Under the pieces are notes generated by a model, which was not told the origin of the DNA, made no database searches, and saw nothing but the letters and a program-made list of their open reading frames with translations. DNA of 64,000 nt from an uncultured virus (IMG/VR IMGVR_UViG_3300021084_000006) (lineage: Duplodnaviria; Heunggongvirae; Uroviricota; Caudoviricetes), in the IMG/VR virus record IMGVR_UViG_3300021084_000006, positions 1 through 64,000 of that record. One strand, 5' to 3'. The position numbers were made by a program, and so were the translations under genes. Positions within the stretch are counted from its first letter, which is position 1. Every line of letters begins with the position of its first letter. Positions 1-64,000 of this stretch are shown piece by piece.

Positions 1-2
1 GT

Positions 3-3000
3 GGAGTTATTCCATATACAATTATAGGTGCTATTCATAGATATGGAGATCAATGGATTGTATATTCTACAGATGACATTAATTCTGAAATTGGAACGTT
101 TGATGATAGTGAATGTAAATATGAAGCTTTAGTAAATGACCCTTGTTTAAATTTTAAAAAGAAATTTTTAATTACTGGTGCATCTAAAGAAAACTTTGAT
201 TGTTCTTGGCAAGTGTATTGGGATGATGGTAATAACCCATCACGTACATTAAACATAGATGACATTCCTTGGAAACAATACATAAGTTCTGCACCAGGAG
301 ATCCTTGTGTAGTTTTTAGTGATATAGAACCTAAACAATTAGATTGTGAAAAAATAAGATTGGCACCACTGATGGACACACCTTGTGTAAAACTATCAAA
401 AGATGTTGATGGTGGTATGTTAAGAAATGGTGCATATCAGGCTTTTATTGCATATACTGAGAATGAACAAAAAGTAACAGACTATATTGGTATATCAAAT
501 GTTCAAACGCTTTGGAGTCATGCTGGCTCTGGTGGATCAATGAATATTAAATTATCAAACTTAGATACTAAATTTGATTATTATCAGCTAGCTCTTTTGA
601 TAAGACAGCAGGGTCAAGTATTTGCTAAAAAAATTGGTCTTTATAGTACTCAGCAACTAGACATAGGTCTTGATTTTATTAGTGATGAATTAGAAGCAGT
701 AGATATAGCAGAGTTACCTAAACGTAATCCAGCATATGAAAAATCAAATGCAATGTATGTTGTTAATGATTGGCTTATTAGACAAGGACCAACTGAAAAA
801 TTTGATTTTAATTATCAACCTATTGCTAATCAAATAAAAACAAATTGGGTAAGTAATCAACTAGATTCAAAATATTATACTTTAGGTGGTAGTAAATTAG
901 GATTCTTAAGAGATGAGCAATATGCATTTTTTATTAGATGGATATATAATACAGGTGAAAGATCTTCATCATATCATATACCAGGTAGAGCACCAGAAAA
1001 CTATAATGGTAATTTAGAAACTGATATTATATTTGGTGATAATGCTTTAGATGATTTGGGAGATCCTGTTTATAAAGTTTATAATACTGGTTCTATTACA
1101 CAACAAAATATATCTGAACTACAAGATGATGGTTCTTTTATTATTGGTAGAGGTAAAATGGGATATTGGGAATCTACAGAAAGATATCCTTCAGATAGAC
1201 CTGACATTTGGGGTGATCTATGTGGGAAACCAATCAGACATCACAAGTTTCCTACTGAAGAAGTAGGAGGACCAAACTCACCTTTACATATTAGTACAAC
1301 TGACGGAGATAATATAAACTTATTAGGAGTAGAATTTACTAATATAGGAAGACCAAAATATAATGATGGAAGTTATCTACAAGATGTAGTTGGTTATGAA
1401 ATACTAAGAGGTTCAAGAACTGGAGCAAAATCTATATTGGCTAAAGGTTTGTTTAGGAATATGCGTGAATATACTGTACCAAATTCAGAGAATTTAATTG
1501 GTGGAAGTGTTCAAGGTTTATATGCAAACTATCCATATAATGATTTGAGACCAGACATGTATTTTTGGAAAGGTGGCAATGATCTTAATAGAACAGAATC
1601 ATGTGATAACCTGCTTCAAAGTATAGCATCATTTGCTCCTTTAGACGGGTATTCAAAAAAAGCATTTACTTTTGCATCTCCAGATCTAATGTTTACAAAG
1701 CCTTTTTTAAATGCTTATGAAACTAGAATATATGGTGAGATAACAGGTAAACAATCTGGTTATTTTAAAGCATCAGAAGATCACCCTCAGTTTAAACTAT
1801 TAAGAAATGGAGCAGCTGTAATAGCAGCTGTGATTGGTATAGGTTATGCTGTTGCTCAAATTCAAGGAGATAGAGGAACTAAAAGAACCGGTGGTGGAGG
1901 TGGTTTTTGGACTGCAAATGACTTTTACTTAGGTTTTGGAACTGGTGGTACTACAGGACCTTTTGGAGTAAATGGAGTAGCTAATGCTGCAGGTGCTGTA
2001 GCCAACTCAGGTATTTCTGAAGGTGCATCAATTGCTTATGAATTAGTTGATAGTACAGTAGCTTTAGCTGATTTGTGGGCAGGTGGAGCAGGTTTAGAAC
2101 TAGCACAAGGGATTTTTGGATCAGTAACTGCTTTATCTGGTCTTCTACCAGGTGGTAAACCAGGTGAGTATGAAATAACAACTAATAAAAATACAGCTTT
2201 ATCTCAGTTGCCTTCAGGATTTAGAGCATTAATTTCTCTGACAACTTCAGCTGCTAATATTGCAATTGGTGGTAATGAGATAATTGAGCTAATTTATAAC
2301 TTAGTTAACAAGAGTGATTTTGTATTTAAATATAATTCACAAGGCTTTTTTAATGATTTTAAAGATAGCAACTTATCAATATGGAGATTTAAGAATGAAG
2401 ATTCTAATTATTTAGGTTCTTCATTTCAAACATTTAATAATGGACAATATAAAATAAATAATTTATTTAGACCATCAACAGTTGCTGTTGCATTAGAAAA
2501 AGAATTACAAGATCCAATAACTGAGGATAAATCAAGATTTACAGTTGGGGGTTATGTTAGAAAAAATGGTTCAGTAGGTGAATGGTCTGATAATTATTTA
2601 TTAAATCCTGATCAAAGTAAAATATCAAATATATCTGCATATTACGGATCACTTAAATTTAACTTTGATAATCAATATGGTCAACTAAGCGGTATAAAAC
2701 AAATACCTATGAGAGGTTGTGTTGAATTATTAGATCCAACTAAACCTGATCAATTTATGTATTCAACTCAAGCTCTTATGGCAGGTGATACATTTATTGG
2801 TAGGTATACTGAAAAAGTTATAATGCCAATTTTTTCTCAATATCTATTAGGTCAGCCAGATGAGTTTACATATGATTACTCCATGCATGTCAATATACCA
2901 TACCCTAGGTTTTGGTTAAATTCACAAAGATTTGACATGACAGGTTTAGCTCAACAAATAGCAACACTTGGTATTGCTCCTGACCCTGATGAATTATTTC

Positions 3001-5888
3001 CTAATGATCTATTTTATTTAGATAGAGGTAATGATAGTTGTGGTCAAGGATTTACTAATATATTTACAGGAGGAAATGCAAATGATCCTAACCCTATATT
3101 AGCTATGAGATATGCTTACATGTATTCTCATAATAATGGAATATTAGACTTCTTTGTAGAATCAGAAATTAATTTAGCACACAGAGATTGGGAAGATACT
3201 AAAGCAAGACAAATATATGATGTATATGAAAATAATGATATAGATGAATTATTTCATGCACAAATAGAAAAGAAAGATAACTACTATAAGTATGATGAAT
3301 CATTAAGTCCATCAAGATTTCCATCACAAATGAGTTCCTTTGGGGAAATTCAACCATTGTACTATGATCCATATGTTGCAGCAAACTGTTATGTTAGCCG
3401 TCCAAAAAGATTAATATATTCTTTACAAGCTCAAGATGAAGCTAAGAAAGATTTTTGGAGAGTATTTTTACCACTTAATTATAAAGACTTTAAAAATAAA
3501 GTTAGTGTAATAAAACCTATGAGTAAGACAGGGGCATTAGTATTTTTCCCTTATTTATCTCCTCAGTTATTTCAAGGAGTAGATTCTTTAAAGTTAGGAT
3601 CAAATACTAATGTAACAATAGGTGATGGTAAATTATTTAATCAACCGTTGCAAAATGTAACTAATTCTGACATCTCTAATGAATATGGTTCATGTGAAAG
3701 TTTAAGAAGCGTTGTAAATACACCAGTAGGTTTGTTTTTTATATCACAAGCACAAGGTAAAATATTTCAATATACAGGTAAAGGATTAGATCCAATATCT
3801 AATAATGGAATGAAATGGTGGTTTAATAAATATCTACCTTCTCAATTAGTTAAACAATTTCCATTACTGGAAGATTCTGTATTATCTGATAATCCTATAG
3901 CAGGTGTAGGGTGTCAAGCAATATATGATCCTAATGATGATATTGTTTATTTTATGAAAAAAGATTATAGAATAAAATCTAAATGGATTGCTAATGTTAC
4001 ATATTCTGAATCAAAAGGATTTGAATTTAATGGAGGATTACCTCTTACAATAGGGGATCCCGTTTGGTTTGATGATTGTTCTTGGACTATAAGTTATGAT
4101 CCAAAAGGAAAAGGATGGGTATCTTTTCATGACTGGCATCCTGAGTTAGCTTTACCAAGCATTAATCACTTTTTTACAACAAAGACAATAGAAAGTGAAA
4201 CTCCAATATGTCCACCAGGATTCACATATAATGCAACAAACGGATTGTGTGAAAGAATAGAAAATACATCTGATTTAGCTTCTGTCATAATAGATGAAGT
4301 AGATGCTGATGTACAAGGTGGTGCAACACTATGTTTATTAGATATTGTTATAGCAATGGACACTTCTGGTTCTACTGGGAATGGTCCAGGTTCTATAAGA
4401 CAAGCTCAACAGGATTGGTTAAGTGCATTTTTGACTGATCCTAATATATCAGGACCTATGGCTACTGGTAGATTTCAAGTAGGTTTAAATGCATGGGCAA
4501 GCCAACGGGTTGATATGAATCCTAATGGATTTACTATGAGTAACACTGTTACTGAACCTCAAGTAACTGCTTGGTATAATAGTGTTTGGGGTCAAACTCC
4601 TCCAGGAACTGGTACAGTAGTGGGTCCAGCACTAACTCATGCGCAGAATGTATTAAATTTAAAAGCAGGAAGTCAGCTAGGAGATAGAACTGCAGATCCA
4701 GCTTTTAGACAAATAATTATTTTTGTAACTGATACAAATAGTAATCCTGGAAATATAGGTTGTCCATTCCAAGGTATAAATAATTCACCCAATGCATCAG
4801 GTCCTGCAAATCAAGATGTGTTTGCTTTATATTGTGGTGCTACAAATAGTACACCTGCTAACCCAAATGTATTAACTAATATAGCTTGTACTCCTGGTCC
4901 TATAAATGTTGATGGATATCAATATGGTATTGCAGCTAATAATCCAGCTCAAGTTGCTTTAATAGCAGCAAACATTGCAGCTAATGCATGTTCAATACCT
5001 ACTACATGTAATTGCCCTCCTGGTTATACTCTTGTATATCCAAATCCAACAACAGGAGAGTTTATAGATAGCTCAGGACCATGTGAGGTAGATGCACCAC
5101 CAATATGTAGAAAATTAGAATGTGAATGTCCTCCTGGTATTCCTGGATTTCCTACAACAACAACAGGTCAGTGTGATGATTTATTTTTAGCAGGAAGTCC
5201 TACATATGTTAATCCTAATCCACTTATATGTAATTCAGACTCTTATGAAACTGCACAAGCAAACTTTAAGGTTGGAGCATTTTGGAGACATAATGTAAGG
5301 TGTGATTTATTTGCAAATTATTACGGTGTAGATTATCCATGGGAAATTGATTTAGTTGAACAAACTGGGCAAATGGTTAATACTGTAAGAAGTGTTGAAT
5401 ATCAACTTGAAACATATGTTTATAAAGGTGATATGGGCTATGCGTGTAATGATGACAAATGGGAAGATCTTTTATTTAATTTTGATCAAGCAATCATTTA
5501 TAATAATGAACAAGTATCCGGATCTTTAAAGTTAGTTCCTACACCATTTAATGAACCTTTAGCTAATTTAACTTACCCTATAGTTAGTGGTAATAATATA
5601 GATATACTATGTTCTAAAGTAGAACAGAAATATAGGTTTAATCAATTTTGGGATATTACAAATGATAGAGGAGAGTTTTCATTTGCAGAACAACCTATTT
5701 GGAGAACAGCACCAAATGGCTACATAAAAAACTTAAATGTGATAAACTTAAATTATAATAAATCACAACTACAACATAAGAAATTTAGACATTACGCAAA
5801 TAATTTTATATTAAGAAGATTAGTCTCAGGAAATAGAAAAATGTTGCTACGTTTATTTAATACTAAACTACTTACATCTCTTAGATAA
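3..5888 (+). CDS. Large tail structural protein (tail stabilization/nozzle-like), 5'-truncated, with inserted vWA and Cys-rich module
   Basis: Frame is open from position 3, so the track's start at 213 is an internal GTG. Beta-rich, with 'WTISYDPKGKGWVSFHDWHP' recalled as typical of crAss-like tail stabilization proteins. Lies immediately before the cargo genes. MIDAS DTSGS at 4359-4373. Confidence 0.7.
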   Translation, partial: GVIPYTIIGAIHRYGDQWIVYSTDDINSEIGTFDDSECKYEALVNDPCLNFKKKFLITGASKENFDCSWQVYWDDGNNPSRTLNIDDIPWKQYISSAPGDPCVVFSDIEPKQLDCEKIRLAPLMDTPCVKLSKDVDGGMLRNGAYQAFIAYTENEQKVTDYIGISNVQTLWSHAGSGGSMNIKLSNLDTKFDYYQLALLIRQQGQVFAKKIGLYSTQQLDIGLDFISDELEAVDIAELPKRNPAYEKSNAMYVVNDWLIRQGPTEKFDFNYQPIANQIKTNWVSNQLDSKYYTLGGSKLGFLRDEQYAFFIRWIYNTGERSSSYHIPGRAPENYNGNLETDIIFGDNALDDLGDPVYKVYNTGSITQQNISELQDDGSFIIGRGKMGYWESTERYPSDRPDIWGDLCGKPIRHHKFPTEEVGGPNSPLHISTTDGDNINLLGVEFTNIGRPKYNDGSYLQDVVGYEILRGSRTGAKSILAKGLFRNMREYTVPNSENLIGGSVQGLYANYPYNDLRPDMYFWKGGNDLNRTESCDNLLQSIASFAPLDGYSKKAFTFASPDLMFTKPFLNAYETRIYGEITGKQSGYFKASEDHPQFKLLRNGAAVIAAVIGIGYAVAQIQGDRGTKRTGGGGGFWTANDFYLGFGTGGTTGPFGVNGVANAAGAVANSGISEGASIAYELVDSTVALADLWAGGAGLELAQGIFGSVTALSGLLPGGKPGEYEITTNKNTALSQLPSGFRALISLTTSAANIAIGGNEIIELIYNLVNKSDFVFKYNSQGFFNDFKDSNLSIWRFKNEDSNYLGSSFQTFNNGQYKINNLFRPSTVAVALEKELQDPITEDKSRFTVGGYVRKNGSVGEWSDNYLLNPDQSKISNISAYYGSLKFNFDNQYGQLSGIKQIPMRGCVELLDPTKPDQFMYSTQALMAGDTFIGRYTEKVIMPIFSQYLLGQPDEFTYDYSMHVNIPYPRFWLNSQRFDMTGLAQQIATLGIAPDPDELFPNDLFYLDRGNDSCGQGFTNIFTGGNANDPNPILAMRYAYMYSHNNGILDFFVESEINLAHRDWEDTKARQIYDVYENNDIDELFHAQIEKKDNYYKYDESLSPSRFPSQMSSFGEIQPLYYDPYVAANCYVSRPKRLIYSLQAQDEAKKDFWRVFLPLNYKDFKNKVSVIKPMSKTGALVFFPYLSPQLFQGVDSLKLGSNTNVTIGDGKLFNQPLQNVTNSDISNEYGSCESLRSVVNTPVGLFFISQAQGKIFQYTGKGLDPISNNGMKWWFNKYLPSQLVKQFPLLEDSVLSDNPIAGVGCQAIYDPNDDIVYFMKKDYRIKSKWIANVTYSESKGFEFNGGLPLTIGDPVWFDDCSWTISYDPKGKGWVSFHDWHPELALPSINHFFTTKTIESETPICPPGFTYNATNGLCERIENTSDLASVIIDEVDADVQGGATLCLLDIVIAMDTSGSTGNGPGSIRQAQQDWLSAFLTDPNISGPMATGRFQVGLNAWASQRVDMNPNGFTMSNTVTEPQVTAWYNSVWGQTPPGTGTVVGPALTHAQNVLNLKAGSQLGDRTADPAFRQIIIFVTDTNSNPGNIGCPFQGINNSPNASGPANQDVFALYCGATNSTPANPNVLTNIACTPGPINVDGYQYGIAANNPAQVALIAANIAANACSIPTTCNCPPGYTLVYPNPTTGEFIDSSGPCEVDAPPICRKLECECPPGIPGFPTTTTGQCDDLFLAGSPTYVNPNPLICNSDSYETAQANFKVGAFWRHNVRCDLFANYYGVDYPWEIDLVEQTGQMVNTVRSVEYQLETYVYKGDMGYACNDDKWEDLLFNFDQAIIYNNEQVSGSLKLVPTPFNEPLANLTYPIVSGNNIDILCSKVEQKYRFNQFWDITNDRGEFSFAEQPIWRTAPNGYIKNLNVINLNYNKSQLQHKKFRHYANNFILRRLVSGNRKMLLRLFNTKLLTSLR

Positions 5889-8800
5889 TGGCAAATAAGA
5901 AAAGCATAGGACTACCAGGGGGACCAAATGAATACATAACACATGTATCAGAAATGTTTAGTACAGAAGGATATAAAAGAAATTCACCTGATGTAAACAA
6001 TCCAGTTAATATTATTGAGTCAAGTAATATTACTATGAATGGTGTAGACTTCCCTGTTAGGGGTTATGGTAACAATGGCAAAGTTCAGGATATGATGCCG
6101 GGAGTAGAACATTACGACTATGGTAATGCAGACTATGTTGTTGAAGTACCAATGGCTCAGACAGGTGTAGAAGTAGAAAAAAGTTTTGAGATAACTCCTG
6201 AGTTGCTTTTAAAACAAGCTTTTGTAGAATCTTTATTAAACCCAAAAGCTAAAAATGATCTTGGATATAAAGGTATAGCACAAATAGGAGATGACTTAAT
6301 AAGTGATTATAAAAAGGCAAATAAAGTTGAATCAGTAGATCCATTTAATGTACAACAAAATCATGATGTTCAAGAGTGGTCTATGAATGAATTATACAAC
6401 TCATCATTTGTAGATAAACCTACAAGCACTGCTGAGAATAGATTACTCAAAAGTTTAGCATCTTATAATTGGGGAAGAGGTAAAGTACGAAAATTACTTA
6501 ATGAAGAAAAGGCTAGTGGTACTGATATATATACAGGAACTGATTGGACAGAGAAACTACCGCAACAAACAAAGGACTACATAAATATGATTGTTTATGA
6601 TGGTTCAACAGAAAAAAGACCTCTAGTACAAGAGAATTTTATCAAAGCAACAAAAGATGATAAGTATAAAGAAATAAGAGATATATATAAATATCAGTAC
6701 GGTGGTGATTTATTTGATGAAAGAACTAATAACGCACTTGTACAAGATAATACTTATGTAAGTAGGTTTATGCCTAAAGATCCTTTCCCATCTTTAAGAA
6801 ATATAAATAAAAGTATTGAAGATTATAAATTAGATCCATCAGATTATGAAGTTAAAGATAATCCAAGATCATCAGATAATAATCTAGAAAATAATCATGT
6901 TGTTGCAAAGGGTGAAAACTTAGGTCTTATAGCAAAAAAGTATAATACATCTGTTAGTGAAATTGCATCTTTAAATAATATACAAGATCCTAATTTAATT
7001 AATGTAAATCAAAAATTAAAATTACCAAACATTGAGGTTAGTGACAAAAAAGAATATGTAATAAAAGCTGGTGATACCTTAAATGAAATAGCTAAAAAAC
7101 ACGGGACAACATCCAATAAGTTAGCTGAAATTAATGGCATTGAAGATATAAATATTATAAGTATAAATCAAAGATTACAACTGCCTGATAATTATATTGA
7201 TGAAGTAAGTCTAGCAGAAGAAAGTTGGATTAGTACAGATAAATTAAAGCAAAATAGAAAAGACATCAATGGTGGTAATGATGAAAGCATTGTTGTAAAA
7301 TCACAAATGTTAAATGACCCAAATCAAAGATATGTTGTTATAGATAAAAAATCACAAAGATTAAAACTTTATCAAGGTGATAATGTTCTTATGGATTTTG
7401 AAGTGGGAACAGGTCAAAATGTTGGAGATGCACAAACAGTAACTAAAAATAAATATATAGATCCATATGGAAATACAGTTACACCAAAAGAAGCATTTAT
7501 AGAAGAAGAGAAAGACGGTAGAATTGTATATGAGAAACTTAAACCAGGATACAAAAGTAAAGTAGACTGGAGTGCTGGTAATAAGCAAACAGGTGCAGGA
7601 AAATTTACAATGGGTAATGTGGGTGAATATAAAGACACACCTTCATTTACATTAGTTAATGAAAATGGAATAGAAATACCTGCTGTTATTCATGCTGCAT
7701 TAAATAGTAGAAAACAATACTTTGATAATGACAACATTGAAGATAATAGAATGAGCAATGGTTGTATCAATGGTAAGTGTACTGATCTAGAGGCATTATA
7801 TAATACAGGCTTACCGGCAGGTTCTCCAGTATTTATATTACCAGAAGAAGAAGGAAACTATTTTGAGTTTGCAGATGGTCAAGCAGTATTAAGAACAGGT
7901 AGACAAAATAGGATAGATGCAGAAAATTATACTGATTCACAAGGTAGAGAACAGAAAGGTCAAGGGATTAATAGATCTACTAATACTTTAAACTATAAAG
8001 AAATTAGACCTGTTTTTGATGAGGAGAAATTTAAAGAAGATAAATTTACTTATTTTGATTTTGATGATACTGAAGAATATGAAGAATCAGTTAAGCCTTT
8101 TGTAAATTCATTAGTAAATAATAAACAAAGGATAATGAAAGTTGCTGGTATATCTAGTGACCAGTATAATGAAATAGCTCAGATTGCATTTGGAATTTTA
8201 GGTAATGAAACAAACTTTGGAGATACTCATAGTGAAGTGGGTAATGCAATTAGAGGTGCAAGGAAAAAATTTATAAGTCCAAAATCATCATCACCAGATT
8301 ATCAGAGAAAATTTGATGGTTATAGTTTTGCTGAAGGTGCTGATAATGACTATAACAGTGTTGGACTTACTCAGCTTAGGTATCAAGAAGTAAAAAATGA
8401 AGGTAAAAAAAGAGATAGTAATGGTAATATTTTAGCTTCTGAAAGGGACAAAGTAATGCCAGCAGAAAAAATGTTTAATGATTTAGGTATAACTTCTAAT
8501 GCAGACTTAATGGATCCTGAGAAAGCAGCTATAGCAACAATTGCTAGATTAGCTTTTTTAGTCAACAATAGAAAAGGTGTTGACAAAAATGATTTGATGA
8601 ATACATTACCTGGATTTTGGGGAGGGTCAAGTAAAGATGGTAAAGCTACATATATAAATAATGTCAAGAAGAATTCTAAATATTTAAAGCTAGAACAGCT
8701 AGATAGAGTTTTACCTACAAATGAAGAAGGAGGAGAGATGGATGACTTTGATATGTATCAAGGATATTTAAATGGTAAGTATGATGGTACTGAACAAGAG

Positions 8801-8914
8801 CTGGAAGCAGAAAAGATATATGATAAGCTTAACAGAAAACATTATAGAGAAGCTAAAATGCATGGTATGACTGCTAGTAATTTTATAGCAACTCACTTTT
8901 TAAATAAAGCTTAA
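5888..8914 (+). CDS. Multidomain peptidoglycan-active virion protein: lytic transglycosylase + 2x LysM + L,D-transpeptidase (YkuD)-like + second lysozyme-like domain
   Basis: SLT motifs VES / GIAQ / ASYNWG / TKDYI (~6197-6595); two LysM repeats (~6896-7027, ~7055-7186); YkuD-type 'VVIDKKSQRLKLY..FEVGTG..H..SNGCI' (H 7691, C 7763); C-terminal 'GNETNFG..SVGLTQ..LMDPEKA..YINNV'. Confidence 0.85.
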   Translation: MANKKSIGLPGGPNEYITHVSEMFSTEGYKRNSPDVNNPVNIIESSNITMNGVDFPVRGYGNNGKVQDMMPGVEHYDYGNADYVVEVPMAQTGVEVEKSFEITPELLLKQAFVESLLNPKAKNDLGYKGIAQIGDDLISDYKKANKVESVDPFNVQQNHDVQEWSMNELYNSSFVDKPTSTAENRLLKSLASYNWGRGKVRKLLNEEKASGTDIYTGTDWTEKLPQQTKDYINMIVYDGSTEKRPLVQENFIKATKDDKYKEIRDIYKYQYGGDLFDERTNNALVQDNTYVSRFMPKDPFPSLRNINKSIEDYKLDPSDYEVKDNPRSSDNNLENNHVVAKGENLGLIAKKYNTSVSEIASLNNIQDPNLINVNQKLKLPNIEVSDKKEYVIKAGDTLNEIAKKHGTTSNKLAEINGIEDINIISINQRLQLPDNYIDEVSLAEESWISTDKLKQNRKDINGGNDESIVVKSQMLNDPNQRYVVIDKKSQRLKLYQGDNVLMDFEVGTGQNVGDAQTVTKNKYIDPYGNTVTPKEAFIEEEKDGRIVYEKLKPGYKSKVDWSAGNKQTGAGKFTMGNVGEYKDTPSFTLVNENGIEIPAVIHAALNSRKQYFDNDNIEDNRMSNGCINGKCTDLEALYNTGLPAGSPVFILPEEEGNYFEFADGQAVLRTGRQNRIDAENYTDSQGREQKGQGINRSTNTLNYKEIRPVFDEEKFKEDKFTYFDFDDTEEYEESVKPFVNSLVNNKQRIMKVAGISSDQYNEIAQIAFGILGNETNFGDTHSEVGNAIRGARKKFISPKSSSPDYQRKFDGYSFAEGADNDYNSVGLTQLRYQEVKNEGKKRDSNGNILASERDKVMPAEKMFNDLGITSNADLMDPEKAAIATIARLAFLVNNRKGVDKNDLMNTLPGFWGGSSKDGKATYINNVKKNSKYLKLEQLDRVLPTNEEGGEMDDFDMYQGYLNGKYDGTEQELEAEKIYDKLNRKHYREAKMHGMTASNFIATHFLNKA

Positions 8915-8944
8915 ACCTTAAAAATTAGTAAATCTCTTGATTTA

Positions 8945-8955
8945 TTTGTATATTA
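8945..8955 (+). promoter_or_regulatory. Putative promoter element TTTGTATATTA (copy 1)
   Basis: The same 11-mer lies just upstream of + strand genes at 8945, 41940 and 42712; it resembles the Bacteroidota -7 box TAnnTTTG. Confidence 0.55.
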
Positions 8956-8974
8956 TTAATATAAAATAATTGTT

Positions 8975-11900
8975 GTGAAAGTAAACAAAAAAAGTTTAAT
9001 GCAGATGGGTGGTCAATCCTCAATGCAGCCTACAGGACAAAGTACAGATTCTGGTATGCAGCAGATTGTTGGGTTTATAAACTCTTCTGTAAATGAAGGA
9101 CAAGACCCGGTAGAAGTTGTTATGGGTTTATTACAACAAGAAGTAGATCAACAAACTATAGCACAAGCATTTATGCAATTGGGTTATGAAGAAGAACAAT
9201 TGATGCAATTGTTTAGTGCTGTTCAAGAAAGAAGTCAACCACAAGAACCAAGTTCACCAGATGAACAAACTAGAAATCCTCAAGAGATTGCTAGAAATCA
9301 GGCATTAGAAGAACAAGCAGAGGCTGAAGAGCAACAAGCTGCAATGGCTGAAAAAAATGCAATGGCTGAACAACTAGCCATGGATCAAGGTATGCCAGTT
9401 GCAAAGTCAGGTATAGAAATTAAACCTGAAAATAAAGGTAAGTTTACTAAGTGGGCTAAAGCACGTGGTATGTCTGTAGCTGAAGCATATAAAAAAGTAT
9501 TAGCTAATAAAGACAAGTATCCTCCTTCTGTAGTCAAGATGGCTAATTTTGCAAGAAATGCAGCTGGATGGAAAAAAGAAAAAGGTGGAGAGACAGAAGA
9601 GTTTGTAGCACACATGATGTATGATACTAAAACAGGTGATGCATATAAAGCTAATACTCCTGCTGATCATGAAAAGTATAAAAAGCTAGGCTACTTGCAT
9701 AAAGATGAATTGAAGAAAGCTCAAGAAGGTACAGAGATAGTAAAGAAAAATGGGTATGAATATAAGAAAGTATTAAACCCAGAAACAAATGAATCTACAT
9801 ATTTTTCTAGAAGAAATGGTTCAAGCAATTGGAAAGACTTACAAGAAGAAGGTAACATAATACCATTAAAAGCTGTACGTTCTGATATTTTTGCTGACAA
9901 CATAGAAGAATGGGAAGGTACAGAAGAGCAAAAGAAATGGGATCAAGAGGAAGCAAAAAGATACAAAGCATCTAGAGAACCAAAAAAAGAATCCTCTGAT
10001 GAAATTAATTATGATAACTACGGTATAAGAGTTGTGCAATTTCCTTATGGATACAGCTCAACCATGCCTCCTGGTCATATTCAAGCTCAGTTATACAATA
10101 AAGATACAACAAAGCTTGTTAATAGAGTTGATGGTCAAAAAGCTTATATAAATAGATGGGAAAATGGTAGTGGTAATGTACCTATGAATCCTTCTGAATA
10201 TGAAGGTCAAGATGATGTAAGAGTAGTTGATCTTGATGCATCACCTGAAGAAATTCAAAGATTTTTAAATGAAGCACAAACATTCCGAGGTACAGATAGA
10301 CGGGCACAAAGAAAAAATGTAAAAGGACTTTTAGCCGAAGCACCTACAGCATTAGGTGAAGGAAAAGAAGGTGCTTATGATTTTGTAGAAAGTAACTGTG
10401 CTACTGGTGTATGTACCGGTCTTGGTTTAAATCCCAATGCTTACAGAAATGCAGGAATAACAGATCCTACAGAAGTAATGGATGGTATTATCAAAGGAAA
10501 AAAATACAGAGACCGTATTAATAAAATTGTTGGTAATAGAGTAAATTCAGCAGAGGGCCTTCAAGCTATAATAGGCAATGGTACAGATGGAGCATATGTT
10601 CCATCAAATGATGCTGCTAAAAGAATATCAAATTTTCTAAATGGTATTAGTGTAGATGAAAGAGATAAATTATTAAAATCTATAAATAAACCAGTCAGTG
10701 AGCTTAAGTCTTTTGATGGTGTAATGGATGTATATAACTCTTTGCCAGAAGGTACAATACCTACAGCTATAGGTGCTGGTATAGATGAAATTGAAAACAA
10801 TACTGATTTTCAGTTTGATATGCAGGGTGTAAAGAATATACCTGGTTATTGGTATGATAAAGTAGGTGATGCTTGGAACAATTTCTTTGATCCAAGCAAC
10901 TATAGGCAATCAGGTGGTGAACAGGATAATGAAAGGATTAAAAATCCTAACATGATAACTAGATCTAATAATTATGCAAACCCATTAGCTTTTGAAACTG
11001 CTAATGACTTTAATCTTTTAGGTGCAGTTAACACATTAAATAGTGGTCTGACTAATATGTTTAGTGGTAAAGATGAAGATGGTGATGGTCTTAAAGATGG
11101 TTCATTTAGAAATCTTGGTGCAAAGAAAACATTAAATAAGTTAAACAAAGGTCAGTACTATGATTATAATATTCAGGTAGATCCTAATGATACTAATACT
11201 TATGCGTTTGATGAATTAGATTTATTTAATGCAAGTAAAACAATTGGTAAAGATAACTTAAGAACAACTGAAGAGTATAAGGAAGATATTAAGAAAAACT
11301 CACGTGTCAATTTTAATACAGAGACAGGTGAGTATGATGCTCTTTTATCTAGCAGAGATCCAAGTAACTATACATACCGTAATTTATTTGGTCAAAAGAA
11401 AGATGTATTTAATGATGAAAAATTAACTAATGCATTAGATGGAGAAAATCTAAACTATTTTGAAAATGTAGATGAAGATACTAGACAACAAATTTTAGAC
11501 TTTGGAGCAGCAGACGGAATGCCTGAAGGCACTACACTAAATATAGATAGAGATACTGGTGCAGTGCGTTATATGGGTCCTGATACACCGGAGAATAAGC
11601 AAAGAGATAATTATAGAACAATGATGGGCTATAACAAATATGGTCCTAGAGAAGAAGTAGAAGAAGTAGTAGAAGAATCTAAATCTATAATACCAACAAA
11701 TGTAAACGGACAACCTTTAGCAGCTTTAAGTACTGATCCACCAAGGGTACAGCCACCATCTTTTAAAGAATGGGTGATGCAAGATTCTCGTAATAGAACT
11801 GGTGCTAATGCTCCACAACAATATCAAGACTTTCTTAATGGTGTTAAATCAAGTCCAACCAGTCCAGTAAATCAAACACCAAAACAAAATATATTTGATA

Positions 11901-12796
11901 AAACAGGAGAGTTTTTTGAAGATAGATACAACGAAGCTATGCCATTTTTAAAAGAAGGTGTTGAAGAAGCTGGGAAAGCTGTAAGGAAAGCAGGAGATTT
12001 TGTTGAAGATAAAGTTAATACAGGATTAGATTTTTTAAAAGATATTAAATTTGAAGAAGGTGGTGATTTACCAAAAGCTCAAATGGGTTTTGGGAATCCT
12101 CAATTTGATCCAAATAATCCATTTGGTATACCTGATTTTTCACAAATGGGTCAGACATCTTATATAAATCCAGATACAGGAGCACCTTATACACCTGGTC
12201 CAAATGTACCAGCTGTAAATGAAGAAAATCCAATAATGCTAGATGAGGTAACTGTTACTGCAAAAGGTGATCCTCTTAATAGATTAAAGCCAATTGGTAT
12301 ACAACCATTATCCAACGGTTTAGATGATTTAAAATTAGCACCTATAAATGTACCTAGTCAATTTATGACGAATGAAGATTCAAATCAAGAATTAGAAAGA
12401 GCAGATTTTGATGATCCAAAAGTCAAAAGGACAAATAACTTTGAAGGAGGACTAAATAGATTTATGGATAGCAATTTTATGAAAGGTTATGCAGATATTT
12501 CAGAATTTGCTGTTGAAGGAGCAGGTGTAATAAATGATTGGTTTAGACAAAAAAATGTTCAAGATGCAAGAAGAGAAAACCGTAGAAGATTTGCTGTAGC
12601 AGATAATATATATGGTACATATGAAGATCCAGCTCTTAAAAGAGGTGTATGGGATGTTAATACAGGTCAGGCTCAGGGTGAGGCAGACAGAACAACTAGC
12701 TGGAGTATGACAGCTAAAGAAGGTGGAGAAGTAAATGTTAATAGTGAAATGCTTGCTGCGTTAATAGCAGCTGGTGCTGATATAGAAATGTTATAA
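8975..12796 (+). CDS. Putative internal virion/ejected cargo protein with permuted papain-like (H...NC) peptidase domain
   Basis: GTG start; Q/E-rich low complexity; 'IEIKPENKGKFTKWAKARGMSV..ANFARNA' module (~9410-9575); GH at 10073-10078 and 'YDFVESNCA' with Cys at 10397; many xxG(G) motifs. Confidence 0.6.
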   Translation: MKVNKKSLMQMGGQSSMQPTGQSTDSGMQQIVGFINSSVNEGQDPVEVVMGLLQQEVDQQTIAQAFMQLGYEEEQLMQLFSAVQERSQPQEPSSPDEQTRNPQEIARNQALEEQAEAEEQQAAMAEKNAMAEQLAMDQGMPVAKSGIEIKPENKGKFTKWAKARGMSVAEAYKKVLANKDKYPPSVVKMANFARNAAGWKKEKGGETEEFVAHMMYDTKTGDAYKANTPADHEKYKKLGYLHKDELKKAQEGTEIVKKNGYEYKKVLNPETNESTYFSRRNGSSNWKDLQEEGNIIPLKAVRSDIFADNIEEWEGTEEQKKWDQEEAKRYKASREPKKESSDEINYDNYGIRVVQFPYGYSSTMPPGHIQAQLYNKDTTKLVNRVDGQKAYINRWENGSGNVPMNPSEYEGQDDVRVVDLDASPEEIQRFLNEAQTFRGTDRRAQRKNVKGLLAEAPTALGEGKEGAYDFVESNCATGVCTGLGLNPNAYRNAGITDPTEVMDGIIKGKKYRDRINKIVGNRVNSAEGLQAIIGNGTDGAYVPSNDAAKRISNFLNGISVDERDKLLKSINKPVSELKSFDGVMDVYNSLPEGTIPTAIGAGIDEIENNTDFQFDMQGVKNIPGYWYDKVGDAWNNFFDPSNYRQSGGEQDNERIKNPNMITRSNNYANPLAFETANDFNLLGAVNTLNSGLTNMFSGKDEDGDGLKDGSFRNLGAKKTLNKLNKGQYYDYNIQVDPNDTNTYAFDELDLFNASKTIGKDNLRTTEEYKEDIKKNSRVNFNTETGEYDALLSSRDPSNYTYRNLFGQKKDVFNDEKLTNALDGENLNYFENVDEDTRQQILDFGAADGMPEGTTLNIDRDTGAVRYMGPDTPENKQRDNYRTMMGYNKYGPREEVEEVVEESKSIIPTNVNGQPLAALSTDPPRVQPPSFKEWVMQDSRNRTGANAPQQYQDFLNGVKSSPTSPVNQTPKQNIFDKTGEFFEDRYNEAMPFLKEGVEEAGKAVRKAGDFVEDKVNTGLDFLKDIKFEEGGDLPKAQMGFGNPQFDPNNPFGIPDFSQMGQTSYINPDTGAPYTPGPNVPAVNEENPIMLDEVTVTAKGDPLNRLKPIGIQPLSNGLDDLKLAPINVPSQFMTNEDSNQELERADFDDPKVKRTNNFEGGLNRFMDSNFMKGYADISEFAVEGAGVINDWFRQKNVQDARRENRRRFAVADNIYGTYEDPALKRGVWDVNTGQAQGEADRTTSWSMTAKEGGEVNVNSEMLAALIAAGADIEML

Positions 12797-12798
12797 TT

Positions 12799-15309
12799 AT
12801 GGCAAAGATCAAAATAAATAAATTACCAAAAGGTTTTAAACTTGTTAATGGTAAGGTTGTAAAAGAGCAGGTAATGAATAACGGTGGTTATGTTACCGGT
12901 GACCAAAGAGATTATGGCTTGGTTACAACTCCTCAAGAGTATTATAATAATACAAACTTTAATAATGCTGATGATCAAAGTGTTAGATACAGTCTATCTA
13001 GTGTACCTAGAGATGTAGCTAACATAGAAGCAGAAGGTGGAGAAACTGTTCTTACTGACTTAAGTGGTGATGGACAATTTGGTCTTTATAACATTAATGG
13101 ACCAAGACATAGTAGTGGTGGTGTACCAATGTTTTTACCAGAGCAATCTTTTATATATTCAGATACAAATAAAATGAAATTTAATAAAGATGAAATGGCT
13201 GAATTTGGTATTGAGTCACGTAAAGGAAAAACACCGGCTACAATATCAAAGAAGTATCAGCTTAATCCATATTTAGGAGCAATAAATGATCAGTATGCAG
13301 ATGACATATCTACAATAAGTGCTGAACTTATGCTTAAAAAAAATATGAATGATTTATCAAGGTTGGCTTTTGGTCAAGAAGTAAAAAAGAATTTTGAAGA
13401 TGGTGTGCCATTAGCAGCACATCCATACCTAGTTTCTATAGGAGAGGATCCTATTGAATTTACTGCAAAGGTTGAAGAAATTTCTAAAAGACAAGCACAA
13501 ATGAACGCTCTTGCAGCATTGCCTCCTGAACAGCAACAACAATTAATGATGTTGCAACAAATGATGGCACAAGTTGATCAACAACCACAAGGTCAAGGTC
13601 AACCACAAGGTCAACCAGAAGAAGGAGTTGTAGAAGATGTTGTAGAAGTTGCAAAGTATGGGACTGAAGTAAACGGTTTAAGAAAATATCAAGATGGGAC
13701 AGAAGTTGTAAACCCATTAAAAGAAGATCACCCAAAGTATAACGAATGGAATGAAAAAATTTCTACAGGTAATTATGATGTAAAAACTGTAACACTTGAA
13801 AATGGTGGTAAAAGACTTATACTAACAGAAAAAAGAGTAGAACAACCAACTACAGAAATAGGTGAAGCAGGTAATCAAAGAGGAAGAGGAAGTACACCTA
13901 TATATAATGAAGATATTGCAGGTCAAAGAAGAGCTTTTAATGAGGCAAGTGATGATGGATGGCAATATCAATCAGGTTCTTTATCATCTGGTAACAGACC
14001 TTTACAACAAAGTAAAATATATAACAATCAAGTAGTAGATGGTGTGTTTGATCCAAGTATAACTGCTGATAAATCATCTGGTGTACATTCATATGGTTCT
14101 CCAGAAATTAAAAGTGCAGCTGCAGAAAAAGACTTCATGAATAGATGGGGAGATGTTGTTGCACAGATAGATGGATATGATTACAGCATGGATGCCAATG
14201 ATCCAAAAGTTAAGCAATTTCAACGTCTTGCTGAAGAAACTAGAAGAAAAGAACATCTAGAGCACTTTGGTAATTTAGATAACTATAAAAAATACTTCAC
14301 AGAAGATGGTGTTAGTGGATCTAAATTTGATGGTGCCTTTGGTTTACATACTTACAATACTCCACGTTTAAAAAAGAATGAGTTATTTAGTGAAGAAATA
14401 ACTTTAGATCCAGAAGAAAAGAAGAAAGAAGTAATTGAGAAAAAGGATCCAGAAGCTTATAAGCAACCTTATACTCCTCCTTTTATTCAAGATGAAATTA
14501 ACTTAAATGCATTAGGTATGATAGATGACAATCTATATATGCCTTGGGCACCAACAGCAGAAAGACAAAAAATTGATTATGTCTTGGATGATTATCTAGG
14601 ACAAGTTAATGCAAACAATTCCTCACTTGCTACTGCATCAGAGCAAGTAGGTAATACTATTGGTGGGCCTGCAGCAATAGCTGCAATTTCTGATCTACAA
14701 GGTAGAACTATGAAAGCAAATGCTGCTGCTATAGGTTCTACTAACTCACGAAATGTAGCTACTTTGAATCAAGTAGGAACTCTACAACCTCAATTGGATA
14801 TGAAAGTAAACTTTGAGAATGATAGAAGAACTACAAAAGTATATGATGATGTTAACAAGACATTACAAGATCATGATAACTTTTTAAATGATAAAATAGC
14901 TAAGAGTGCAGAATTAAGAAACGCACTTATAACTAATAGAGCAGGTGCAGCTAATCTAAATGCATTAACTAAGAATTTTGATATAGATACTACAACAGGT
15001 GGTATAGTAGAATTCACTGATGGTGATGCTTTAGAAAAAGTAGGATTACCAAAAGATCAGCAAAAAGCATTCTTAGATAGTTATACTGAACTTCAAAAGA
15101 ATTTGGGACCAGATGTAAAAGTTGATGCTGATTTAATAAAAGCATATATGACACTTGGTCAACCTACAGCAGCATCTAATCAAACAAATGCAGCAGCTGA
15201 ATTTGCAAGATTAGGAAGCCCACAGTTTTATCCAACAGGTAAATCTAAAGTGGGGAAAGAGATTAAAAGAATGGTAGTCCCATTCTATACAGGCAAGATG
15301 GGATCATAA
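12799..15309 (+). CDS. Putative internal virion/ejected cargo protein
   Basis: N-terminal 'NIEAEGGETV..GPRHSSGGVP' module recalled from Bacteroidota-phage virion proteins; Q-rich linker; helical C-terminus; position between tail gene and RNAP; no Cys seen. Confidence 0.55.
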   Translation: MAKIKINKLPKGFKLVNGKVVKEQVMNNGGYVTGDQRDYGLVTTPQEYYNNTNFNNADDQSVRYSLSSVPRDVANIEAEGGETVLTDLSGDGQFGLYNINGPRHSSGGVPMFLPEQSFIYSDTNKMKFNKDEMAEFGIESRKGKTPATISKKYQLNPYLGAINDQYADDISTISAELMLKKNMNDLSRLAFGQEVKKNFEDGVPLAAHPYLVSIGEDPIEFTAKVEEISKRQAQMNALAALPPEQQQQLMMLQQMMAQVDQQPQGQGQPQGQPEEGVVEDVVEVAKYGTEVNGLRKYQDGTEVVNPLKEDHPKYNEWNEKISTGNYDVKTVTLENGGKRLILTEKRVEQPTTEIGEAGNQRGRGSTPIYNEDIAGQRRAFNEASDDGWQYQSGSLSSGNRPLQQSKIYNNQVVDGVFDPSITADKSSGVHSYGSPEIKSAAAEKDFMNRWGDVVAQIDGYDYSMDANDPKVKQFQRLAEETRRKEHLEHFGNLDNYKKYFTEDGVSGSKFDGAFGLHTYNTPRLKKNELFSEEITLDPEEKKKEVIEKKDPEAYKQPYTPPFIQDEINLNALGMIDDNLYMPWAPTAERQKIDYVLDDYLGQVNANNSSLATASEQVGNTIGGPAAIAAISDLQGRTMKANAAAIGSTNSRNVATLNQVGTLQPQLDMKVNFENDRRTTKVYDDVNKTLQDHDNFLNDKIAKSAELRNALITNRAGAANLNALTKNFDIDTTTGGIVEFTDGDALEKVGLPKDQQKAFLDSYTELQKNLGPDVKVDADLIKAYMTLGQPTAASNQTNAAAEFARLGSPQFYPTGKSKVGKEIKRMVVPFYTGKMGS

Positions 15310-15368
15310 ACCTTAAAGGTTTTAATTTATACCTTGTTAAACATATATAATTATAGTAAATTTACATT

Positions 15369-18300
15369 ATGGCAACATACGTACCAGGATCAAAAGCATA
15401 CTTACCGGACATTAAACCGTTTACTCCAGATTTTAAGTTTCTATCTGCGGTATTAGATCAAAGACAAGATAAGTATACTACTAGTTGGAAGGCAACAAAT
15501 GATGTCTACAATAAAGTAGTGTATGCTGATCTATCAAGACAAGATACTACAGAACAAAGAGATCAATATATAGAAACGTTAGGTCCTTCACTAGAGAAGA
15601 TTGCTGGTATGGATTTATCATTAGCACAAAACGCTGATTCAGCTAAAGCTGTATTTGCACCTTTCTTTGAAGATAAACTAATTGTAAAAGATATGGTTTA
15701 TACTGCTAACTATAGAAAGCAAATGGATTATGCTAATAGACTTTTGCAATCAAACAATCAAGAACAAAGAGAAAAATACTGGAACCCAGGCATCAAAGCT
15801 TTACAGTATAGAATGGAAGATTTTGTAAATGGTTCTGCAGATGAAGCAATGAATGCATCATTAGCTAGATATGTAGAAGATGCAGATTTAGTTCAGATGT
15901 CTGAAAAAATATTATCAGAAATGGATCCTCCTTTAAAAATTAAGATGGATCATTTTGGAACAAATCCAGATGGAACTGTAAATACAGATTTTATTATAAC
16001 AACGCAGAATGGTGAGTTAGTTACTGGACCAGCTTTACAATATATACAAACAGCATTGGCAGATGATCCAAGAGTTCAGCAAGCCTATCAAACAAGTGCA
16101 TATGTAGAAAGCAGGGACCGTGCTGCAGAATTAATGCAAGCAGGACAAGCTGCAAGCGTTCAGCAAGGACAAGAGATGTGGGCTAATGAAAGAATAGCTT
16201 TAGTAACTGGAGCAAATCAAGAGCAAACAAAAGAAAAGAAAAAGCAACTTGCTGAAGATAATAAAACCAATGAAAACTGGGCAGCATATCAAAAAGATCA
16301 AGGTATTATACCGGGATCTGATGAAGATAAAGAGCAGAAAGACAACTTAAGTGCTTATGAAGCTACTAAAGCTGAGTTAGAACAAAACATGAAAGTTGAG
16401 CAAATTGCTCAAACACCTGTTGGTGAAGGTTTAGAAAGCAATCTTAATAGAGCTTATGAACTAACTATGTTATTTAACATGGATAGAGATATGAAAATAG
16501 GAGCTCAGAACTATAGCATGAGAGATTTTGAATCTTCAATGGAGGCTAATCCTTATGCGGTTGCACAGAAGAAGCATATGATGGATATGCAAAAGGTAAG
16601 ATTCCAAGCTAGAGAAAGAAGAAACCTTGAAAGTATTAAGCAAAGAAATAGAATTGATTTAGCAAAAGCAAAAGGAGAAATCTTAAGTCCAGAACAAAAA
16701 GCACAACAAGATGCTTTATTGAAAGCATTAGGACAAACTGTTGTTAGAAGAGGTGAGGCTAACACTACAGAATTACCTGAAGGTGCTGTAGTAGTAGCTG
16801 TAACAGAAGATCAATTTATTCAAGATGATAATAAACTTCTAGTACGTGAAGTAGATGCTATTTTAAATTCATATGTGCAAATAAATCCAAATGGTGATAA
16901 TGGCAATCAAGAGTGGACTATAGATTTTAATGGTACACAAATTACAGGTAACATTGAGACGCTTAGAAATCAAATGCTTAAGCAAGAAGATCTTACTACT
17001 AAACAACAGGAGGATGGCGTTGTAGCTGATTATGAAAATAGAGAGGCAATAAATGCTGCGTTTACAAACAGATATGAATTTATTACTAATGCAGAAGGAG
17101 TTAAAAGTAAAAACCCTTCTTATCAGCAATCAGCTCAATGGGCAAGTTTAAATAATGACTTCTTACAATTAAGAACAGACAAAACAGTATTAGACAGAAA
17201 CTTCCAGAGTGCAACACAAACCCAGTATGAGACTTATGAAAAAACAAAAGTAAGAACTCTAAAAGATGATGATGAAGTTAAACTACAAATGGAAGCAGGG
17301 TTTGGTGATATATATGATGATACTGACCCAGATAATGTAAGACTTTTAAGTAAAGCAGAGTATGTTGCTGCTATGATAGAAAAGGCAGAAGCCAATCAAC
17401 TAATTAATATAGGTGATGAAGGTTTACTGTATGGTAGAAATAATGTCCCAGAAGGTGAGGGTGATGACTTTACAGATAAGTACTATAGAAAAACTAAAAC
17501 AAGATATGTAGAAGGTCAATCTACTTATCAAAGCTATGGTATAGGTGGTGGTTCTACTGGTGACAGTGGATACTATGTACCAGTATTAGATGCTGATGGT
17601 AATGAAGTAAAAGAAGTTAATATTTATGCAGTTAAAAAACATGCAGAAGAAGTATATGATAGACTAACAGAAGATCATAATAAAGGATTAACTGCTCAAA
17701 AAGGTTGGGAAGGTTATGAAACTGCAACACTTAAAAGTGTACAAATGGGTAGACAAAACCTTATTGGTGAAATTGAAACGGGAGTAACTTATGGAGGTAA
17801 TATAGATCCTAAAGTCTCAGGTTCTGCAGGTAATAAAATCTATACTGATCTTTTAAATCAAATAGCAGTAATGGAAGGTGCTGGGCAAAATCCACAATAC
17901 TATGCTGGTGAAATAGGTATAGATAGTGACATGGATGATCAACTAGAAGGTACTGACTTAGCTTTATATAAAAGAGCACTAAATGCTTATAGAGCAGATA
18001 TGCTTAACTATGTCACAAATGAAAAAGCAGGAAACTCTATTTCAACTATGCCTAGAGCATCTATAGAATACAAACCTGTATATGGAGATCCAGAAACAGT
18101 AGATAAAACAAAAGCTGGTAATATTATTACGTTTGGTGGGGATTGGTTAGAGTCCAAGAAAGCTGGTTCAGAAACTACTGGTGAGTATGGTACATTTAGT
18201 CAAACAGAGATTAATAAATTAAAGAAAGGTATTTCTATTCTATTTGATCAAAAAGATGATATAAGCTCCAGGTCTGCAGCTAATAGTGCTATTGTATCAT

Positions 18301-18644
18301 CACCTATTATAAGTGAGATAATGGCAAGTCAAAATCATTATGTAGAATATAAACCAAACTATGGTACCAAGGAAGATGGTAATGTTAATACAGGTACATT
18401 AAGATTTGTTCAGAACAGTCCAACAGAATATATGATGAACTGGCAATTTAATGAATATGTAGAAGGCGGATCATACAGAATGACACCAATTAGATCAAGA
18501 ACCATAACTTTACCAGCTGGAACACCATATGACGGAACACTGGAAACATTAAAGAAAGCTTTAATAGAAAGGGAGTTTAATCCTTTAGGTGCAGAAAATT
18601 TGAGAAGAAGAAAAAAAGATAAAGCAATAAATGCTAAAAAATAA
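15369..18644 (+). CDS. Putative ejected virion protein (coiled-coil rich)
   Basis: 1091-aa ORF directly upstream of the virion RNAP; helical and charged; no Cys seen. Confidence 0.5.
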   Translation: MATYVPGSKAYLPDIKPFTPDFKFLSAVLDQRQDKYTTSWKATNDVYNKVVYADLSRQDTTEQRDQYIETLGPSLEKIAGMDLSLAQNADSAKAVFAPFFEDKLIVKDMVYTANYRKQMDYANRLLQSNNQEQREKYWNPGIKALQYRMEDFVNGSADEAMNASLARYVEDADLVQMSEKILSEMDPPLKIKMDHFGTNPDGTVNTDFIITTQNGELVTGPALQYIQTALADDPRVQQAYQTSAYVESRDRAAELMQAGQAASVQQGQEMWANERIALVTGANQEQTKEKKKQLAEDNKTNENWAAYQKDQGIIPGSDEDKEQKDNLSAYEATKAELEQNMKVEQIAQTPVGEGLESNLNRAYELTMLFNMDRDMKIGAQNYSMRDFESSMEANPYAVAQKKHMMDMQKVRFQARERRNLESIKQRNRIDLAKAKGEILSPEQKAQQDALLKALGQTVVRRGEANTTELPEGAVVVAVTEDQFIQDDNKLLVREVDAILNSYVQINPNGDNGNQEWTIDFNGTQITGNIETLRNQMLKQEDLTTKQQEDGVVADYENREAINAAFTNRYEFITNAEGVKSKNPSYQQSAQWASLNNDFLQLRTDKTVLDRNFQSATQTQYETYEKTKVRTLKDDDEVKLQMEAGFGDIYDDTDPDNVRLLSKAEYVAAMIEKAEANQLINIGDEGLLYGRNNVPEGEGDDFTDKYYRKTKTRYVEGQSTYQSYGIGGGSTGDSGYYVPVLDADGNEVKEVNIYAVKKHAEEVYDRLTEDHNKGLTAQKGWEGYETATLKSVQMGRQNLIGEIETGVTYGGNIDPKVSGSAGNKIYTDLLNQIAVMEGAGQNPQYYAGEIGIDSDMDDQLEGTDLALYKRALNAYRADMLNYVTNEKAGNSISTMPRASIEYKPVYGDPETVDKTKAGNIITFGGDWLESKKAGSETTGEYGTFSQTEINKLKKGISILFDQKDDISSRSAANSAIVSSPIISEIMASQNHYVEYKPNYGTKEDGNVNTGTLRFVQNSPTEYMMNWQFNEYVEGGSYRMTPIRSRTITLPAGTPYDGTLETLKKALIEREFNPLGAENLRRRKKDKAINAKK

Positions 18645-18659
18645 TATTCAATTCTGAAA

Positions 18660-21600
18660 ATGGAGAACAATTTAGAAAGTAAAGGTTTAGATCAGGCTAT
18701 CAAAGCTAGTGAGGAAACAGGACCTCAGTTTGCTATTAATAAGGATATAGACTTTGTATCAGTTGATCAAGCGTATGAAGACCCAGAATATGATGCATAT
18801 ATTGATATGGCAGATACTGCTGCTATACAAAGGTTAGATCAGCAAAAAGATTTTATAGAAAAGTATGGTTCCGGTGTATATCAGAATATGGCTTTACCTA
18901 CACCATCTATGGCAAATGATACATATGATCCACAGATGCAAAGAAAGGCAAAAGTGCCTGGTGATACTATATCAAGAGATAACTCCGTAGAACAAACTAT
19001 TGATGAAGTTTTATATAATCAAGGAGTAAAATTAAATCAAAAACAAAAAGAAGGGAATTTAATTGCGTCTCCTCTTTACAGTGATAAAAGAGCAAATAGT
19101 TTTGACCGTTATTATCATCATCCAAAATTTGCTACATTAGGTTATAGTCCTTATGCAAATAATTCAGAATATTATAATGCAAATAGTACAGCTTGGGATG
19201 ATCTGTCTAGAACATGGACATCTGTAAAAGGATTATTTGGCATTGGTTTTACTTCTAGTTATGTAAGTGTTGGAGATGGTATGGATGGCAAATATGGAAA
19301 ATATGATTCAGGTAGTGCTGGTTCATATGAAGATTTTGTTGACATTGGTATGTCTGATAGAGGTGGAGCAACTCAATTTTTTAATAATTTACTAGTTAAT
19401 TCAGGTTATACTTTTGGTATAATAGGATCAATAGCATTAGAAGAACTTGCATTAGTAGGTTTAGAGGCAGCAACTTTTGGTGGTGCAACACCTTTGGTAG
19501 CTGCTAGAACAGCAACGAATGCTGCAAAATTAGCTAAAGCAGGTAAAAGAGTGGTAAACTCTTTTGGAGTAGGTAGAATGGCTACAGCAACAATGGATAT
19601 GTTAAAAGCCTTAAGGAATGCTGATATTGCTAAAGACTTTTATAGTGTAGGTAAATTTGTTGGAAAAGGAATAGCACCAGAAACTTATGCTGCAATTAAG
19701 GGTATAAGGACTGCAAAAAATACTGCAGGTAATCTTACCAACATGCGTAAAGCAGCAACAACCTTTGGAGGATTTTATAGAGATGTAAGATCTTTTAACT
19801 TGGCTATGGCAGAAAGCAAGCTTGAAGGTGGTATGCTTTATAATGAAAGGATGGATGAAGGCATGAGAGAAATGCAAGCAACCAACTTTGGTGGTCCAGT
19901 TACTGATTCACAAATGGCTAGGATACAGGAAAATGCTGCTAAAGCAGGTTTTGCATCTACTATGCAAAATTTACCTTTAATATTTGCCACTAATCAACTA
20001 GTTCTAGGTAATGCATTTGGTGGTTTTAATAAGTCATTTGCAAGAATGGCTAATCAAAACATAAAAGGTGGAGCTAGAAGAATTATTAAAACTTCAAAAA
20101 GTGTACTTAAAGATGGCACAAAAGCCTTAGATGTATTTGCTGATGCAGGTGCAGGATTAAAAGGTGTTGTTAAATCTATTGCTAACGCTGGTGTAAAGGG
20201 GAATCTTAGAACTGCAGCTGGTGCTAGTCTAAGATATTTTGCTGCTAATTTTGGTGAAGGTATTCAAGAATTAGGTCAAGAAGCAATTGCTACAGGAACA
20301 GGAGAATATTATAAAACATTATTAAAAGATCCGGGAGCAGGTGGATTAGAATTATATAATACAAGTTTAGCATCAGGAATTGGATCTCAATTTTCTGAGC
20401 AAGGGTTTGAAACCTTTATGTCTGGGTTCTTGATGGGTGGTGTTGTAGCAGGCCCACAAAAATTATTTTTTCAAGGAGTGCCTGCTATTTACAAAAGAAT
20501 TTCAGATCCTAAAGCATTTGCGGAGTACAAAGCAAATAAAGAAAAAGCTATTTCTTCATTGGTAGATACTTATAATGATACCTGGAACAAAATGGCAGAA
20601 GATCCAAATGCTGTTTTTGATCAAAAGAAGTTTAAATTTTTAGTTCAAAAGCAAGCTGCTGAAGGAATGTTAGAATCTGCATTTGAAAGTGATCAGTTTG
20701 GTTTTATAGATAGTAAAGATATTGCAAAGTTTAATCAAATTTATGATGTAATATCTAATGGTGGTGCAAGATTTTTTGAACAACAATTAAATGATTATGC
20801 AAACCTGGATGACGCTAGTTTAGCACAGGCATTTCCTACAGATAAACAACAAATAAAATCAGGTAAACTTAGAAAAAGATTTACTGACATGATTGATTCA
20901 ATTGGAGTCATGGAAGAAAACTTTAATAAGTTAAGTGATAAATATGAAAATCCTTTTGATGAAAGTAGATTTGAAAAAGGTACAAGAGAATTTCAAGAAG
21001 AAGCAATAAAAAGAATATCATTTGATCATGCACGTTATTTATACATGTTTACTAATGATGGATTTAATAGAGCTTTAGAAAGAGCAGATAGTATATTTCA
21101 GTCATTAGAATCAGATCCATTGTTTAAAGACATGGAGGCAAAAGATATTACTGTATTATTAGACAATGATTCAATTAATAATGAATTAAAACTTTTACTT
21201 CAAGAAGAGTTAATTTTAAAAGATGATAAAACTCAAAAAGGTAAAGTAAAAGAAATTAGAGAAAGAGCAAAAAGGTTAGGAGCTTTACAAGCAATCTTAA
21301 GTGACAAAAAAAATCTAAAAAAAGATGGATCATTTGATCAAAGAAAAATACTTAAACTTAAAACTGAATTTCACAACTATGTAAGATTCATGGCTAAAAA
21401 GTCAGGATCATTTGTGAATGAAGAGGTTGTAATGGACGCTCTTAAAAAAATTGTAGATCATAAAGCCCTTAAAGGTAGAGCAAGGGTATACTACAAGTCT
21501 ATTGAATACTTAAACAATCCTGAAAGATTTACAGAGATATATGAAAGAACAAATGAATTCTTAAAGAGTGCATTTAAAGATGTTCAAAGAAACTATAAAG

Positions 21601-24600
21601 AAGCAGTTGAAAAGTATATTGAAACAAAAGAACAAGTTCAACTTCTTAATGAAATAGCTAAACTTACTGATCACAAGGGTAACATGGTTATACCAGACCC
21701 TAATGAAGTTAAAAAATTCTCTATAACTAATAACCCATATGATCTTAAGACGTTCTATACAGAAGCAGGTACAGTTACAAAAAGGTTTAATGCAACTACA
21801 GTAACACAAATCAATGAAATACTGGGTGCCTATGCAAAAATAACTGAGCAGGATACAGTAGATCAAAAGACAGAAGAAGCACAAGCTGAAGAAACAAGGG
21901 CTGATGTTGAAGAGATACTCAGTGAAAATGGAGTAGAGATAGAACTACCTACTGGTGAATCCAAAGTATATACAGAAATACTAAGAAAAGGTTATAACAA
22001 ATATCTTGCTGATCAAGCAAACTTAAATAAAAATGCAGTAGACTTTAATGCTTGGATTAATACAGAAAATGGTAAAGCCTATAGACAATCATTTGCAGCA
22101 ATTAAAAAGATATGGATAGCAAATGATAAGTTAACAAACCCTAATAGATCTTTAACCCCAGAGCAGATTGAGAATGATGCAAACCTTATAAGTTGGTTAA
22201 CATCTCAAGAAGGAAAAACAAATGACTTGGTTGCTAAAATATTAGACAAGACTGGTTTAACCATCTCAGAAATAACAGGTATACAAGAACAAGCACCTAC
22301 AAAGAATAAACCATACAAGGGAAGAGCTAACACAGATGTTATTGAAAGCGGATCTTATGTAGCACTTGTACAAACTGAAACAGAAAACAAAAATGGTGAG
22401 AAAGAATTTCTTTATCAGTTGTTTGAAAATAGTACTGGTAGATTACTAGATGCTGAAATACTAAGTGCAAAAGGATTAGGTAATGTTAATGCTTTTTTAG
22501 TAAAGGGTCAAGCTATATCTGCTTATAAAAGACTAGAAAGTGATCAACCAAACTCAGCAGAGTTTCCATTTGATGGTGTTGAAGGTTTGTCATATGGTCA
22601 AAAGGTTTATAAAGATGGAATAGAATATACAATATTAAGTAATCCAAAAAAATTAGCTAATAAAGGAACACTTCTTTTAATACCATCTGATGCTCAATCA
22701 TTAACGTATGAGGAAAAGGTAGCACAAAAGGTATTTGTAAATGTAAAAAAAGGTGGGTTTAAAGATTTCTATACACTAGAAGAAATAGATTCAAAACGTT
22801 TACCTAATAGTGTTTCAAGATTAAACTTTAATGAACTTGTTACACCTTATGGTGCAAAGAATGAAGATGAAACTTCATGGAGTATAGCTAAGCAAAGATA
22901 TTTTGCTATAATTTCTGAATTATCTCAAGAAGACCTAAAAACTTTAGAACTTGTTGTTACACTAAATCCAGAGGCTGGTAAAAAAGGAGGGCAATATACT
23001 ATACCTGGTAAAGAAAGCAATGAATATATTACACGTACACAATCTAAATACCTTATTGGTATAAGAACAAACAGTGGTGTTGTACAAGATAAGATTGATG
23101 CATTGTTTGCTAAGAATGGTAGACTTGAAGGAGTAGATCCTTTTAAAAGTGATGCTAGAGTATTTGCTTTTTTACCTAATCAAAATTTTCAAATAGAGAT
23201 AGGTGGTAAAGTATTAACAGTTGATCAGCTTAACCCTAGTCAGTCAGCCAATATATTTGATGTATCTGATAATTTAAAAAATAAATTAACTGATGCACAA
23301 GTATTAGAAATAGTAAAGGAAAAATATGCAATAAATAATGCTCTCTTGGCAAAAATAGATGAGCAATTTGCAGAAAATTCAACAGATGGGAACACAGCAG
23401 TATTGTCTAAAGAACAATTACCTGAAGGATTTTCATTTAATTCTACACTTGGTAATGTTGTATATGATAAATCAGATAAAAAATTAACTGATTTAGAATA
23501 CAATGCAGCAGATGAAAATGGTAACTATTTGATTTATCAATTAGAAAAAAGTAAAACTGGAAGATCTAAAATAGTTATTACTAATCTAGAAGAAGATGCT
23601 AGAGAAGAACTAATTAATAAAGTAGAAACACAATTAGAAAAGCAAGGTTTACTAAGTGAGTTAAGCAAAGGAACAGATGCTTATAAAGCAGCTGTACTTT
23701 TACCTGATGGAACTTATAGACTTGTTCCTTTAAAGTCAGAGTCATTAGAAAATGAAGCAACTGATAAGCTGTTTGTTGATTTGATTACAAGAGCACAAAA
23801 AACACAAGAGGAAAATAAGAATGGAAAAGACCCTTCTTATAACAAAGAATGGAATGATAATCAAGGAGTGTGGATTAGTTCTTATCCAGGAATAACGGTA
23901 AAGCTTGAAGTAAATAAATATGGTAAAGTTCAATTGTCTATTGTTAAAGATGGTAAATGGACAAACTTAGAATTAACACGTGATGAGGTTAACGCAGCAG
24001 AAGATGTAGAAGTTAAGATCCAAAAATTAATTGATAGAGCTAATGAAACAACTGTTTTCAAAACAGCAGTTAGTAGTCCAGAGACAGGAAGTAAAATAGG
24101 TTTTACTTTATCTAGAAAAAACTTTAGAACATCTTATTCTAGAAGTGTAGGTGTTAATGAATTAATTGAGAAAACAACAACTCAAGCTAAAACTCAAGTT
24201 GTAGGTGTAAATACATTAGAAGTATTTGCTCCTTCAGGAACTACACAGAGTTCTTCTAATACAGAAACAACTACATCAGCTACGTTTACTCCAACCAGAG
24301 ATTATACAGATGCAGAGGGTAATCCAATACCTGCAGGCCCAGAGATGACAACTGCAAGTTCTAAAGAAAAAACTTTTACAGCAGAAGAATCTGAATATAG
24401 TATACTAGACTTAGAAGATAGTGAGTTTGATGCATATAAGGAAAATGACTTTAGAGATCTTCCTTCTTATATGATAGAGCATATTGTAAACAAAATCATA
24501 TCACCAGAGGGTGGAGTTGCGTTAAGAGAAAGAGAAAGACAAGTTTTTGAAAGTCCACGCAAGTCAGAAATAATGACTAGAATTGCTATACTAGGTGGTA

Positions 24601-27600
24601 CAGTTAAAGAAACAGAGATATCAGAAACACCTTTAAGTAAAATTGATAAAGAATTAACTGCTCTCAAAAAGAAATTACAAGAGGGTAAAAAAGGTGCAGC
24701 AAAAAGAAAAGCTTTAAAAGATAGTAAGGAATATCAAACATTACTAAAAAATAAAAAAGCAATAGAGTCTGCAGCTAATAAAGTAATGCCTGCATATACA
24801 GCGCAGGATTCAGAGAATGTAGATGTCTTTATGGCTTGGGCTGCAAACAACCTACCTGACTTCATTAGTATAGAGGACATAGGTGTATTAGGTAGCAACT
24901 TAAAAGCGGGTGGTGTAAGAGTTGGAGCTTTTGCTTTAAACTTACATGCATTAGCAGGAGGAATGAAAATTGGTGGAACAATATACACCGGTGCTAAATC
25001 TCCATTTAGATATCATGAAGCATTTCATGGTGTGTTTAGAATGTTGCTAAGTGATACAGAAATTAATAAGTACTTATCAATTGCAAGAAAAGAAGTAAGA
25101 AGCAAATTAAGAGCAGAAGGTAAAAACTTTTTACAAGAACTAGAAAGATTTAGAAATTCAGCAGACACATATACTAATATGAGTAAGGCTAGATTAGAAC
25201 AAGAATATTATGAAGAATATCTAGCAAATGAGTTTGAAGCATTTAAACAAAATCCAAAAAAGACTAAAACAGATTCCGGTGTCAAGTCTTTATTTACTAG
25301 GATTATGGAGTGGATTAAATCCGTATTTAATTCATACAATAAAAGTGAGTTGCTTACTTTATTTGAAAACATTGATGGTGGTAAATATCAGACAGCGTCA
25401 ATAGCTAACAATCAATTTATTAATACTCTTACTACAGGAGTTACAGTAGAAGCAAATGCATTAATACCTTATGATTCTATACAAGATGGAAAGAAGGTAG
25501 GTTTTTATTATTTAGATAGTGCTGTAGCTGATCCTATGATTAGAAGTATTGCTGCTATGTATTTACAAGCAGAACGTCAAGTTACAGAAACAGGTGTTAA
25601 AAGATCTGAAATATTTGATGCTGTCATAGATGATTTTTACAATCTATATGATCCAGAGAATGTAATAAACCTAGATAAAACAGATGCACAAAGAGAAGTA
25701 TTAGAAAATATAATTTTAGCATTAGATAATTATTTGGAGGTTATAAAACCACAAGTATATTCTGTATTAAATGTTATAGATAGTCAGATTACTGAAGAAG
25801 AATATAACACAGAGTACTTTGAAGACTCAGTAGGACTAAGAAGTATTGATCAGTGGAATACAGATGCATCATTAATTGGTGGATTAGAATCTACACCGAG
25901 ACATATACGTGCTTACTTGGCTACAACTACTAAAGAAGAAACAGATTTCTTTGGTAATAGAGAGTTAAAAGCTGGAGTACCTTTAATTATACCAGTAGAG
26001 TTTAATAAAGTATATAACGGTTTACTAAAAGCTGTTAAGAATATTGAAGATCCAAAAAAGATGTTGCGTACAATGTACTTCTTTGGACAAGATAATCTTG
26101 AAACAGGAGCAGTAGTGTCAAGATTATTGAATGATCTTGGTGTTAGTAAAGAAGCTTTGTTATCAAATAGCCCTTTACCTTTAGAATTAAAAAATCCTAG
26201 TTTGTTTCAAGCATTCACTAAAGCTTTTGAAAACTTTAGAGTAGAATATATATTTAGTCAAAGAGATTCAGCGGGTAATGTTATAATGTATTCTGCAGCT
26301 GAAAGAGATGATATAAATTCTCAAGTAGATGTTTGGTCACAAGCATGGAATGATGCAGAAAAGAAAATAAAAGTTGATTCTAGTAGAAAAGAAACTGTTG
26401 AAAAAACATTAGGTGCTTTTGGTAATTTATTATTGCCTTCATCAACACAGAAAACAGATAAGGAAATTAGTGAGTTGTCTCAAAAATACTCAGAGAAAAT
26501 ATTTGAACTTACAGGTATAAGACTAAGTAAGCAATACATTGCATTTAGTTTAACAGCAAACAGACCTCAAACCGAAGAGCAGGGAGCACTTCAGAGTGTG
26601 CATTCTAATGAAACACCTATTACTGAAGAGGCTATCCGTACAATGAATATATTGATTCAAAATGGTGAAGATATTTTTAATGAGGGTGAAGAAGGAATGT
26701 ATTCTAGATTAAGAACCCTAGCTATTAATAATGCACCTTTTGATGAAACAATTGGTTTATCTGTATTTAAAAATAGTGAGGGTAATTTAGTTTATGCTCA
26801 TCAAAAACCTACGTATCATTTAAAGCAAGTTGAAAAATTAAATACTGATGTTCAAGCTTTAGAAAAATTAAAACAAGAGAATCCTTATTTGAAAAATAAT
26901 TATCTTTTAAATAATGATGCGTTTATACAAATGTCTGCAGAGAACAGACAAAAAATATTAAGAATTGCTGGTACAGCTGTTGGTAATATAAATACTACTG
27001 AAGAAGAAATAAATGAAAGTATTTCTGGATTAAAGTCTAGATCCACTTATGGTAACTTCACACCACAAGAGTTTGCACTAAATTTACTGAACTCATATAC
27101 TTATGGTGTTAATACCAAATCTAATAAAGCTAATTTTGTAGAGTACTATGATACTAAGCTTGGTAAGAATGTTAAGGTTGCTTTAGCTCCTTCATTAATA
27201 AGGGTATTAGAATCTTCCAACACGGGGGATATGATGAACCTTCCTGTAATTAAAGCTGTTGAGTTTGTTAGTGGATCAACTGGTGCTGTAAAATTAACAG
27301 ATGAGGCTGTTGATACATATATAAGTTCAATTGAAACAGAGTATGACCGTATACTAAGAGAGTCAGCTCTAAGACGTGATAATCCTTTGCAAGTACAAAA
27401 GCTAGGTTATAATACTGAAGGAGGTAGAGCATACAAACTTCATAACTCTGCTTTATTTTTACCTCAAACAATAAGAATTGCACTAGAAGAAATAGCAACA
27501 CGTGATGATGCAAAAAGTTTGTCTGCTGCTTTATCTGAATTAGATATGACTATGGCTGATCTTAAGTCAAATGTAGTAGAAAGTTTAGAGCAACAATTTG

Positions 27601-30600
27601 AACTGTTTAAAGATGAGCTTAAAACATTAAACATAAATGAAGAAATAAGCAGTAAAGTTAGAGAAGGTTTGGTAAATAAAAATGTAAAAGCTACACCAGA
27701 TCTAATACAGTCAAATCAATTGCTAAATTTAAATTATGATCAAGAATATAATTTAAAACAAATCTTTTTTAATAACTGGATTAATACAAAATCAATCAAT
27801 GAGATATTATTAGGAGATCAAGCAGTTACTTTAAAGAATGGTGTAGATGCTATTAAAAGAGCAAAGGCACAGAATGCTTCAACAGTTAGTGCTTATAGTG
27901 CAATTACTGCTCCTGAATTAGGAATTAATCATCCTGTTGATAATATAAGTTTAGTTTCTTTAGAAGAACCAATTGGTGTATCATCTGTAACAGGTGACAA
28001 TATTGATATTGCTGATGCACAAATGTGGATGACTACAAAAGCATTTAGATATATGTTCTTTGGTTTTGGTAAATTAACACCAATGCAAGCCAAACTTATG
28101 GATAAAGTAGAGGCAGGAGAAACAATCTCATCTGAAGATATATTTGGTCAAGACGGTTATGTTAGTAATGGTGTAATGCTTAATTCTAAAAAACTTGTTT
28201 ATTTTGATGGTAGTACATTTATAAAGATGTCTGCTTTTATATTGACACCACAACTTACATCCAATAAAGTTGTAAATGCTAATGGTGAAGTTACATATAC
28301 TGCAAAAGAAAATAGAAAAGAATTACATGATCTAAGAGTAAAACTTGAAGGTATAGAAGCAATAAAAGACAAACAAACACTTGGTATTGCTGCGCCTTTG
28401 AGTGCTTTAAAAATGTTAAAGCAAAAAGTAAAAACATTAGAGGAAGTAAAAGCAGATGGTCAATTCAGTGAAAATGATTTTACATCATTATCAGCTAAAA
28501 ATATGGGTCTTCAATTAGAGGTACCTTCTAATAAACTTGAAACTGTTGAGCCTTCACAAATTAAAGCAATTATAACATCAGAACAAAAAGATGATGTATT
28601 TGTCAAAGAGCTTGGTTTAACTGTAGGTCAAATTAGAAAAGCGTACAATGAAGCAATTAGTGCTAGAGTTGAATTAAAGTTTAAGAATAAAAGAAATCTT
28701 ATTTTTACTTTTGACAGTGCTATGGAAGAGTTAAAAATCTCTATGGCTAAAGATAAGCTTACACCTAACTTAATGTCTTTTTTAAGATATGCAACAGAAG
28801 GTTTAAAGGCATCACAATCTAGCTCACAACTATTAGAGTTTTTCTCTACTGAAGAAGGAGAACAAAAATATGATTTGAATAACCCTATAACAATTAATAA
28901 GTTTGAGCAATTATTCTTAAGTTATTTAAGTAAAGGTGTTCTTGCTGAAAAACAACCGGGACATGCTTTAGCTTTGGTTTCTTCATACGGTATGAATATA
29001 TACAGAAGAGTTTATAGTGTAGATGAAAATGGTATTCCAGATAGATCAGAAGTTATTAGAGAAAAGTACTGGAACAAGATATCTAATAAACCAGAAGTTG
29101 TAGAATTTGACACACTTCTAGGCAGAAAGATTCCAAAAGAAGGTGTTGTAGTATTAGACCGTTTAAGATCTGGTGTTAAAGAATATGATAGCAAAGGTGT
29201 GTTTACAGGTCAAAGATATACTGAAATGCTAATGCCAGCACATTTTAAAAGCGTAATGGATTTAGTTGAGAATGGTAGCATGGCTAATATACCTGAAGTT
29301 ATATCTAAGATGTTTGCAATACGTATACCATCTCAAGATAATCATTCAACAATTAATATAAAGCATGTAGATTTCTTACCTGCCTTTTATGGTTCATCAG
29401 CAACATTTGCTCAAGAACTTGTTGAAATATCAGGAGCGGATTTTGATATTGATAAAGTATATGCTCAGATTAAAGAGTTTTATGTTAAAGATAAAAAGTT
29501 TATTGAATACGGTACTGCTAAAAATAACAATGATGCATATGATGACTATATTAATTACATAAATGAAAAGGTAAACAAACCAGGTACAATTTATTCTGAA
29601 GCTTATCAGTTATACAAAACAGATGAAGGATCAGCAAGAATACAAAACAGTGCAACAGAAGCTGAGGTTGGCGTTGCATCTGATGCGGGTGCTAGTGAGC
29701 AATCTATAAAAGCATTGCAAATGTTAGGATTACCTATTACTAAAGGACAATATGTAAACTATATAAAGAAAAATAAAACTGAACCTTATGAAGCACCATA
29801 TAACAATGAAGTATTAGATTATAAATATGCTTTAATGGGTAATACAGGTGTAACTGAATCAACTGAAGGTATACCAATATCTTATACAGCAGCAAACTTA
29901 GAGATTTTAGAATCTGAATTAGCAGCATTGGTACAACTTTCTGAAACCTTTGCACTACGTGATAGTGAAGACTCTGTGGATATTGATAATTTACTTGGTC
30001 AAATAAAAGCGTTTACAAGCAACAAAGGTGCTGCTATTGGTGCAATTGTATCTCCTAATGTTAACTTAAGTTTATTGACTGAGTATAAGATAAAACTAAA
30101 AGGTGATAACGGATTAAATTTTAATAATGTAACCTATGATAGTTTTGCAACATTAACTGAGAAACTTACCAAAACAAAAAATGGTCTTAGAAAGCAAGAT
30201 ATTATATCTTCTTTAATTACCATGGCTACAGATAATGCTAAAGAAAGATTAGTTGCAAAACTTGGTCTTAACAGAGCAGCATTATCATTGGTAGGTACAA
30301 TGACAGGTTTAGGTGTTCCAATTAGAACATCCTTACTCTTAGTCAACAATCCATTGATACGTGATATCTATAATGAAGCTTTAAATAAAAAAGATAAGTT
30401 AGATCCTGGAGTTAAGGCATTATCTAAAACTGCATTTGAAAATATTTTTAAAAGAATTGGGAATCTAAATGAAAAAGTAGTAGAGGTTGTAGTAACTGAT
30501 GAACTTTTATTAGAAGCTATTAATAGAACAGGTAAAGAAAGTATTGCTTCATTACAAGCAGATTTAGCTATACTAGATCAGTTTATATCTGCATTAAATA

Positions 30601-32762
30601 TTAATGATGAGGTTACCAAAATGACATCTGTTTCAAATCTAACAAAAGGGTTGGGTCAAAATATGGCTGCTGTAGCTGAGACAAGAAGAAACATATCAGA
30701 CTTAATGGACAGTGAGATGATGGATCTTAAATCTATTTATCAAGGTGACACATGGCTTTCAAAATATGTTGAAATATTTCAGCAAATATCTGATGAAATA
30801 TTACCATCAACATTTTTATCTGCTAGTGAATCATTCCAAGATATCTTGGATGAAGTTGTAATAAACATAAATGCAGGAGATATACAATTTACAGAAGAAA
30901 CATTAGCTGGTATATCAAGAGACTTATTGTCTTACATTACTATTAAAGCCTACATAAACAAAAAATTAGGTGTAGATGGTAATTCACAAAGTGTTGCTAC
31001 TTTAAGTAATGATTTAATCTATCCTGGAGATTATCAATCCATTAATGAAATAGTTGATAGAATGAGATCATCAGAAGCTGGACAAGACAATTTCTTCTTG
31101 GATAGTTTTGCAGTCAGTGTTAAATCAGATGAGCAAAGCAATAATACTGGTACAAATCAGCTAAATGCAAATACATTTAGAAGTTTAAATGCTGCACAAA
31201 AGATTGACTTACAAACTTCTTTTGCTAAGCTTTACGGTTCATTGGAGACAAAGGATGATGCTTTATCAATTATTAATTATATAATGGTAAAAGACGGTCT
31301 ACAATTATCATCAGGGTCATTACTAGATGCTGTTAGTCCATTTATTATGGAGAGTTATTTATCTCAAATTGAAACAGCAAATCAAGCATTAAGATCTAGA
31401 TCTACTGAAGAAGTATTTGGTTTATCTTTTACTGAGATGAAAAAAGAATTTATAGAAGGTTATCTTCTTTCAAATAAAAGTAATGCATTGTTGCAAACAT
31501 TTATTTCTTCTCCAGGATTTGTATCTAAAGGTATAAAGATTAAGGATAATAAAGCCACTGTTGCATGGAATGAAAAGCAAAAAATTGGTGGAAGTAAACT
31601 TTACTTTAGAGTTAAAAATGAAACTGATGCTGGAGTTATTACATCAATAGATACATATAAAAGAGATGAAGATTCACAAACTGACTATACAAAAATAGAT
31701 ACTGTTGGTTCTAATCAACAAAATGCTATTGGTTTTATGTTTGGTGAAAGACCTACATATAAAGCTGTTAGAGAGTATGTAAAAGAAAAAAATGATCTTG
31801 TAAATAAAAATGATGACATTGCTAATAATTCAGCAAGCTCATTAGCAGAGGAAAAAAGTCTAGCTGCTGTATATGCTGATGAAATTTTAAATGATCAAAC
31901 TGCAGATATAGTAGCAACAGAAGAAGGCATTACAGTGAATGGTGAAGATATAGCAGATGCAATAGAGTCATATGACCCAGATAATGTTGTTGATCCAGAA
32001 AATTTAGAAGGTAATTCTATTTCTGGTAATAGTATATTAAATCTAATTTCATCTGATACAATAAAAAGTGTAGAGGTGCCTGAGTACACAGTTAAAAATC
32101 TAGTAAATGAAGATGGTACTAAAAGACTAGCTTCAACTAATGGTAATCAAATATTTCTAAACCCTGTTGAATCTATAGAAGAGTTCTTTAATTATGTTAC
32201 TGGTAAACAAGGTGGTCAAACATCTAAACAAAAAGAACAAGTAATATTGGCTTTAGAAAAAGAAGGTTATACAGTAGACCAAATGAGAAACATTCTAGAT
32301 ACTAAGAAGAAAGTAAATACTTTTTTAGTTTTTCATGAGCAAGATCATATAGATAACAATGATAAAGATGTCTATTGGAAAAATGGGAAAGACTTGCTGA
32401 CTCAAGATAAAATAGATATTGAAGTTAGAGCTACAGTTGTTGCTTTGAAAAAGGTTCAAGAAATGCAGGCTGGTACAGAACAAACTGAATTAGATACTTC
32501 AGAAAATCAAGTATCAGAAACACCGTTAACAAATGAACTAATGGGTCAATTAAAGTTTGCATTAGATTTTGAATCTAAATATAACACTTTAATAAACTTT
32601 TGGGACAACAATGTACAAGGTAAACCTGAAATGAGAAGTAAGCTAAGAGCTCAAAATATATTATCTTTACAGGATATGATTGATGCATTTAATAATTCAA
32701 GTTTTGAAGAGACAGGTGTAGATCCACAAGATCAATTTTTAGAAAAGTTAGGTTGTTTATAA
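18660..32762 (+). CDS. Giant virion-associated DNA-dependent RNA polymerase (crAss/phi14:2 gp66-like) fused to hydrophobic N-terminal region and zincin-like domain(s)
   Basis: 'RIPSQ..SGADFDIDK' with DFDID at 29439-29453; HEAFH at 25014-25028 followed by 'EEYLANEF'; second HExxH (HEQDH) at 32334-32348; Gly/Ala-rich hydrophobic helices at ~19400-20500. Confidence 0.9.
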   Translation: MENNLESKGLDQAIKASEETGPQFAINKDIDFVSVDQAYEDPEYDAYIDMADTAAIQRLDQQKDFIEKYGSGVYQNMALPTPSMANDTYDPQMQRKAKVPGDTISRDNSVEQTIDEVLYNQGVKLNQKQKEGNLIASPLYSDKRANSFDRYYHHPKFATLGYSPYANNSEYYNANSTAWDDLSRTWTSVKGLFGIGFTSSYVSVGDGMDGKYGKYDSGSAGSYEDFVDIGMSDRGGATQFFNNLLVNSGYTFGIIGSIALEELALVGLEAATFGGATPLVAARTATNAAKLAKAGKRVVNSFGVGRMATATMDMLKALRNADIAKDFYSVGKFVGKGIAPETYAAIKGIRTAKNTAGNLTNMRKAATTFGGFYRDVRSFNLAMAESKLEGGMLYNERMDEGMREMQATNFGGPVTDSQMARIQENAAKAGFASTMQNLPLIFATNQLVLGNAFGGFNKSFARMANQNIKGGARRIIKTSKSVLKDGTKALDVFADAGAGLKGVVKSIANAGVKGNLRTAAGASLRYFAANFGEGIQELGQEAIATGTGEYYKTLLKDPGAGGLELYNTSLASGIGSQFSEQGFETFMSGFLMGGVVAGPQKLFFQGVPAIYKRISDPKAFAEYKANKEKAISSLVDTYNDTWNKMAEDPNAVFDQKKFKFLVQKQAAEGMLESAFESDQFGFIDSKDIAKFNQIYDVISNGGARFFEQQLNDYANLDDASLAQAFPTDKQQIKSGKLRKRFTDMIDSIGVMEENFNKLSDKYENPFDESRFEKGTREFQEEAIKRISFDHARYLYMFTNDGFNRALERADSIFQSLESDPLFKDMEAKDITVLLDNDSINNELKLLLQEELILKDDKTQKGKVKEIRERAKRLGALQAILSDKKNLKKDGSFDQRKILKLKTEFHNYVRFMAKKSGSFVNEEVVMDALKKIVDHKALKGRARVYYKSIEYLNNPERFTEIYERTNEFLKSAFKDVQRNYKEAVEKYIETKEQVQLLNEIAKLTDHKGNMVIPDPNEVKKFSITNNPYDLKTFYTEAGTVTKRFNATTVTQINEILGAYAKITEQDTVDQKTEEAQAEETRADVEEILSENGVEIELPTGESKVYTEILRKGYNKYLADQANLNKNAVDFNAWINTENGKAYRQSFAAIKKIWIANDKLTNPNRSLTPEQIENDANLISWLTSQEGKTNDLVAKILDKTGLTISEITGIQEQAPTKNKPYKGRANTDVIESGSYVALVQTETENKNGEKEFLYQLFENSTGRLLDAEILSAKGLGNVNAFLVKGQAISAYKRLESDQPNSAEFPFDGVEGLSYGQKVYKDGIEYTILSNPKKLANKGTLLLIPSDAQSLTYEEKVAQKVFVNVKKGGFKDFYTLEEIDSKRLPNSVSRLNFNELVTPYGAKNEDETSWSIAKQRYFAIISELSQEDLKTLELVVTLNPEAGKKGGQYTIPGKESNEYITRTQSKYLIGIRTNSGVVQDKIDALFAKNGRLEGVDPFKSDARVFAFLPNQNFQIEIGGKVLTVDQLNPSQSANIFDVSDNLKNKLTDAQVLEIVKEKYAINNALLAKIDEQFAENSTDGNTAVLSKEQLPEGFSFNSTLGNVVYDKSDKKLTDLEYNAADENGNYLIYQLEKSKTGRSKIVITNLEEDAREELINKVETQLEKQGLLSELSKGTDAYKAAVLLPDGTYRLVPLKSESLENEATDKLFVDLITRAQKTQEENKNGKDPSYNKEWNDNQGVWISSYPGITVKLEVNKYGKVQLSIVKDGKWTNLELTRDEVNAAEDVEVKIQKLIDRANETTVFKTAVSSPETGSKIGFTLSRKNFRTSYSRSVGVNELIEKTTTQAKTQVVGVNTLEVFAPSGTTQSSSNTETTTSATFTPTRDYTDAEGNPIPAGPEMTTASSKEKTFTAEESEYSILDLEDSEFDAYKENDFRDLPSYMIEHIVNKIISPEGGVALRERERQVFESPRKSEIMTRIAILGGTVKETEISETPLSKIDKELTALKKKLQEGKKGAAKRKALKDSKEYQTLLKNKKAIESAANKVMPAYTAQDSENVDVFMAWAANNLPDFISIEDIGVLGSNLKAGGVRVGAFALNLHALAGGMKIGGTIYTGAKSPFRYHEAFHGVFRMLLSDTEINKYLSIARKEVRSKLRAEGKNFLQELERFRNSADTYTNMSKARLEQEYYEEYLANEFEAFKQNPKKTKTDSGVKSLFTRIMEWIKSVFNSYNKSELLTLFENIDGGKYQTASIANNQFINTLTTGVTVEANALIPYDSIQDGKKVGFYYLDSAVADPMIRSIAAMYLQAERQVTETGVKRSEIFDAVIDDFYNLYDPENVINLDKTDAQREVLENIILALDNYLEVIKPQVYSVLNVIDSQITEEEYNTEYFEDSVGLRSIDQWNTDASLIGGLESTPRHIRAYLATTTKEETDFFGNRELKAGVPLIIPVEFNKVYNGLLKAVKNIEDPKKMLRTMYFFGQDNLETGAVVSRLLNDLGVSKEALLSNSPLPLELKNPSLFQAFTKAFENFRVEYIFSQRDSAGNVIMYSAAERDDINSQVDVWSQAWNDAEKKIKVDSSRKETVEKTLGAFGNLLLPSSTQKTDKEISELSQKYSEKIFELTGIRLSKQYIAFSLTANRPQTEEQGALQSVHSNETPITEEAIRTMNILIQNGEDIFNEGEEGMYSRLRTLAINNAPFDETIGLSVFKNSEGNLVYAHQKPTYHLKQVEKLNTDVQALEKLKQENPYLKNNYLLNNDAFIQMSAENRQKILRIAGTAVGNINTTEEEINESISGLKSRSTYGNFTPQEFALNLLNSYTYGVNTKSNKANFVEYYDTKLGKNVKVALAPSLIRVLESSNTGDMMNLPVIKAVEFVSGSTGAVKLTDEAVDTYISSIETEYDRILRESALRRDNPLQVQKLGYNTEGGRAYKLHNSALFLPQTIRIALEEIATRDDAKSLSAALSELDMTMADLKSNVVESLEQQFELFKDELKTLNINEEISSKVREGLVNKNVKATPDLIQSNQLLNLNYDQEYNLKQIFFNNWINTKSINEILLGDQAVTLKNGVDAIKRAKAQNASTVSAYSAITAPELGINHPVDNISLVSLEEPIGVSSVTGDNIDIADAQMWMTTKAFRYMFFGFGKLTPMQAKLMDKVEAGETISSEDIFGQDGYVSNGVMLNSKKLVYFDGSTFIKMSAFILTPQLTSNKVVNANGEVTYTAKENRKELHDLRVKLEGIEAIKDKQTLGIAAPLSALKMLKQKVKTLEEVKADGQFSENDFTSLSAKNMGLQLEVPSNKLETVEPSQIKAIITSEQKDDVFVKELGLTVGQIRKAYNEAISARVELKFKNKRNLIFTFDSAMEELKISMAKDKLTPNLMSFLRYATEGLKASQSSSQLLEFFSTEEGEQKYDLNNPITINKFEQLFLSYLSKGVLAEKQPGHALALVSSYGMNIYRRVYSVDENGIPDRSEVIREKYWNKISNKPEVVEFDTLLGRKIPKEGVVVLDRLRSGVKEYDSKGVFTGQRYTEMLMPAHFKSVMDLVENGSMANIPEVISKMFAIRIPSQDNHSTINIKHVDFLPAFYGSSATFAQELVEISGADFDIDKVYAQIKEFYVKDKKFIEYGTAKNNNDAYDDYINYINEKVNKPGTIYSEAYQLYKTDEGSARIQNSATEAEVGVASDAGASEQSIKALQMLGLPITKGQYVNYIKKNKTEPYEAPYNNEVLDYKYALMGNTGVTESTEGIPISYTAANLEILESELAALVQLSETFALRDSEDSVDIDNLLGQIKAFTSNKGAAIGAIVSPNVNLSLLTEYKIKLKGDNGLNFNNVTYDSFATLTEKLTKTKNGLRKQDIISSLITMATDNAKERLVAKLGLNRAALSLVGTMTGLGVPIRTSLLLVNNPLIRDIYNEALNKKDKLDPGVKALSKTAFENIFKRIGNLNEKVVEVVVTDELLLEAINRTGKESIASLQADLAILDQFISALNINDEVTKMTSVSNLTKGLGQNMAAVAETRRNISDLMDSEMMDLKSIYQGDTWLSKYVEIFQQISDEILPSTFLSASESFQDILDEVVININAGDIQFTEETLAGISRDLLSYITIKAYINKKLGVDGNSQSVATLSNDLIYPGDYQSINEIVDRMRSSEAGQDNFFLDSFAVSVKSDEQSNNTGTNQLNANTFRSLNAAQKIDLQTSFAKLYGSLETKDDALSIINYIMVKDGLQLSSGSLLDAVSPFIMESYLSQIETANQALRSRSTEEVFGLSFTEMKKEFIEGYLLSNKSNALLQTFISSPGFVSKGIKIKDNKATVAWNEKQKIGGSKLYFRVKNETDAGVITSIDTYKRDEDSQTDYTKIDTVGSNQQNAIGFMFGERPTYKAVREYVKEKNDLVNKNDDIANNSASSLAEEKSLAAVYADEILNDQTADIVATEEGITVNGEDIADAIESYDPDNVVDPENLEGNSISGNSILNLISSDTIKSVEVPEYTVKNLVNEDGTKRLASTNGNQIFLNPVESIEEFFNYVTGKQGGQTSKQKEQVILALEKEGYTVDQMRNILDTKKKVNTFLVFHEQDHIDNNDKDVYWKNGKDLLTQDKIDIEVRATVVALKKVQEMQAGTEQTELDTSENQVSETPLTNELMGQLKFALDFESKYNTLINFWDNNVQGKPEMRSKLRAQNILSLQDMIDAFNNSSFEETGVDPQDQFLEKLGCL

Positions 32763-32786
32763 ACATAGAAATAAGATATAATAGTT

Positions 32787-35700
32787 ATGGCTACATGTCC
32801 AAATAAAAACGCAGCAGAATACAAAGCTTTACAAGCAGTGTATAAAACAGAATTAAAGACAAATGATGTCATTAATAGCTGGCAACGTGTTAATAATACA
32901 GATGTAATACCTACAACGGTAGAGGCAAATAGATATGTAAAAAACCAAAAAACAGTTTATGCATTAAAGCAAAAAGCATTTGGTGAAAGTCTTTTGAATA
33001 ATTTACGTAGAGAAAAAATTATACATCAGTATCAGGGTACTTATTTTATTAATAACTCCAATCAGCAGACTAGAGAGTATGATGAAGTATTTCTGCAAAA
33101 AAACTATGACAAACTACAAAGGTATTTAGAAATAAATAATATTCCTTTAGATTCTATATCACTAACAAGAACACCTAAAACATTTAAAGTAGCTGTCAAG
33201 AATGATATATTCACACCTCAAGATATTTTAACAAAGTCTAGATCTTGGGATACAAATAGATCAAGGGCTGTTGTTACACATTTAATGAGGATGTTTCCCC
33301 AGATAAAAGTAAAAATGCTATCAGTAGCAGATGCTAAAGCTGTATATGATACTATCCCAAAGTGGAAAAAAACATCTGCAAATTTTTCTGAAGTTAATTC
33401 ATTTTATGTTGATGGTGTAGCATACTTAATTAGAGGAAGAGTAACTGATGAAACTGCTATAGAAGAAATGCTTCACCCATTTATAGATGCAATTAAAGTA
33501 GATAATGCAGAGCTTTTTAATGGTTTACTAGCTGAAGCAAAAAGAAACTTTCCTCAAATGGTTCAGGAAATTACAGATGCATATAATAGTGACAGAAGAT
33601 TTACTCAGGTTGAAAGAGATTTAGAAATTGTAACACAAGCATTAACAAGACATTTCAAACAAGAATATGAAACTAAGCCAACTCAAACATTCTTAAATAG
33701 AATAAACCAAGCATTGGAGTGGTTTATGAATGTAATTAAAGACTTGCAAAACTACATTACAGGTGCAGCTTTACCAGTAACTGCAATAAACAGCAGTACA
33801 AACTTTAGTACTCTAGCCAAACTTCTTAATACAGAGGGTATAAGGTTTAATCTTGAAAGTAGAGCTAATGGTAAAGTTAGGTATGCTTTAACTCCAAAAA
33901 AACAAAAAATAGTAGATGCTACATTAAAAGTGTCTAATGGATTGCAGCAAGAAATAATTAAAAAAATGTTTCAGGTTGCAACGTCAACTAAAGAAGAAGT
34001 TGACTCTTTATCTGTTAATATTAATGTAGCAGAGCAAGGAGATGACATAGTAATACTAAATGAAAAAGATCATACATACTATAACTTAGCTACAGGAGAA
34101 ATATATGAATCTGTTACTACTGCTATAAAAGGTAAAATGCCTAAGTCAAAGCAAGTAGAAAATCAAATTAACCTTGATATTGGTAATGATGTAGATGCAT
34201 TATTAGATGCGTTGGTGTCTTTTGAATCTTTTGAAAGTGCTATTCCAAACATGCAAGTTTTAAATGCTGAGCAGGCGGAGGAAGTATATAAAAGATTAAA
34301 AGATGAGCTGTCACAAATAATTCCTAAGTCAACAGTACTTATATCACAAGTAGTAGTATTTGATCCTGCAACTAAGATTGCCGGTACTGCAGATTTAATT
34401 GCAATTGATGAAAATGGAAACATAAAGATTATTGATTTAAAAACCAGTAAGAATTCCATATACAAAAAAACTGTTAAAGATTCATTTGTTAGTGGTATAC
34501 CAGGTAGATCAGAAGTATTTCAGTATGAAACTAAAGAGTGGGATATTTTACCATCTACAGAAGATGTAATAGAAGATTTAGAAGATAATAATGTAAAGAA
34601 GGAAGACGGTAATAAATATTCTAAAGAGCAAATAAAGAATAGGAAAGAAGAACTTGCACCTACACTTTATAAAAAAGCAGGAGTTACAAAGCTTTCTACA
34701 AGAGGTCAGCATAACTTACAAGTAAACATGTATAAACGTATGTTTGAAAACATGGGTTATAAAGTTTTAGGTAATGAAAATGGTGCGGCAACCTTCCATA
34801 TGTTAGCAGATATAAGTGGAAAAGGTAAGGATCAAGTATTTAATGGTGGTATAAAGTATGATGGTTTATATCAACACAAGGCAACAGAAGAACAAGATAA
34901 GGTAGACAAATTAATACCTGCTGATAATAGCACGGCTGCTGCTAAAAAATTAGAAGAACTTACAAAAGACAATGAAAATCTTGCTTACGTAGGTAAAGAT
35001 GAAGATATAGAGCAAGTAGAAAATAATATCCCAGAAGAAAACTATCCTGAGTATAATACAATCTTTGGTGCATTAGAAGGTTTTGCAGCTGGTCTTCTTA
35101 ATAAGCAACAAGCTCTTGAAACTATTGCTAGTAAAACCTTCACTACTCAAAATAAAGAATTAACACGTGATGAGATTGCAAGAGCTGTTGCTTTAATACG
35201 TATGAATTTAGGGGCCGGTTCAGATGCTAGATCACAGACTTACACAGCAATGTTGAGGTATGGGTTAAAAGAAATAAGACAATTTAAAGATTATGTTGAA
35301 GATCCAAATAATGTTACAAAGCCTGAGTATATAACTTTTGTTTTAAATTTTAACAGATTTATTGCCACATATGAAAGCTTATATTCAATTGCAGAATCTA
35401 GTGAATTAAATGCTACACAAAGATCTTTAGTTCTACAAATGCAAATTGAAGTTAATAAACTTGTAGGAACAGAAAACACTGAAGGTATAATTAATCAAGC
35501 ATACACTGATTTTGTAAAAGAGACGGTTAGATTAAGATCAGATAAAAATTTTGGTGCAGAAAACAGCTTGTTTACTGAGGAAGATCTTGATCAGTTGATG
35601 AAAAGAGTAGAAGACATAAGCACTATAGAATTGCTTACTAAAGATATGGCTACTCAGAAAGATACTTTGATGGCTGTTATGGATAAAATCTATAAAAGAC

Positions 35701-38612
35701 AAAAGCAAATACTCTTAGATAAAATAGCACAACGTGAAGATCTAATAAGGAAGTCAGGTAATAAACTATTAAAGCTTTCTCAAGGTAGTGATAAAAATAA
35801 GATTTATGACTTTATGCTTGAGTATGATAAAGATGGTAAATTCACTGGCTTCTATACTAAATCAATTGGTCAAAAGTATTATGAAAAATCTCAAGAGCTT
35901 TATTCTGAACTAAGTGATGCTAATGGTACGCCTTATGAGTATCACAAAATATACAACATTGAAGATGCTACAGAAAAGCAACTACAAGAAAATATTGACT
36001 TAGCAAATAAAAAGAGAGCTTATAGTGATTTTTATAAAGCAGAGGATACATCAGTAGATATAGATGCAAACGGTAATCTTCCGGGTGGTAAGTATCACAG
36101 ATTTACTCAAGAATTTATAGAAGTAAGAAGAAAGAATGAGACTTATGTTTATAATGAGAAAACAGGCTATGGAGAATGGATGAGAAAAGCTGGAGTAAGT
36201 AATGCTCAATGGTCAGAGTATCAAGCAAAGTATTACAAGTTCAATCCTTATACAAAAGCATTAAGAAAGAATGGTGTACCTATTGGTACTATACTTGAAG
36301 ATCAAGTTTTTCCTGCACCTAAAGAACAATATGTTGAAGCAAGAGAGATTACATCAGAGGGTGAGGATATGCGTAGTGAAAAATATAAAGCTTTGTATGA
36401 TCCAACAAAAACTGATGCATTAACAATGGCTCAGAGAGAGTTCTATGAACTTTATGTAAGATTTTATGAAGAAGAGTTATTAAAAAAATTACCTCAGAAT
36501 ACTAAAGATAGAATGGCAGGTAGAGTACCTGTGGTTAAAAATGAATTAATTAGTAAACTAAAAGGAGAGGGTCCATTGTTTAGTAAGCTTTATGCTAATA
36601 CTATTAGAGGGTTTAAAAACTTTACTGAGCAAACAGCTACAGAAAAAAATGTTTTACTTGATGAGCAAGGTAATTTTGTAAATGGCTTACCAATCATGTA
36701 TACTGGTAGTACTAAGATAGATGGTCAACTAGAAGAAGTTGAATCTCAGATACGTGCTTTAAAAGATGAATACAAGAAAGGTAAAATATCAAGAACCAAC
36801 TATAATACAAAAGTAGCTAAGCTAAATGCAAACGCAGCTAGCCTAAGAAATCAACCTTCTCTAGGTGAAGTAAGCACTGACTTGGCAAGTAGTTTAATTA
36901 AGTTTAGTGCAATGGCTGAGCATTATGAAGTAATGGGTGAGATAGAAGACACTCTTACTGCTTTTGTAAAGGTTATAGAAAACAGAGAGTATGATCCTTC
37001 TCCAGATACATCAACCAAATTCTTTGGGCGTGCTGTTGATGGAGTTATGAAAGGTGTTGGATACACTAAAGAAACTAAAGGTGCATCCAATGTAGCAAAG
37101 AGAGCAAGAAAATACATGTCTATGATTTTCTATGATAATGAGCTTGTAACAAAAGGGATGGCTAATAAAATAGCTGATAACTTAGTTGCTGCATCTTCTC
37201 TTACATATGTAGCATTTAACCCACTAGGTAACTTCAATAACTACGTTATGGGTAGGTTAAATAATAATATAGAGATGCTTGGTGGTAGATACTTTAGTAA
37301 GAAGAACTTTTTACGTGCTGGGAAAGAATATAATCTGCAGGCATTGCAATCAGGTATATTTAAAAGACTTGGTACTGCAACACTAGATCTTGCAGATATT
37401 GCAACTCTAGGTAAAGCAGGGTTAAAAGTCTCTAACTATGATCCAGATAAAGCCAATAACAAATATGAAGGTTTTGTAGAAGAGTTTAGAATGATGGATC
37501 CTTCTACTGATATACGTGAATCTGGTAGAGATAATGATGGTAAAACTGTTTGGGAAAGATTTAAAGCCTGGGGTTATGTTTTACAGGATGCTGCAGAATA
37601 TAATGTACAAACAAGAGTTGGTATATCAATGCTTATGGACACCATAATAGAAAACTCTAAGACTGGTGAATCATTATCTTTTTATGATGCTCACAGCTTT
37701 AATCAAGAAACACATAAACTTGAGTTAAAAGAAGGCTATGATACAATAGTAACTAAAGATGGTAACAAAATTAAATACACTGATGAGTTTAGATATGACA
37801 TTAGAAATAAGATACGTGAAGTAAACAAACAAATTCATGGTAACTATGCCAAGGAGGACAAAATGGTTCTTCAAAGTTACACTTTAGGTAACCTAGCAGC
37901 ACAGTTCAAGAAATGGGTTGCTCCTGCAATAAGGTCAAGATTTCAAAGAGAATACTTTGATGAGAACTTAGGCCATATGGAAGGAAGATATAGATCATTC
38001 TGGAAATTTTTAGCTTACACAAAGCAACAAATCTTTTTAGGTAATAGAGATTTTAGAAAATACTCTGATGGTTTCTTAGAAGAATATGGTTTTACTGGTA
38101 AAGGTGGTAATAGAGATCAGTTTGCTGTAAATAAACTTAAAGGTTTTTATAGAACCATGGGTGAAGCAGGTATCATATTAACTGTTATGGCAATGAACTT
38201 ATTATTTGATGGTTTATTAAGTGGAGATGATGATGATAGTGATGCAATGATAAAACTAAAACATGCTTTAAAGAAGCAAGGTAGTAGAACCTATCAAGAA
38301 CTTGTTGCTTTTGTACCAGTATCACCTGCTGGTTGGGAACAATTGTTTGGTATGATAGAGAGTCCAATAGCAACCACAAAAGTTTTAGGTGAAATGACTG
38401 AAGCATTCACACAAACTATATTTACTCCAGCTGCAATGTTATATTATAGTGATAAAGAGTTTTATTCAAACTCAGACTATGTATATCAAAATAGACCTAG
38501 AAGAGGTCAGCTTAAGTTAGCTAAAGAGTGGAAAGATGTTATTCCAATTTTATATACAATACAAAAATGGGACAACTTAATTAAAGAGCAAGAGTACAGT
38601 ATTAAGTACTAA
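32787..38612 (+). CDS. Large virion/ejected protein with degenerate zincin-like domain and PD-(D/E)XK nuclease domain
   Basis: EEMLHP at 33462-33479 (HExxH with first His lost); 'ESVTT..IAGTADLIAID..KIIDLKT..LQVNMY' (~34050-34880); long helical C-terminus with a hydrophobic segment. Confidence 0.7.
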   Translation: MATCPNKNAAEYKALQAVYKTELKTNDVINSWQRVNNTDVIPTTVEANRYVKNQKTVYALKQKAFGESLLNNLRREKIIHQYQGTYFINNSNQQTREYDEVFLQKNYDKLQRYLEINNIPLDSISLTRTPKTFKVAVKNDIFTPQDILTKSRSWDTNRSRAVVTHLMRMFPQIKVKMLSVADAKAVYDTIPKWKKTSANFSEVNSFYVDGVAYLIRGRVTDETAIEEMLHPFIDAIKVDNAELFNGLLAEAKRNFPQMVQEITDAYNSDRRFTQVERDLEIVTQALTRHFKQEYETKPTQTFLNRINQALEWFMNVIKDLQNYITGAALPVTAINSSTNFSTLAKLLNTEGIRFNLESRANGKVRYALTPKKQKIVDATLKVSNGLQQEIIKKMFQVATSTKEEVDSLSVNINVAEQGDDIVILNEKDHTYYNLATGEIYESVTTAIKGKMPKSKQVENQINLDIGNDVDALLDALVSFESFESAIPNMQVLNAEQAEEVYKRLKDELSQIIPKSTVLISQVVVFDPATKIAGTADLIAIDENGNIKIIDLKTSKNSIYKKTVKDSFVSGIPGRSEVFQYETKEWDILPSTEDVIEDLEDNNVKKEDGNKYSKEQIKNRKEELAPTLYKKAGVTKLSTRGQHNLQVNMYKRMFENMGYKVLGNENGAATFHMLADISGKGKDQVFNGGIKYDGLYQHKATEEQDKVDKLIPADNSTAAAKKLEELTKDNENLAYVGKDEDIEQVENNIPEENYPEYNTIFGALEGFAAGLLNKQQALETIASKTFTTQNKELTRDEIARAVALIRMNLGAGSDARSQTYTAMLRYGLKEIRQFKDYVEDPNNVTKPEYITFVLNFNRFIATYESLYSIAESSELNATQRSLVLQMQIEVNKLVGTENTEGIINQAYTDFVKETVRLRSDKNFGAENSLFTEEDLDQLMKRVEDISTIELLTKDMATQKDTLMAVMDKIYKRQKQILLDKIAQREDLIRKSGNKLLKLSQGSDKNKIYDFMLEYDKDGKFTGFYTKSIGQKYYEKSQELYSELSDANGTPYEYHKIYNIEDATEKQLQENIDLANKKRAYSDFYKAEDTSVDIDANGNLPGGKYHRFTQEFIEVRRKNETYVYNEKTGYGEWMRKAGVSNAQWSEYQAKYYKFNPYTKALRKNGVPIGTILEDQVFPAPKEQYVEAREITSEGEDMRSEKYKALYDPTKTDALTMAQREFYELYVRFYEEELLKKLPQNTKDRMAGRVPVVKNELISKLKGEGPLFSKLYANTIRGFKNFTEQTATEKNVLLDEQGNFVNGLPIMYTGSTKIDGQLEEVESQIRALKDEYKKGKISRTNYNTKVAKLNANAASLRNQPSLGEVSTDLASSLIKFSAMAEHYEVMGEIEDTLTAFVKVIENREYDPSPDTSTKFFGRAVDGVMKGVGYTKETKGASNVAKRARKYMSMIFYDNELVTKGMANKIADNLVAASSLTYVAFNPLGNFNNYVMGRLNNNIEMLGGRYFSKKNFLRAGKEYNLQALQSGIFKRLGTATLDLADIATLGKAGLKVSNYDPDKANNKYEGFVEEFRMMDPSTDIRESGRDNDGKTVWERFKAWGYVLQDAAEYNVQTRVGISMLMDTIIENSKTGESLSFYDAHSFNQETHKLELKEGYDTIVTKDGNKIKYTDEFRYDIRNKIREVNKQIHGNYAKEDKMVLQSYTLGNLAAQFKKWVAPAIRSRFQREYFDENLGHMEGRYRSFWKFLAYTKQQIFLGNRDFRKYSDGFLEEYGFTGKGGNRDQFAVNKLKGFYRTMGEAGIILTVMAMNLLFDGLLSGDDDDSDAMIKLKHALKKQGSRTYQELVAFVPVSPAGWEQLFGMIESPIATTKVLGEMTEAFTQTIFTPAAMLYYSDKEFYSNSDYVYQNRPRRGQLKLAKEWKDVIPILYTIQKWDNLIKEQEYSIKY

Positions 38613-38648
38613 AATAAAACCCCGGTGTAATTGCCGGGGTTTCTTTTT
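38611..38648. terminator. Bidirectional intrinsic terminator between convergent blocks
   Basis: AAACCCCGG(38617-25)-TGTAATTG-CCGGGGTTT(38634-42), A-rich before and T-rich after, between two convergent stop codons. Confidence 0.85.
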
Positions 38649-38835
38649 ATTCTGCATGATATAGTGAGTCTATAAAGATACGTCTTTCACGTTCATCCCT
38701 TATAGAATCTTGTTTGGTATAGATGATTGTGTCTTGACCATCTACGTACCAGTCTATCACGTTAGGGTCTTTATCCGGTTTATACTCCGATTTGCAACCT
38801 AGGCAAACCAAGAGTAATAACACACTAACCTTCAC
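38647..38835 (-). CDS. Small putative lipoprotein
   Basis: MKVSVLLLLVCLG-C signal peptide with lipobox-like LGC; GTG start overlapping the nrdA end. Confidence 0.55.
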   Translation of the reverse strand: MKVSVLLLLVCLGCKSEYKPDKDPNVIDWYVDGQDTIIYTKQDSIRDERERRIFIDSLYHAE

Positions 38836-40450
38836 AACTAGAACACTCTAATATATTACGAGCAAAGTCTTGAGCACTACTCTTACTAAACTGATAGTAC
38901 AAAGTCTTTACACCTTCTTCCCAAGCATACATGTAAAGCTTATTAATATCTTTAGCTGATACTGACGGGTCAATCATTAAGTTTAATGACTGTGACTGGT
39001 CAATGTACTTTTGTCTTTGTGCTGCTTGAAGTACGAGCTCTTTTGGAGATATCTCAACAAAAGACTTGAACACTGCTTTAGTAGGGAAATCTAAGTGTTG
39101 CACACTACCATCTTTCTTTAGGATAGACTTCCAAGTCTTGTCTGTATTTAGACCATAGGTTTCAAGTTCCTCTTCTAAGAAGGGATTCTTGTAAATAGTC
39201 TTAGACTTAGCAAGATCCTTAATAAAGTAGTTAGACTTAATAGGCTCTATACCCATAGACACGGCACCGTGGATAAATGAACTAGACTTAGTAGGAGCAA
39301 TAGCCATAAGAGTGGTGTTAGCATATCCTTCTCTAAGAGAAGTGTATCCATACTCATTATGCAATTCTCTAGAAGCAATCTCACTTCTATCTTTAAGTGT
39401 TCTAAAAATTTCACTGTTCAATCCTTTAGCTTGCAATGAGTCAAACTCAAGAAGCTTTGATTGAAACAAAGAGTGATATCCTAACACACCAAGACCAATT
39501 GCTCTATGCTTCTCAGCAAAGTTAAACGCTCTCTTCATGCCCGGCATAGTCTCAGACTTAATAATGAATTCATCCATTACTGCATTTAAGAAATACACAT
39601 ATGTTTCAATTGCATCAGTTTCTTTTATCTGGTCCCAATGTAATAGGTTAATAGAACCTAAGCAACATACAAAAGAATTATAACTATCAGTAGGAAGCTG
39701 GATCTCTGAACATAAATTAGATGCTGTGATATCCATTCCAAGTTCTTTATAAGGAGAATTGTTATTGGAGTTATCCTTAAACATAATATAAGGAAATCCA
39801 AACTCACTCCTGTTCTGAATGATCTTAGCCCATACTTTACGTTTAGCTTTATCTCCTTCCTTCATTTCATTCATCCATTGATCAGTAACTGTAACACCAT
39901 ACTGTAAATTTTGTATAGGATTACCCTCTGTACCAATATCTAAGAACTCTAAGATATCCGCATGCTCAACTGGTAGGTATACTGCACAAGCACCACGTCT
40001 GGCCTCAGACTGCTTGCAAACGTCCACTACAGTATCATATATCTTAGCGTAGTGCACTGGACCATCAGCAAAACCACCTGTAGATATTTCAGTTCCTCTT
40101 GCTCTAATGTTGCCAATAAAAGCACTTGTACCTCCGCCATATTTACTCATCATTCCAATTTCACGGCCTGCATTTAATATGCTATCTAAGTTATCATCAA
40201 CATTAGATCCGTAGCAGCTTATAGGTAAACCTTTTTGTTTACCAAAGTTAATCCATACAGGAGTAGACAAAGAGTAAAATCCTCTTGCCATATAATCCTC
40301 AAACTTTTCTGCAAAGCCTTTTATATTCAAATACTTTTCTGCTTTAATAGCAATGTCTTTGATTCTTTGTTCAGGGCTTTCTGATATATACCCTCTTGAT
40401 AAAAATGTGCGGCTGTCTTCATTCAGCCAGTAGTATTTATTATATTCCAT
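38825..40450 (-). CDS. nrdA: Ribonucleotide reductase class I alpha subunit (short, no ATP-cone)
   Basis: PISC, GGG, NLCSEI active-site loop, APTKSSS, DQSQSLN, KTLYY, C-terminal CSSCEG. Confidence 0.95.
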   Translation of the reverse strand: MEYNKYYWLNEDSRTFLSRGYISESPEQRIKDIAIKAEKYLNIKGFAEKFEDYMARGFYSLSTPVWINFGKQKGLPISCYGSNVDDNLDSILNAGREIGMMSKYGGGTSAFIGNIRARGTEISTGGFADGPVHYAKIYDTVVDVCKQSEARRGACAVYLPVEHADILEFLDIGTEGNPIQNLQYGVTVTDQWMNEMKEGDKAKRKVWAKIIQNRSEFGFPYIMFKDNSNNNSPYKELGMDITASNLCSEIQLPTDSYNSFVCCLGSINLLHWDQIKETDAIETYVYFLNAVMDEFIIKSETMPGMKRAFNFAEKHRAIGLGVLGYHSLFQSKLLEFDSLQAKGLNSEIFRTLKDRSEIASRELHNEYGYTSLREGYANTTLMAIAPTKSSSFIHGAVSMGIEPIKSNYFIKDLAKSKTIYKNPFLEEELETYGLNTDKTWKSILKKDGSVQHLDFPTKAVFKSFVEISPKELVLQAAQRQKYIDQSQSLNLMIDPSVSAKDINKLYMYAWEEGVKTLYYQFSKSSAQDFARNILECSSCEG

Positions 40451-40456
40451 ATTGTT

Positions 40457-40648
40457 TTAGTTTTTATTTCCGTTTTGTTTCCAATCAATCCAAAAGCCTA
40501 TAGCCACCATTAAGTGTAAAAAAATAGACAGTGCATATTCATAAAAGTTATGCCAAGTAGCAAAATGCAAATGTACATGACCAATTATCCAAAAAGGTAT
40601 AGCCATTTGCTGACTATACCATATAAGAAAAAATTTTATAAACTTCAT
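40457..40648 (-). CDS. Small membrane protein, two hydrophobic segments, His/Trp-rich
   Basis: 63-aa ORF between nrdB and nrdA. Confidence 0.6.
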   Translation of the reverse strand: MKFIKFFLIWYSQQMAIPFWIIGHVHLHFATWHNFYEYALSIFLHLMVAIGFWIDWKQNGNKN

Positions 40649-40667
40649 CTCTCTTTGGTGTTAAAGG

Positions 40668-41648
40668 TTAAAAAAGATCATCTTCTGTAATAGACTTACT
40701 TTTTTTATTATAATCAACACTCTTCTTATAAAAGAAATCTCCTTCTTTAGTGCCAGTAATTTCTATATCAAACCATTCTACTGCTTTCAATATTTCCTGA
40801 TTTACCTCAAAGATGGGCTTCATACCTATCTTATCTAAAGAGTTGTTGAATCTGTTTCTTATAAAATGTTGTATTGTTTCTTTAGGTAGAAAACTAAGTT
40901 CTCCTTTCTCAAAGATCCAATCAAGTATACCACACTCTGCACTATAAGCTTTCATGCATGCAGAGTAGATCAAATCTTCAAATTCTTTATCAAACCATTC
41001 TGGATTTTCTCTTTTGATTATATTAATAATCTCAGCACCAAAATTACCATGTATCTCCTCTTCTTTACTGGTGGCCTCAACAACATTAGATATACCTTTA
41101 AGTACATTCTTTTCTTTGTTAAAGCTCATCATAATTAAGAACTGACTAAATAGACTTACGTGCTCTATAAATAAAGAGAATAATAATACAGACTTAGTAT
41201 ACATTTTATTGTCTCTAGAACGTGTACCATCTAGGTACTTTTTTAAGTACTTAAGTCTACCTTCTATTGCAGGCACTTCAACCACTGATTGAAACTCTTT
41301 TTCTAAACCTAAGATTCTCAACAGTCTAGCATAAGCATCTTTGTGCCTAACTTCTGATTCAGCAAATGTAAATCCTACATCACCAATCTCAGTAATAGGC
41401 ATTCTTTTATATAGATCACCCCAAAAAGTTTTTACATTAACTTCTATCTGGGCAATTGCTAACATAGTTTTTTTAATAACATCCCTTTCTGCTGATGTGA
41501 TAGTTACTTTAAAATCTTGTATGTCTTCTGTAAAATTAAACTCAGTATCAATCCAATATGAATGTCTAATAGCATCTTTGTATGCTAGCAATTGAGGATA
41601 CTCATAAGGTAATATGTTTTGTCTTGGTAAGAAAATGTTTTTATTCAT
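40668..41648 (-). CDS. nrdB: Ribonucleotide reductase class I beta subunit (class Id-like)
   Basis: Ferritin-like ligands QIE69, EVRH, IEHVSLF, EEIH; Tyr at H+4; Lys73; C-terminal DFF..DY tail. Confidence 0.95.
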   Translation of the reverse strand: MNKNIFLPRQNILPYEYPQLLAYKDAIRHSYWIDTEFNFTEDIQDFKVTITSAERDVIKKTMLAIAQIEVNVKTFWGDLYKRMPITEIGDVGFTFAESEVRHKDAYARLLRILGLEKEFQSVVEVPAIEGRLKYLKKYLDGTRSRDNKMYTKSVLLFSLFIEHVSLFSQFLIMMSFNKEKNVLKGISNVVEATSKEEEIHGNFGAEIINIIKRENPEWFDKEFEDLIYSACMKAYSAECGILDWIFEKGELSFLPKETIQHFIRNRFNNSLDKIGMKPIFEVNQEILKAVEWFDIEITGTKEGDFFYKKSVDYNKKSKSITEDDLF

Positions 41649-41668
41649 ATGATTATTTTTTAATGTGG

Positions 41669-41701
41669 AAAAAAAAACTGCATCCCTTTTGAGAGATACA
41701 G
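41669..41701 (-). terminator. Intrinsic terminator-like hairpin directly upstream of nrdB
   Basis: Minus strand CTGTATCTC-TCAAAA-GGGATGCAG-T9: 9-bp stem that closes only on the minus strand via two G.U pairs. Confidence 0.65.
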
Positions 41702-41727
41702 CTCTTGTTCAATTTAAGAAATATAAC

Positions 41728-41737
41728 TGTAAATATA
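41728..41737 (-). promoter_or_regulatory. Putative promoter element TATATTTACA
   Basis: The same 10-mer occurs at 50651-50660 upstream of another minus-strand gene; one mismatch to Bacteroidota TAnnTTTG. Confidence 0.45.
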
Positions 41738-41740
41738 AAA

Positions 41741-41929
41741 TTATTGAGTCATATTAGCAAAAGAAATTGTGAAAAATATAAGACCAAACTCTACTCCAAG
41801 TACTGGACGATAGATGTCATCTTCACATAAGACTTCACAGTTTACTATTTTAATGCCTAATAGTGTTTCTGTAGGAAGAAACTCTATAGCTAGTTTATTT
41901 TTAAAAATTAAAGGATTTACTTTTTTCAT
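41741..41929 (-). CDS. Hypothetical protein
   Basis: 62-aa ORF with ATG filling the gap before the divergent intergenic region. Confidence 0.55.
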   Translation of the reverse strand: MKKVNPLIFKNKLAIEFLPTETLLGIKIVNCEVLCEDDIYRPVLGVEFGLIFFTISFANMTQ

Positions 41930-41939
41930 AAAATTAGAA

Positions 41940-41950
41940 TTTGTATATTA
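41940..41950 (+). promoter_or_regulatory. Putative promoter element TTTGTATATTA (copy 2)
   Basis: In the divergent intergenic region, 36 nt before ATG 41987. Confidence 0.55.
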
Positions 41951-41986
41951 AGTATATACCATTATTGCAAAGATATATATTTTATT

Positions 41987-42370
41987 ATGAGCCATTGGAA
42001 AAAAATTAAGAATTTATTTTGGTACTCTGACAGTGAGCCAACTGAATTGCTTATATCTTTCTGCTATATATTGGCTCTTCCAGCATGTATGATACAAGAA
42101 TTCAGCAACCCTAATATTATTTTTATAATAGGGGGTGTTCTCATAGGTTTATTTCAGTTGTGGTCAGTTTTATATAATGTAGTAACAAAAAATTGTTTAA
42201 GTTATAGACTTCTTGCCACAAAGCTCTCATCAATATTAGCCGTTATAGTTGTAGTTAATCTATATATAGAAGGTGTAATGAGAGGAACCAATATTGAGTG
42301 GATAATCATTATGCTTTTTGCTTTTTGGAATACAATAAGATTGTTTAAAGAAAAAATAGAAAGAGAATAA
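41987..42370 (+). CDS. Membrane protein, about 4 TM segments (possible lysis-related)
   Basis: Four hydrophobic stretches; stop overlaps the next start. Confidence 0.6.
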   Translation: MSHWKKIKNLFWYSDSEPTELLISFCYILALPACMIQEFSNPNIIFIIGGVLIGLFQLWSVLYNVVTKNCLSYRLLATKLSSILAVIVVVNLYIEGVMRGTNIEWIIIMLFAFWNTIRLFKEKIERE

Positions 42371-42681
42371 TGGATCCTGTAGTACAAATAGTTATAACAA
42401 TAATAGGGGTCTTAGGCTCTGGTGCAATCTGGAAATATCTTGAAGCAAGGTTAAGAGTGAATTCAGATGAAAAAAAATTAGAATTACAAAACAATGATGG
42501 CGTGCAATATAGAGACGATTTAAAAAACAGAGTTAGAAACCTTGAGGCAATGCTAGCTAACTCAAGCAATGAGAAAGACACGCTTAGACAGCAAGTACTA
42601 GACTTAGTAGCTGAAGTTAATACATTAAGAGTTAAAGTTGAGTTTCTTGAAAAAGAGAACCAACGTTTAAAGAATAAGTAA
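42370..42681 (+). CDS. N-terminal TM anchor + coiled-coil protein (holin/antiholin-like)
   Basis: 'VQIVITIIGVLGSGAIWKY' then heptad repeats 'LRQQVLDLVAEVNTLRVKVEFLEKEN'. Confidence 0.55.
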   Translation: MDPVVQIVITIIGVLGSGAIWKYLEARLRVNSDEKKLELQNNDGVQYRDDLKNRVRNLEAMLANSSNEKDTLRQQVLDLVAEVNTLRVKVEFLEKENQRLKNK

Positions 42682-42711
42682 ACTTTAAATATTTGGAAAA
42701 GTTTCTTAAAT

Positions 42712-42722
42712 TTTGTATATTA
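42712..42722 (+). promoter_or_regulatory. Putative promoter element TTTGTATATTA (copy 3)
   Basis: Intergenic, 27 nt before ATG 42750. Confidence 0.55.
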
Positions 42723-42749
42723 TAGTATATAGTAACTTAAATATTTAAC

Positions 42750-42911
42750 ATGATAAAAAGATTTTTTTATTTAGTATGGACAAGCAGTCTCCAAGATATA
42801 TGGAGATACTTGTGGTCTTTAACATCAATAGATGAGAAGACTGTTGCAGTTGTTAAAGAAACAAAGAAAAGAACCAAGGCTGTTAAAAAGGCTATTAAAG
42901 GAAAAAAATAA
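42750..42911 (+). CDS. Small basic protein (53 aa), not in ORF track
   Basis: Manual translation MIKRFFYLVWTSSLQDIWRYLWSLTSIDEKTVAVVKETKKRTKAVKKAIKGKK*; follows promoter motif; stop abuts ATG 42913. Confidence 0.6.
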   Translation: MIKRFFYLVWTSSLQDIWRYLWSLTSIDEKTVAVVKETKKRTKAVKKAIKGKK

Positions 42912-42912
42912 C

Positions 42913-43059
42913 ATGGGTGATTGGACATTAGAAATAGCATTCCATTGGCCTCATAACAGATTAGCTCTGGGATGGGAAACTATAATGCCTGATGAAGAGT
43001 ACAATTATAGTACTATAAAAGTCTATTTATTATTTGTAACACTCACTTTAGATTTTTAA
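42913..43059 (+). CDS. Hypothetical protein (48 aa)
   Basis: MGDWTLEIAFHWPH..; start revised from 42832 to avoid an 80-nt overlap with the preceding ORF. Confidence 0.55.
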   Translation: MGDWTLEIAFHWPHNRLALGWETIMPDEEYNYSTIKVYLLFVTLTLDF

Positions 43060-43062
43060 ACT

Positions 43063-43290
43063 ATGAAAAAGATAAATGTAAAAACACAAAAGGGATTAGT
43101 TGCTTTAAAAAAGAAAGCTCCTGAAGTTGTTAAAGATATGGGTTATTTCAAATTAGGTGGTGGCACTCATAATACATTTAGTGGTTTACCTAAAAAACAA
43201 ATTGGTGGTACATCTCCTGAGTTGATGCCAACAACAGAGAATAAAAACAATGCTGTAGATAGTATTAAGAAAAATTCTTTTGTAAGATAA
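43063..43290 (+). CDS. Small basic protein with two xxGG motifs
   Basis: 'KGLVALKKKAPEVVKDMGYFKLGG', 'KKQIGG'. Confidence 0.6.
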   Translation: MKKINVKTQKGLVALKKKAPEVVKDMGYFKLGGGTHNTFSGLPKKQIGGTSPELMPTTENKNNAVDSIKKNSFVR

Positions 43291-44216
43291 TGAATATTTT
43301 AACTGACATATTAAGTTTATTTAAACGCAAGAAATTTGTTAAAGAAGCTAAAGCTAATGATGTATTAGTTTTAGGTCTTAATGAAGAACCTGACATGACG
43401 GGTGTTGCATCTCCAATTCCTTATAAAAGTGTAAGGTTAATAAAGGTGAAAGATTTGGTTGTAAAAGGTGAAGCATGTGAATATAATAATGTAGTCAATG
43501 GTACAGGTACTAAACCTTCTTATGTATATAGAGATACTACAGAAGATCCATGCTCAGTTAATTTACGTTCAATTGCAGCTACTGGTAATTATATTAGTGT
43601 ATTAACAAATAATAATGAAATTGAAATTTCTACAACTGCTGAACCAAATAGAGCAGCAAATGTAGGTAGAGGAACTGGTGTATTTAGAGATAAAACAGGA
43701 GCTTTATTAAACTTCAAATCTCTTGTTGGTGGTGGTGATGTTACTATAAGTGACGATGGTGATACAATACAAATTACTTCAACCGGTGGTGGTGGTGGAG
43801 TAACTAGCATTATTGCAGGTGACGGTATCTCTGTTAATAGATCAACAGGTGATGTAACTGTAACAGCTACAACTGCTCCTCCAACTTTATATGCAGCCGG
43901 GTTAACACAATTTAATAATAATGCACCAACCTTGAATGTATTTGCTAATTCAATTAATAGAATTGTAACAGCTACATATGTAGATGTTGGTGTATATCAA
44001 TTTGAATTTAGTGTACCAGTTAATATTAATAGAACAGCAATAAAGTGTTCATTAACAGGACAATCTCATCCGTTTTTGTTTAACGTTTCTAATCAAACAT
44101 CAAACGGATTTAGAATATATACATATATTGTTGATGAGACAGGCGCAACTGTTCTTAAGGATGGTATATTATTTAAGACACCATTAGAAATTATTGTTTA
44201 CCCAGAAGAACCATAA
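43290..44216 (+). CDS. Short tail fibre/spike-like protein
   Basis: G/T-rich beta repeats 'GGGGGVTSIIAGDGISV..TGDVTV', 'LNFKSLVGG'; N- and C-terminal similarity to the 45626 fibre. Confidence 0.6.
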   Translation: MNILTDILSLFKRKKFVKEAKANDVLVLGLNEEPDMTGVASPIPYKSVRLIKVKDLVVKGEACEYNNVVNGTGTKPSYVYRDTTEDPCSVNLRSIAATGNYISVLTNNNEIEISTTAEPNRAANVGRGTGVFRDKTGALLNFKSLVGGGDVTISDDGDTIQITSTGGGGGVTSIIAGDGISVNRSTGDVTVTATTAPPTLYAAGLTQFNNNAPTLNVFANSINRIVTATYVDVGVYQFEFSVPVNINRTAIKCSLTGQSHPFLFNVSNQTSNGFRIYTYIVDETGATVLKDGILFKTPLEIIVYPEEP

Positions 44217-44219
44217 GCT

Positions 44220-44693
44220 ATGAGTGATAAAAAACCCAAAAAGAAGTTTAAAGATACTAAAGTAGGACAGTTCCTTACAAAGAAGGTTCCAAGTATATTA
44301 GGTATTGCAGGAGAATTACTTCCTGATGCAGGCGTTTTAGGTATGGTTAAATCTTTAATAGAAAAAGAACCAGCTTTATCTCCAGTAGATAAAGAGACTG
44401 CTTTAAAGTTATTAGAGCAAGATATGGTTGAAATGCAAGAAGTAAGCAAGCGTTGGGTCAGTGACATGAGTTCTGATTCTTGGCTTAGTAAAAATACAAG
44501 ACCAATGACTTTGATATTTTTAACTATATCAATGGTAATATTTATGTTGTTGGACAGTTCTGAAATTGACTTTAAGGTAGACTCAGTATGGGTAGACTTA
44601 TTAAAGTCATTATTAATAACAGTCTATGTAGCTTACTTTGGTTCAAGGGGAGCTGAGAAATTTAAAACAATTAGTAATAAAAATAAAAATTAG
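44220..44693 (+). CDS. Holin-like protein (GTA 3TM holin / DUF3154-type)
   Basis: 'RWVSDMSSDSWLSKNTRP', two TM helices, 'YFGSRGAEK'. Confidence 0.7.
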   Translation: MSDKKPKKKFKDTKVGQFLTKKVPSILGIAGELLPDAGVLGMVKSLIEKEPALSPVDKETALKLLEQDMVEMQEVSKRWVSDMSSDSWLSKNTRPMTLIFLTISMVIFMLLDSSEIDFKVDSVWVDLLKSLLITVYVAYFGSRGAEKFKTISNKNKN

Positions 44694-44698
44694 AAATT

Positions 44699-44956
44699 AT
44701 GTCAAGAAGTAATAAAGTAGGACCCAAGTATGGTAATGGTGGTTCAACAATGCAAAGCACAGATAAATATACATATGGTGGTGGATTTACAATGGGTGCT
44801 GGAGACGGAGATATGACTCCGGGTAAAGCAGGAATGAGAGCAATGGCCAAAGGTGGTGGCTTAATGGGCTTCATGGAAGGTGGAGATGTTACACAACCAG
44901 GTTCAATGGACTACTACAAAATGGGTGGTGGCAAAGGTAAATGCTGCGGCAAATAA
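44699..44956 (+). CDS. Gly/Met-rich small protein made largely of xxGG motifs
   Basis: YGNGG, YTYGG, MAKGG, FMEGG, YKMGG; ends KCCGK. Confidence 0.6.
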   Translation: MSRSNKVGPKYGNGGSTMQSTDKYTYGGGFTMGAGDGDMTPGKAGMRAMAKGGGLMGFMEGGDVTQPGSMDYYKMGGGKGKCCGK

Positions 44957-44980
44957 TAATTAACTTTTAAAAATATAACT

Positions 44981-45064
44981 ATGAAACAAGGACAGCAATG
45001 TATATGTGGTGAAACACAAAACTCAGAAGGTTTATGTGACGGATCACATGCTTCATGTAAATAA
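44981..45064 (+). CDS. 27-aa CDGSH iron-sulfur domain microprotein, not in ORF track
   Basis: MKQGQQCICGETQNSEGLCDGSHASCK*: CxCx2T..CDGSH; AT-rich leader 'ataact-ATG'; fits cleanly between neighbours. Confidence 0.75.
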   Translation: MKQGQQCICGETQNSEGLCDGSHASCK

Positions 45065-45071
45065 ACAAATT

Positions 45072-45269
45072 ATGGCAAAGACAAATAAAGTAGAAAATGG
45101 ATATTTTGATCCAACCTCTATACCGGCAAAGATACAAGCAAAAAAGAATGCAACTGCTACAGCAACTAGAATGAGGTTGGCAGCACGTGGTTCTCAAGCA
45201 AAACAAGTATCTACTAGAGCAACAGAACCAGTACAATCAGAAGCTTTTAAAAAAGGATATTGTAAATAA
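45072..45269 (+). CDS. Small basic hypothetical protein (65 aa)
   Basis: MAKTNKVENGYFDP..GYCK; start revised from GTG 45006, which would overlap the CDGSH ORF. Confidence 0.6.
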   Translation: MAKTNKVENGYFDPTSIPAKIQAKKNATATATRMRLAARGSQAKQVSTRATEPVQSEAFKKGYCK

Positions 45270-45277
45270 ATTATAAA

Positions 45278-45622
45278 ATGGCATTAATTCCACAACAACA
45301 AATAACTCAATCTGGTCTAGTTCCAGCATATACTGCTGCATTATTAGCAGGAAATGTTTTACAGAATACAGGAATACAGTACTTTCATATTAGAAATGAG
45401 AGTGCTTCTTCAGTTACAGCAACAGTAGTCCCTGTAATAACAACTGTAATAGATCCGGGACTGGGGGAACTTGTAAAGGAAAATGCTGTCTTAACTTTAG
45501 CTGCAGGTGAAGCTGGTTTCCTAGGGCCTTTTGAAACAAAAGCATTTAACAGTCCAGAAGGACAAATAACACTAACTTACACTTCTGTAACATCAGTTAC
45601 AGTAGCGGCATTATATATTTAA
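45278..45622 (+). CDS. Small beta-rich putative structural protein
   Basis: T/V/A-rich, 'YFHIRNES..TLAAGEAGFLGPF..ITLTYTSVTSVTVA'. Confidence 0.55.
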   Translation: MALIPQQQITQSGLVPAYTAALLAGNVLQNTGIQYFHIRNESASSVTATVVPVITTVIDPGLGELVKENAVLTLAAGEAGFLGPFETKAFNSPEGQITLTYTSVTSVTVAALYI

Positions 45623-45625
45623 ATT

Positions 45626-48600
45626 ATGAGCATATTTATACAAGAGGTATTAGGCCTTTTAACAAGAAAAGAAATCAAGAAAGAAATTAATCCTAAAACA
45701 GATTGGTTACAACTTGGTCACAAAAAACAAAGTAAATTAACTGGTACATCCTTTACACCAAAAATGGAACCTTATGCTATTAAAGCACAAGATTTTATTT
45801 GTACGGTGACTAAAGGGTTAACTAGAACTATACAAGGATCAGGAAAAATAGGTTTTGTTCCTGTATATACTGAAACAGATGGAGTATGTAGTCTAAAAGC
45901 ATTAAAAGATAGTATCATAACTCAAGATCTTGCCAATCAAACAATTTCTGTAAATGGAAATCTTCTTGTTAAAGGTGATACATCATTAAATGGAAATGTC
46001 AGATTAGGAACTGGTGGTATAGGTTTTAAAACATCTTTTGAATCAGTAGTTGTAGATGTTAATGGTCAACAGGGTCAACCAAATCAAGTTCTTATTGCTC
46101 AACCAGATGGTACCGTAATATGGAAAGACCAAGCCGGTGGTGGTACTTGTGTATGGCAAGTTGGTGGTGATAATGGTTTTGTTGTAGATTGTAGTGATGT
46201 AGTTTTATTTATAGGTGGTGATAAGCTTACTGCATTTCCAAATGCTGCTAATAAAAGTGTTACATTCAATCATGATAAAACGGTTGTTAATGTAGTTTCT
46301 CAAAATGTTGATCCAGGTTTTGGGGATTCTTTTGATGCTGTCTTTGAAGTAAGAGTAGATGATTATGGTCATGTAGATGGAATTACTACAAGTAAAATTA
46401 CTTTACCTGAAGAAACTACTTATACTCTAAAAGGAGAAATATCAGGCACAGATGATTATGCTATATCCTTATCAGATTCAAATGGAGGAACAAGTGAGGT
46501 ACTCTTAAAAGCAGGAACTAATATTACTTTACAAGATGACGGTAATGCTACAGTAACAATAAAAGCAGCAGGTGGAGGTTCACCAGTAATGACATCTACA
46601 GTTACCGGAACAGGTAAACTATGGAGTGATGTTGTACAAGCACAACCAGCAGCAGCTGTATCAGATACAGATCAAAGAACATATGGAGTTCAATTTAATG
46701 ATGCATCACAACTTGTTGTTAATGTACCATGGGTTGAAGGATCAGGTTCTGTTGTAGTTGGTAACCCAGGTAATCCTACAATAGATTTAACTTCTATAAG
46801 TATAGATGGTACTGTTTATGGTATTGCATCAGGCGGTGGAGGATCAGTAACCAGTGTTGGTTTAGCTGCACCTTCAGCATTCACTGTAACTAATAGTCCT
46901 GTAACAAGCAATGGAACATTAACTCTTGCAGGTGCAGGAGCAACAACAGATTATATAGATGGGACAGGTGCTTTACAAGCTTTTCCTTCTATTCCAAGTG
47001 TACCAGCAAATATAGTTGAGACAGTAGATACACAAAATGGTACATACATTGATATGACACCAACAGGTGCTGTAGATGGAGATGTTGTTGTAACAGCAGA
47101 ATTATCAGCAGTAGACGGAGCAGATACTTCAGGTAGATTCTTAAGTAAAGATAACGTATGGTCAGCAATTCCTGGAGGTAATGCAGGAACTGTAACTAGT
47201 GTTGGCTTAAGTACAGATATTGCAGCATTCACAGTTGGAAGTTCTCCTGTAACAGATAATGGTGTAATAGAACTAAACCGTAATGGAGGAACTGCAGGTC
47301 AGTTTTTAAGACAAGATGGTAATTGGGCAGATATTCCTTCAGGAGGAACAGTAACTGCTCTTTCAACAGAAGTAACTCCAGTTGTAGCAGATTCAATTGA
47401 CTTTACTGTAGCTGATCCAACAACAACGCCTAAATTAACTATAGACTTTAAAGGAGTAGCTGGACAGTATATAAATGGAGAAGGTCAATTAGAAACATTC
47501 CCTACTATCCCACCGGCATCAGAAGATGTTAAGTTTAAAATTGATGCAGCAGATACTGTAGCAGGATATTGGACTGATAAAATAACAATAGGTTCAGGTT
47601 TATCAGGTTCAGTTAATACAGATCCAAGTGGTGAAAAAACATTAACAATAAGTGCTGTATCAGTTACTACAGTAAATAGTATTAAGGTAGGAAACACTAC
47701 TACTTCTGGAGCGTTTGAGTTTACAGGACCGGGTGTTACAATGGATACTAATCCAAATCCTCAACTAATTACTTTTGCAAGTGTATTATCATTAGGAGCA
47801 ACAACAGCAGGTGATGCATTAGATGTTGCAGTAACAAATGATAGTAGTAATACAGGAGATAGTACACTAGACTTTACTTGGGCAGGATCTGCATCTGAGT
47901 ATATAAACGGTCAAGGTAACTTAGTTACTTTCCCAGCAATAACAACAGGTACTGTTGAATCAATAAGCACATCATGGCCAAGCGGTGCAAATGTAGCAAT
48001 GACTTTAACAGAAGTAAATTTATCTGGACCAGATGTACAGCTAAATTGGAATGTTCAAGGTACTACAGCACAATACATAGATGGTACTTTTAAACTACAA
48101 ACATTCCCAACAATACCAGCAGAATATACTGGTTGGAGTTTAGTTGGAGATTTAGGAAGTGCACAACAAATAAAAACAGGTAATACTGCATTAATAGCAG
48201 GTGGTGTTGGTTTAACATCAACAGCAAGTGCAACAGATACATTAACTATTGATTTAGATGACACAGCAGTAACTCCAGGTGCATATAGTAATGCAGATGT
48301 AACTGTAGATCAGCAAGGTAGAATTATAAGTATCCAAGATGGAGCAAGCTCAGCAAGACCTTATAAATCATATGTTGCTAACTTCTCAATTGTTAATAAT
48401 GTTGTGGCTGTTAATATACTAGAAGATGAGCTTCAAGTACAAACTAATTGGTCTGATGACAGCCTTGGTAAAATATCTATATCATTCCGTCAAAATTTTG
48501 ACAAGAAAAGAGTTATGGTGTTCATTAATGGAATGAGTGGTGAAAAAGGAGGCGGTGGTCAAATATTCTTTGACGATGTAATTTCTGGAGTATCAGAGTT

Positions 48601-48694
48601 AACAGTGAATTGTGTACATCAAATAGTTAGCAGTGGTGCTATGACAAATGCAAATGTTGATTTTGGAAGTTTTGAATTTAGATTATATGACTAA
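45626..48694 (+). CDS. Tail fibre protein
   Basis: Repeated G[ST]VTSVGL and YI[DN]GxGxLxxFPxIP units, 'VDDYGHV', 'VTPGAYSNADVTVDQQGRI' fibre motifs. Confidence 0.8.
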   Translation: MSIFIQEVLGLLTRKEIKKEINPKTDWLQLGHKKQSKLTGTSFTPKMEPYAIKAQDFICTVTKGLTRTIQGSGKIGFVPVYTETDGVCSLKALKDSIITQDLANQTISVNGNLLVKGDTSLNGNVRLGTGGIGFKTSFESVVVDVNGQQGQPNQVLIAQPDGTVIWKDQAGGGTCVWQVGGDNGFVVDCSDVVLFIGGDKLTAFPNAANKSVTFNHDKTVVNVVSQNVDPGFGDSFDAVFEVRVDDYGHVDGITTSKITLPEETTYTLKGEISGTDDYAISLSDSNGGTSEVLLKAGTNITLQDDGNATVTIKAAGGGSPVMTSTVTGTGKLWSDVVQAQPAAAVSDTDQRTYGVQFNDASQLVVNVPWVEGSGSVVVGNPGNPTIDLTSISIDGTVYGIASGGGGSVTSVGLAAPSAFTVTNSPVTSNGTLTLAGAGATTDYIDGTGALQAFPSIPSVPANIVETVDTQNGTYIDMTPTGAVDGDVVVTAELSAVDGADTSGRFLSKDNVWSAIPGGNAGTVTSVGLSTDIAAFTVGSSPVTDNGVIELNRNGGTAGQFLRQDGNWADIPSGGTVTALSTEVTPVVADSIDFTVADPTTTPKLTIDFKGVAGQYINGEGQLETFPTIPPASEDVKFKIDAADTVAGYWTDKITIGSGLSGSVNTDPSGEKTLTISAVSVTTVNSIKVGNTTTSGAFEFTGPGVTMDTNPNPQLITFASVLSLGATTAGDALDVAVTNDSSNTGDSTLDFTWAGSASEYINGQGNLVTFPAITTGTVESISTSWPSGANVAMTLTEVNLSGPDVQLNWNVQGTTAQYIDGTFKLQTFPTIPAEYTGWSLVGDLGSAQQIKTGNTALIAGGVGLTSTASATDTLTIDLDDTAVTPGAYSNADVTVDQQGRIISIQDGASSARPYKSYVANFSIVNNVVAVNILEDELQVQTNWSDDSLGKISISFRQNFDKKRVMVFINGMSGEKGGGGQIFFDDVISGVSELTVNCVHQIVSSGAMTNANVDFGSFEFRLYD
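46841..48120 (+). repeat. Protein-level repeats in the tail fibre shaft
   Basis: GSVTSVGL 46841, GTVTSVGL 47186, GTVTAL 47345, GTVESI 47948; YIDGTGALQAFPSIP 46952, YINGEGQLETFPTIP 47468, YINGQGNLVTFPAI 47900, YIDGTFKLQTFPTIP 48074. Confidence 0.75.
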
Positions 48695-48733
48695 GAATTT
48701 ATGATGAAGTTTAATTTTACTAAATTCTGAGTG

Positions 48734-48770
48734 AAGAGGGTAAGCAGAAATGTTTACCCTCTTTCTTTTT
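48734..48770 (+). terminator. Intrinsic terminator at convergence of structural and replication blocks
   Basis: AAGAGGGTAAGCA-GAAA-TGTTTACCCTCTT then TCTTTTT; GNRA tetraloop. Confidence 0.85.
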
Positions 48771-49158
48771 ATTTACCCCATTTGTTTCTATTAATCAGCA
48801 TAGATATTATTGAGTAGTTAGATAAATCAATCCATGAATCTTCTAGACTTTCATTTTTAGGATTACGGTTTGACTGTACAATATTCAGTATTCTTTGTAT
48901 TTTGTCATTACTACGAAACCATATACCAAGCAAACTCAGCCTACGGTTTTCTTTTAACTCTGTATCTTTACCAAGAGTAATGTTTTGAGGCCCGTAGTCT
49001 AATTGCTTCATACAAAACAATGTGTATTGTTCCTGCTGTATCTCTTTAAACTCTTTTGTTGTTTCAGGATACAACATCTCACAAGATGCTACAGGATCCA
49101 TAGTATCTTCTTGTGTGTCACTAAACGGGTGAGCAAATGGTTCTATTTTTTTATTCAT
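48769..49158 (-). CDS. DUF1599 / nucleotide modification associated domain 1-like protein
   Basis: 'KQLDYG..RSNDKIQRILN..ESLEDSWIDLSNYSII'; start revised to ATG 49158. Confidence 0.75.
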   Translation of the reverse strand: MNKKIEPFAHPFSDTQEDTMDPVASCEMLYPETTKEFKEIQQEQYTLFCMKQLDYGPQNITLGKDTELKENRRLSLLGIWFRSNDKIQRILNIVQSNRNPKNESLEDSWIDLSNYSIISMLINRNKWGK

Positions 49159-49390
49159 CTTTAGTATATTTATTTTTACTTTGTCTAACATTGGTTTTTT
49201 CTATTAAATGTAAATGATATGCAAGCTCAGAAGTATTTTTAAGTTTATTGTAATACTTGTCAATACGCTGATCAAGCTTCCGTGATTTTTGTAAACCAAA
49301 TACATTGGGCTTTGCCTTATATTCTAGTTCATCTAGTCTACCTTTTAAGTACTGTACTTCTAATAGTACGTGTAGTTCTTGTTCTGTCAT
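49151..49390 (-). CDS. Hypothetical protein
   Basis: 79-aa ORF overlapping both neighbours by a few nt. Confidence 0.6.
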   Translation of the reverse strand: MTEQELHVLLEVQYLKGRLDELEYKAKPNVFGLQKSRKLDQRIDKYYNKLKNTSELAYHLHLIEKTNVRQSKNKYTKDE

Positions 49391-49497
49391 GATCCTTCTG
49401 CAATTATAATGTAAATGTTATTCCAAATCAAAAAAGAAATTATAAATATTACAACCCAAGCTGCAAGACCTATCCAATTAGTATTATGCTTTTTCAT
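49387..49497 (-). CDS. 36-aa single-TM peptide, not in ORF track
   Basis: MKKHNTNWIGLAAWVVIFIISFLIWNNIYIIIAEGS*; ATGA overlap with the next gene. Confidence 0.55.
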   Translation of the reverse strand: MKKHNTNWIGLAAWVVIFIISFLIWNNIYIIIAEGS

Positions 49498-49657
49498 AAT
49501 TTTTAAAATGTTTATCAACTATCTTCCAATAATTTTCTAGTTTAACTGAGTTCATTCCGGCAACAAAACACAATATCATATCTAAATGTTTTTTACCATC
49601 TGTATATCCCATTTTTTTATGTATTCTTGCTGCTTCATCTTTATGATCTTTTTTCAT
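49484..49657 (-). CDS. 57-aa hypothetical protein, not in ORF track
   Basis: MKKDHKDEAARIHKKMGYTDGKKHLDMILCFVAG..YWKIVDKHFKNYEKA*. Confidence 0.5.
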   Translation of the reverse strand: MKKDHKDEAARIHKKMGYTDGKKHLDMILCFVAGMNSVKLENYWKIVDKHFKNYEKA

Positions 49658-49669
49658 ACATATATATAT

Positions 49670-49717
49670 AAAAATAGAAGGCCTAAGAGAAAATCTCTTA
49701 GTTGGTTGGCCTCCTAT
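49670..49717 (-). terminator. Long bulged hairpin, terminator-like
   Basis: Minus strand ATAGGAGGC-[CAACCAA]-CTAAGAGA-TTT-TCTCTTAG-GCCTTCTAT-TTTT. Confidence 0.5.
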
Positions 49718-49719
49718 AA

Positions 49720-49791
49720 TTAATAGTCTTCACTTCTACTGCTAATGTAAAAGCAAAAACAAGCTAACAATACTGCTATTACAAAATGCAT
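49720..49791 (-). CDS. Possible 23-aa hydrophobic peptide
   Basis: MHFVIAVLLACFCFYISSRSEDY*; overlaps the end of the upstream gene; too short to be sure. Confidence 0.3.
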   Translation of the reverse strand: MHFVIAVLLACFCFYISSRSEDY

Positions 49792-50633
49792 TCATCAATT
49801 ATAATGCTTTGCTTTTCTAGTTCTTCATCAATTTCAATTGTCTCTCCATTGATACCTACTAGCTCCCATTTTTCAGTATTAGTTGTTTGATTGTTTACAA
49901 CATCAGACATCATAAAATCATGAAAGTTCTGAGAATCTTGTAACCAATCCCTTGGTGTAGATAGTTTTAATGCATGTGTTACGTGATTGTAAAAACTCCA
50001 AGCATTGTTATTATCTGTTAAGTAATCATAAGAAGGTTTATTAATCTCTTTCTTAATTATAGACATCTGTGAAGAAGTTACAATCTCTTCATCTATAAAT
50101 AGTCTACCAACTAAAGCTGCTTGCTCTGTCTTACTTAACAATGTAGACTTTAATGCATCTCTATCTTTAAGAATGCGTGAATAATGAACTTCTCCATTCT
50201 TAATTTGATTGCTCAGCTGCATTTTAATATCATGACCTGCGGATCCTGTGTGTTTTCTTTTAAAGTTCATCATGTCTCCAGCTACCATACCATTGTTACA
50301 TACCATAACATATGCACCAATTGCACACTGAAATCTTGTACTCTTATCATAAGAGTTTGTCCAGGCAAACATCATCCCTAATTCTCTTTCTTTAGAGATA
50401 TCTTCATCAGTTGTCTGAGAAGGATAGATATGATATATGCCTTGTGCTACATTGGCATTCATGTTTGCTCTATATAATTCTTTACGAATAGTAAATCCAC
50501 TATTCTCCAATAAATTTTTTGTGTCATCTATCACTTGTTTATGTGATATGACTGTATAACTCTTACCATGTTTAGGTAAAGGTTGACTTTCTAAATAATT
50601 CTGTGTTGTTTCTACTGCTCTTTTATAACGCAT
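49779..50633 (-). CDS. DUF932-like protein
   Basis: 'YTVISH..NSYDKSTRF..GAYVMVCNNGMV..KRKHTG..NAWSFYNHVTHAL'. Confidence 0.75.
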   Translation of the reverse strand: MRYKRAVETTQNYLESQPLPKHGKSYTVISHKQVIDDTKNLLENSGFTIRKELYRANMNANVAQGIYHIYPSQTTDEDISKERELGMMFAWTNSYDKSTRFQCAIGAYVMVCNNGMVAGDMMNFKRKHTGSAGHDIKMQLSNQIKNGEVHYSRILKDRDALKSTLLSKTEQAALVGRLFIDEEIVTSSQMSIIKKEINKPSYDYLTDNNNAWSFYNHVTHALKLSTPRDWLQDSQNFHDFMMSDVVNNQTTNTEKWELVGINGETIEIDEELEKQSIIIDECIL

Positions 50634-50650
50634 AGTTTAAACTTTTAAAG

Positions 50651-50660
50651 TGTAAATATA
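50651..50660 (-). promoter_or_regulatory. Putative promoter element TATATTTACA
   Basis: Intergenic, 17 nt upstream of ATG 50633; identical to 41728-41737. Confidence 0.5.
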
Positions 50661-50683
50661 ACTATTTTATATGGGATAACCAA

Positions 50684-51517
50684 TTAAAATATATATCTGA
50701 TTGTTTTTATAGAAAAATACTTTGAATAAATTTCTTTAAATTCAGATAACAACCTTCCTTTATGTTCTAAAGGATATCTCATAACTCCTGATTGATTCTT
50801 AATTTCATAAGATCTTCTCATCAACTCTCTTGCTTCTGGTGTTGTTTTAATCATTTGCTTAACATGATTAGTTAAAGCAATAACTTCACATTTATTTTCA
50901 CCTGCTACATCTTTTACCATAGAAAAAAGATTATTATACTCTTCTTTCCAACCGGGGTAAAAAATTAAAGGGCTATAATTTAAATGTACTTCCCAGCCCA
51001 ATTTCTTAAGCCTATTAATATCAGCTATACGGCTTACTATCTTTTGCATCTTAGGTTCTAATATATTAGAATACTTCTGAGGCATAAGACTTACACGTAC
51101 CCGTGGTGGTTTATTAAAGTGATTTACATCTAACTTTAACAACCCTGGATACTTAGTGGCCATAGTACTATTAAGTTGTGGGTGATTATCAAACCTCTTA
51201 AGATAATCAATCAAAGGTTCAGGCATGTGTTTCTGCATCAGTACTAAATCTGAATTGCAGGCAACATCTACCATAGTATATATAGGGTCTTGTTGATCAG
51301 GGACTTTAGTAAATTCCTTTTCCCATTCAACAACAGACTCATAAATCTCATCAACGTTCTTGTTAACAAAAACTCTTTTACCATTATATCTAGACATATA
51401 ACAATATGTATCTACACAGCCTCCAAAACACCCATATATGATGTTTGGAGCTATGCAATTACTACTATTATTATTTGTTTTGGTAATTAAAGTTTTGGTT
51501 TTCTGAACTTTAATCAA
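50684..51517 (-). CDS. Spore photoproduct lyase family radical SAM protein
   Basis: 'PNIIYGCFGGCVDTYCY', 'ACNSDL', 'MATK', 'RVRVSLMP', 'LEP..RIADINRLKKLGWEVHLNYSP', 'MRYP'; TTG start overlapping the upstream TGA. Confidence 0.75.
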   Translation of the reverse strand: MIKVQKTKTLITKTNNNSSNCIAPNIIYGCFGGCVDTYCYMSRYNGKRVFVNKNVDEIYESVVEWEKEFTKVPDQQDPIYTMVDVACNSDLVLMQKHMPEPLIDYLKRFDNHPQLNSTMATKYPGLLKLDVNHFNKPPRVRVSLMPQKYSNILEPKMQKIVSRIADINRLKKLGWEVHLNYSPLIFYPGWKEEYNNLFSMVKDVAGENKCEVIALTNHVKQMIKTTPEARELMRRSYEIKNQSGVMRYPLEHKGRLLSEFKEIYSKYFSIKTIRYIF

Positions 51518-51816
51518 CGGTCTTTAACAAATTGACCATTAACCATCCTACCTGTACGTTGTGAAATTACATTGTAAGCACTTTCTAAACATTTTTCTAA
51601 ACTAATGTTTTGCATCTTAGCTTGAATAATCAAGGTAACCATAATATCACCCATAGCATCAATGATCTCTTCACGGTCTTTAACATTAATGGCCGTGCAA
51701 AGCTCAGTTGTTTCTTCTAATGTTTTCAGTGCTTGGGCCATTGGTGTAGCTTTAGCAAGAATACCTTTTTCCATAGCCCAGTTTTCTACTGCGCATTCTA
51801 ATTCAAAATAATCCAT
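51514..51816 (-). CDS. MazG-like nucleotide pyrophosphohydrolase
   Basis: 'QALKTLEETTEL..IIDAMGDIMVTL..CLESAYNVISQRTG'. Confidence 0.85.
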   Translation of the reverse strand: MDYFELECAVENWAMEKGILAKATPMAQALKTLEETTELCTAINVKDREEIIDAMGDIMVTLIIQAKMQNISLEKCLESAYNVISQRTGRMVNGQFVKDR

Positions 51817-51821
51817 ATTGT

Positions 51822-52484
51822 TTAATTGTTTTTTAATAATTCTAATACTTCAGTCAATGATTCATGACGGTGGTTATCTTCTAGTACAACTTTATATACA
51901 TGAAGAGAACTTGTAATCTTAGCAACTTCATTAATTGCAGAATAATTTTTGTCTTTTAAATCTATTTGTTGATTGTCTCCACAAAAGATCATCATTGAAT
52001 CTTTACCTAGTCTACTTAAAGCCATTGAAAACTGAGAGCGTGTTAAGTTCTGAAACTCATCTACAATAACAACAGAGTGATCAAATGTCCTTCCTCTAAA
52101 ATGAGATAAAGAAACCAATTCTATTTGTTCTTCAGATTCAAGCTTCTCTAAAAGCTCAGGTTTATTATAGACCTTACGCATATTAGATTTAATAGGTACC
52201 AACCAAGGTTCCATCTTTTCTTTTTCAGAGCCAGGTAAAAAACCATTATCTTCTGTTGCCACAGTAGGCCTAGTAATAATAATCTTATTGTATTGTCTCT
52301 TAAAAAATTGATCTAGTGCTATTTGGACAGCAAGTAGTGTTTTACCACTACCTGCGTTCCCATGTATAAAACTAAAAGGATGTTTAAGTATTTGTTCTTT
52401 TGCAACCTTTTGTTCTTCTGATAATGTAATACTAAATCTGATAGACCCTTTAGGTGGTCTCTTTGTTATATTTGTTTTTGCCAT
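51822..52484 (-). CDS. phoH: PhoH-family ATPase
   Basis: GNAGSGKT, TRP, GFLPG..EKMEPW, RGRTF, DEFQN, GDNQQID. Confidence 0.92.
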   Translation of the reverse strand: MAKTNITKRPPKGSIRFSITLSEEQKVAKEQILKHPFSFIHGNAGSGKTLLAVQIALDQFFKRQYNKIIITRPTVATEDNGFLPGSEKEKMEPWLVPIKSNMRKVYNKPELLEKLESEEQIELVSLSHFRGRTFDHSVVIVDEFQNLTRSQFSMALSRLGKDSMMIFCGDNQQIDLKDKNYSAINEVAKITSSLHVYKVVLEDNHRHESLTEVLELLKNN

Positions 52485-54490
52485 TAGAATAGTGTTAATT
52501 GATTTGGAGCAACATCAATAATATTATTAATCTCTTGCTCTATAGCTTCAAGATAATATTTTTTATCAATATCATAGTTTTCCCACTTAGGTTCTAATTG
52601 CATATCATTAAATATTGACTGCAACCATTTGCCAGCTTCTAACTGTATCTCTCTTTTATCTTTCTTGTTAACTTTAAGAATCTTTACACCGGATTTAGAT
52701 ATAAAATATCTATTAATCTTCTGTAATTTTTCTTCATCAAATATACCATTCTTTATTTGTCTAGCAACCTGTTGCCAATCACCTTTTGATTTTCCACCAA
52801 TACAATAATCTAATATGTTTTTATTTGTATCAATATAATCTTCAGGTAACATATCATGAACAAAGTAATGATAGATTGCCTTTGGTATAACAAGTTTAGA
52901 TTTATTCTTGTGCAACTGCAGGTTATGAAAATCAAATCTACCCTTAAGTTTTACCGGGGCAAAACTAAACTTATCATTCTCTACTTTAAATAAGTAATGA
53001 GGATTGTCAGTTTTTAGTTTTCTCCAAGTAGATATATCTACATCAACCCACTTATTAATACCAATGTAGTTGTTAACATCACCAATAACCATCTTCTGAT
53101 ATTCATCATGCTCTAAATTAAGATTGGTTTTCTTTTCCCATTCTTCACATATAAGCATGTACTCATCATAAAATGCCTTTGGTATTATAGTTTCTACACC
53201 ATCTGTGTTTTGTAATAAAGCAATAGCACCCGGTATACGCTCCATAATTTGCTCATAAAGCATCATTAGGGATAGTTGACCATTGATTGTTATTCTCATA
53301 CATAACTCAGGATCATAAAAGAAGCTATTTTCATCATTGCTAAGACCAAAAGTAGAATTAAGTATAATCTTATATACATAGTTCATTGGATTGCTCTTAG
53401 GAATCTTCTTACGCTCTTCAAAGAACCACTCATATTGATTACAGAATTCTTCTTTAGGGAAATGACCCGGAGACCACTTGTTTTTAATAGCCAGATTAGG
53501 ATAAAAAGATGTTACATCAGAAGACATAATCATCATGTCATCATCCGGTTCATAAACACCTTTCTTTATAGCACCATGAACACCACCTAAACCAAAGTGT
53601 GTATTGACACCCTTATAGTTTATGTTGTATTTAAAACTACCCTTAAGACTACCTGCGTTAACTTCTAATGAAGCAAACCTATCAAACAATACCTTAAACT
53701 CTTGAGATGAGAAAGAAATGTATGGTAATATAATATCCTTAATCTTAATTGTATCCCTATAAGTTCTCATCTGTTTGAGATCTCTTTTAGGAATATTTAA
53801 GTTTCTAGATAAATAATATCCAAATATCTCTTTACTAATCCTAGGCTCTGAGGCACTAAACATGTTAATATTGTATGTACTTGTCAATTCTTTTCTTAAA
53901 GCTACTTGAGATCTTGATCTGTTATAGATTTCTTTTGTAGACTTAACATCATTAATGCAGTATTCAAGTATAGTGTCTAGATCTTTTTGAGTTCTGATTT
54001 CAGTTTCATGATGAATAGGCATATCTAATATATTCTGCCAATCCATACTATACTGAATCCATTTAAGACTAGAACGTTTAGCCGGGTTATCCCAATGGTG
54101 CATTTTAAATAAATCTATTTGACCTATTCTCATCTTCCATTGTGGATAATCACTAAACTCTTTATTGTTTGATTTCTGTATACATCTCTGTGCATACTTA
54201 TAAATAATATTAGCAACTAGATGACCATCAAGACCTAAACCTTCTTCATCTTTCCATTTACTAACATTATCTAATATATAGTGAGTTACTTGCGCATCAA
54301 ATGCTAATCCATTATAGGATATATGCCACTCTTTGTTTGTGATGTTGTCTTCTAGAAAGTTTATAAATTCTGTCTGATCATTTCTTAACCGTGATATTAC
54401 AAATATCTTAGTCTCTGTAGTTTTATAATTTTCAAAAACACCAGTAAAACAATCATAAAGTGTTTCATAATCCATTACCCAATGTTTCAT
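52484..54490 (-). CDS. DNA polymerase, family B
   Basis: Exo motifs DYE, YNGLAFD, YCINDV; polymerase motifs DVTSFYPN, KIILNSTFG, NTDG, KGRF. Confidence 0.9.
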   Translation of the reverse strand: MKHWVMDYETLYDCFTGVFENYKTTETKIFVISRLRNDQTEFINFLEDNITNKEWHISYNGLAFDAQVTHYILDNVSKWKDEEGLGLDGHLVANIIYKYAQRCIQKSNNKEFSDYPQWKMRIGQIDLFKMHHWDNPAKRSSLKWIQYSMDWQNILDMPIHHETEIRTQKDLDTILEYCINDVKSTKEIYNRSRSQVALRKELTSTYNINMFSASEPRISKEIFGYYLSRNLNIPKRDLKQMRTYRDTIKIKDIILPYISFSSQEFKVLFDRFASLEVNAGSLKGSFKYNINYKGVNTHFGLGGVHGAIKKGVYEPDDDMMIMSSDVTSFYPNLAIKNKWSPGHFPKEEFCNQYEWFFEERKKIPKSNPMNYVYKIILNSTFGLSNDENSFFYDPELCMRITINGQLSLMMLYEQIMERIPGAIALLQNTDGVETIIPKAFYDEYMLICEEWEKKTNLNLEHDEYQKMVIGDVNNYIGINKWVDVDISTWRKLKTDNPHYLFKVENDKFSFAPVKLKGRFDFHNLQLHKNKSKLVIPKAIYHYFVHDMLPEDYIDTNKNILDYCIGGKSKGDWQQVARQIKNGIFDEEKLQKINRYFISKSGVKILKVNKKDKREIQLEAGKWLQSIFNDMQLEPKWENYDIDKKYYLEAIEQEINNIIDVAPNQLTLF

Positions 54491-54633
54491 TCTTTTTCTT
54501 CTTTAAGTTTATCTTTAAATGTATGTAGAGTTCTTTCATTAATACCTAAAGCTTTAGCTGCACTTCTTACAGTTTTATGCTTTTTTAGAGCTAGAGTCAT
54601 TAATCTCTCTTTCATTTGTAACAGTGTTTCCAT
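54487..54633 (-). CDS. 48-aa Fis-type helix-turn-helix protein, not in ORF track
   Basis: METLLQMKERLMTLALKKHKTVRSAAKALGINERTLHTFKDKLKEEKE*; ATGA overlap with the PolB start. Confidence 0.75.
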   Translation of the reverse strand: METLLQMKERLMTLALKKHKTVRSAAKALGINERTLHTFKDKLKEEKE

Positions 54634-54907
54634 CTTTATAATTTTTAAGTGCTACTACTTTAGCTTCTAATATTAAATCCATAATACTATCATAGATGCT
54701 TTCTACTGCTTCAGGAGATCCCTCACGCTCTAACTTTTTATCAATCTCTCTTTCATATAAGTCAACAGTCTTGATTACTTGTTTAATCTTCTGTTTAACT
54801 TGTTGTGTATGTATATACTGTAACCCATGTGCAAGTTCACCTATGCACTTAGTCATAGCAAATAGGATGTTTACATCCATTATTTCTTCATCTGTTAATT
54901 TAGCCAT
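54575..54907 (-). CDS. Hypothetical helical protein
   Basis: 110-aa ORF; the last ~19 codons overlap the HTH ORF. Confidence 0.6.
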   Translation of the reverse strand: MAKLTDEEIMDVNILFAMTKCIGELAHGLQYIHTQQVKQKIKQVIKTVDLYEREIDKKLEREGSPEAVESIYDSIMDLILEAKVVALKNYKDGNTVTNEREINDSSSKKA

Positions 54908-54923
54908 ATAAATATATTAGAGC

Positions 54924-54948
54924 AAAAAAAAGCCCAAATTAATGGGCT
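54924..54948 (-). terminator. Intrinsic terminator inside the replication block
   Basis: Minus strand AGCCCA-TTAATT-TGGGCT followed by T7. Confidence 0.7.
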
Positions 54949-54981
54949 CCTTTACATTATTTAATAAATAGAATAGGCTAC

Positions 54982-55398
54982 TTATTGACCAGGCATGATA
55001 ATTTTAGAAACTTTTGTTTCTTCAATATCTACAAAAAATTGTTTGTAATCATAAGAAGATGCATTGATTGCAAATATATTAATAAAGTCTTCAATGTCTT
55101 TTTTATCTGATAAATAAAATTCAGAAAAAGTATCCACTAATCTTCTTTCTTCTTTATGTGTTTTACCTGTTTGCTTATTAGGTGTCTTAAGTCTCATAGG
55201 TTGACCATCATCATCTAACTTAGGAACCATATGATAGGATTGTTTCATCACTTTACTGATGACTGCTAAAATGCCTGACGTAGGGTCAAACATAGCTTCT
55301 GTATAAGGTGAGTCATTACTGACTGGAATCATTGTAAATGATTTAGCATTTCTAAAACTAGAACTTACTAACATCATATTTTGTCCAATTTTTGACAT
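54982..55398 (-). CDS. Hypothetical protein
   Basis: 138-aa ORF with its own upstream promoter box and downstream terminator. Confidence 0.7.
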   Translation of the reverse strand: MSKIGQNMMLVSSSFRNAKSFTMIPVSNDSPYTEAMFDPTSGILAVISKVMKQSYHMVPKLDDDGQPMRLKTPNKQTGKTHKEERRLVDTFSEFYLSDKKDIEDFINIFAINASSYDYKQFFVDIEETKVSKIIMPGQ

Positions 55399-55410
55399 AT
55401 TGATTTTTTT

Positions 55411-55986
55411 TTATTTAGGCAAATATACATTACATTCTTTTAATAAAGAAAGAAATGCACCATTTTTATTAATAACTGTTTCTTTTATCAAGTCTGGCGG
55501 GCTGCATAATTCAAACACATCTTCTAAAAGTTCTACTTCAACATCTAGCTCATCAGCATAAAATTCATGAAATCCTTCTGGTGATAAAAATGCTTCAACA
55601 AAGTCTGAAGATTTAGAATCACTAAAGAAATCTATAATTATTACCTTAGAGTTTAAACTAAATTGAGAATATTTTCCTTTTAGAAATTTGTTAAAGTCAC
55701 TTTTATAGCCTGAGAAATCAAAAACAAATAAATGTTTATTATCTCCCAGGTCTATATACTCATCAAATTTAGGATGGTTTCTTATGTATCTTTTACAGAA
55801 CTTATCAAATGAATCACACATTTTAACTTTGTATTCACAAAGAAATTTGTAATCATCAAAAGAGTGCACATTATCCATAGCTATATAAGTTTGCTTTGGA
55901 ACGTATGCCAATCCTTTCTTTAAATCCAATAAAGGATAAAGAAAGACCCTACTCTTCTGAAAATAATCTGTATACACAATACCCAT
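55411..55986 (-). CDS. Hypothetical protein
   Basis: 'YFQKSRVFLYPLL..FLKGKYSQFS'; start revised to ATG 55986, adjacent to the upstream stop. Confidence 0.65.
   Translation of the reverse strand: MGIVYTDYFQKSRVFLYPLLDLKKGLAYVPKQTYIAMDNVHSFDDYKFLCEYKVKMCDSFDKFCKRYIRNHPKFDEYIDLGDNKHLFVFDFSGYKSDFNKFLKGKYSQFSLNSKVIIIDFFSDSKSSDFVEAFLSPEGFHEFYADELDVEVELLEDVFELCSPPDLIKETVINKNGAFLSLLKECNVYLPK
55420..55427 (-). promoter_or_regulatory. Bacteroidota-type -7 promoter box TATATTTG
   Basis: Exact TAnnTTTG match 21 nt upstream of ATG 55398, inside the end of the upstream gene. Confidence 0.55.
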
Positions 55987-55987
55987 A

Positions 55988-56986
55988 CTATAATCTAACT
56001 TTTTCAATTAAGAAATTATAAGGTAAGCTATAATTTCTTTCATTATAATGGTATTCTGCAGCCTTAATTACATTACTAAAAGCTTGCGCCCATTTATTAA
56101 GTGTAGCATCTGTAACTTCAAAAGTATAAACTTGGTTATATTTATCTATAACAACAAACTTAAACTCAATCTTATACTCATCTACATTATCAATTGATTT
56201 ACTTATATCTTCATAAACAAGTTTACAATAAATAGCAGCTTGAAGCCAGTAGTTATAAAACTCTACTGTATCATTAAAGTCAGCTATTGTTTTACCTGTA
56301 GTTTTAAGATCACATATAGTTATAAGCTTCTCATCATGATTAACTTTATAGTAATCTATGTAACCATGCAAACCAAAAGGCATTTTAGATAATGTACAAC
56401 TCAGATATTTTTCTGCATGAGTTTCTATTGGGTCTAAATCAAAGTCTGTTGAAACTTCTTCAAATATTGCCATAACATCACTGTTACTTTTAATAAACTC
56501 TGCCTGCTCTGTACACTTTAATAAAGTATCTTGATCTACAACATCAACGTTTTTGTTAGATAAGAATTCCCAATAAGGTTCAAACTCATCTTTTATAATC
56601 TTAACAATACGTTGCTCATCTGTTTTTAGAGACTGATACAAATTCATTTCTTTGAGTGAATCCAATACTATTTCAGATGGGACATCAAATAACTTTTCTG
56701 CATCAGTATATAAAGACATGTTCTTTAAAACCTTTCTAACACTATCTGATGGTGCTTTACCAGGTACAATACTAAACTTGTTCTCAACGTTTTCAGGTTC
56801 AAACACCAAACAATGTACAAGCTTGCCTTCTACTAAATGTTTATCTGTTCTAACCTCACGGTCATTTAAAATATAGTCCTTATAAAATAAGGATGGTGAA
56901 AATAAAAGTTTATTTAAAGAAGAGTAGCTAAACTTAAATTTATCATTTGAGTAAAACTGCTCTTCTTTTTCAATGTTTCTATTCAT
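55988..56986 (-). CDS. PD-(D/E)XK exonuclease (RecB/RecE/Cas4-like fold)
   Basis: 'FSYSSLN..GKLVHCL..EKYL..GYID..ICDLKTT..YWLQAAIY'. Confidence 0.85.
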   Translation of the reverse strand: MNRNIEKEEQFYSNDKFKFSYSSLNKLLFSPSLFYKDYILNDREVRTDKHLVEGKLVHCLVFEPENVENKFSIVPGKAPSDSVRKVLKNMSLYTDAEKLFDVPSEIVLDSLKEMNLYQSLKTDEQRIVKIIKDEFEPYWEFLSNKNVDVVDQDTLLKCTEQAEFIKSNSDVMAIFEEVSTDFDLDPIETHAEKYLSCTLSKMPFGLHGYIDYYKVNHDEKLITICDLKTTGKTIADFNDTVEFYNYWLQAAIYCKLVYEDISKSIDNVDEYKIEFKFVVIDKYNQVYTFEVTDATLNKWAQAFSNVIKAAEYHYNERNYSLPYNFLIEKVRL

Positions 56987-58145
56987 TAATTGAGTTATTA
57001 TATTTTTCCTTTAATACAAGATGTTCTAAATCAACTTTAAATACTTCAGCTCCTGGTCCTACCATTGCATTTAAGCATTTATTGAGAAATAAAGATCTGG
57101 TATTGTCAACAGCAAATTTAGTTAATTTTCTATCTTCTGTCAAAGCCATGATGTATCTATTATAAGAATAAACATTATTAGTATCATGACCACCTTCATA
57201 TGATTTTAACCGTGACCTCATAGCTTTTACATTTACTGTATTCCAATTATTAGTAGCTTTCATCCAATCATAGTGCCACCAATACAAACTAGATACTACA
57301 TTAAATGATTTTTCTATATTAGAATTAGCTAGCATTTCAAGAGCCAATGTTCTATTTTCTATATCATTACTTGTAATCATCTGTTCTATGGTACCGTATT
57401 GATCATCTTCAATAATTGCTAAATCTTCATCAATTATTTCAGTTATTGCAGTATCAAATACAACAGTAGCTACAGAATTAACAACTCTATCATAATCTTT
57501 AACTTTACCTTTTTCAATCATAACTACTCTAGATCCTAGATTTGCTGCTTCATGAAAAGGTTCTGTAATCTTAAGAAATTGGTCTCTCCATAACTGAACA
57601 TTATTACTACTATTATAGTAGTGTTGATTAAAAGCAACAATAGAGTTTTGATCCATTCCAGATAGTTTTTCTCTAAGCTGATTAAGAGCTCCATCAGTAA
57701 ACATACCTTTCTCTTTTGCTATAATACAAACTCTAACGAAGTCTCTGTAATCTAAAAATTTATTACTATACCAATTGTATGTGAATAAAGATTCTAAAAA
57801 CTTATATGACACTACATGTATGTCTGCCTTATCACTATTCCTAGTAATTTTACAATCAAACCTTTCCTTTAACAAATCAAACTTTTGTCTTGGTAAGTTT
57901 AATTTAGGATATCTATAAATCTTTACATCTTGTAAGCTAATAACAGATGGTTGCTGTTTACCAGTAACTATGTTATGTAACCCAAAATTTGCAAGATCAT
58001 CACCTGATAAATGATAGTTATCACTACTACCAACATACAGTTCATCTGTTAGTTCTATATCAAATGCTCCAGATGTTAGTTCAACGTTTTTGTTGACTGT
58101 AACATCATCTCTCTTTAAATTAAAATTATATATTTTTTTAGTCAT
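56979..58145 (-). CDS. Hypothetical protein, possible BRCT-like domain; paralogous to next gene
   Basis: 'KIYRYPKLNLPRQKFDLLKERFDCKITRNSDKADIHVV'. Confidence 0.5.
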   Translation of the reverse strand: MTKKIYNFNLKRDDVTVNKNVELTSGAFDIELTDELYVGSSDNYHLSGDDLANFGLHNIVTGKQQPSVISLQDVKIYRYPKLNLPRQKFDLLKERFDCKITRNSDKADIHVVSYKFLESLFTYNWYSNKFLDYRDFVRVCIIAKEKGMFTDGALNQLREKLSGMDQNSIVAFNQHYYNSSNNVQLWRDQFLKITEPFHEAANLGSRVVMIEKGKVKDYDRVVNSVATVVFDTAITEIIDEDLAIIEDDQYGTIEQMITSNDIENRTLALEMLANSNIEKSFNVVSSLYWWHYDWMKATNNWNTVNVKAMRSRLKSYEGGHDTNNVYSYNRYIMALTEDRKLTKFAVDNTRSLFLNKCLNAMVGPGAEVFKVDLEHLVLKEKYNNSINE

Positions 58146-59175
58146 TTTTTAAATATTTTTGATATTCTTTTTTTACAGCTACTTTAAAAGTATAAAGATC
58201 CCTGTTATGAATGCTTATTTCTTTTCTTACTATAGGTTCTAAATATCTGAAACTTGTTTTACATAACAATTCTCTCTCTTCTAACCAAAGTATCATGTCC
58301 TGAGCACTCTTTCTTTCAAAATCAAGAAATCCAGATTCTTTTAACCAATACTGTAGATCTTTATCTCTGTTATCTGCATATGTTATACTACTACAGTCTT
58401 GTGAAAATTGCCATAATAAATGATAATTTTTTTTATAATCTATAGTAGGAACAATTTTAAGAGCTAAGGCCTTATCATCACCATAAGCCTTTAATTGCGC
58501 TTTTAAATCATTAAACAGACCTTCATCAAGAGTCATTTTAGTAGCAGATGCATGTAACACAGTCTCAGGATCAATAACACTAACATGTGTGGTATCAATT
58601 ATATGAGCCAAGTTTATAGCCATACCAGTAAGCATCCAGGTATCATATAGACTATCATTTATATCTATATCATAATATCTTACATTGTCTGTAATCTTAG
58701 GTGTAATAATACATTCTAAACCAGAATCTGAGACTTTTTTTAGGACACCTGTTTTTGTTGCATCTCCCATTGTAGTTTCATAATTCCATATCTTATTCAT
58801 CATTATAGTAGACGGGATATTTTCCGCATTCTGTAATGTATGAGTAGAAATATCCTCATGCCCAATTATAAGATCTGCTAATTCATAATCATTTGTAACA
58901 GTTATACCGTGCTCTTTAAGAGCAGCCTTTAATCTATCTTGTGATACATTACACTTAGGTAGTATAAAAGCTTTCTTTTTGGTTCTAAAAGTTTGGTCAT
59001 CTTCTGTGGGGACCGTTAATATACTGTGTATTTTTTCATATGTTGTTTGATCTTGAGTACATAATACTTTATTACAGTCTGTATTAGAGAGGACACCATA
59101 AACGGTGTCACTCTCCAATGCAAAGTAATTTAAAGCATCAGTATCAAAATCTTGATATACTGATTTATTTGCCAT
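58138..59175 (-). CDS. Hypothetical protein, possible BRCT-like domain
   Basis: 'KAFILPKCNVSQDRLKAALKEHGITVTNDYELADLIIG'. Confidence 0.5.
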   Translation of the reverse strand: MANKSVYQDFDTDALNYFALESDTVYGVLSNTDCNKVLCTQDQTTYEKIHSILTVPTEDDQTFRTKKKAFILPKCNVSQDRLKAALKEHGITVTNDYELADLIIGHEDISTHTLQNAENIPSTIMMNKIWNYETTMGDATKTGVLKKVSDSGLECIITPKITDNVRYYDIDINDSLYDTWMLTGMAINLAHIIDTTHVSVIDPETVLHASATKMTLDEGLFNDLKAQLKAYGDDKALALKIVPTIDYKKNYHLLWQFSQDCSSITYADNRDKDLQYWLKESGFLDFERKSAQDMILWLEERELLCKTSFRYLEPIVRKEISIHNRDLYTFKVAVKKEYQKYLKND

Positions 59176-59176
59176 T

Positions 59177-60445
59177 TTATTTCATTGTCATTTTAACAAT
59201 CTCAGGGATCATCATTAATTTATTGAACTTTTGTTTATTACCACTAAATATTGATCTTACAATCAAATATTTTAAGTCATTAGTAAAATAGTCTTCAGTA
59301 CATAGTGTCTTTAGTCTATCTGTATTCTTTTGACTTACGGTATTTTCTTTAGAATACACAACAGCATAATTTGCTAAACGTGTAGCTAATGTAGATGCTA
59401 TATCAGCACGGTAATTATCATCCTTACCAATACAACTTCTAAGTTCACCTAAAATATATTGCTGATTATCATGTGTCAACAAATCTTTTGGTGTTACAAG
59501 CTTATCAAGTTTATTATTAATGAAGGTTGTGAACATTGATGCAAAAGCATCACCTACACTACCCTCACCAATCATTTGAATCATGCTGAGGTTATCTTCA
59601 AAATTATCAAAACTTGATATAGCATTAAAGAATGTAGTAATAGATCTTGCATTTGTTTCTTGAGTTACTAACTCAGGATTCAATAACAAAAAGTTAATAC
59701 ATCTAGAATCTACACCTGCTTCTTCTGCCCATTGAGCCCATACATTAACATCAAACTTAAGATTTGCGGTTACATATCTAGTCTTCTGTGCACTATCTAC
59801 ACTGTTAACCATATAATCTCCGTTATCCGGGTTAGCTGTTAATATAATATGCCAATCCTGTGGTAGTGTCCATGAAATATAAGACTGTCTGTCAATCAAT
59901 TCCATACAAGCTTGAATAAAACGTACATCAGCACGGTTCCAGTCATCTAGTAATAAGATACCACCTGATTTTTTATCAGCAATCCACTCTGGTGGACAAT
60001 AAGACATTCTGTTCTTACCAGTCATTTTGTATCCATTTTTTAGATACTCTTGTACAGCAAGTTCATCAACCCATAAACCAACTTTTTTGGTTTTTGCTTG
60101 AGGCATCTTTGCCAGAGATGATGATGCAGCAGCTCTTTGTGCAGCAGTATAAGATATGTCATTTTTATTTTCTGAAACTTTTGTCTCTTTATACATTTGG
60201 AATTGTCTAACTGGGAAACCTACTAAGTCACCTAGCTCTTCTATCTGTGCTAAGTTTAACTTAACAAAGTTTAAATCATTCTCTTTAGCTAGTTCAACAA
60301 TGGTTGACGTTTTACCAATACCTGATTCACCAACAACCTCAACAGATACAGATTGCTTACCTTCTTTTTGTAAGAATCTGTTGTTTGTGATTATGTGGTT
60401 TACAAATCCTTTTAGTTCTGTAGCATTTAAATTTACTTGACCCAT
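59177..60445 (-). CDS. MoxR-like AAA+ ATPase
   Basis: Walker A GESGIGKT, DLVGFP, Walker B LLLDDWNRA, sensor LTANP, 'VDSAQKTRY', 'NARS'. Confidence 0.85.
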   Translation of the reverse strand: MGQVNLNATELKGFVNHIITNNRFLQKEGKQSVSVEVVGESGIGKTSTIVELAKENDLNFVKLNLAQIEELGDLVGFPVRQFQMYKETKVSENKNDISYTAAQRAAASSSLAKMPQAKTKKVGLWVDELAVQEYLKNGYKMTGKNRMSYCPPEWIADKKSGGILLLDDWNRADVRFIQACMELIDRQSYISWTLPQDWHIILTANPDNGDYMVNSVDSAQKTRYVTANLKFDVNVWAQWAEEAGVDSRCINFLLLNPELVTQETNARSITTFFNAISSFDNFEDNLSMIQMIGEGSVGDAFASMFTTFINNKLDKLVTPKDLLTHDNQQYILGELRSCIGKDDNYRADIASTLATRLANYAVVYSKENTVSQKNTDRLKTLCTEDYFTNDLKYLIVRSIFSGNKQKFNKLMMIPEIVKMTMK

Positions 60446-60460
60446 TTTTACTTTTTTAAT

Positions 60461-61624
60461 TTAATTTAGTTTTATCTTTTGTCCTGGTAATTCATCATTT
60501 ATCTCTGATATACTGCTATGTACCCATAGGGTATTTTTTGGACAGTCATCAGGAGAATATGCTTCACCGTCTGTTAAATATATAAGAGCTGTATAAACTC
60601 CTTTCTTTTCATTATAGTGATCAATTACTGGTTGGAAGCTTGTTCCACCACGACCATGTATTTCCCAATCTTTTTTAGGATTGAATTCTTTTACACTTTT
60701 AAGCTGTGTATCACACTGTGCAACTGTAATCTTATGACCAGTTTTATGCATATGTGCTAACTCAGAGAAGAATTCTTTTAGTTCTTCTGTATTTACAGAT
60801 CCTGATGTATCAACACCAACAAGTATGTGATTCTTAAACTTTATCTTTAAACCTGGATTCTCAGAATAACGTTTATTATACTTACGTCTCATTTTTCTAG
60901 TGTAAACTATACTTGAATTACCAACAAACCTTCTTAAGTAAGCTTTCCAATTAAACTTTGCAGGTTCAACATGCATTAACTTGTGAATTAGTTCTGCTAA
61001 CTCTCCTGGCACACTACCTTGCTTTTTAAGAGTTTCTTGTGTTGCTTCCTTAAGCTGATGATCAACCTGTTTTTGTACAAGCTTTTTATCTGCTTCAGAT
61101 AAATCATCAAATTCATTCCATGTACCATGACAATATTGTGATTCACCATTCATTTCATCCATTAGATTATCTAATGAAGGAGAACTCCCATCTTGCTGCG
61201 CTTGTTCCAAAAGTTTATAATATTCTTTTGTTCCTGCTTTAGTAGGAAGATTTAATTCAGGAAAACTTGAGAGTAATAAACCACCTTCAGGTAATTTACT
61301 TTCCAGTATGTACTGGTTGATCTCTAAATCAGCAGCTATGTTAAATAACTTATGATTAGAATATAGATCTCTCATTACTAAGTGCCCAAATGCAATGTGT
61401 AATAGCTCATGCTTTACCAAACCATACCTATGATCTTCACTTAAGTTTAAGTAAAAATCAGGATTGATTGTTAACTGCATGCCAATACCGTGTTTACTAA
61501 CACCTGCTGTAGGTATTTTATCACTGTATTGTTTATTTATACCAATTAAAAAAAGCCCGTAAAAGGGCTCTTCAAATATTAAACTTTTAGTTGTCCGTGC
61601 AACTATATCTTGTATGTTCATCAT
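60461..61624 (-). CDS. Metallopeptidase-like + vWA domain protein (DUF2201-type)
   Basis: HELLH..H, NIAADLEINQ; C-terminal VDTSGS, GRGGTSFQP, YLTDG. Confidence 0.85.
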   Translation of the reverse strand: MMNIQDIVARTTKSLIFEEPFYGLFLIGINKQYSDKIPTAGVSKHGIGMQLTINPDFYLNLSEDHRYGLVKHELLHIAFGHLVMRDLYSNHKLFNIAADLEINQYILESKLPEGGLLLSSFPELNLPTKAGTKEYYKLLEQAQQDGSSPSLDNLMDEMNGESQYCHGTWNEFDDLSEADKKLVQKQVDHQLKEATQETLKKQGSVPGELAELIHKLMHVEPAKFNWKAYLRRFVGNSSIVYTRKMRRKYNKRYSENPGLKIKFKNHILVGVDTSGSVNTEELKEFFSELAHMHKTGHKITVAQCDTQLKSVKEFNPKKDWEIHGRGGTSFQPVIDHYNEKKGVYTALIYLTDGEAYSPDDCPKNTLWVHSSISEINDELPGQKIKLN

Positions 61625-61626
61625 AT

Positions 61627-61917
61627 CTATATAATTTTATCTAATATTTTTTTATAAGTTTCTTCATTATATGTACCACCAATATCAATAAGTATACATT
61701 TTATTGTAAGAGAACCTAAAGAATATTTAATGTTTCTACTTTTCAAAAACAATTTTCTTGCATCATAATGCAAAGCTTTAGCAAATAGCTTATCAGTTAT
61801 ATATTTATCTTGTAACTCTAAACTATTATAACAATGCATTCCTAAATCAAAATCAACAGGTAGGCCATTAAGTAATCTTAAAATATTAAAGAAATCACTT
61901 TTCTTTATTACATTCAT
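61627..61917 (-). CDS. Hypothetical protein
   Basis: 96-aa ORF in operon. Confidence 0.55.
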   Translation of the reverse strand: MNVIKKSDFFNILRLLNGLPVDFDLGMHCYNSLELQDKYITDKLFAKALHYDARKLFLKSRNIKYSLGSLTIKCILIDIGGTYNEETYKKILDKII

Positions 61918-62293
61918 CAGTTAATATTTCTATCCATACTCCAGGATTCTGTTTATCATATGTATATTGAATAAATACAGGAAGAATAAACTCTGCATTA
62001 TCATCCTCAATCCAACCCGCTTTAACCATATCATCTTGAACTGTTTGTGCAGGATTGATGTAATCAAATTTATGTTTGGTACCCCTTACAAATGTAAAAG
62101 ATATCTTAGCCGGCAAAGTACATTTAGATAATTCTGCTTTAAACTCTTCAGCATACTTTTCATAGTATTCTTTAGTAAGCTTTCTATAGTTAACTACTGT
62201 CTTACTAGCTATAAAGTATTTACCCGTCCATCTTCTTCCATTTTTACTGGAAGGTACGGAACCTGGTATCCACCATTTTTTTGGTTTTTTCAT
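61895..62293 (-). CDS. RusA-like Holliday junction resolvase
   Basis: 'IPGSVPSSKN', 'FDYINPAQTVQDDMVKAGWIEDDN'. Confidence 0.7.
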   Translation of the reverse strand: MKKPKKWWIPGSVPSSKNGRRWTGKYFIASKTVVNYRKLTKEYYEKYAEEFKAELSKCTLPAKISFTFVRGTKHKFDYINPAQTVQDDMVKAGWIEDDNAEFILPVFIQYTYDKQNPGVWIEILTDECNKEK

Positions 62294-62294
62294 A

Positions 62295-63269
62295 TTATTT
62301 ATTAAGTGTTTGCTTTAGTAATGGTTTTAATGCTTCATGTAACTTATCAAAGCCATGTTTTTCCATAGCATCTGATATGTCTTTGCATATAGTTAAGTAA
62401 CATCCTTGAATATTATATGCATTTGCATATCTTTCAATTGCTTTAAAACCTGCTTCATCATTATCAAACAATGTAATAACCTTTTTATACTTTTTTTTAA
62501 AGTTTTGTATAATGTGAGGTTTAATTATAGTATTCTCTGAGTCTGGTGCTACAACTTCAACGTTATAACCCATACTTTTTAAACACATTGCATCTTTTAA
62601 TGATGAACATATTACTAAATAAGGTTTCTCATATTTCAATTGATCTAGTCCCTGAAGATAAGTATTAACTTTATGAAATCTATGTTTACTCTTGGGTTGA
62701 TATATTTTATATACTTCTCCATGTTTATTAAAGTAACCATAAATTCTTGGTGCCTGTATTTTCAATGTATTAATGTGGCCATCTTCTTGCTTTATGAGAT
62801 TATAATACTCAATTGGCTTGACATTATACAAATCCAACATAGACATACCTATCCTATAGGATAACCAGTAATCTGCATCTAATTGATTCCAAGGTCTGTG
62901 TTTTATAAAATCCACTTCCCATTTAGATACAGGTTTAAATTCAATTTTAGCTTTACCATTCTGCTTGACATATATATTATAGTCAGATATAATTTTCATT
63001 ACAGCTTTAGTATAACCAATATTAAACATAAGTTTTACTAAGTCAACTTTATTACCATTATTACCAGTTGAGAAGTCTTTAAATTTATATTGACTTATTC
63101 TTGGGTCAACATAAACACAAAAGCTTGGTGTTTTCTCATTAGGATTAAATACTGAATGTATTTTATATCCTGGTCCTGTTAAGGTTTCTGATAAATTTAA
63201 ATAATATTGAAACACCCAATAACTTGGTATATCATCTATTTCTAATACTAAATTTTTAGTGTTAAACAT
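62295..63269 (-). CDS. DNA primase (DnaG/TOPRIM type)
   Basis: 'EKTPSF..FKDFSTG..G', 'KIYQP', 'ICSSLKDAM', 'APDSE', 'LFDNDEAG', 'KDISD'; start revised to ATG 63269 because the track's 63299 lies inside a terminator hairpin. Confidence 0.85.
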   Translation of the reverse strand: MFNTKNLVLEIDDIPSYWVFQYYLNLSETLTGPGYKIHSVFNPNEKTPSFCVYVDPRISQYKFKDFSTGNNGNKVDLVKLMFNIGYTKAVMKIISDYNIYVKQNGKAKIEFKPVSKWEVDFIKHRPWNQLDADYWLSYRIGMSMLDLYNVKPIEYYNLIKQEDGHINTLKIQAPRIYGYFNKHGEVYKIYQPKSKHRFHKVNTYLQGLDQLKYEKPYLVICSSLKDAMCLKSMGYNVEVVAPDSENTIIKPHIIQNFKKKYKKVITLFDNDEAGFKAIERYANAYNIQGCYLTICKDISDAMEKHGFDKLHEALKPLLKQTLNK

Positions 63270-63282
63270 ATTAATCAAATTG

Positions 63283-63309
63283 AAAAAAAAAGGGGGCATT
63301 ACACCCCCT
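63283..63309 (-). terminator. Intrinsic terminator after the SSB-like gene
   Basis: Minus strand AGGGGG-TGTAATG-CCCCCT followed by T8. Confidence 0.75.
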
Positions 63310-63331
63310 CTAATTTTAGGTTAATTTCTGA

Positions 63332-64000
63332 CTACAGATCAAAGTCACTTGCTGATGAAGTTGTTGGCTCAAAGCTTGTTGTTGCTGGAGCATCTGTTTT
63401 AACAACTTTTCTTAAGTGAAGAGGATTGTTAGAATCAAATGTAATTAATTTAGATGACTCTACATCAAGTGCTTCTATTGGCACATTACCTTTACTCATT
63501 TTTGGTAGAAACAAATCATTGTTAATATAACCTTCTTTGTTTTCCCATTCACGTGCTGCAAGGCATACGTTTACAAAACCTGAATTAGAAAAGATACCAT
63601 TACATGCACTCATGAATTCTTCAATTGTGTTTGCACTAATCTTATCTAGATCCGCTCTTTTGTTTAGAGTTTCAGCTAAAAATACCATAGCTTTCATAAC
63701 TTCATTGTCACGGCTAATCTCATTACCATTAGGAAGAATAGTATCTTTATATGCATAAGGGCTAAACCTTACTCTACCTACTTGACCTGAATAACGTGGT
63801 CCATTAGGATTATTTTGATCTACTAAAAATCCTTGAAATTCACCTGTTACAGGCTCACTTTCTACATGCAATGTAATGTTATATGCATTTGCATCATATG
63901 GTGTTTGATCAAAAGTAACAGAGTTAATCTTTACTTTTTGGTTACCTGTTCCAATAACTGGTTTTTCTTTGCCTGATCCGGCTGTCATTCCTTGTGTGTT
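63332..64000 (-). CDS. Putative single-stranded DNA-binding protein, 5'-truncated
   Basis: Frame is open to the window edge (..NTQGM); beta-rich N-terminus, flexible tail ending in acidic/aromatic SASDFDL; next to primase. Confidence 0.5.
   Translation of the reverse strand, partial: NTQGMTAGSGKEKPVIGTGNQKVKINSVTFDQTPYDANAYNITLHVESEPVTGEFQGFLVDQNNPNGPRYSGQVGRVRFSPYAYKDTILPNGNEISRDNEVMKAMVFLAETLNKRADLDKISANTIEEFMSACNGIFSNSGFVNVCLAAREWENKEGYINNDLFLPKMSKGNVPIEALDVESSKLITFDSNNPLHLRKVVKTDAPATTSFEPTTSSASDFDL

Follow-up and report, generated by a model that had tools for sequence, protein, structure and literature searches.

Facing terminal cysteines at the junctions of giant cargo genes in Crassvirales, a likely disulfide coupling of the virion RNA polymerase to its neighbour

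A pair of cysteines facing each other across the junction between the gene of the giant virion RNA polymerase (RNAP) and the next cargo gene is an order-wide rule in Crassvirales. In the window, a stretch of 64,000 nucleotides from an uncultured virus (IMG/VR record IMGVR_UViG_3300021084_000006, positions 1 to 64,000), each of the two giants has one cysteine only. Judging from the sequences, these two residues likely form a conserved coupling pair, in which a disulfide would join the RNAP, at its C-terminus, to the next cargo protein, at its N-terminus, as a thread of about 6,640 residues. The disulfide bond itself is quite probable; a role for it in ordered ejection is, on balance, plausible. 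The terminal-cysteine rule of crAss-like phages is apparently unpublished, as no paper on it was found: the words "cysteine" and "disulfide" gave no matches in bioRxiv 2020.03.07.982082 and PMC7886860, and PMC10172136 describes disulfides of capsid and tail without mention of terminal cargo cysteines. The purge of cysteine from ejected proteins (N4/DEV) and the bond of cyanophage A4 were already known.

The window encodes a Crassvirales muzzle protein (Pfam crAss_MUZ PF25731, E 1.3e-15, ORF 213-5888), a giant virion RNAP of the Crassvirales type with the DFDxD motif, homologous to crAss001 gp50 (tblastn and blastp), and the downstream member of the block of first cargo protein (A), RNAP and last cargo protein (C). 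The 71,814-nt contig starts within the tail block, and no gene for capsid, portal or TerL was identified in it. The features are as follows.

5888..18644, + strand: four upstream presumed cargo genes (1008, 1273, 836 and 1091 aa), purged of cysteine (ORF translations)
18660..32762, + strand: virion RNAP, 4700 aa, sole cysteine at 4699; GADFDIDK motif, with DFDID at offset 3593
32535..32759, + strand: C-terminal 75 aa of the RNAP, variable, with an EEFIxxIKxC-like final segment, presumed docking end (alignment A1)
32754..32756, + strand: TGT, Cys4699, penultimate residue (sequence)
32763..32786, + strand: AT-rich spacer, 24 nt (sequence)
32787..38612, + strand: last cargo protein (C), 1941 aa, sole cysteine at 4; homolog of crAss001 gp49 and phi14:2 gp076 (blastp)
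32787..33026, + strand: N-terminal 80 aa of the 1941-aa protein, presumed docking end (alignment A2; AlphaFold2 model)
32796..32798, + strand: TGT, Cys4 of the 1941-aa protein (sequence)

PHROGs and Pfam gave a family for neither giant, and a PDB sequence search with both, at E up to 1, gave no match. The 1941-aa protein matched gp49 at 1e-19 and phi14:2 gp076 at 9e-6 in blastp, and showed a weak PD-(D/E)XK match below the cut-off (E 0.001). The cargo blocks gp47-gp50-gp49 of crAss001 and gp078-gp077-gp076 of phi14:2 (GenBank tags, gp077 being the 2180-aa RNAP named gp66) are homologous to that of the window and are known virion cargo. In contrast to both, A and RNAP appear fused in the window, leaving one junction: the 4700-aa ORF is likely a fusion of a gp47-like A protein with a gp50/gp66-like RNAP. 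A profile built from its N-terminal part matched the separate A proteins of locus L123 (L123_0, 3e-8) and Dulem 41 (2e-4); the A profile gave no direct match to that part. Fusion of the RNAP cargo block into one polyprotein has been reported for some phages (bioRxiv 2020.03.07.982082).

Translation counts placed the single cysteine of the RNAP at residue 4699 (end KLGCL*) and that of the 1941-aa protein at residue 4 (start MATCPN), with no scattered extras, as the first-pass annotation had read by eye. Its reading of the 836- and 1091-aa proteins as free of cysteine was also correct, and the tail protein that it called cysteine-rich, the muzzle/tail ORF, has 29. It had further placed the cysteines of the other two cargo proteins at or beside catalytic motifs. 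This holds for the 1008-aa ORF, in which C626 and C631 lie inside a YkuD domain (H...SNGCINGKC; Pfam YkuD 481-650); in the 1273-aa ORF, C475 and C480 lie in an H...ESNCATGVC motif, which had no Pfam match above threshold and whose presumed catalytic role is suggested by its sequence. Over the whole contig, six cargo ORFs contain 6 cysteines in 10,841 aa (0.055%), versus 139 in 11,399 aa (1.2%) for the other 36 ORFs. The proposed purge of ejected proteins is real, a strong depletion of the type published earlier for N4/DEV (available text of PMC11445570). For the two giants together about 81 cysteines were expected and 2 observed; taking one per giant as given, the two would both land in the 10 facing residues with a probability of about 1e-5. 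The four upstream cargo proteins have no terminal cysteine and therefore lie outside the chain.

Conservation was assessed in a cysteine-blind sample of 80 loci chosen solely by the RNAP catalytic motif, 71 of which carry the motif in an ORF of at least 1000 aa. A cysteine was found in the last 10 aa of 67/70 visible RNAP C-termini (50/53 after dereplication) and in the first 10 aa of 65/67 adjacent next genes (48/50), at positions -1 to -5 and +3 to +5 respectively; internal cysteines numbered 17 per 274,316 residues. The arrangement is polar, since a cysteine ends just 3 of 50 complete next proteins, and each of these three precedes another gene starting with one. When loci were chosen by the N-terminal motif alone, the ORF upstream of a long ORF ended in cysteine in 81 of 82 cases. 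The motif sample is biased towards relatives of the window. The rule also holds in all 12 named crAss-type records, which come from Steigviridae, Intestiviridae and Suoliviridae. The co-conservation anticipated from the window alone is therefore strong, and extends to chains of two to four proteins. In alignment A1, whose 51 rows were picked for possessing the cysteine, that residue is the sole column conserved at 90% or more, against a mean column identity of 23%. No charge complementarity of the paired ends was seen (rho -0.12, p 0.27).

Several loci depart from the rule. The RNAP of L162 has no C-terminal cysteine, no next gene and no match to the C profile; in L168 the cysteine lies 61 aa before the RNAP end and the next gene encodes a YkuD protein without an N-terminal cysteine; in L161 the only cysteine of the next gene is at residue 20 and the upstream gene has none. 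The adjacent gene is absent in L120, the upstream cysteine is missing in L089, and in L133 the RNAP is fragmented, with most pieces lacking the pair. Three candidate exceptions were rejected: the split of L104 without a pair is likely an assembly error, the locus being identical to the unsplit L147 except for about 100 nt; that of L116 consists of collinear frameshifts, likely sequencing errors; and a GTG start in L164 yields MTCQL, so that the rule holds.

The pair tracks gene boundaries. It was found at the unfused junctions of the A-RNAP-C block, some of which have extra pieces, and was absent at fused ones. In locus L108 a triple fusion of 5329 aa matches crAss001 gp47, gp50 and gp49 in that order and contains no cysteine, and four RNAP-C fusions lack the C-terminal one. 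Conversely, the RNAP of L135 is in two pieces, ending in ...VEVRC* and starting with MAC..., whereas in 44 other proteins a single chain holds both parts. The pair also persists where the genes have been split onto opposite strands (crAss001, cr85_1 and cr116_1); crAss001 gp47, on the opposite strand, still has its sole cysteine at 2339 of 2341. The first and last members of a chain carry the junction-facing cysteine alone. In cr116_1, a cysteine at the end of the first RNAP piece precedes an inserted endonuclease-like gene; this case was excluded from the counts.

In the proposed coupling, both termini would dock during packaging and the thiols would oxidise inside the virion, the disulfide taking the place of the peptide bond that the fused polyprotein has. 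With overhangs this short the chain would be almost unbranched, so that the proteins, partly unfolded, would exit the tail in a fixed order and a 1:1 ratio, remaining joined while crossing the envelope; any other cysteine would be counter-selected because it could mis-pair. The crAss001 virion tail contains disulfides and its cargo must partly unfold for passage (PMC10172136); gp47, gp49 and gp50 are not resolved in the crAss001 maps. The crAss001 study ran its MS on both reduced and untreated virion samples. In an AlphaFold2 model of the N-terminus of the 1941-aa protein (mean pLDDT 92.9), three helices (10-19, 22-36 and 44-75) come after a non-helical arm that carries Cys4. Co-folding of the termini (A1 with A2) gave 0.31, the mark being 0.32 (single runs 0.32, 0.31 and 0.29; controls 0.00-0.02), and was weighed neither way. 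Gut crAss phages with anaerobic hosts retain the pair, a point against the bond, which would need an oxidant there. Of the first-pass proposals, threading in order is plausible and reduction in the cytoplasm unsupported. Later reduction of the bond is possible, but the evidence does not need it, and complete fusions such as L108 suggest that a redox release step is dispensable. Catalysis is independent of the link, since recombinant phi14:2 gp66 that was purified with DTT can by itself transcribe single-stranded DNA (bioRxiv 2020.03.07.982082).

The closest precedent is cyanophage A4 (Anabaena phage A-4L, a cyanopodophage), for which cryo-EM of the mature virion modelled a disulfide between gp27 Cys1715 and gp26 Cys5 (PMC12002296, available text). 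As in the window, adjacent giant ejection genes have facing sole cysteines near their termini: by sequence, 1715 of 1717 in gp27, three residues from the C-terminus, and residue 5 in gp26. Pf-WMP4 has the same pattern, and A4 is amenable to editing. Among its differences from the crAss-like phages, A4 has one link only, with no RNAP chain in the available text of its paper, which mentions crAss phages nowhere and does not present the bond as a general device. No homology of A4 gp26 or gp27 was detected with the crAss A and C profiles or by blastp. A4 is therefore an analogy; the window link may work alike without being classed with A4. The N4/DEV phages (Schitoviridae) also eject a giant RNAP with suppressed cysteine, ascribed to passage through the periplasm, but theirs is one polypeptide without a terminal pair (PMC11445570, available text) and is unrelated to the crAss RNAP (PMC13434306, available text). 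No such pair was found in ejection or giant proteins of T7, P22 and phi13:2, nor is one present in N4-like ejection proteins as described in the available text of PMC11445570; therefore it is not a general requirement for ejection.

The disulfide might be real and yet a mere staple, stabilising the packed assembly before ejection or setting packaging stoichiometry, with no pulling through the tail. We consider this unlikely, though it is the foremost alternative: the A4 authors see their bond as extra stabilisation of a helix-in-cleft contact, although a chain reaction during ejection is another of their suggestions (PMC12002296, available text). When a polyprotein is split, the new ends lie next to each other, and this by itself accounts for terminal placement, as in L135; stapling does not demand strict head-to-tail polarity, overhangs of at most 5 residues and the lack of other bonds. 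Virions assemble in the reducing cytoplasm, where metal binding requires no oxidant. This would suit cysteines acting as ligands of a metal such as Zn that bridges the termini, perhaps across two or more chain copies, and the capsid has room for several copies per protein, so that four thiols could meet. Such a bridge, which the first-pass annotation had offered beside the disulfide, is less favoured and in our view improbable, as CxxC is absent at the junctions and no second ligand is conserved, with a His within 8 residues of the cysteine in just 3/82 upstream and 5/82 downstream ends. The sole solved case of such geometry was modelled as a disulfide (PMC12002296, available text).

An origin at the level of DNA or translation (coupling signal, read-through, splicing or ligation), or as a modification or packaging tag of each protein, is largely refuted and highly improbable. 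TGT predominates among the cysteine codons (127/134 upstream, 126/134 downstream), as AT-rich genomes predict, but the reading-frame relation at 134 junctions is random (gap modulo 3, 47/43/44), and such an origin fits neither the survival of the pair after gene separation onto opposite strands nor the end members with a junction-facing cysteine alone. Inteins have Cys or Ser at position 1 and a terminal His-Asn, and lipoproteins a signal peptide with a lipobox; these features were not found in the window translations or alignments A1 and A2. The fully fused L108 has no cysteine, therefore the residue is not a packaging tag.

A broader reading, which we hold tentatively and at somewhat less than even odds, is that of a modular cysteine coupler in Crassvirales. 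Wherever the ancestral cargo polyprotein is broken, also at new breaks and at inserted modules, a facing pair would be present, and two to four giants would be rejoined as a covalent train of at least 6,000 residues. The train would be drawn through the tail in the order of the genes, delivering the RNAP and any coupled module; cyanopodophages would have the same device on unrelated proteins. Generic junction patterns, a weak test, found no third phage group with the pair: the GC-rich DNA patterns gave no giant-ORF junction in 229 loci, many of them short and most apparently chance matches. With the AT-rich pattern, two ORFs of at least 150 aa were present in 11 of the 80 loci examined, eight matching the crAss A or C profiles and three with ordinary or cysteine-rich ORFs.

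The rule bears on how crAss-like phages, among them the most abundant human gut viruses, order several megadaltons of cargo and deliver it through a narrow tail. The crAss001 paper ascribes cargo order to packing and unspecified interactions (PMC10172136). The rule pinpoints candidate bonds in two cultured phages, C1797-C3 and C2179-C3 in phi14:2, and gp47 C2339-gp50 C5 and gp50 C2404-gp49 C5 in crAss001. The functional order of the cargo genes can be read from it even after rearrangement, and it connects the fused and split forms. If true, the coupling would be a two-residue route to a post-translational polyprotein.

Recounting confirmed exactly the cysteines that the first-pass annotation had reported for two adjacent large ORFs, the giant virion RNA polymerase (RNAP) and the last cargo protein (C), which are separated by a 24 nt spacer. 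Both belong to a block of six presumed cargo ORFs, including:

5888–8914, 1008-aa protein with SLT, LysM and YkuD domains, in the cargo block
8975–12796, 1273-aa protein with the motif GHIQ...ESNCATGVC
18660–32762, RNAP ORF, 4700 aa, sole Cys at residue 4699
32787–38612, next ORF (C), 1941 aa, sole Cys at residue 4

Together the six ORFs span 10,841 aa with 6 Cys, versus 139 in 11,399 aa for the remaining ORFs of the contig, which agrees with the earlier claim that ejected proteins are purged of Cys. The other four cargo Cys had been placed at or beside catalytic motifs; this held for C626/C631, which lie inside the YkuD domain of the 1008-aa protein (likely an ejected cell-wall enzyme), while the motif with C475/C480 in the 1273-aa protein is only likely to be catalytic. 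We take the latter motif to resemble a permuted papain-like amidase; a Pfam search of this protein gave no match above threshold. The RNAP protein also carries a zincin-like HEAFH motif; the 1941-aa protein contains a degenerate EEMLHP, and its residues 469–562 weakly match a PD-(D/E)XK nuclease. Elsewhere in the window (38825–41648 and 50684–52484) are genes for both subunits of a class I ribonucleotide reductase, for a protein like spore photoproduct lyase, and for MazG and PhoH, a set that suggests an aerobic, probably aquatic host.

Its crassvirus muzzle match and GADFDIDK polymerase, which matches gp50 of crAss001, place the source phage among the crAss-like phages by sequence. The 1941-aa protein is a homolog of crAss001 gp49 and phi14:2 gp076, and the 4700-aa protein probably carries a gp47-like first cargo protein (A) fused on at its N-terminal side: a profile of that part matched two separate A proteins (3e-8 and 2e-4), and the A profile run directly against the 4700-aa protein gave no match. 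According to PMC10172136, crAss001 gp47, gp50 and gp49 were detected in virions by mass spectrometry, the three are not resolved in the maps, and passage through the tail requires their partial unfolding. By homology, the window phage would package these proteins too.

Conservation of the facing terminal Cys was examined in two samples. A DNA pattern for MAxCPNKN only, a one-sided test, found 89 viral loci; with 7 short ORFs left out, the upstream ORF had a Cys in its last 10 residues in 81 of 82 loci (exception L089), many of them close relatives. A Cys-blind pattern for GADFD[IV]DK found at least 120 of an estimated 280 loci, 80 with flanks, of which the 71 with the motif inside an ORF of at least 1000 aa were kept (left out were L111, L121, L124, L130, L133, L137, L143, L166 and L170). 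Cys was located within the last 10 aa of 67/70 visible RNAP C-termini (−1 to −5) and the first 10 aa of 65/67 adjacent next genes (+3 to +5), with 17 internal Cys in 274,316 residues; dereplicating the loci at 80% identity around the motif left 50/53 and 48/50. The co-conservation predicted earlier was thus borne out. The residues flanking the Cys differ greatly between groups, and between junctions 1 and 2 of one genome.

The pair also marks the upstream junction. Among 28 visible RNAP N-termini 20 had Cys, and the preceding gene ended in Cys for 18 of these; of the eight without, two were sequence errors and six resembled A–RNAP fusions (three match the A profile, three share the N-terminal region with the window's protein). 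Only 3/50 complete next proteins had a C-terminal Cys, each followed by a further Cys-starting gene. Cys was at the expected ends in 12/12 named phages: crAss001, Carjivirus communis, phi14:2, cr116_1, cr110_1 (counted from the second Met), cr4_1 (translated with table 15), cr3_1, cr85_1, cr50_1, cr111_1, Rudgehvirus jaberico and Dulem virus 41. In phi14:2 all 4 Cys in 5,398 aa of cargo are at junctions, and gut phages keep the terminal Cys despite several internal ones. Several internal Cys were seen in RNAP proteins of gut crAss phages (L092, L093, L217–L225) and none in most environmental phages, possibly reflecting relaxed purging with anaerobic hosts. In crAss001, cr85_1 and cr116_1 the A gene is on the opposite strand and nonetheless ends in Cys, which argues for function at the protein level; the reading-frame relation over 134 junctions was random.

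The Cys pair tracks the chain ends. One locus encodes a complete fusion:

722–16711 of the reverse complement, minus strand, L108 A–RNAP–C ORF, Cys-free

This 5329-aa polyprotein matched gp47, gp50 and gp49 in order. Four RNAP+C fusions of Intestiviridae have a Cys at the N-terminus and none at the C-terminus. Conversely, in L135 the RNAP is split at a point that 44 other proteins span in one chain, with a Cys pair on the two ends. Short middle pieces with Cys at both ends occur in L005, L012, L134, L164 and L168, three with C-termini similar to RNAP C-termini of relatives.

Six loci (L162, L161, L168, L120, L133 and L089) fall outside the simple rule. In L162 the RNAP-motif protein has no Cys over its 3877 visible aa, does not match the crAss C profile and is not followed by another gene; it is possibly another fusion type. 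In L168 the Cys is displaced:

13250–15900, plus strand, L168 junction region with displaced RNAP Cys

Here it lies 61 aa before the RNAP end, with KHSQGGVDI in the tail beyond it, and the next gene begins with EVEGGE. In the window a single protein, the 836-aa ORF, contains both motifs (residues 77 and 104), which may point to a domain split in two or to the scar of an insertion. A YkuD gene related to the window's 1008-aa protein is located between the L168 RNAP and a 148-aa two-Cys linker.

No Cys was found in T7 gp15 and gp16, P22 gp7, gp20 and gp16, or phi13:2 gp124–127, and T7 gp14 has Cys2 only; the purge is general among ejection and giant proteins, the terminal pair is not. In cyanophage A4, the C-terminal helix of gp27 is inserted into gp26 with a Cys1715–Cys5 bond (PMC12002296), and these are the sole Cys of the two proteins. 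ORF32/ORF31 of Pf-WMP4 likewise have a sole terminal pair (C1457 of 1459 and C5), so the A4-type bond is likely conserved in Saffermanviridae. The crAss pair shares with these the sole facing terminal Cys but not the proteins, which gave no match to crAss profiles.

By analogy, the chemistry of the crAss pair is best read from the A4 disulfide. The facing ends would dock and their thiols oxidise within the virion, giving a nearly unbranched chain in which the disulfide replaces the peptide bond that joins the proteins when they are fused, and which would fix order and ratio at ejection; in the model of the 1941-aa protein, Cys4 is predicted on a non-helical arm followed by three helices. Of the main rivals, a disulfide that is purely a staple seems unlikely, and the metal bridge also raised in the first-pass annotation still more so, with few His near the Cys. 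The reduction in the cytoplasm proposed there, as a release step, found no support, and is not needed because full fusions exist. On the opposing side, isolated phi14:2 gp66, the RNAP, transcribes single-stranded DNA without partners (bioRxiv 2020.03.07.982082).

A literature search, with thin coverage of subscription titles, found no paper on crAss terminal cysteines, nor did term searches in PMC10172136, bioRxiv 2020.03.07.982082, PMC7886860 and PMC13434306 turn up any mention of them. Cys suppression in ejected proteins (PMC11445570), fusion of the three crAss cargo proteins in some phages (bioRxiv 2020.03.07.982082) and one such disulfide, that of A4, are already published. We conclude that the terminal Cys pair is a real, strongly conserved and apparently so far unpublished rule of Crassvirales, for whose likely bond an unrelated phage provides a structural precedent.
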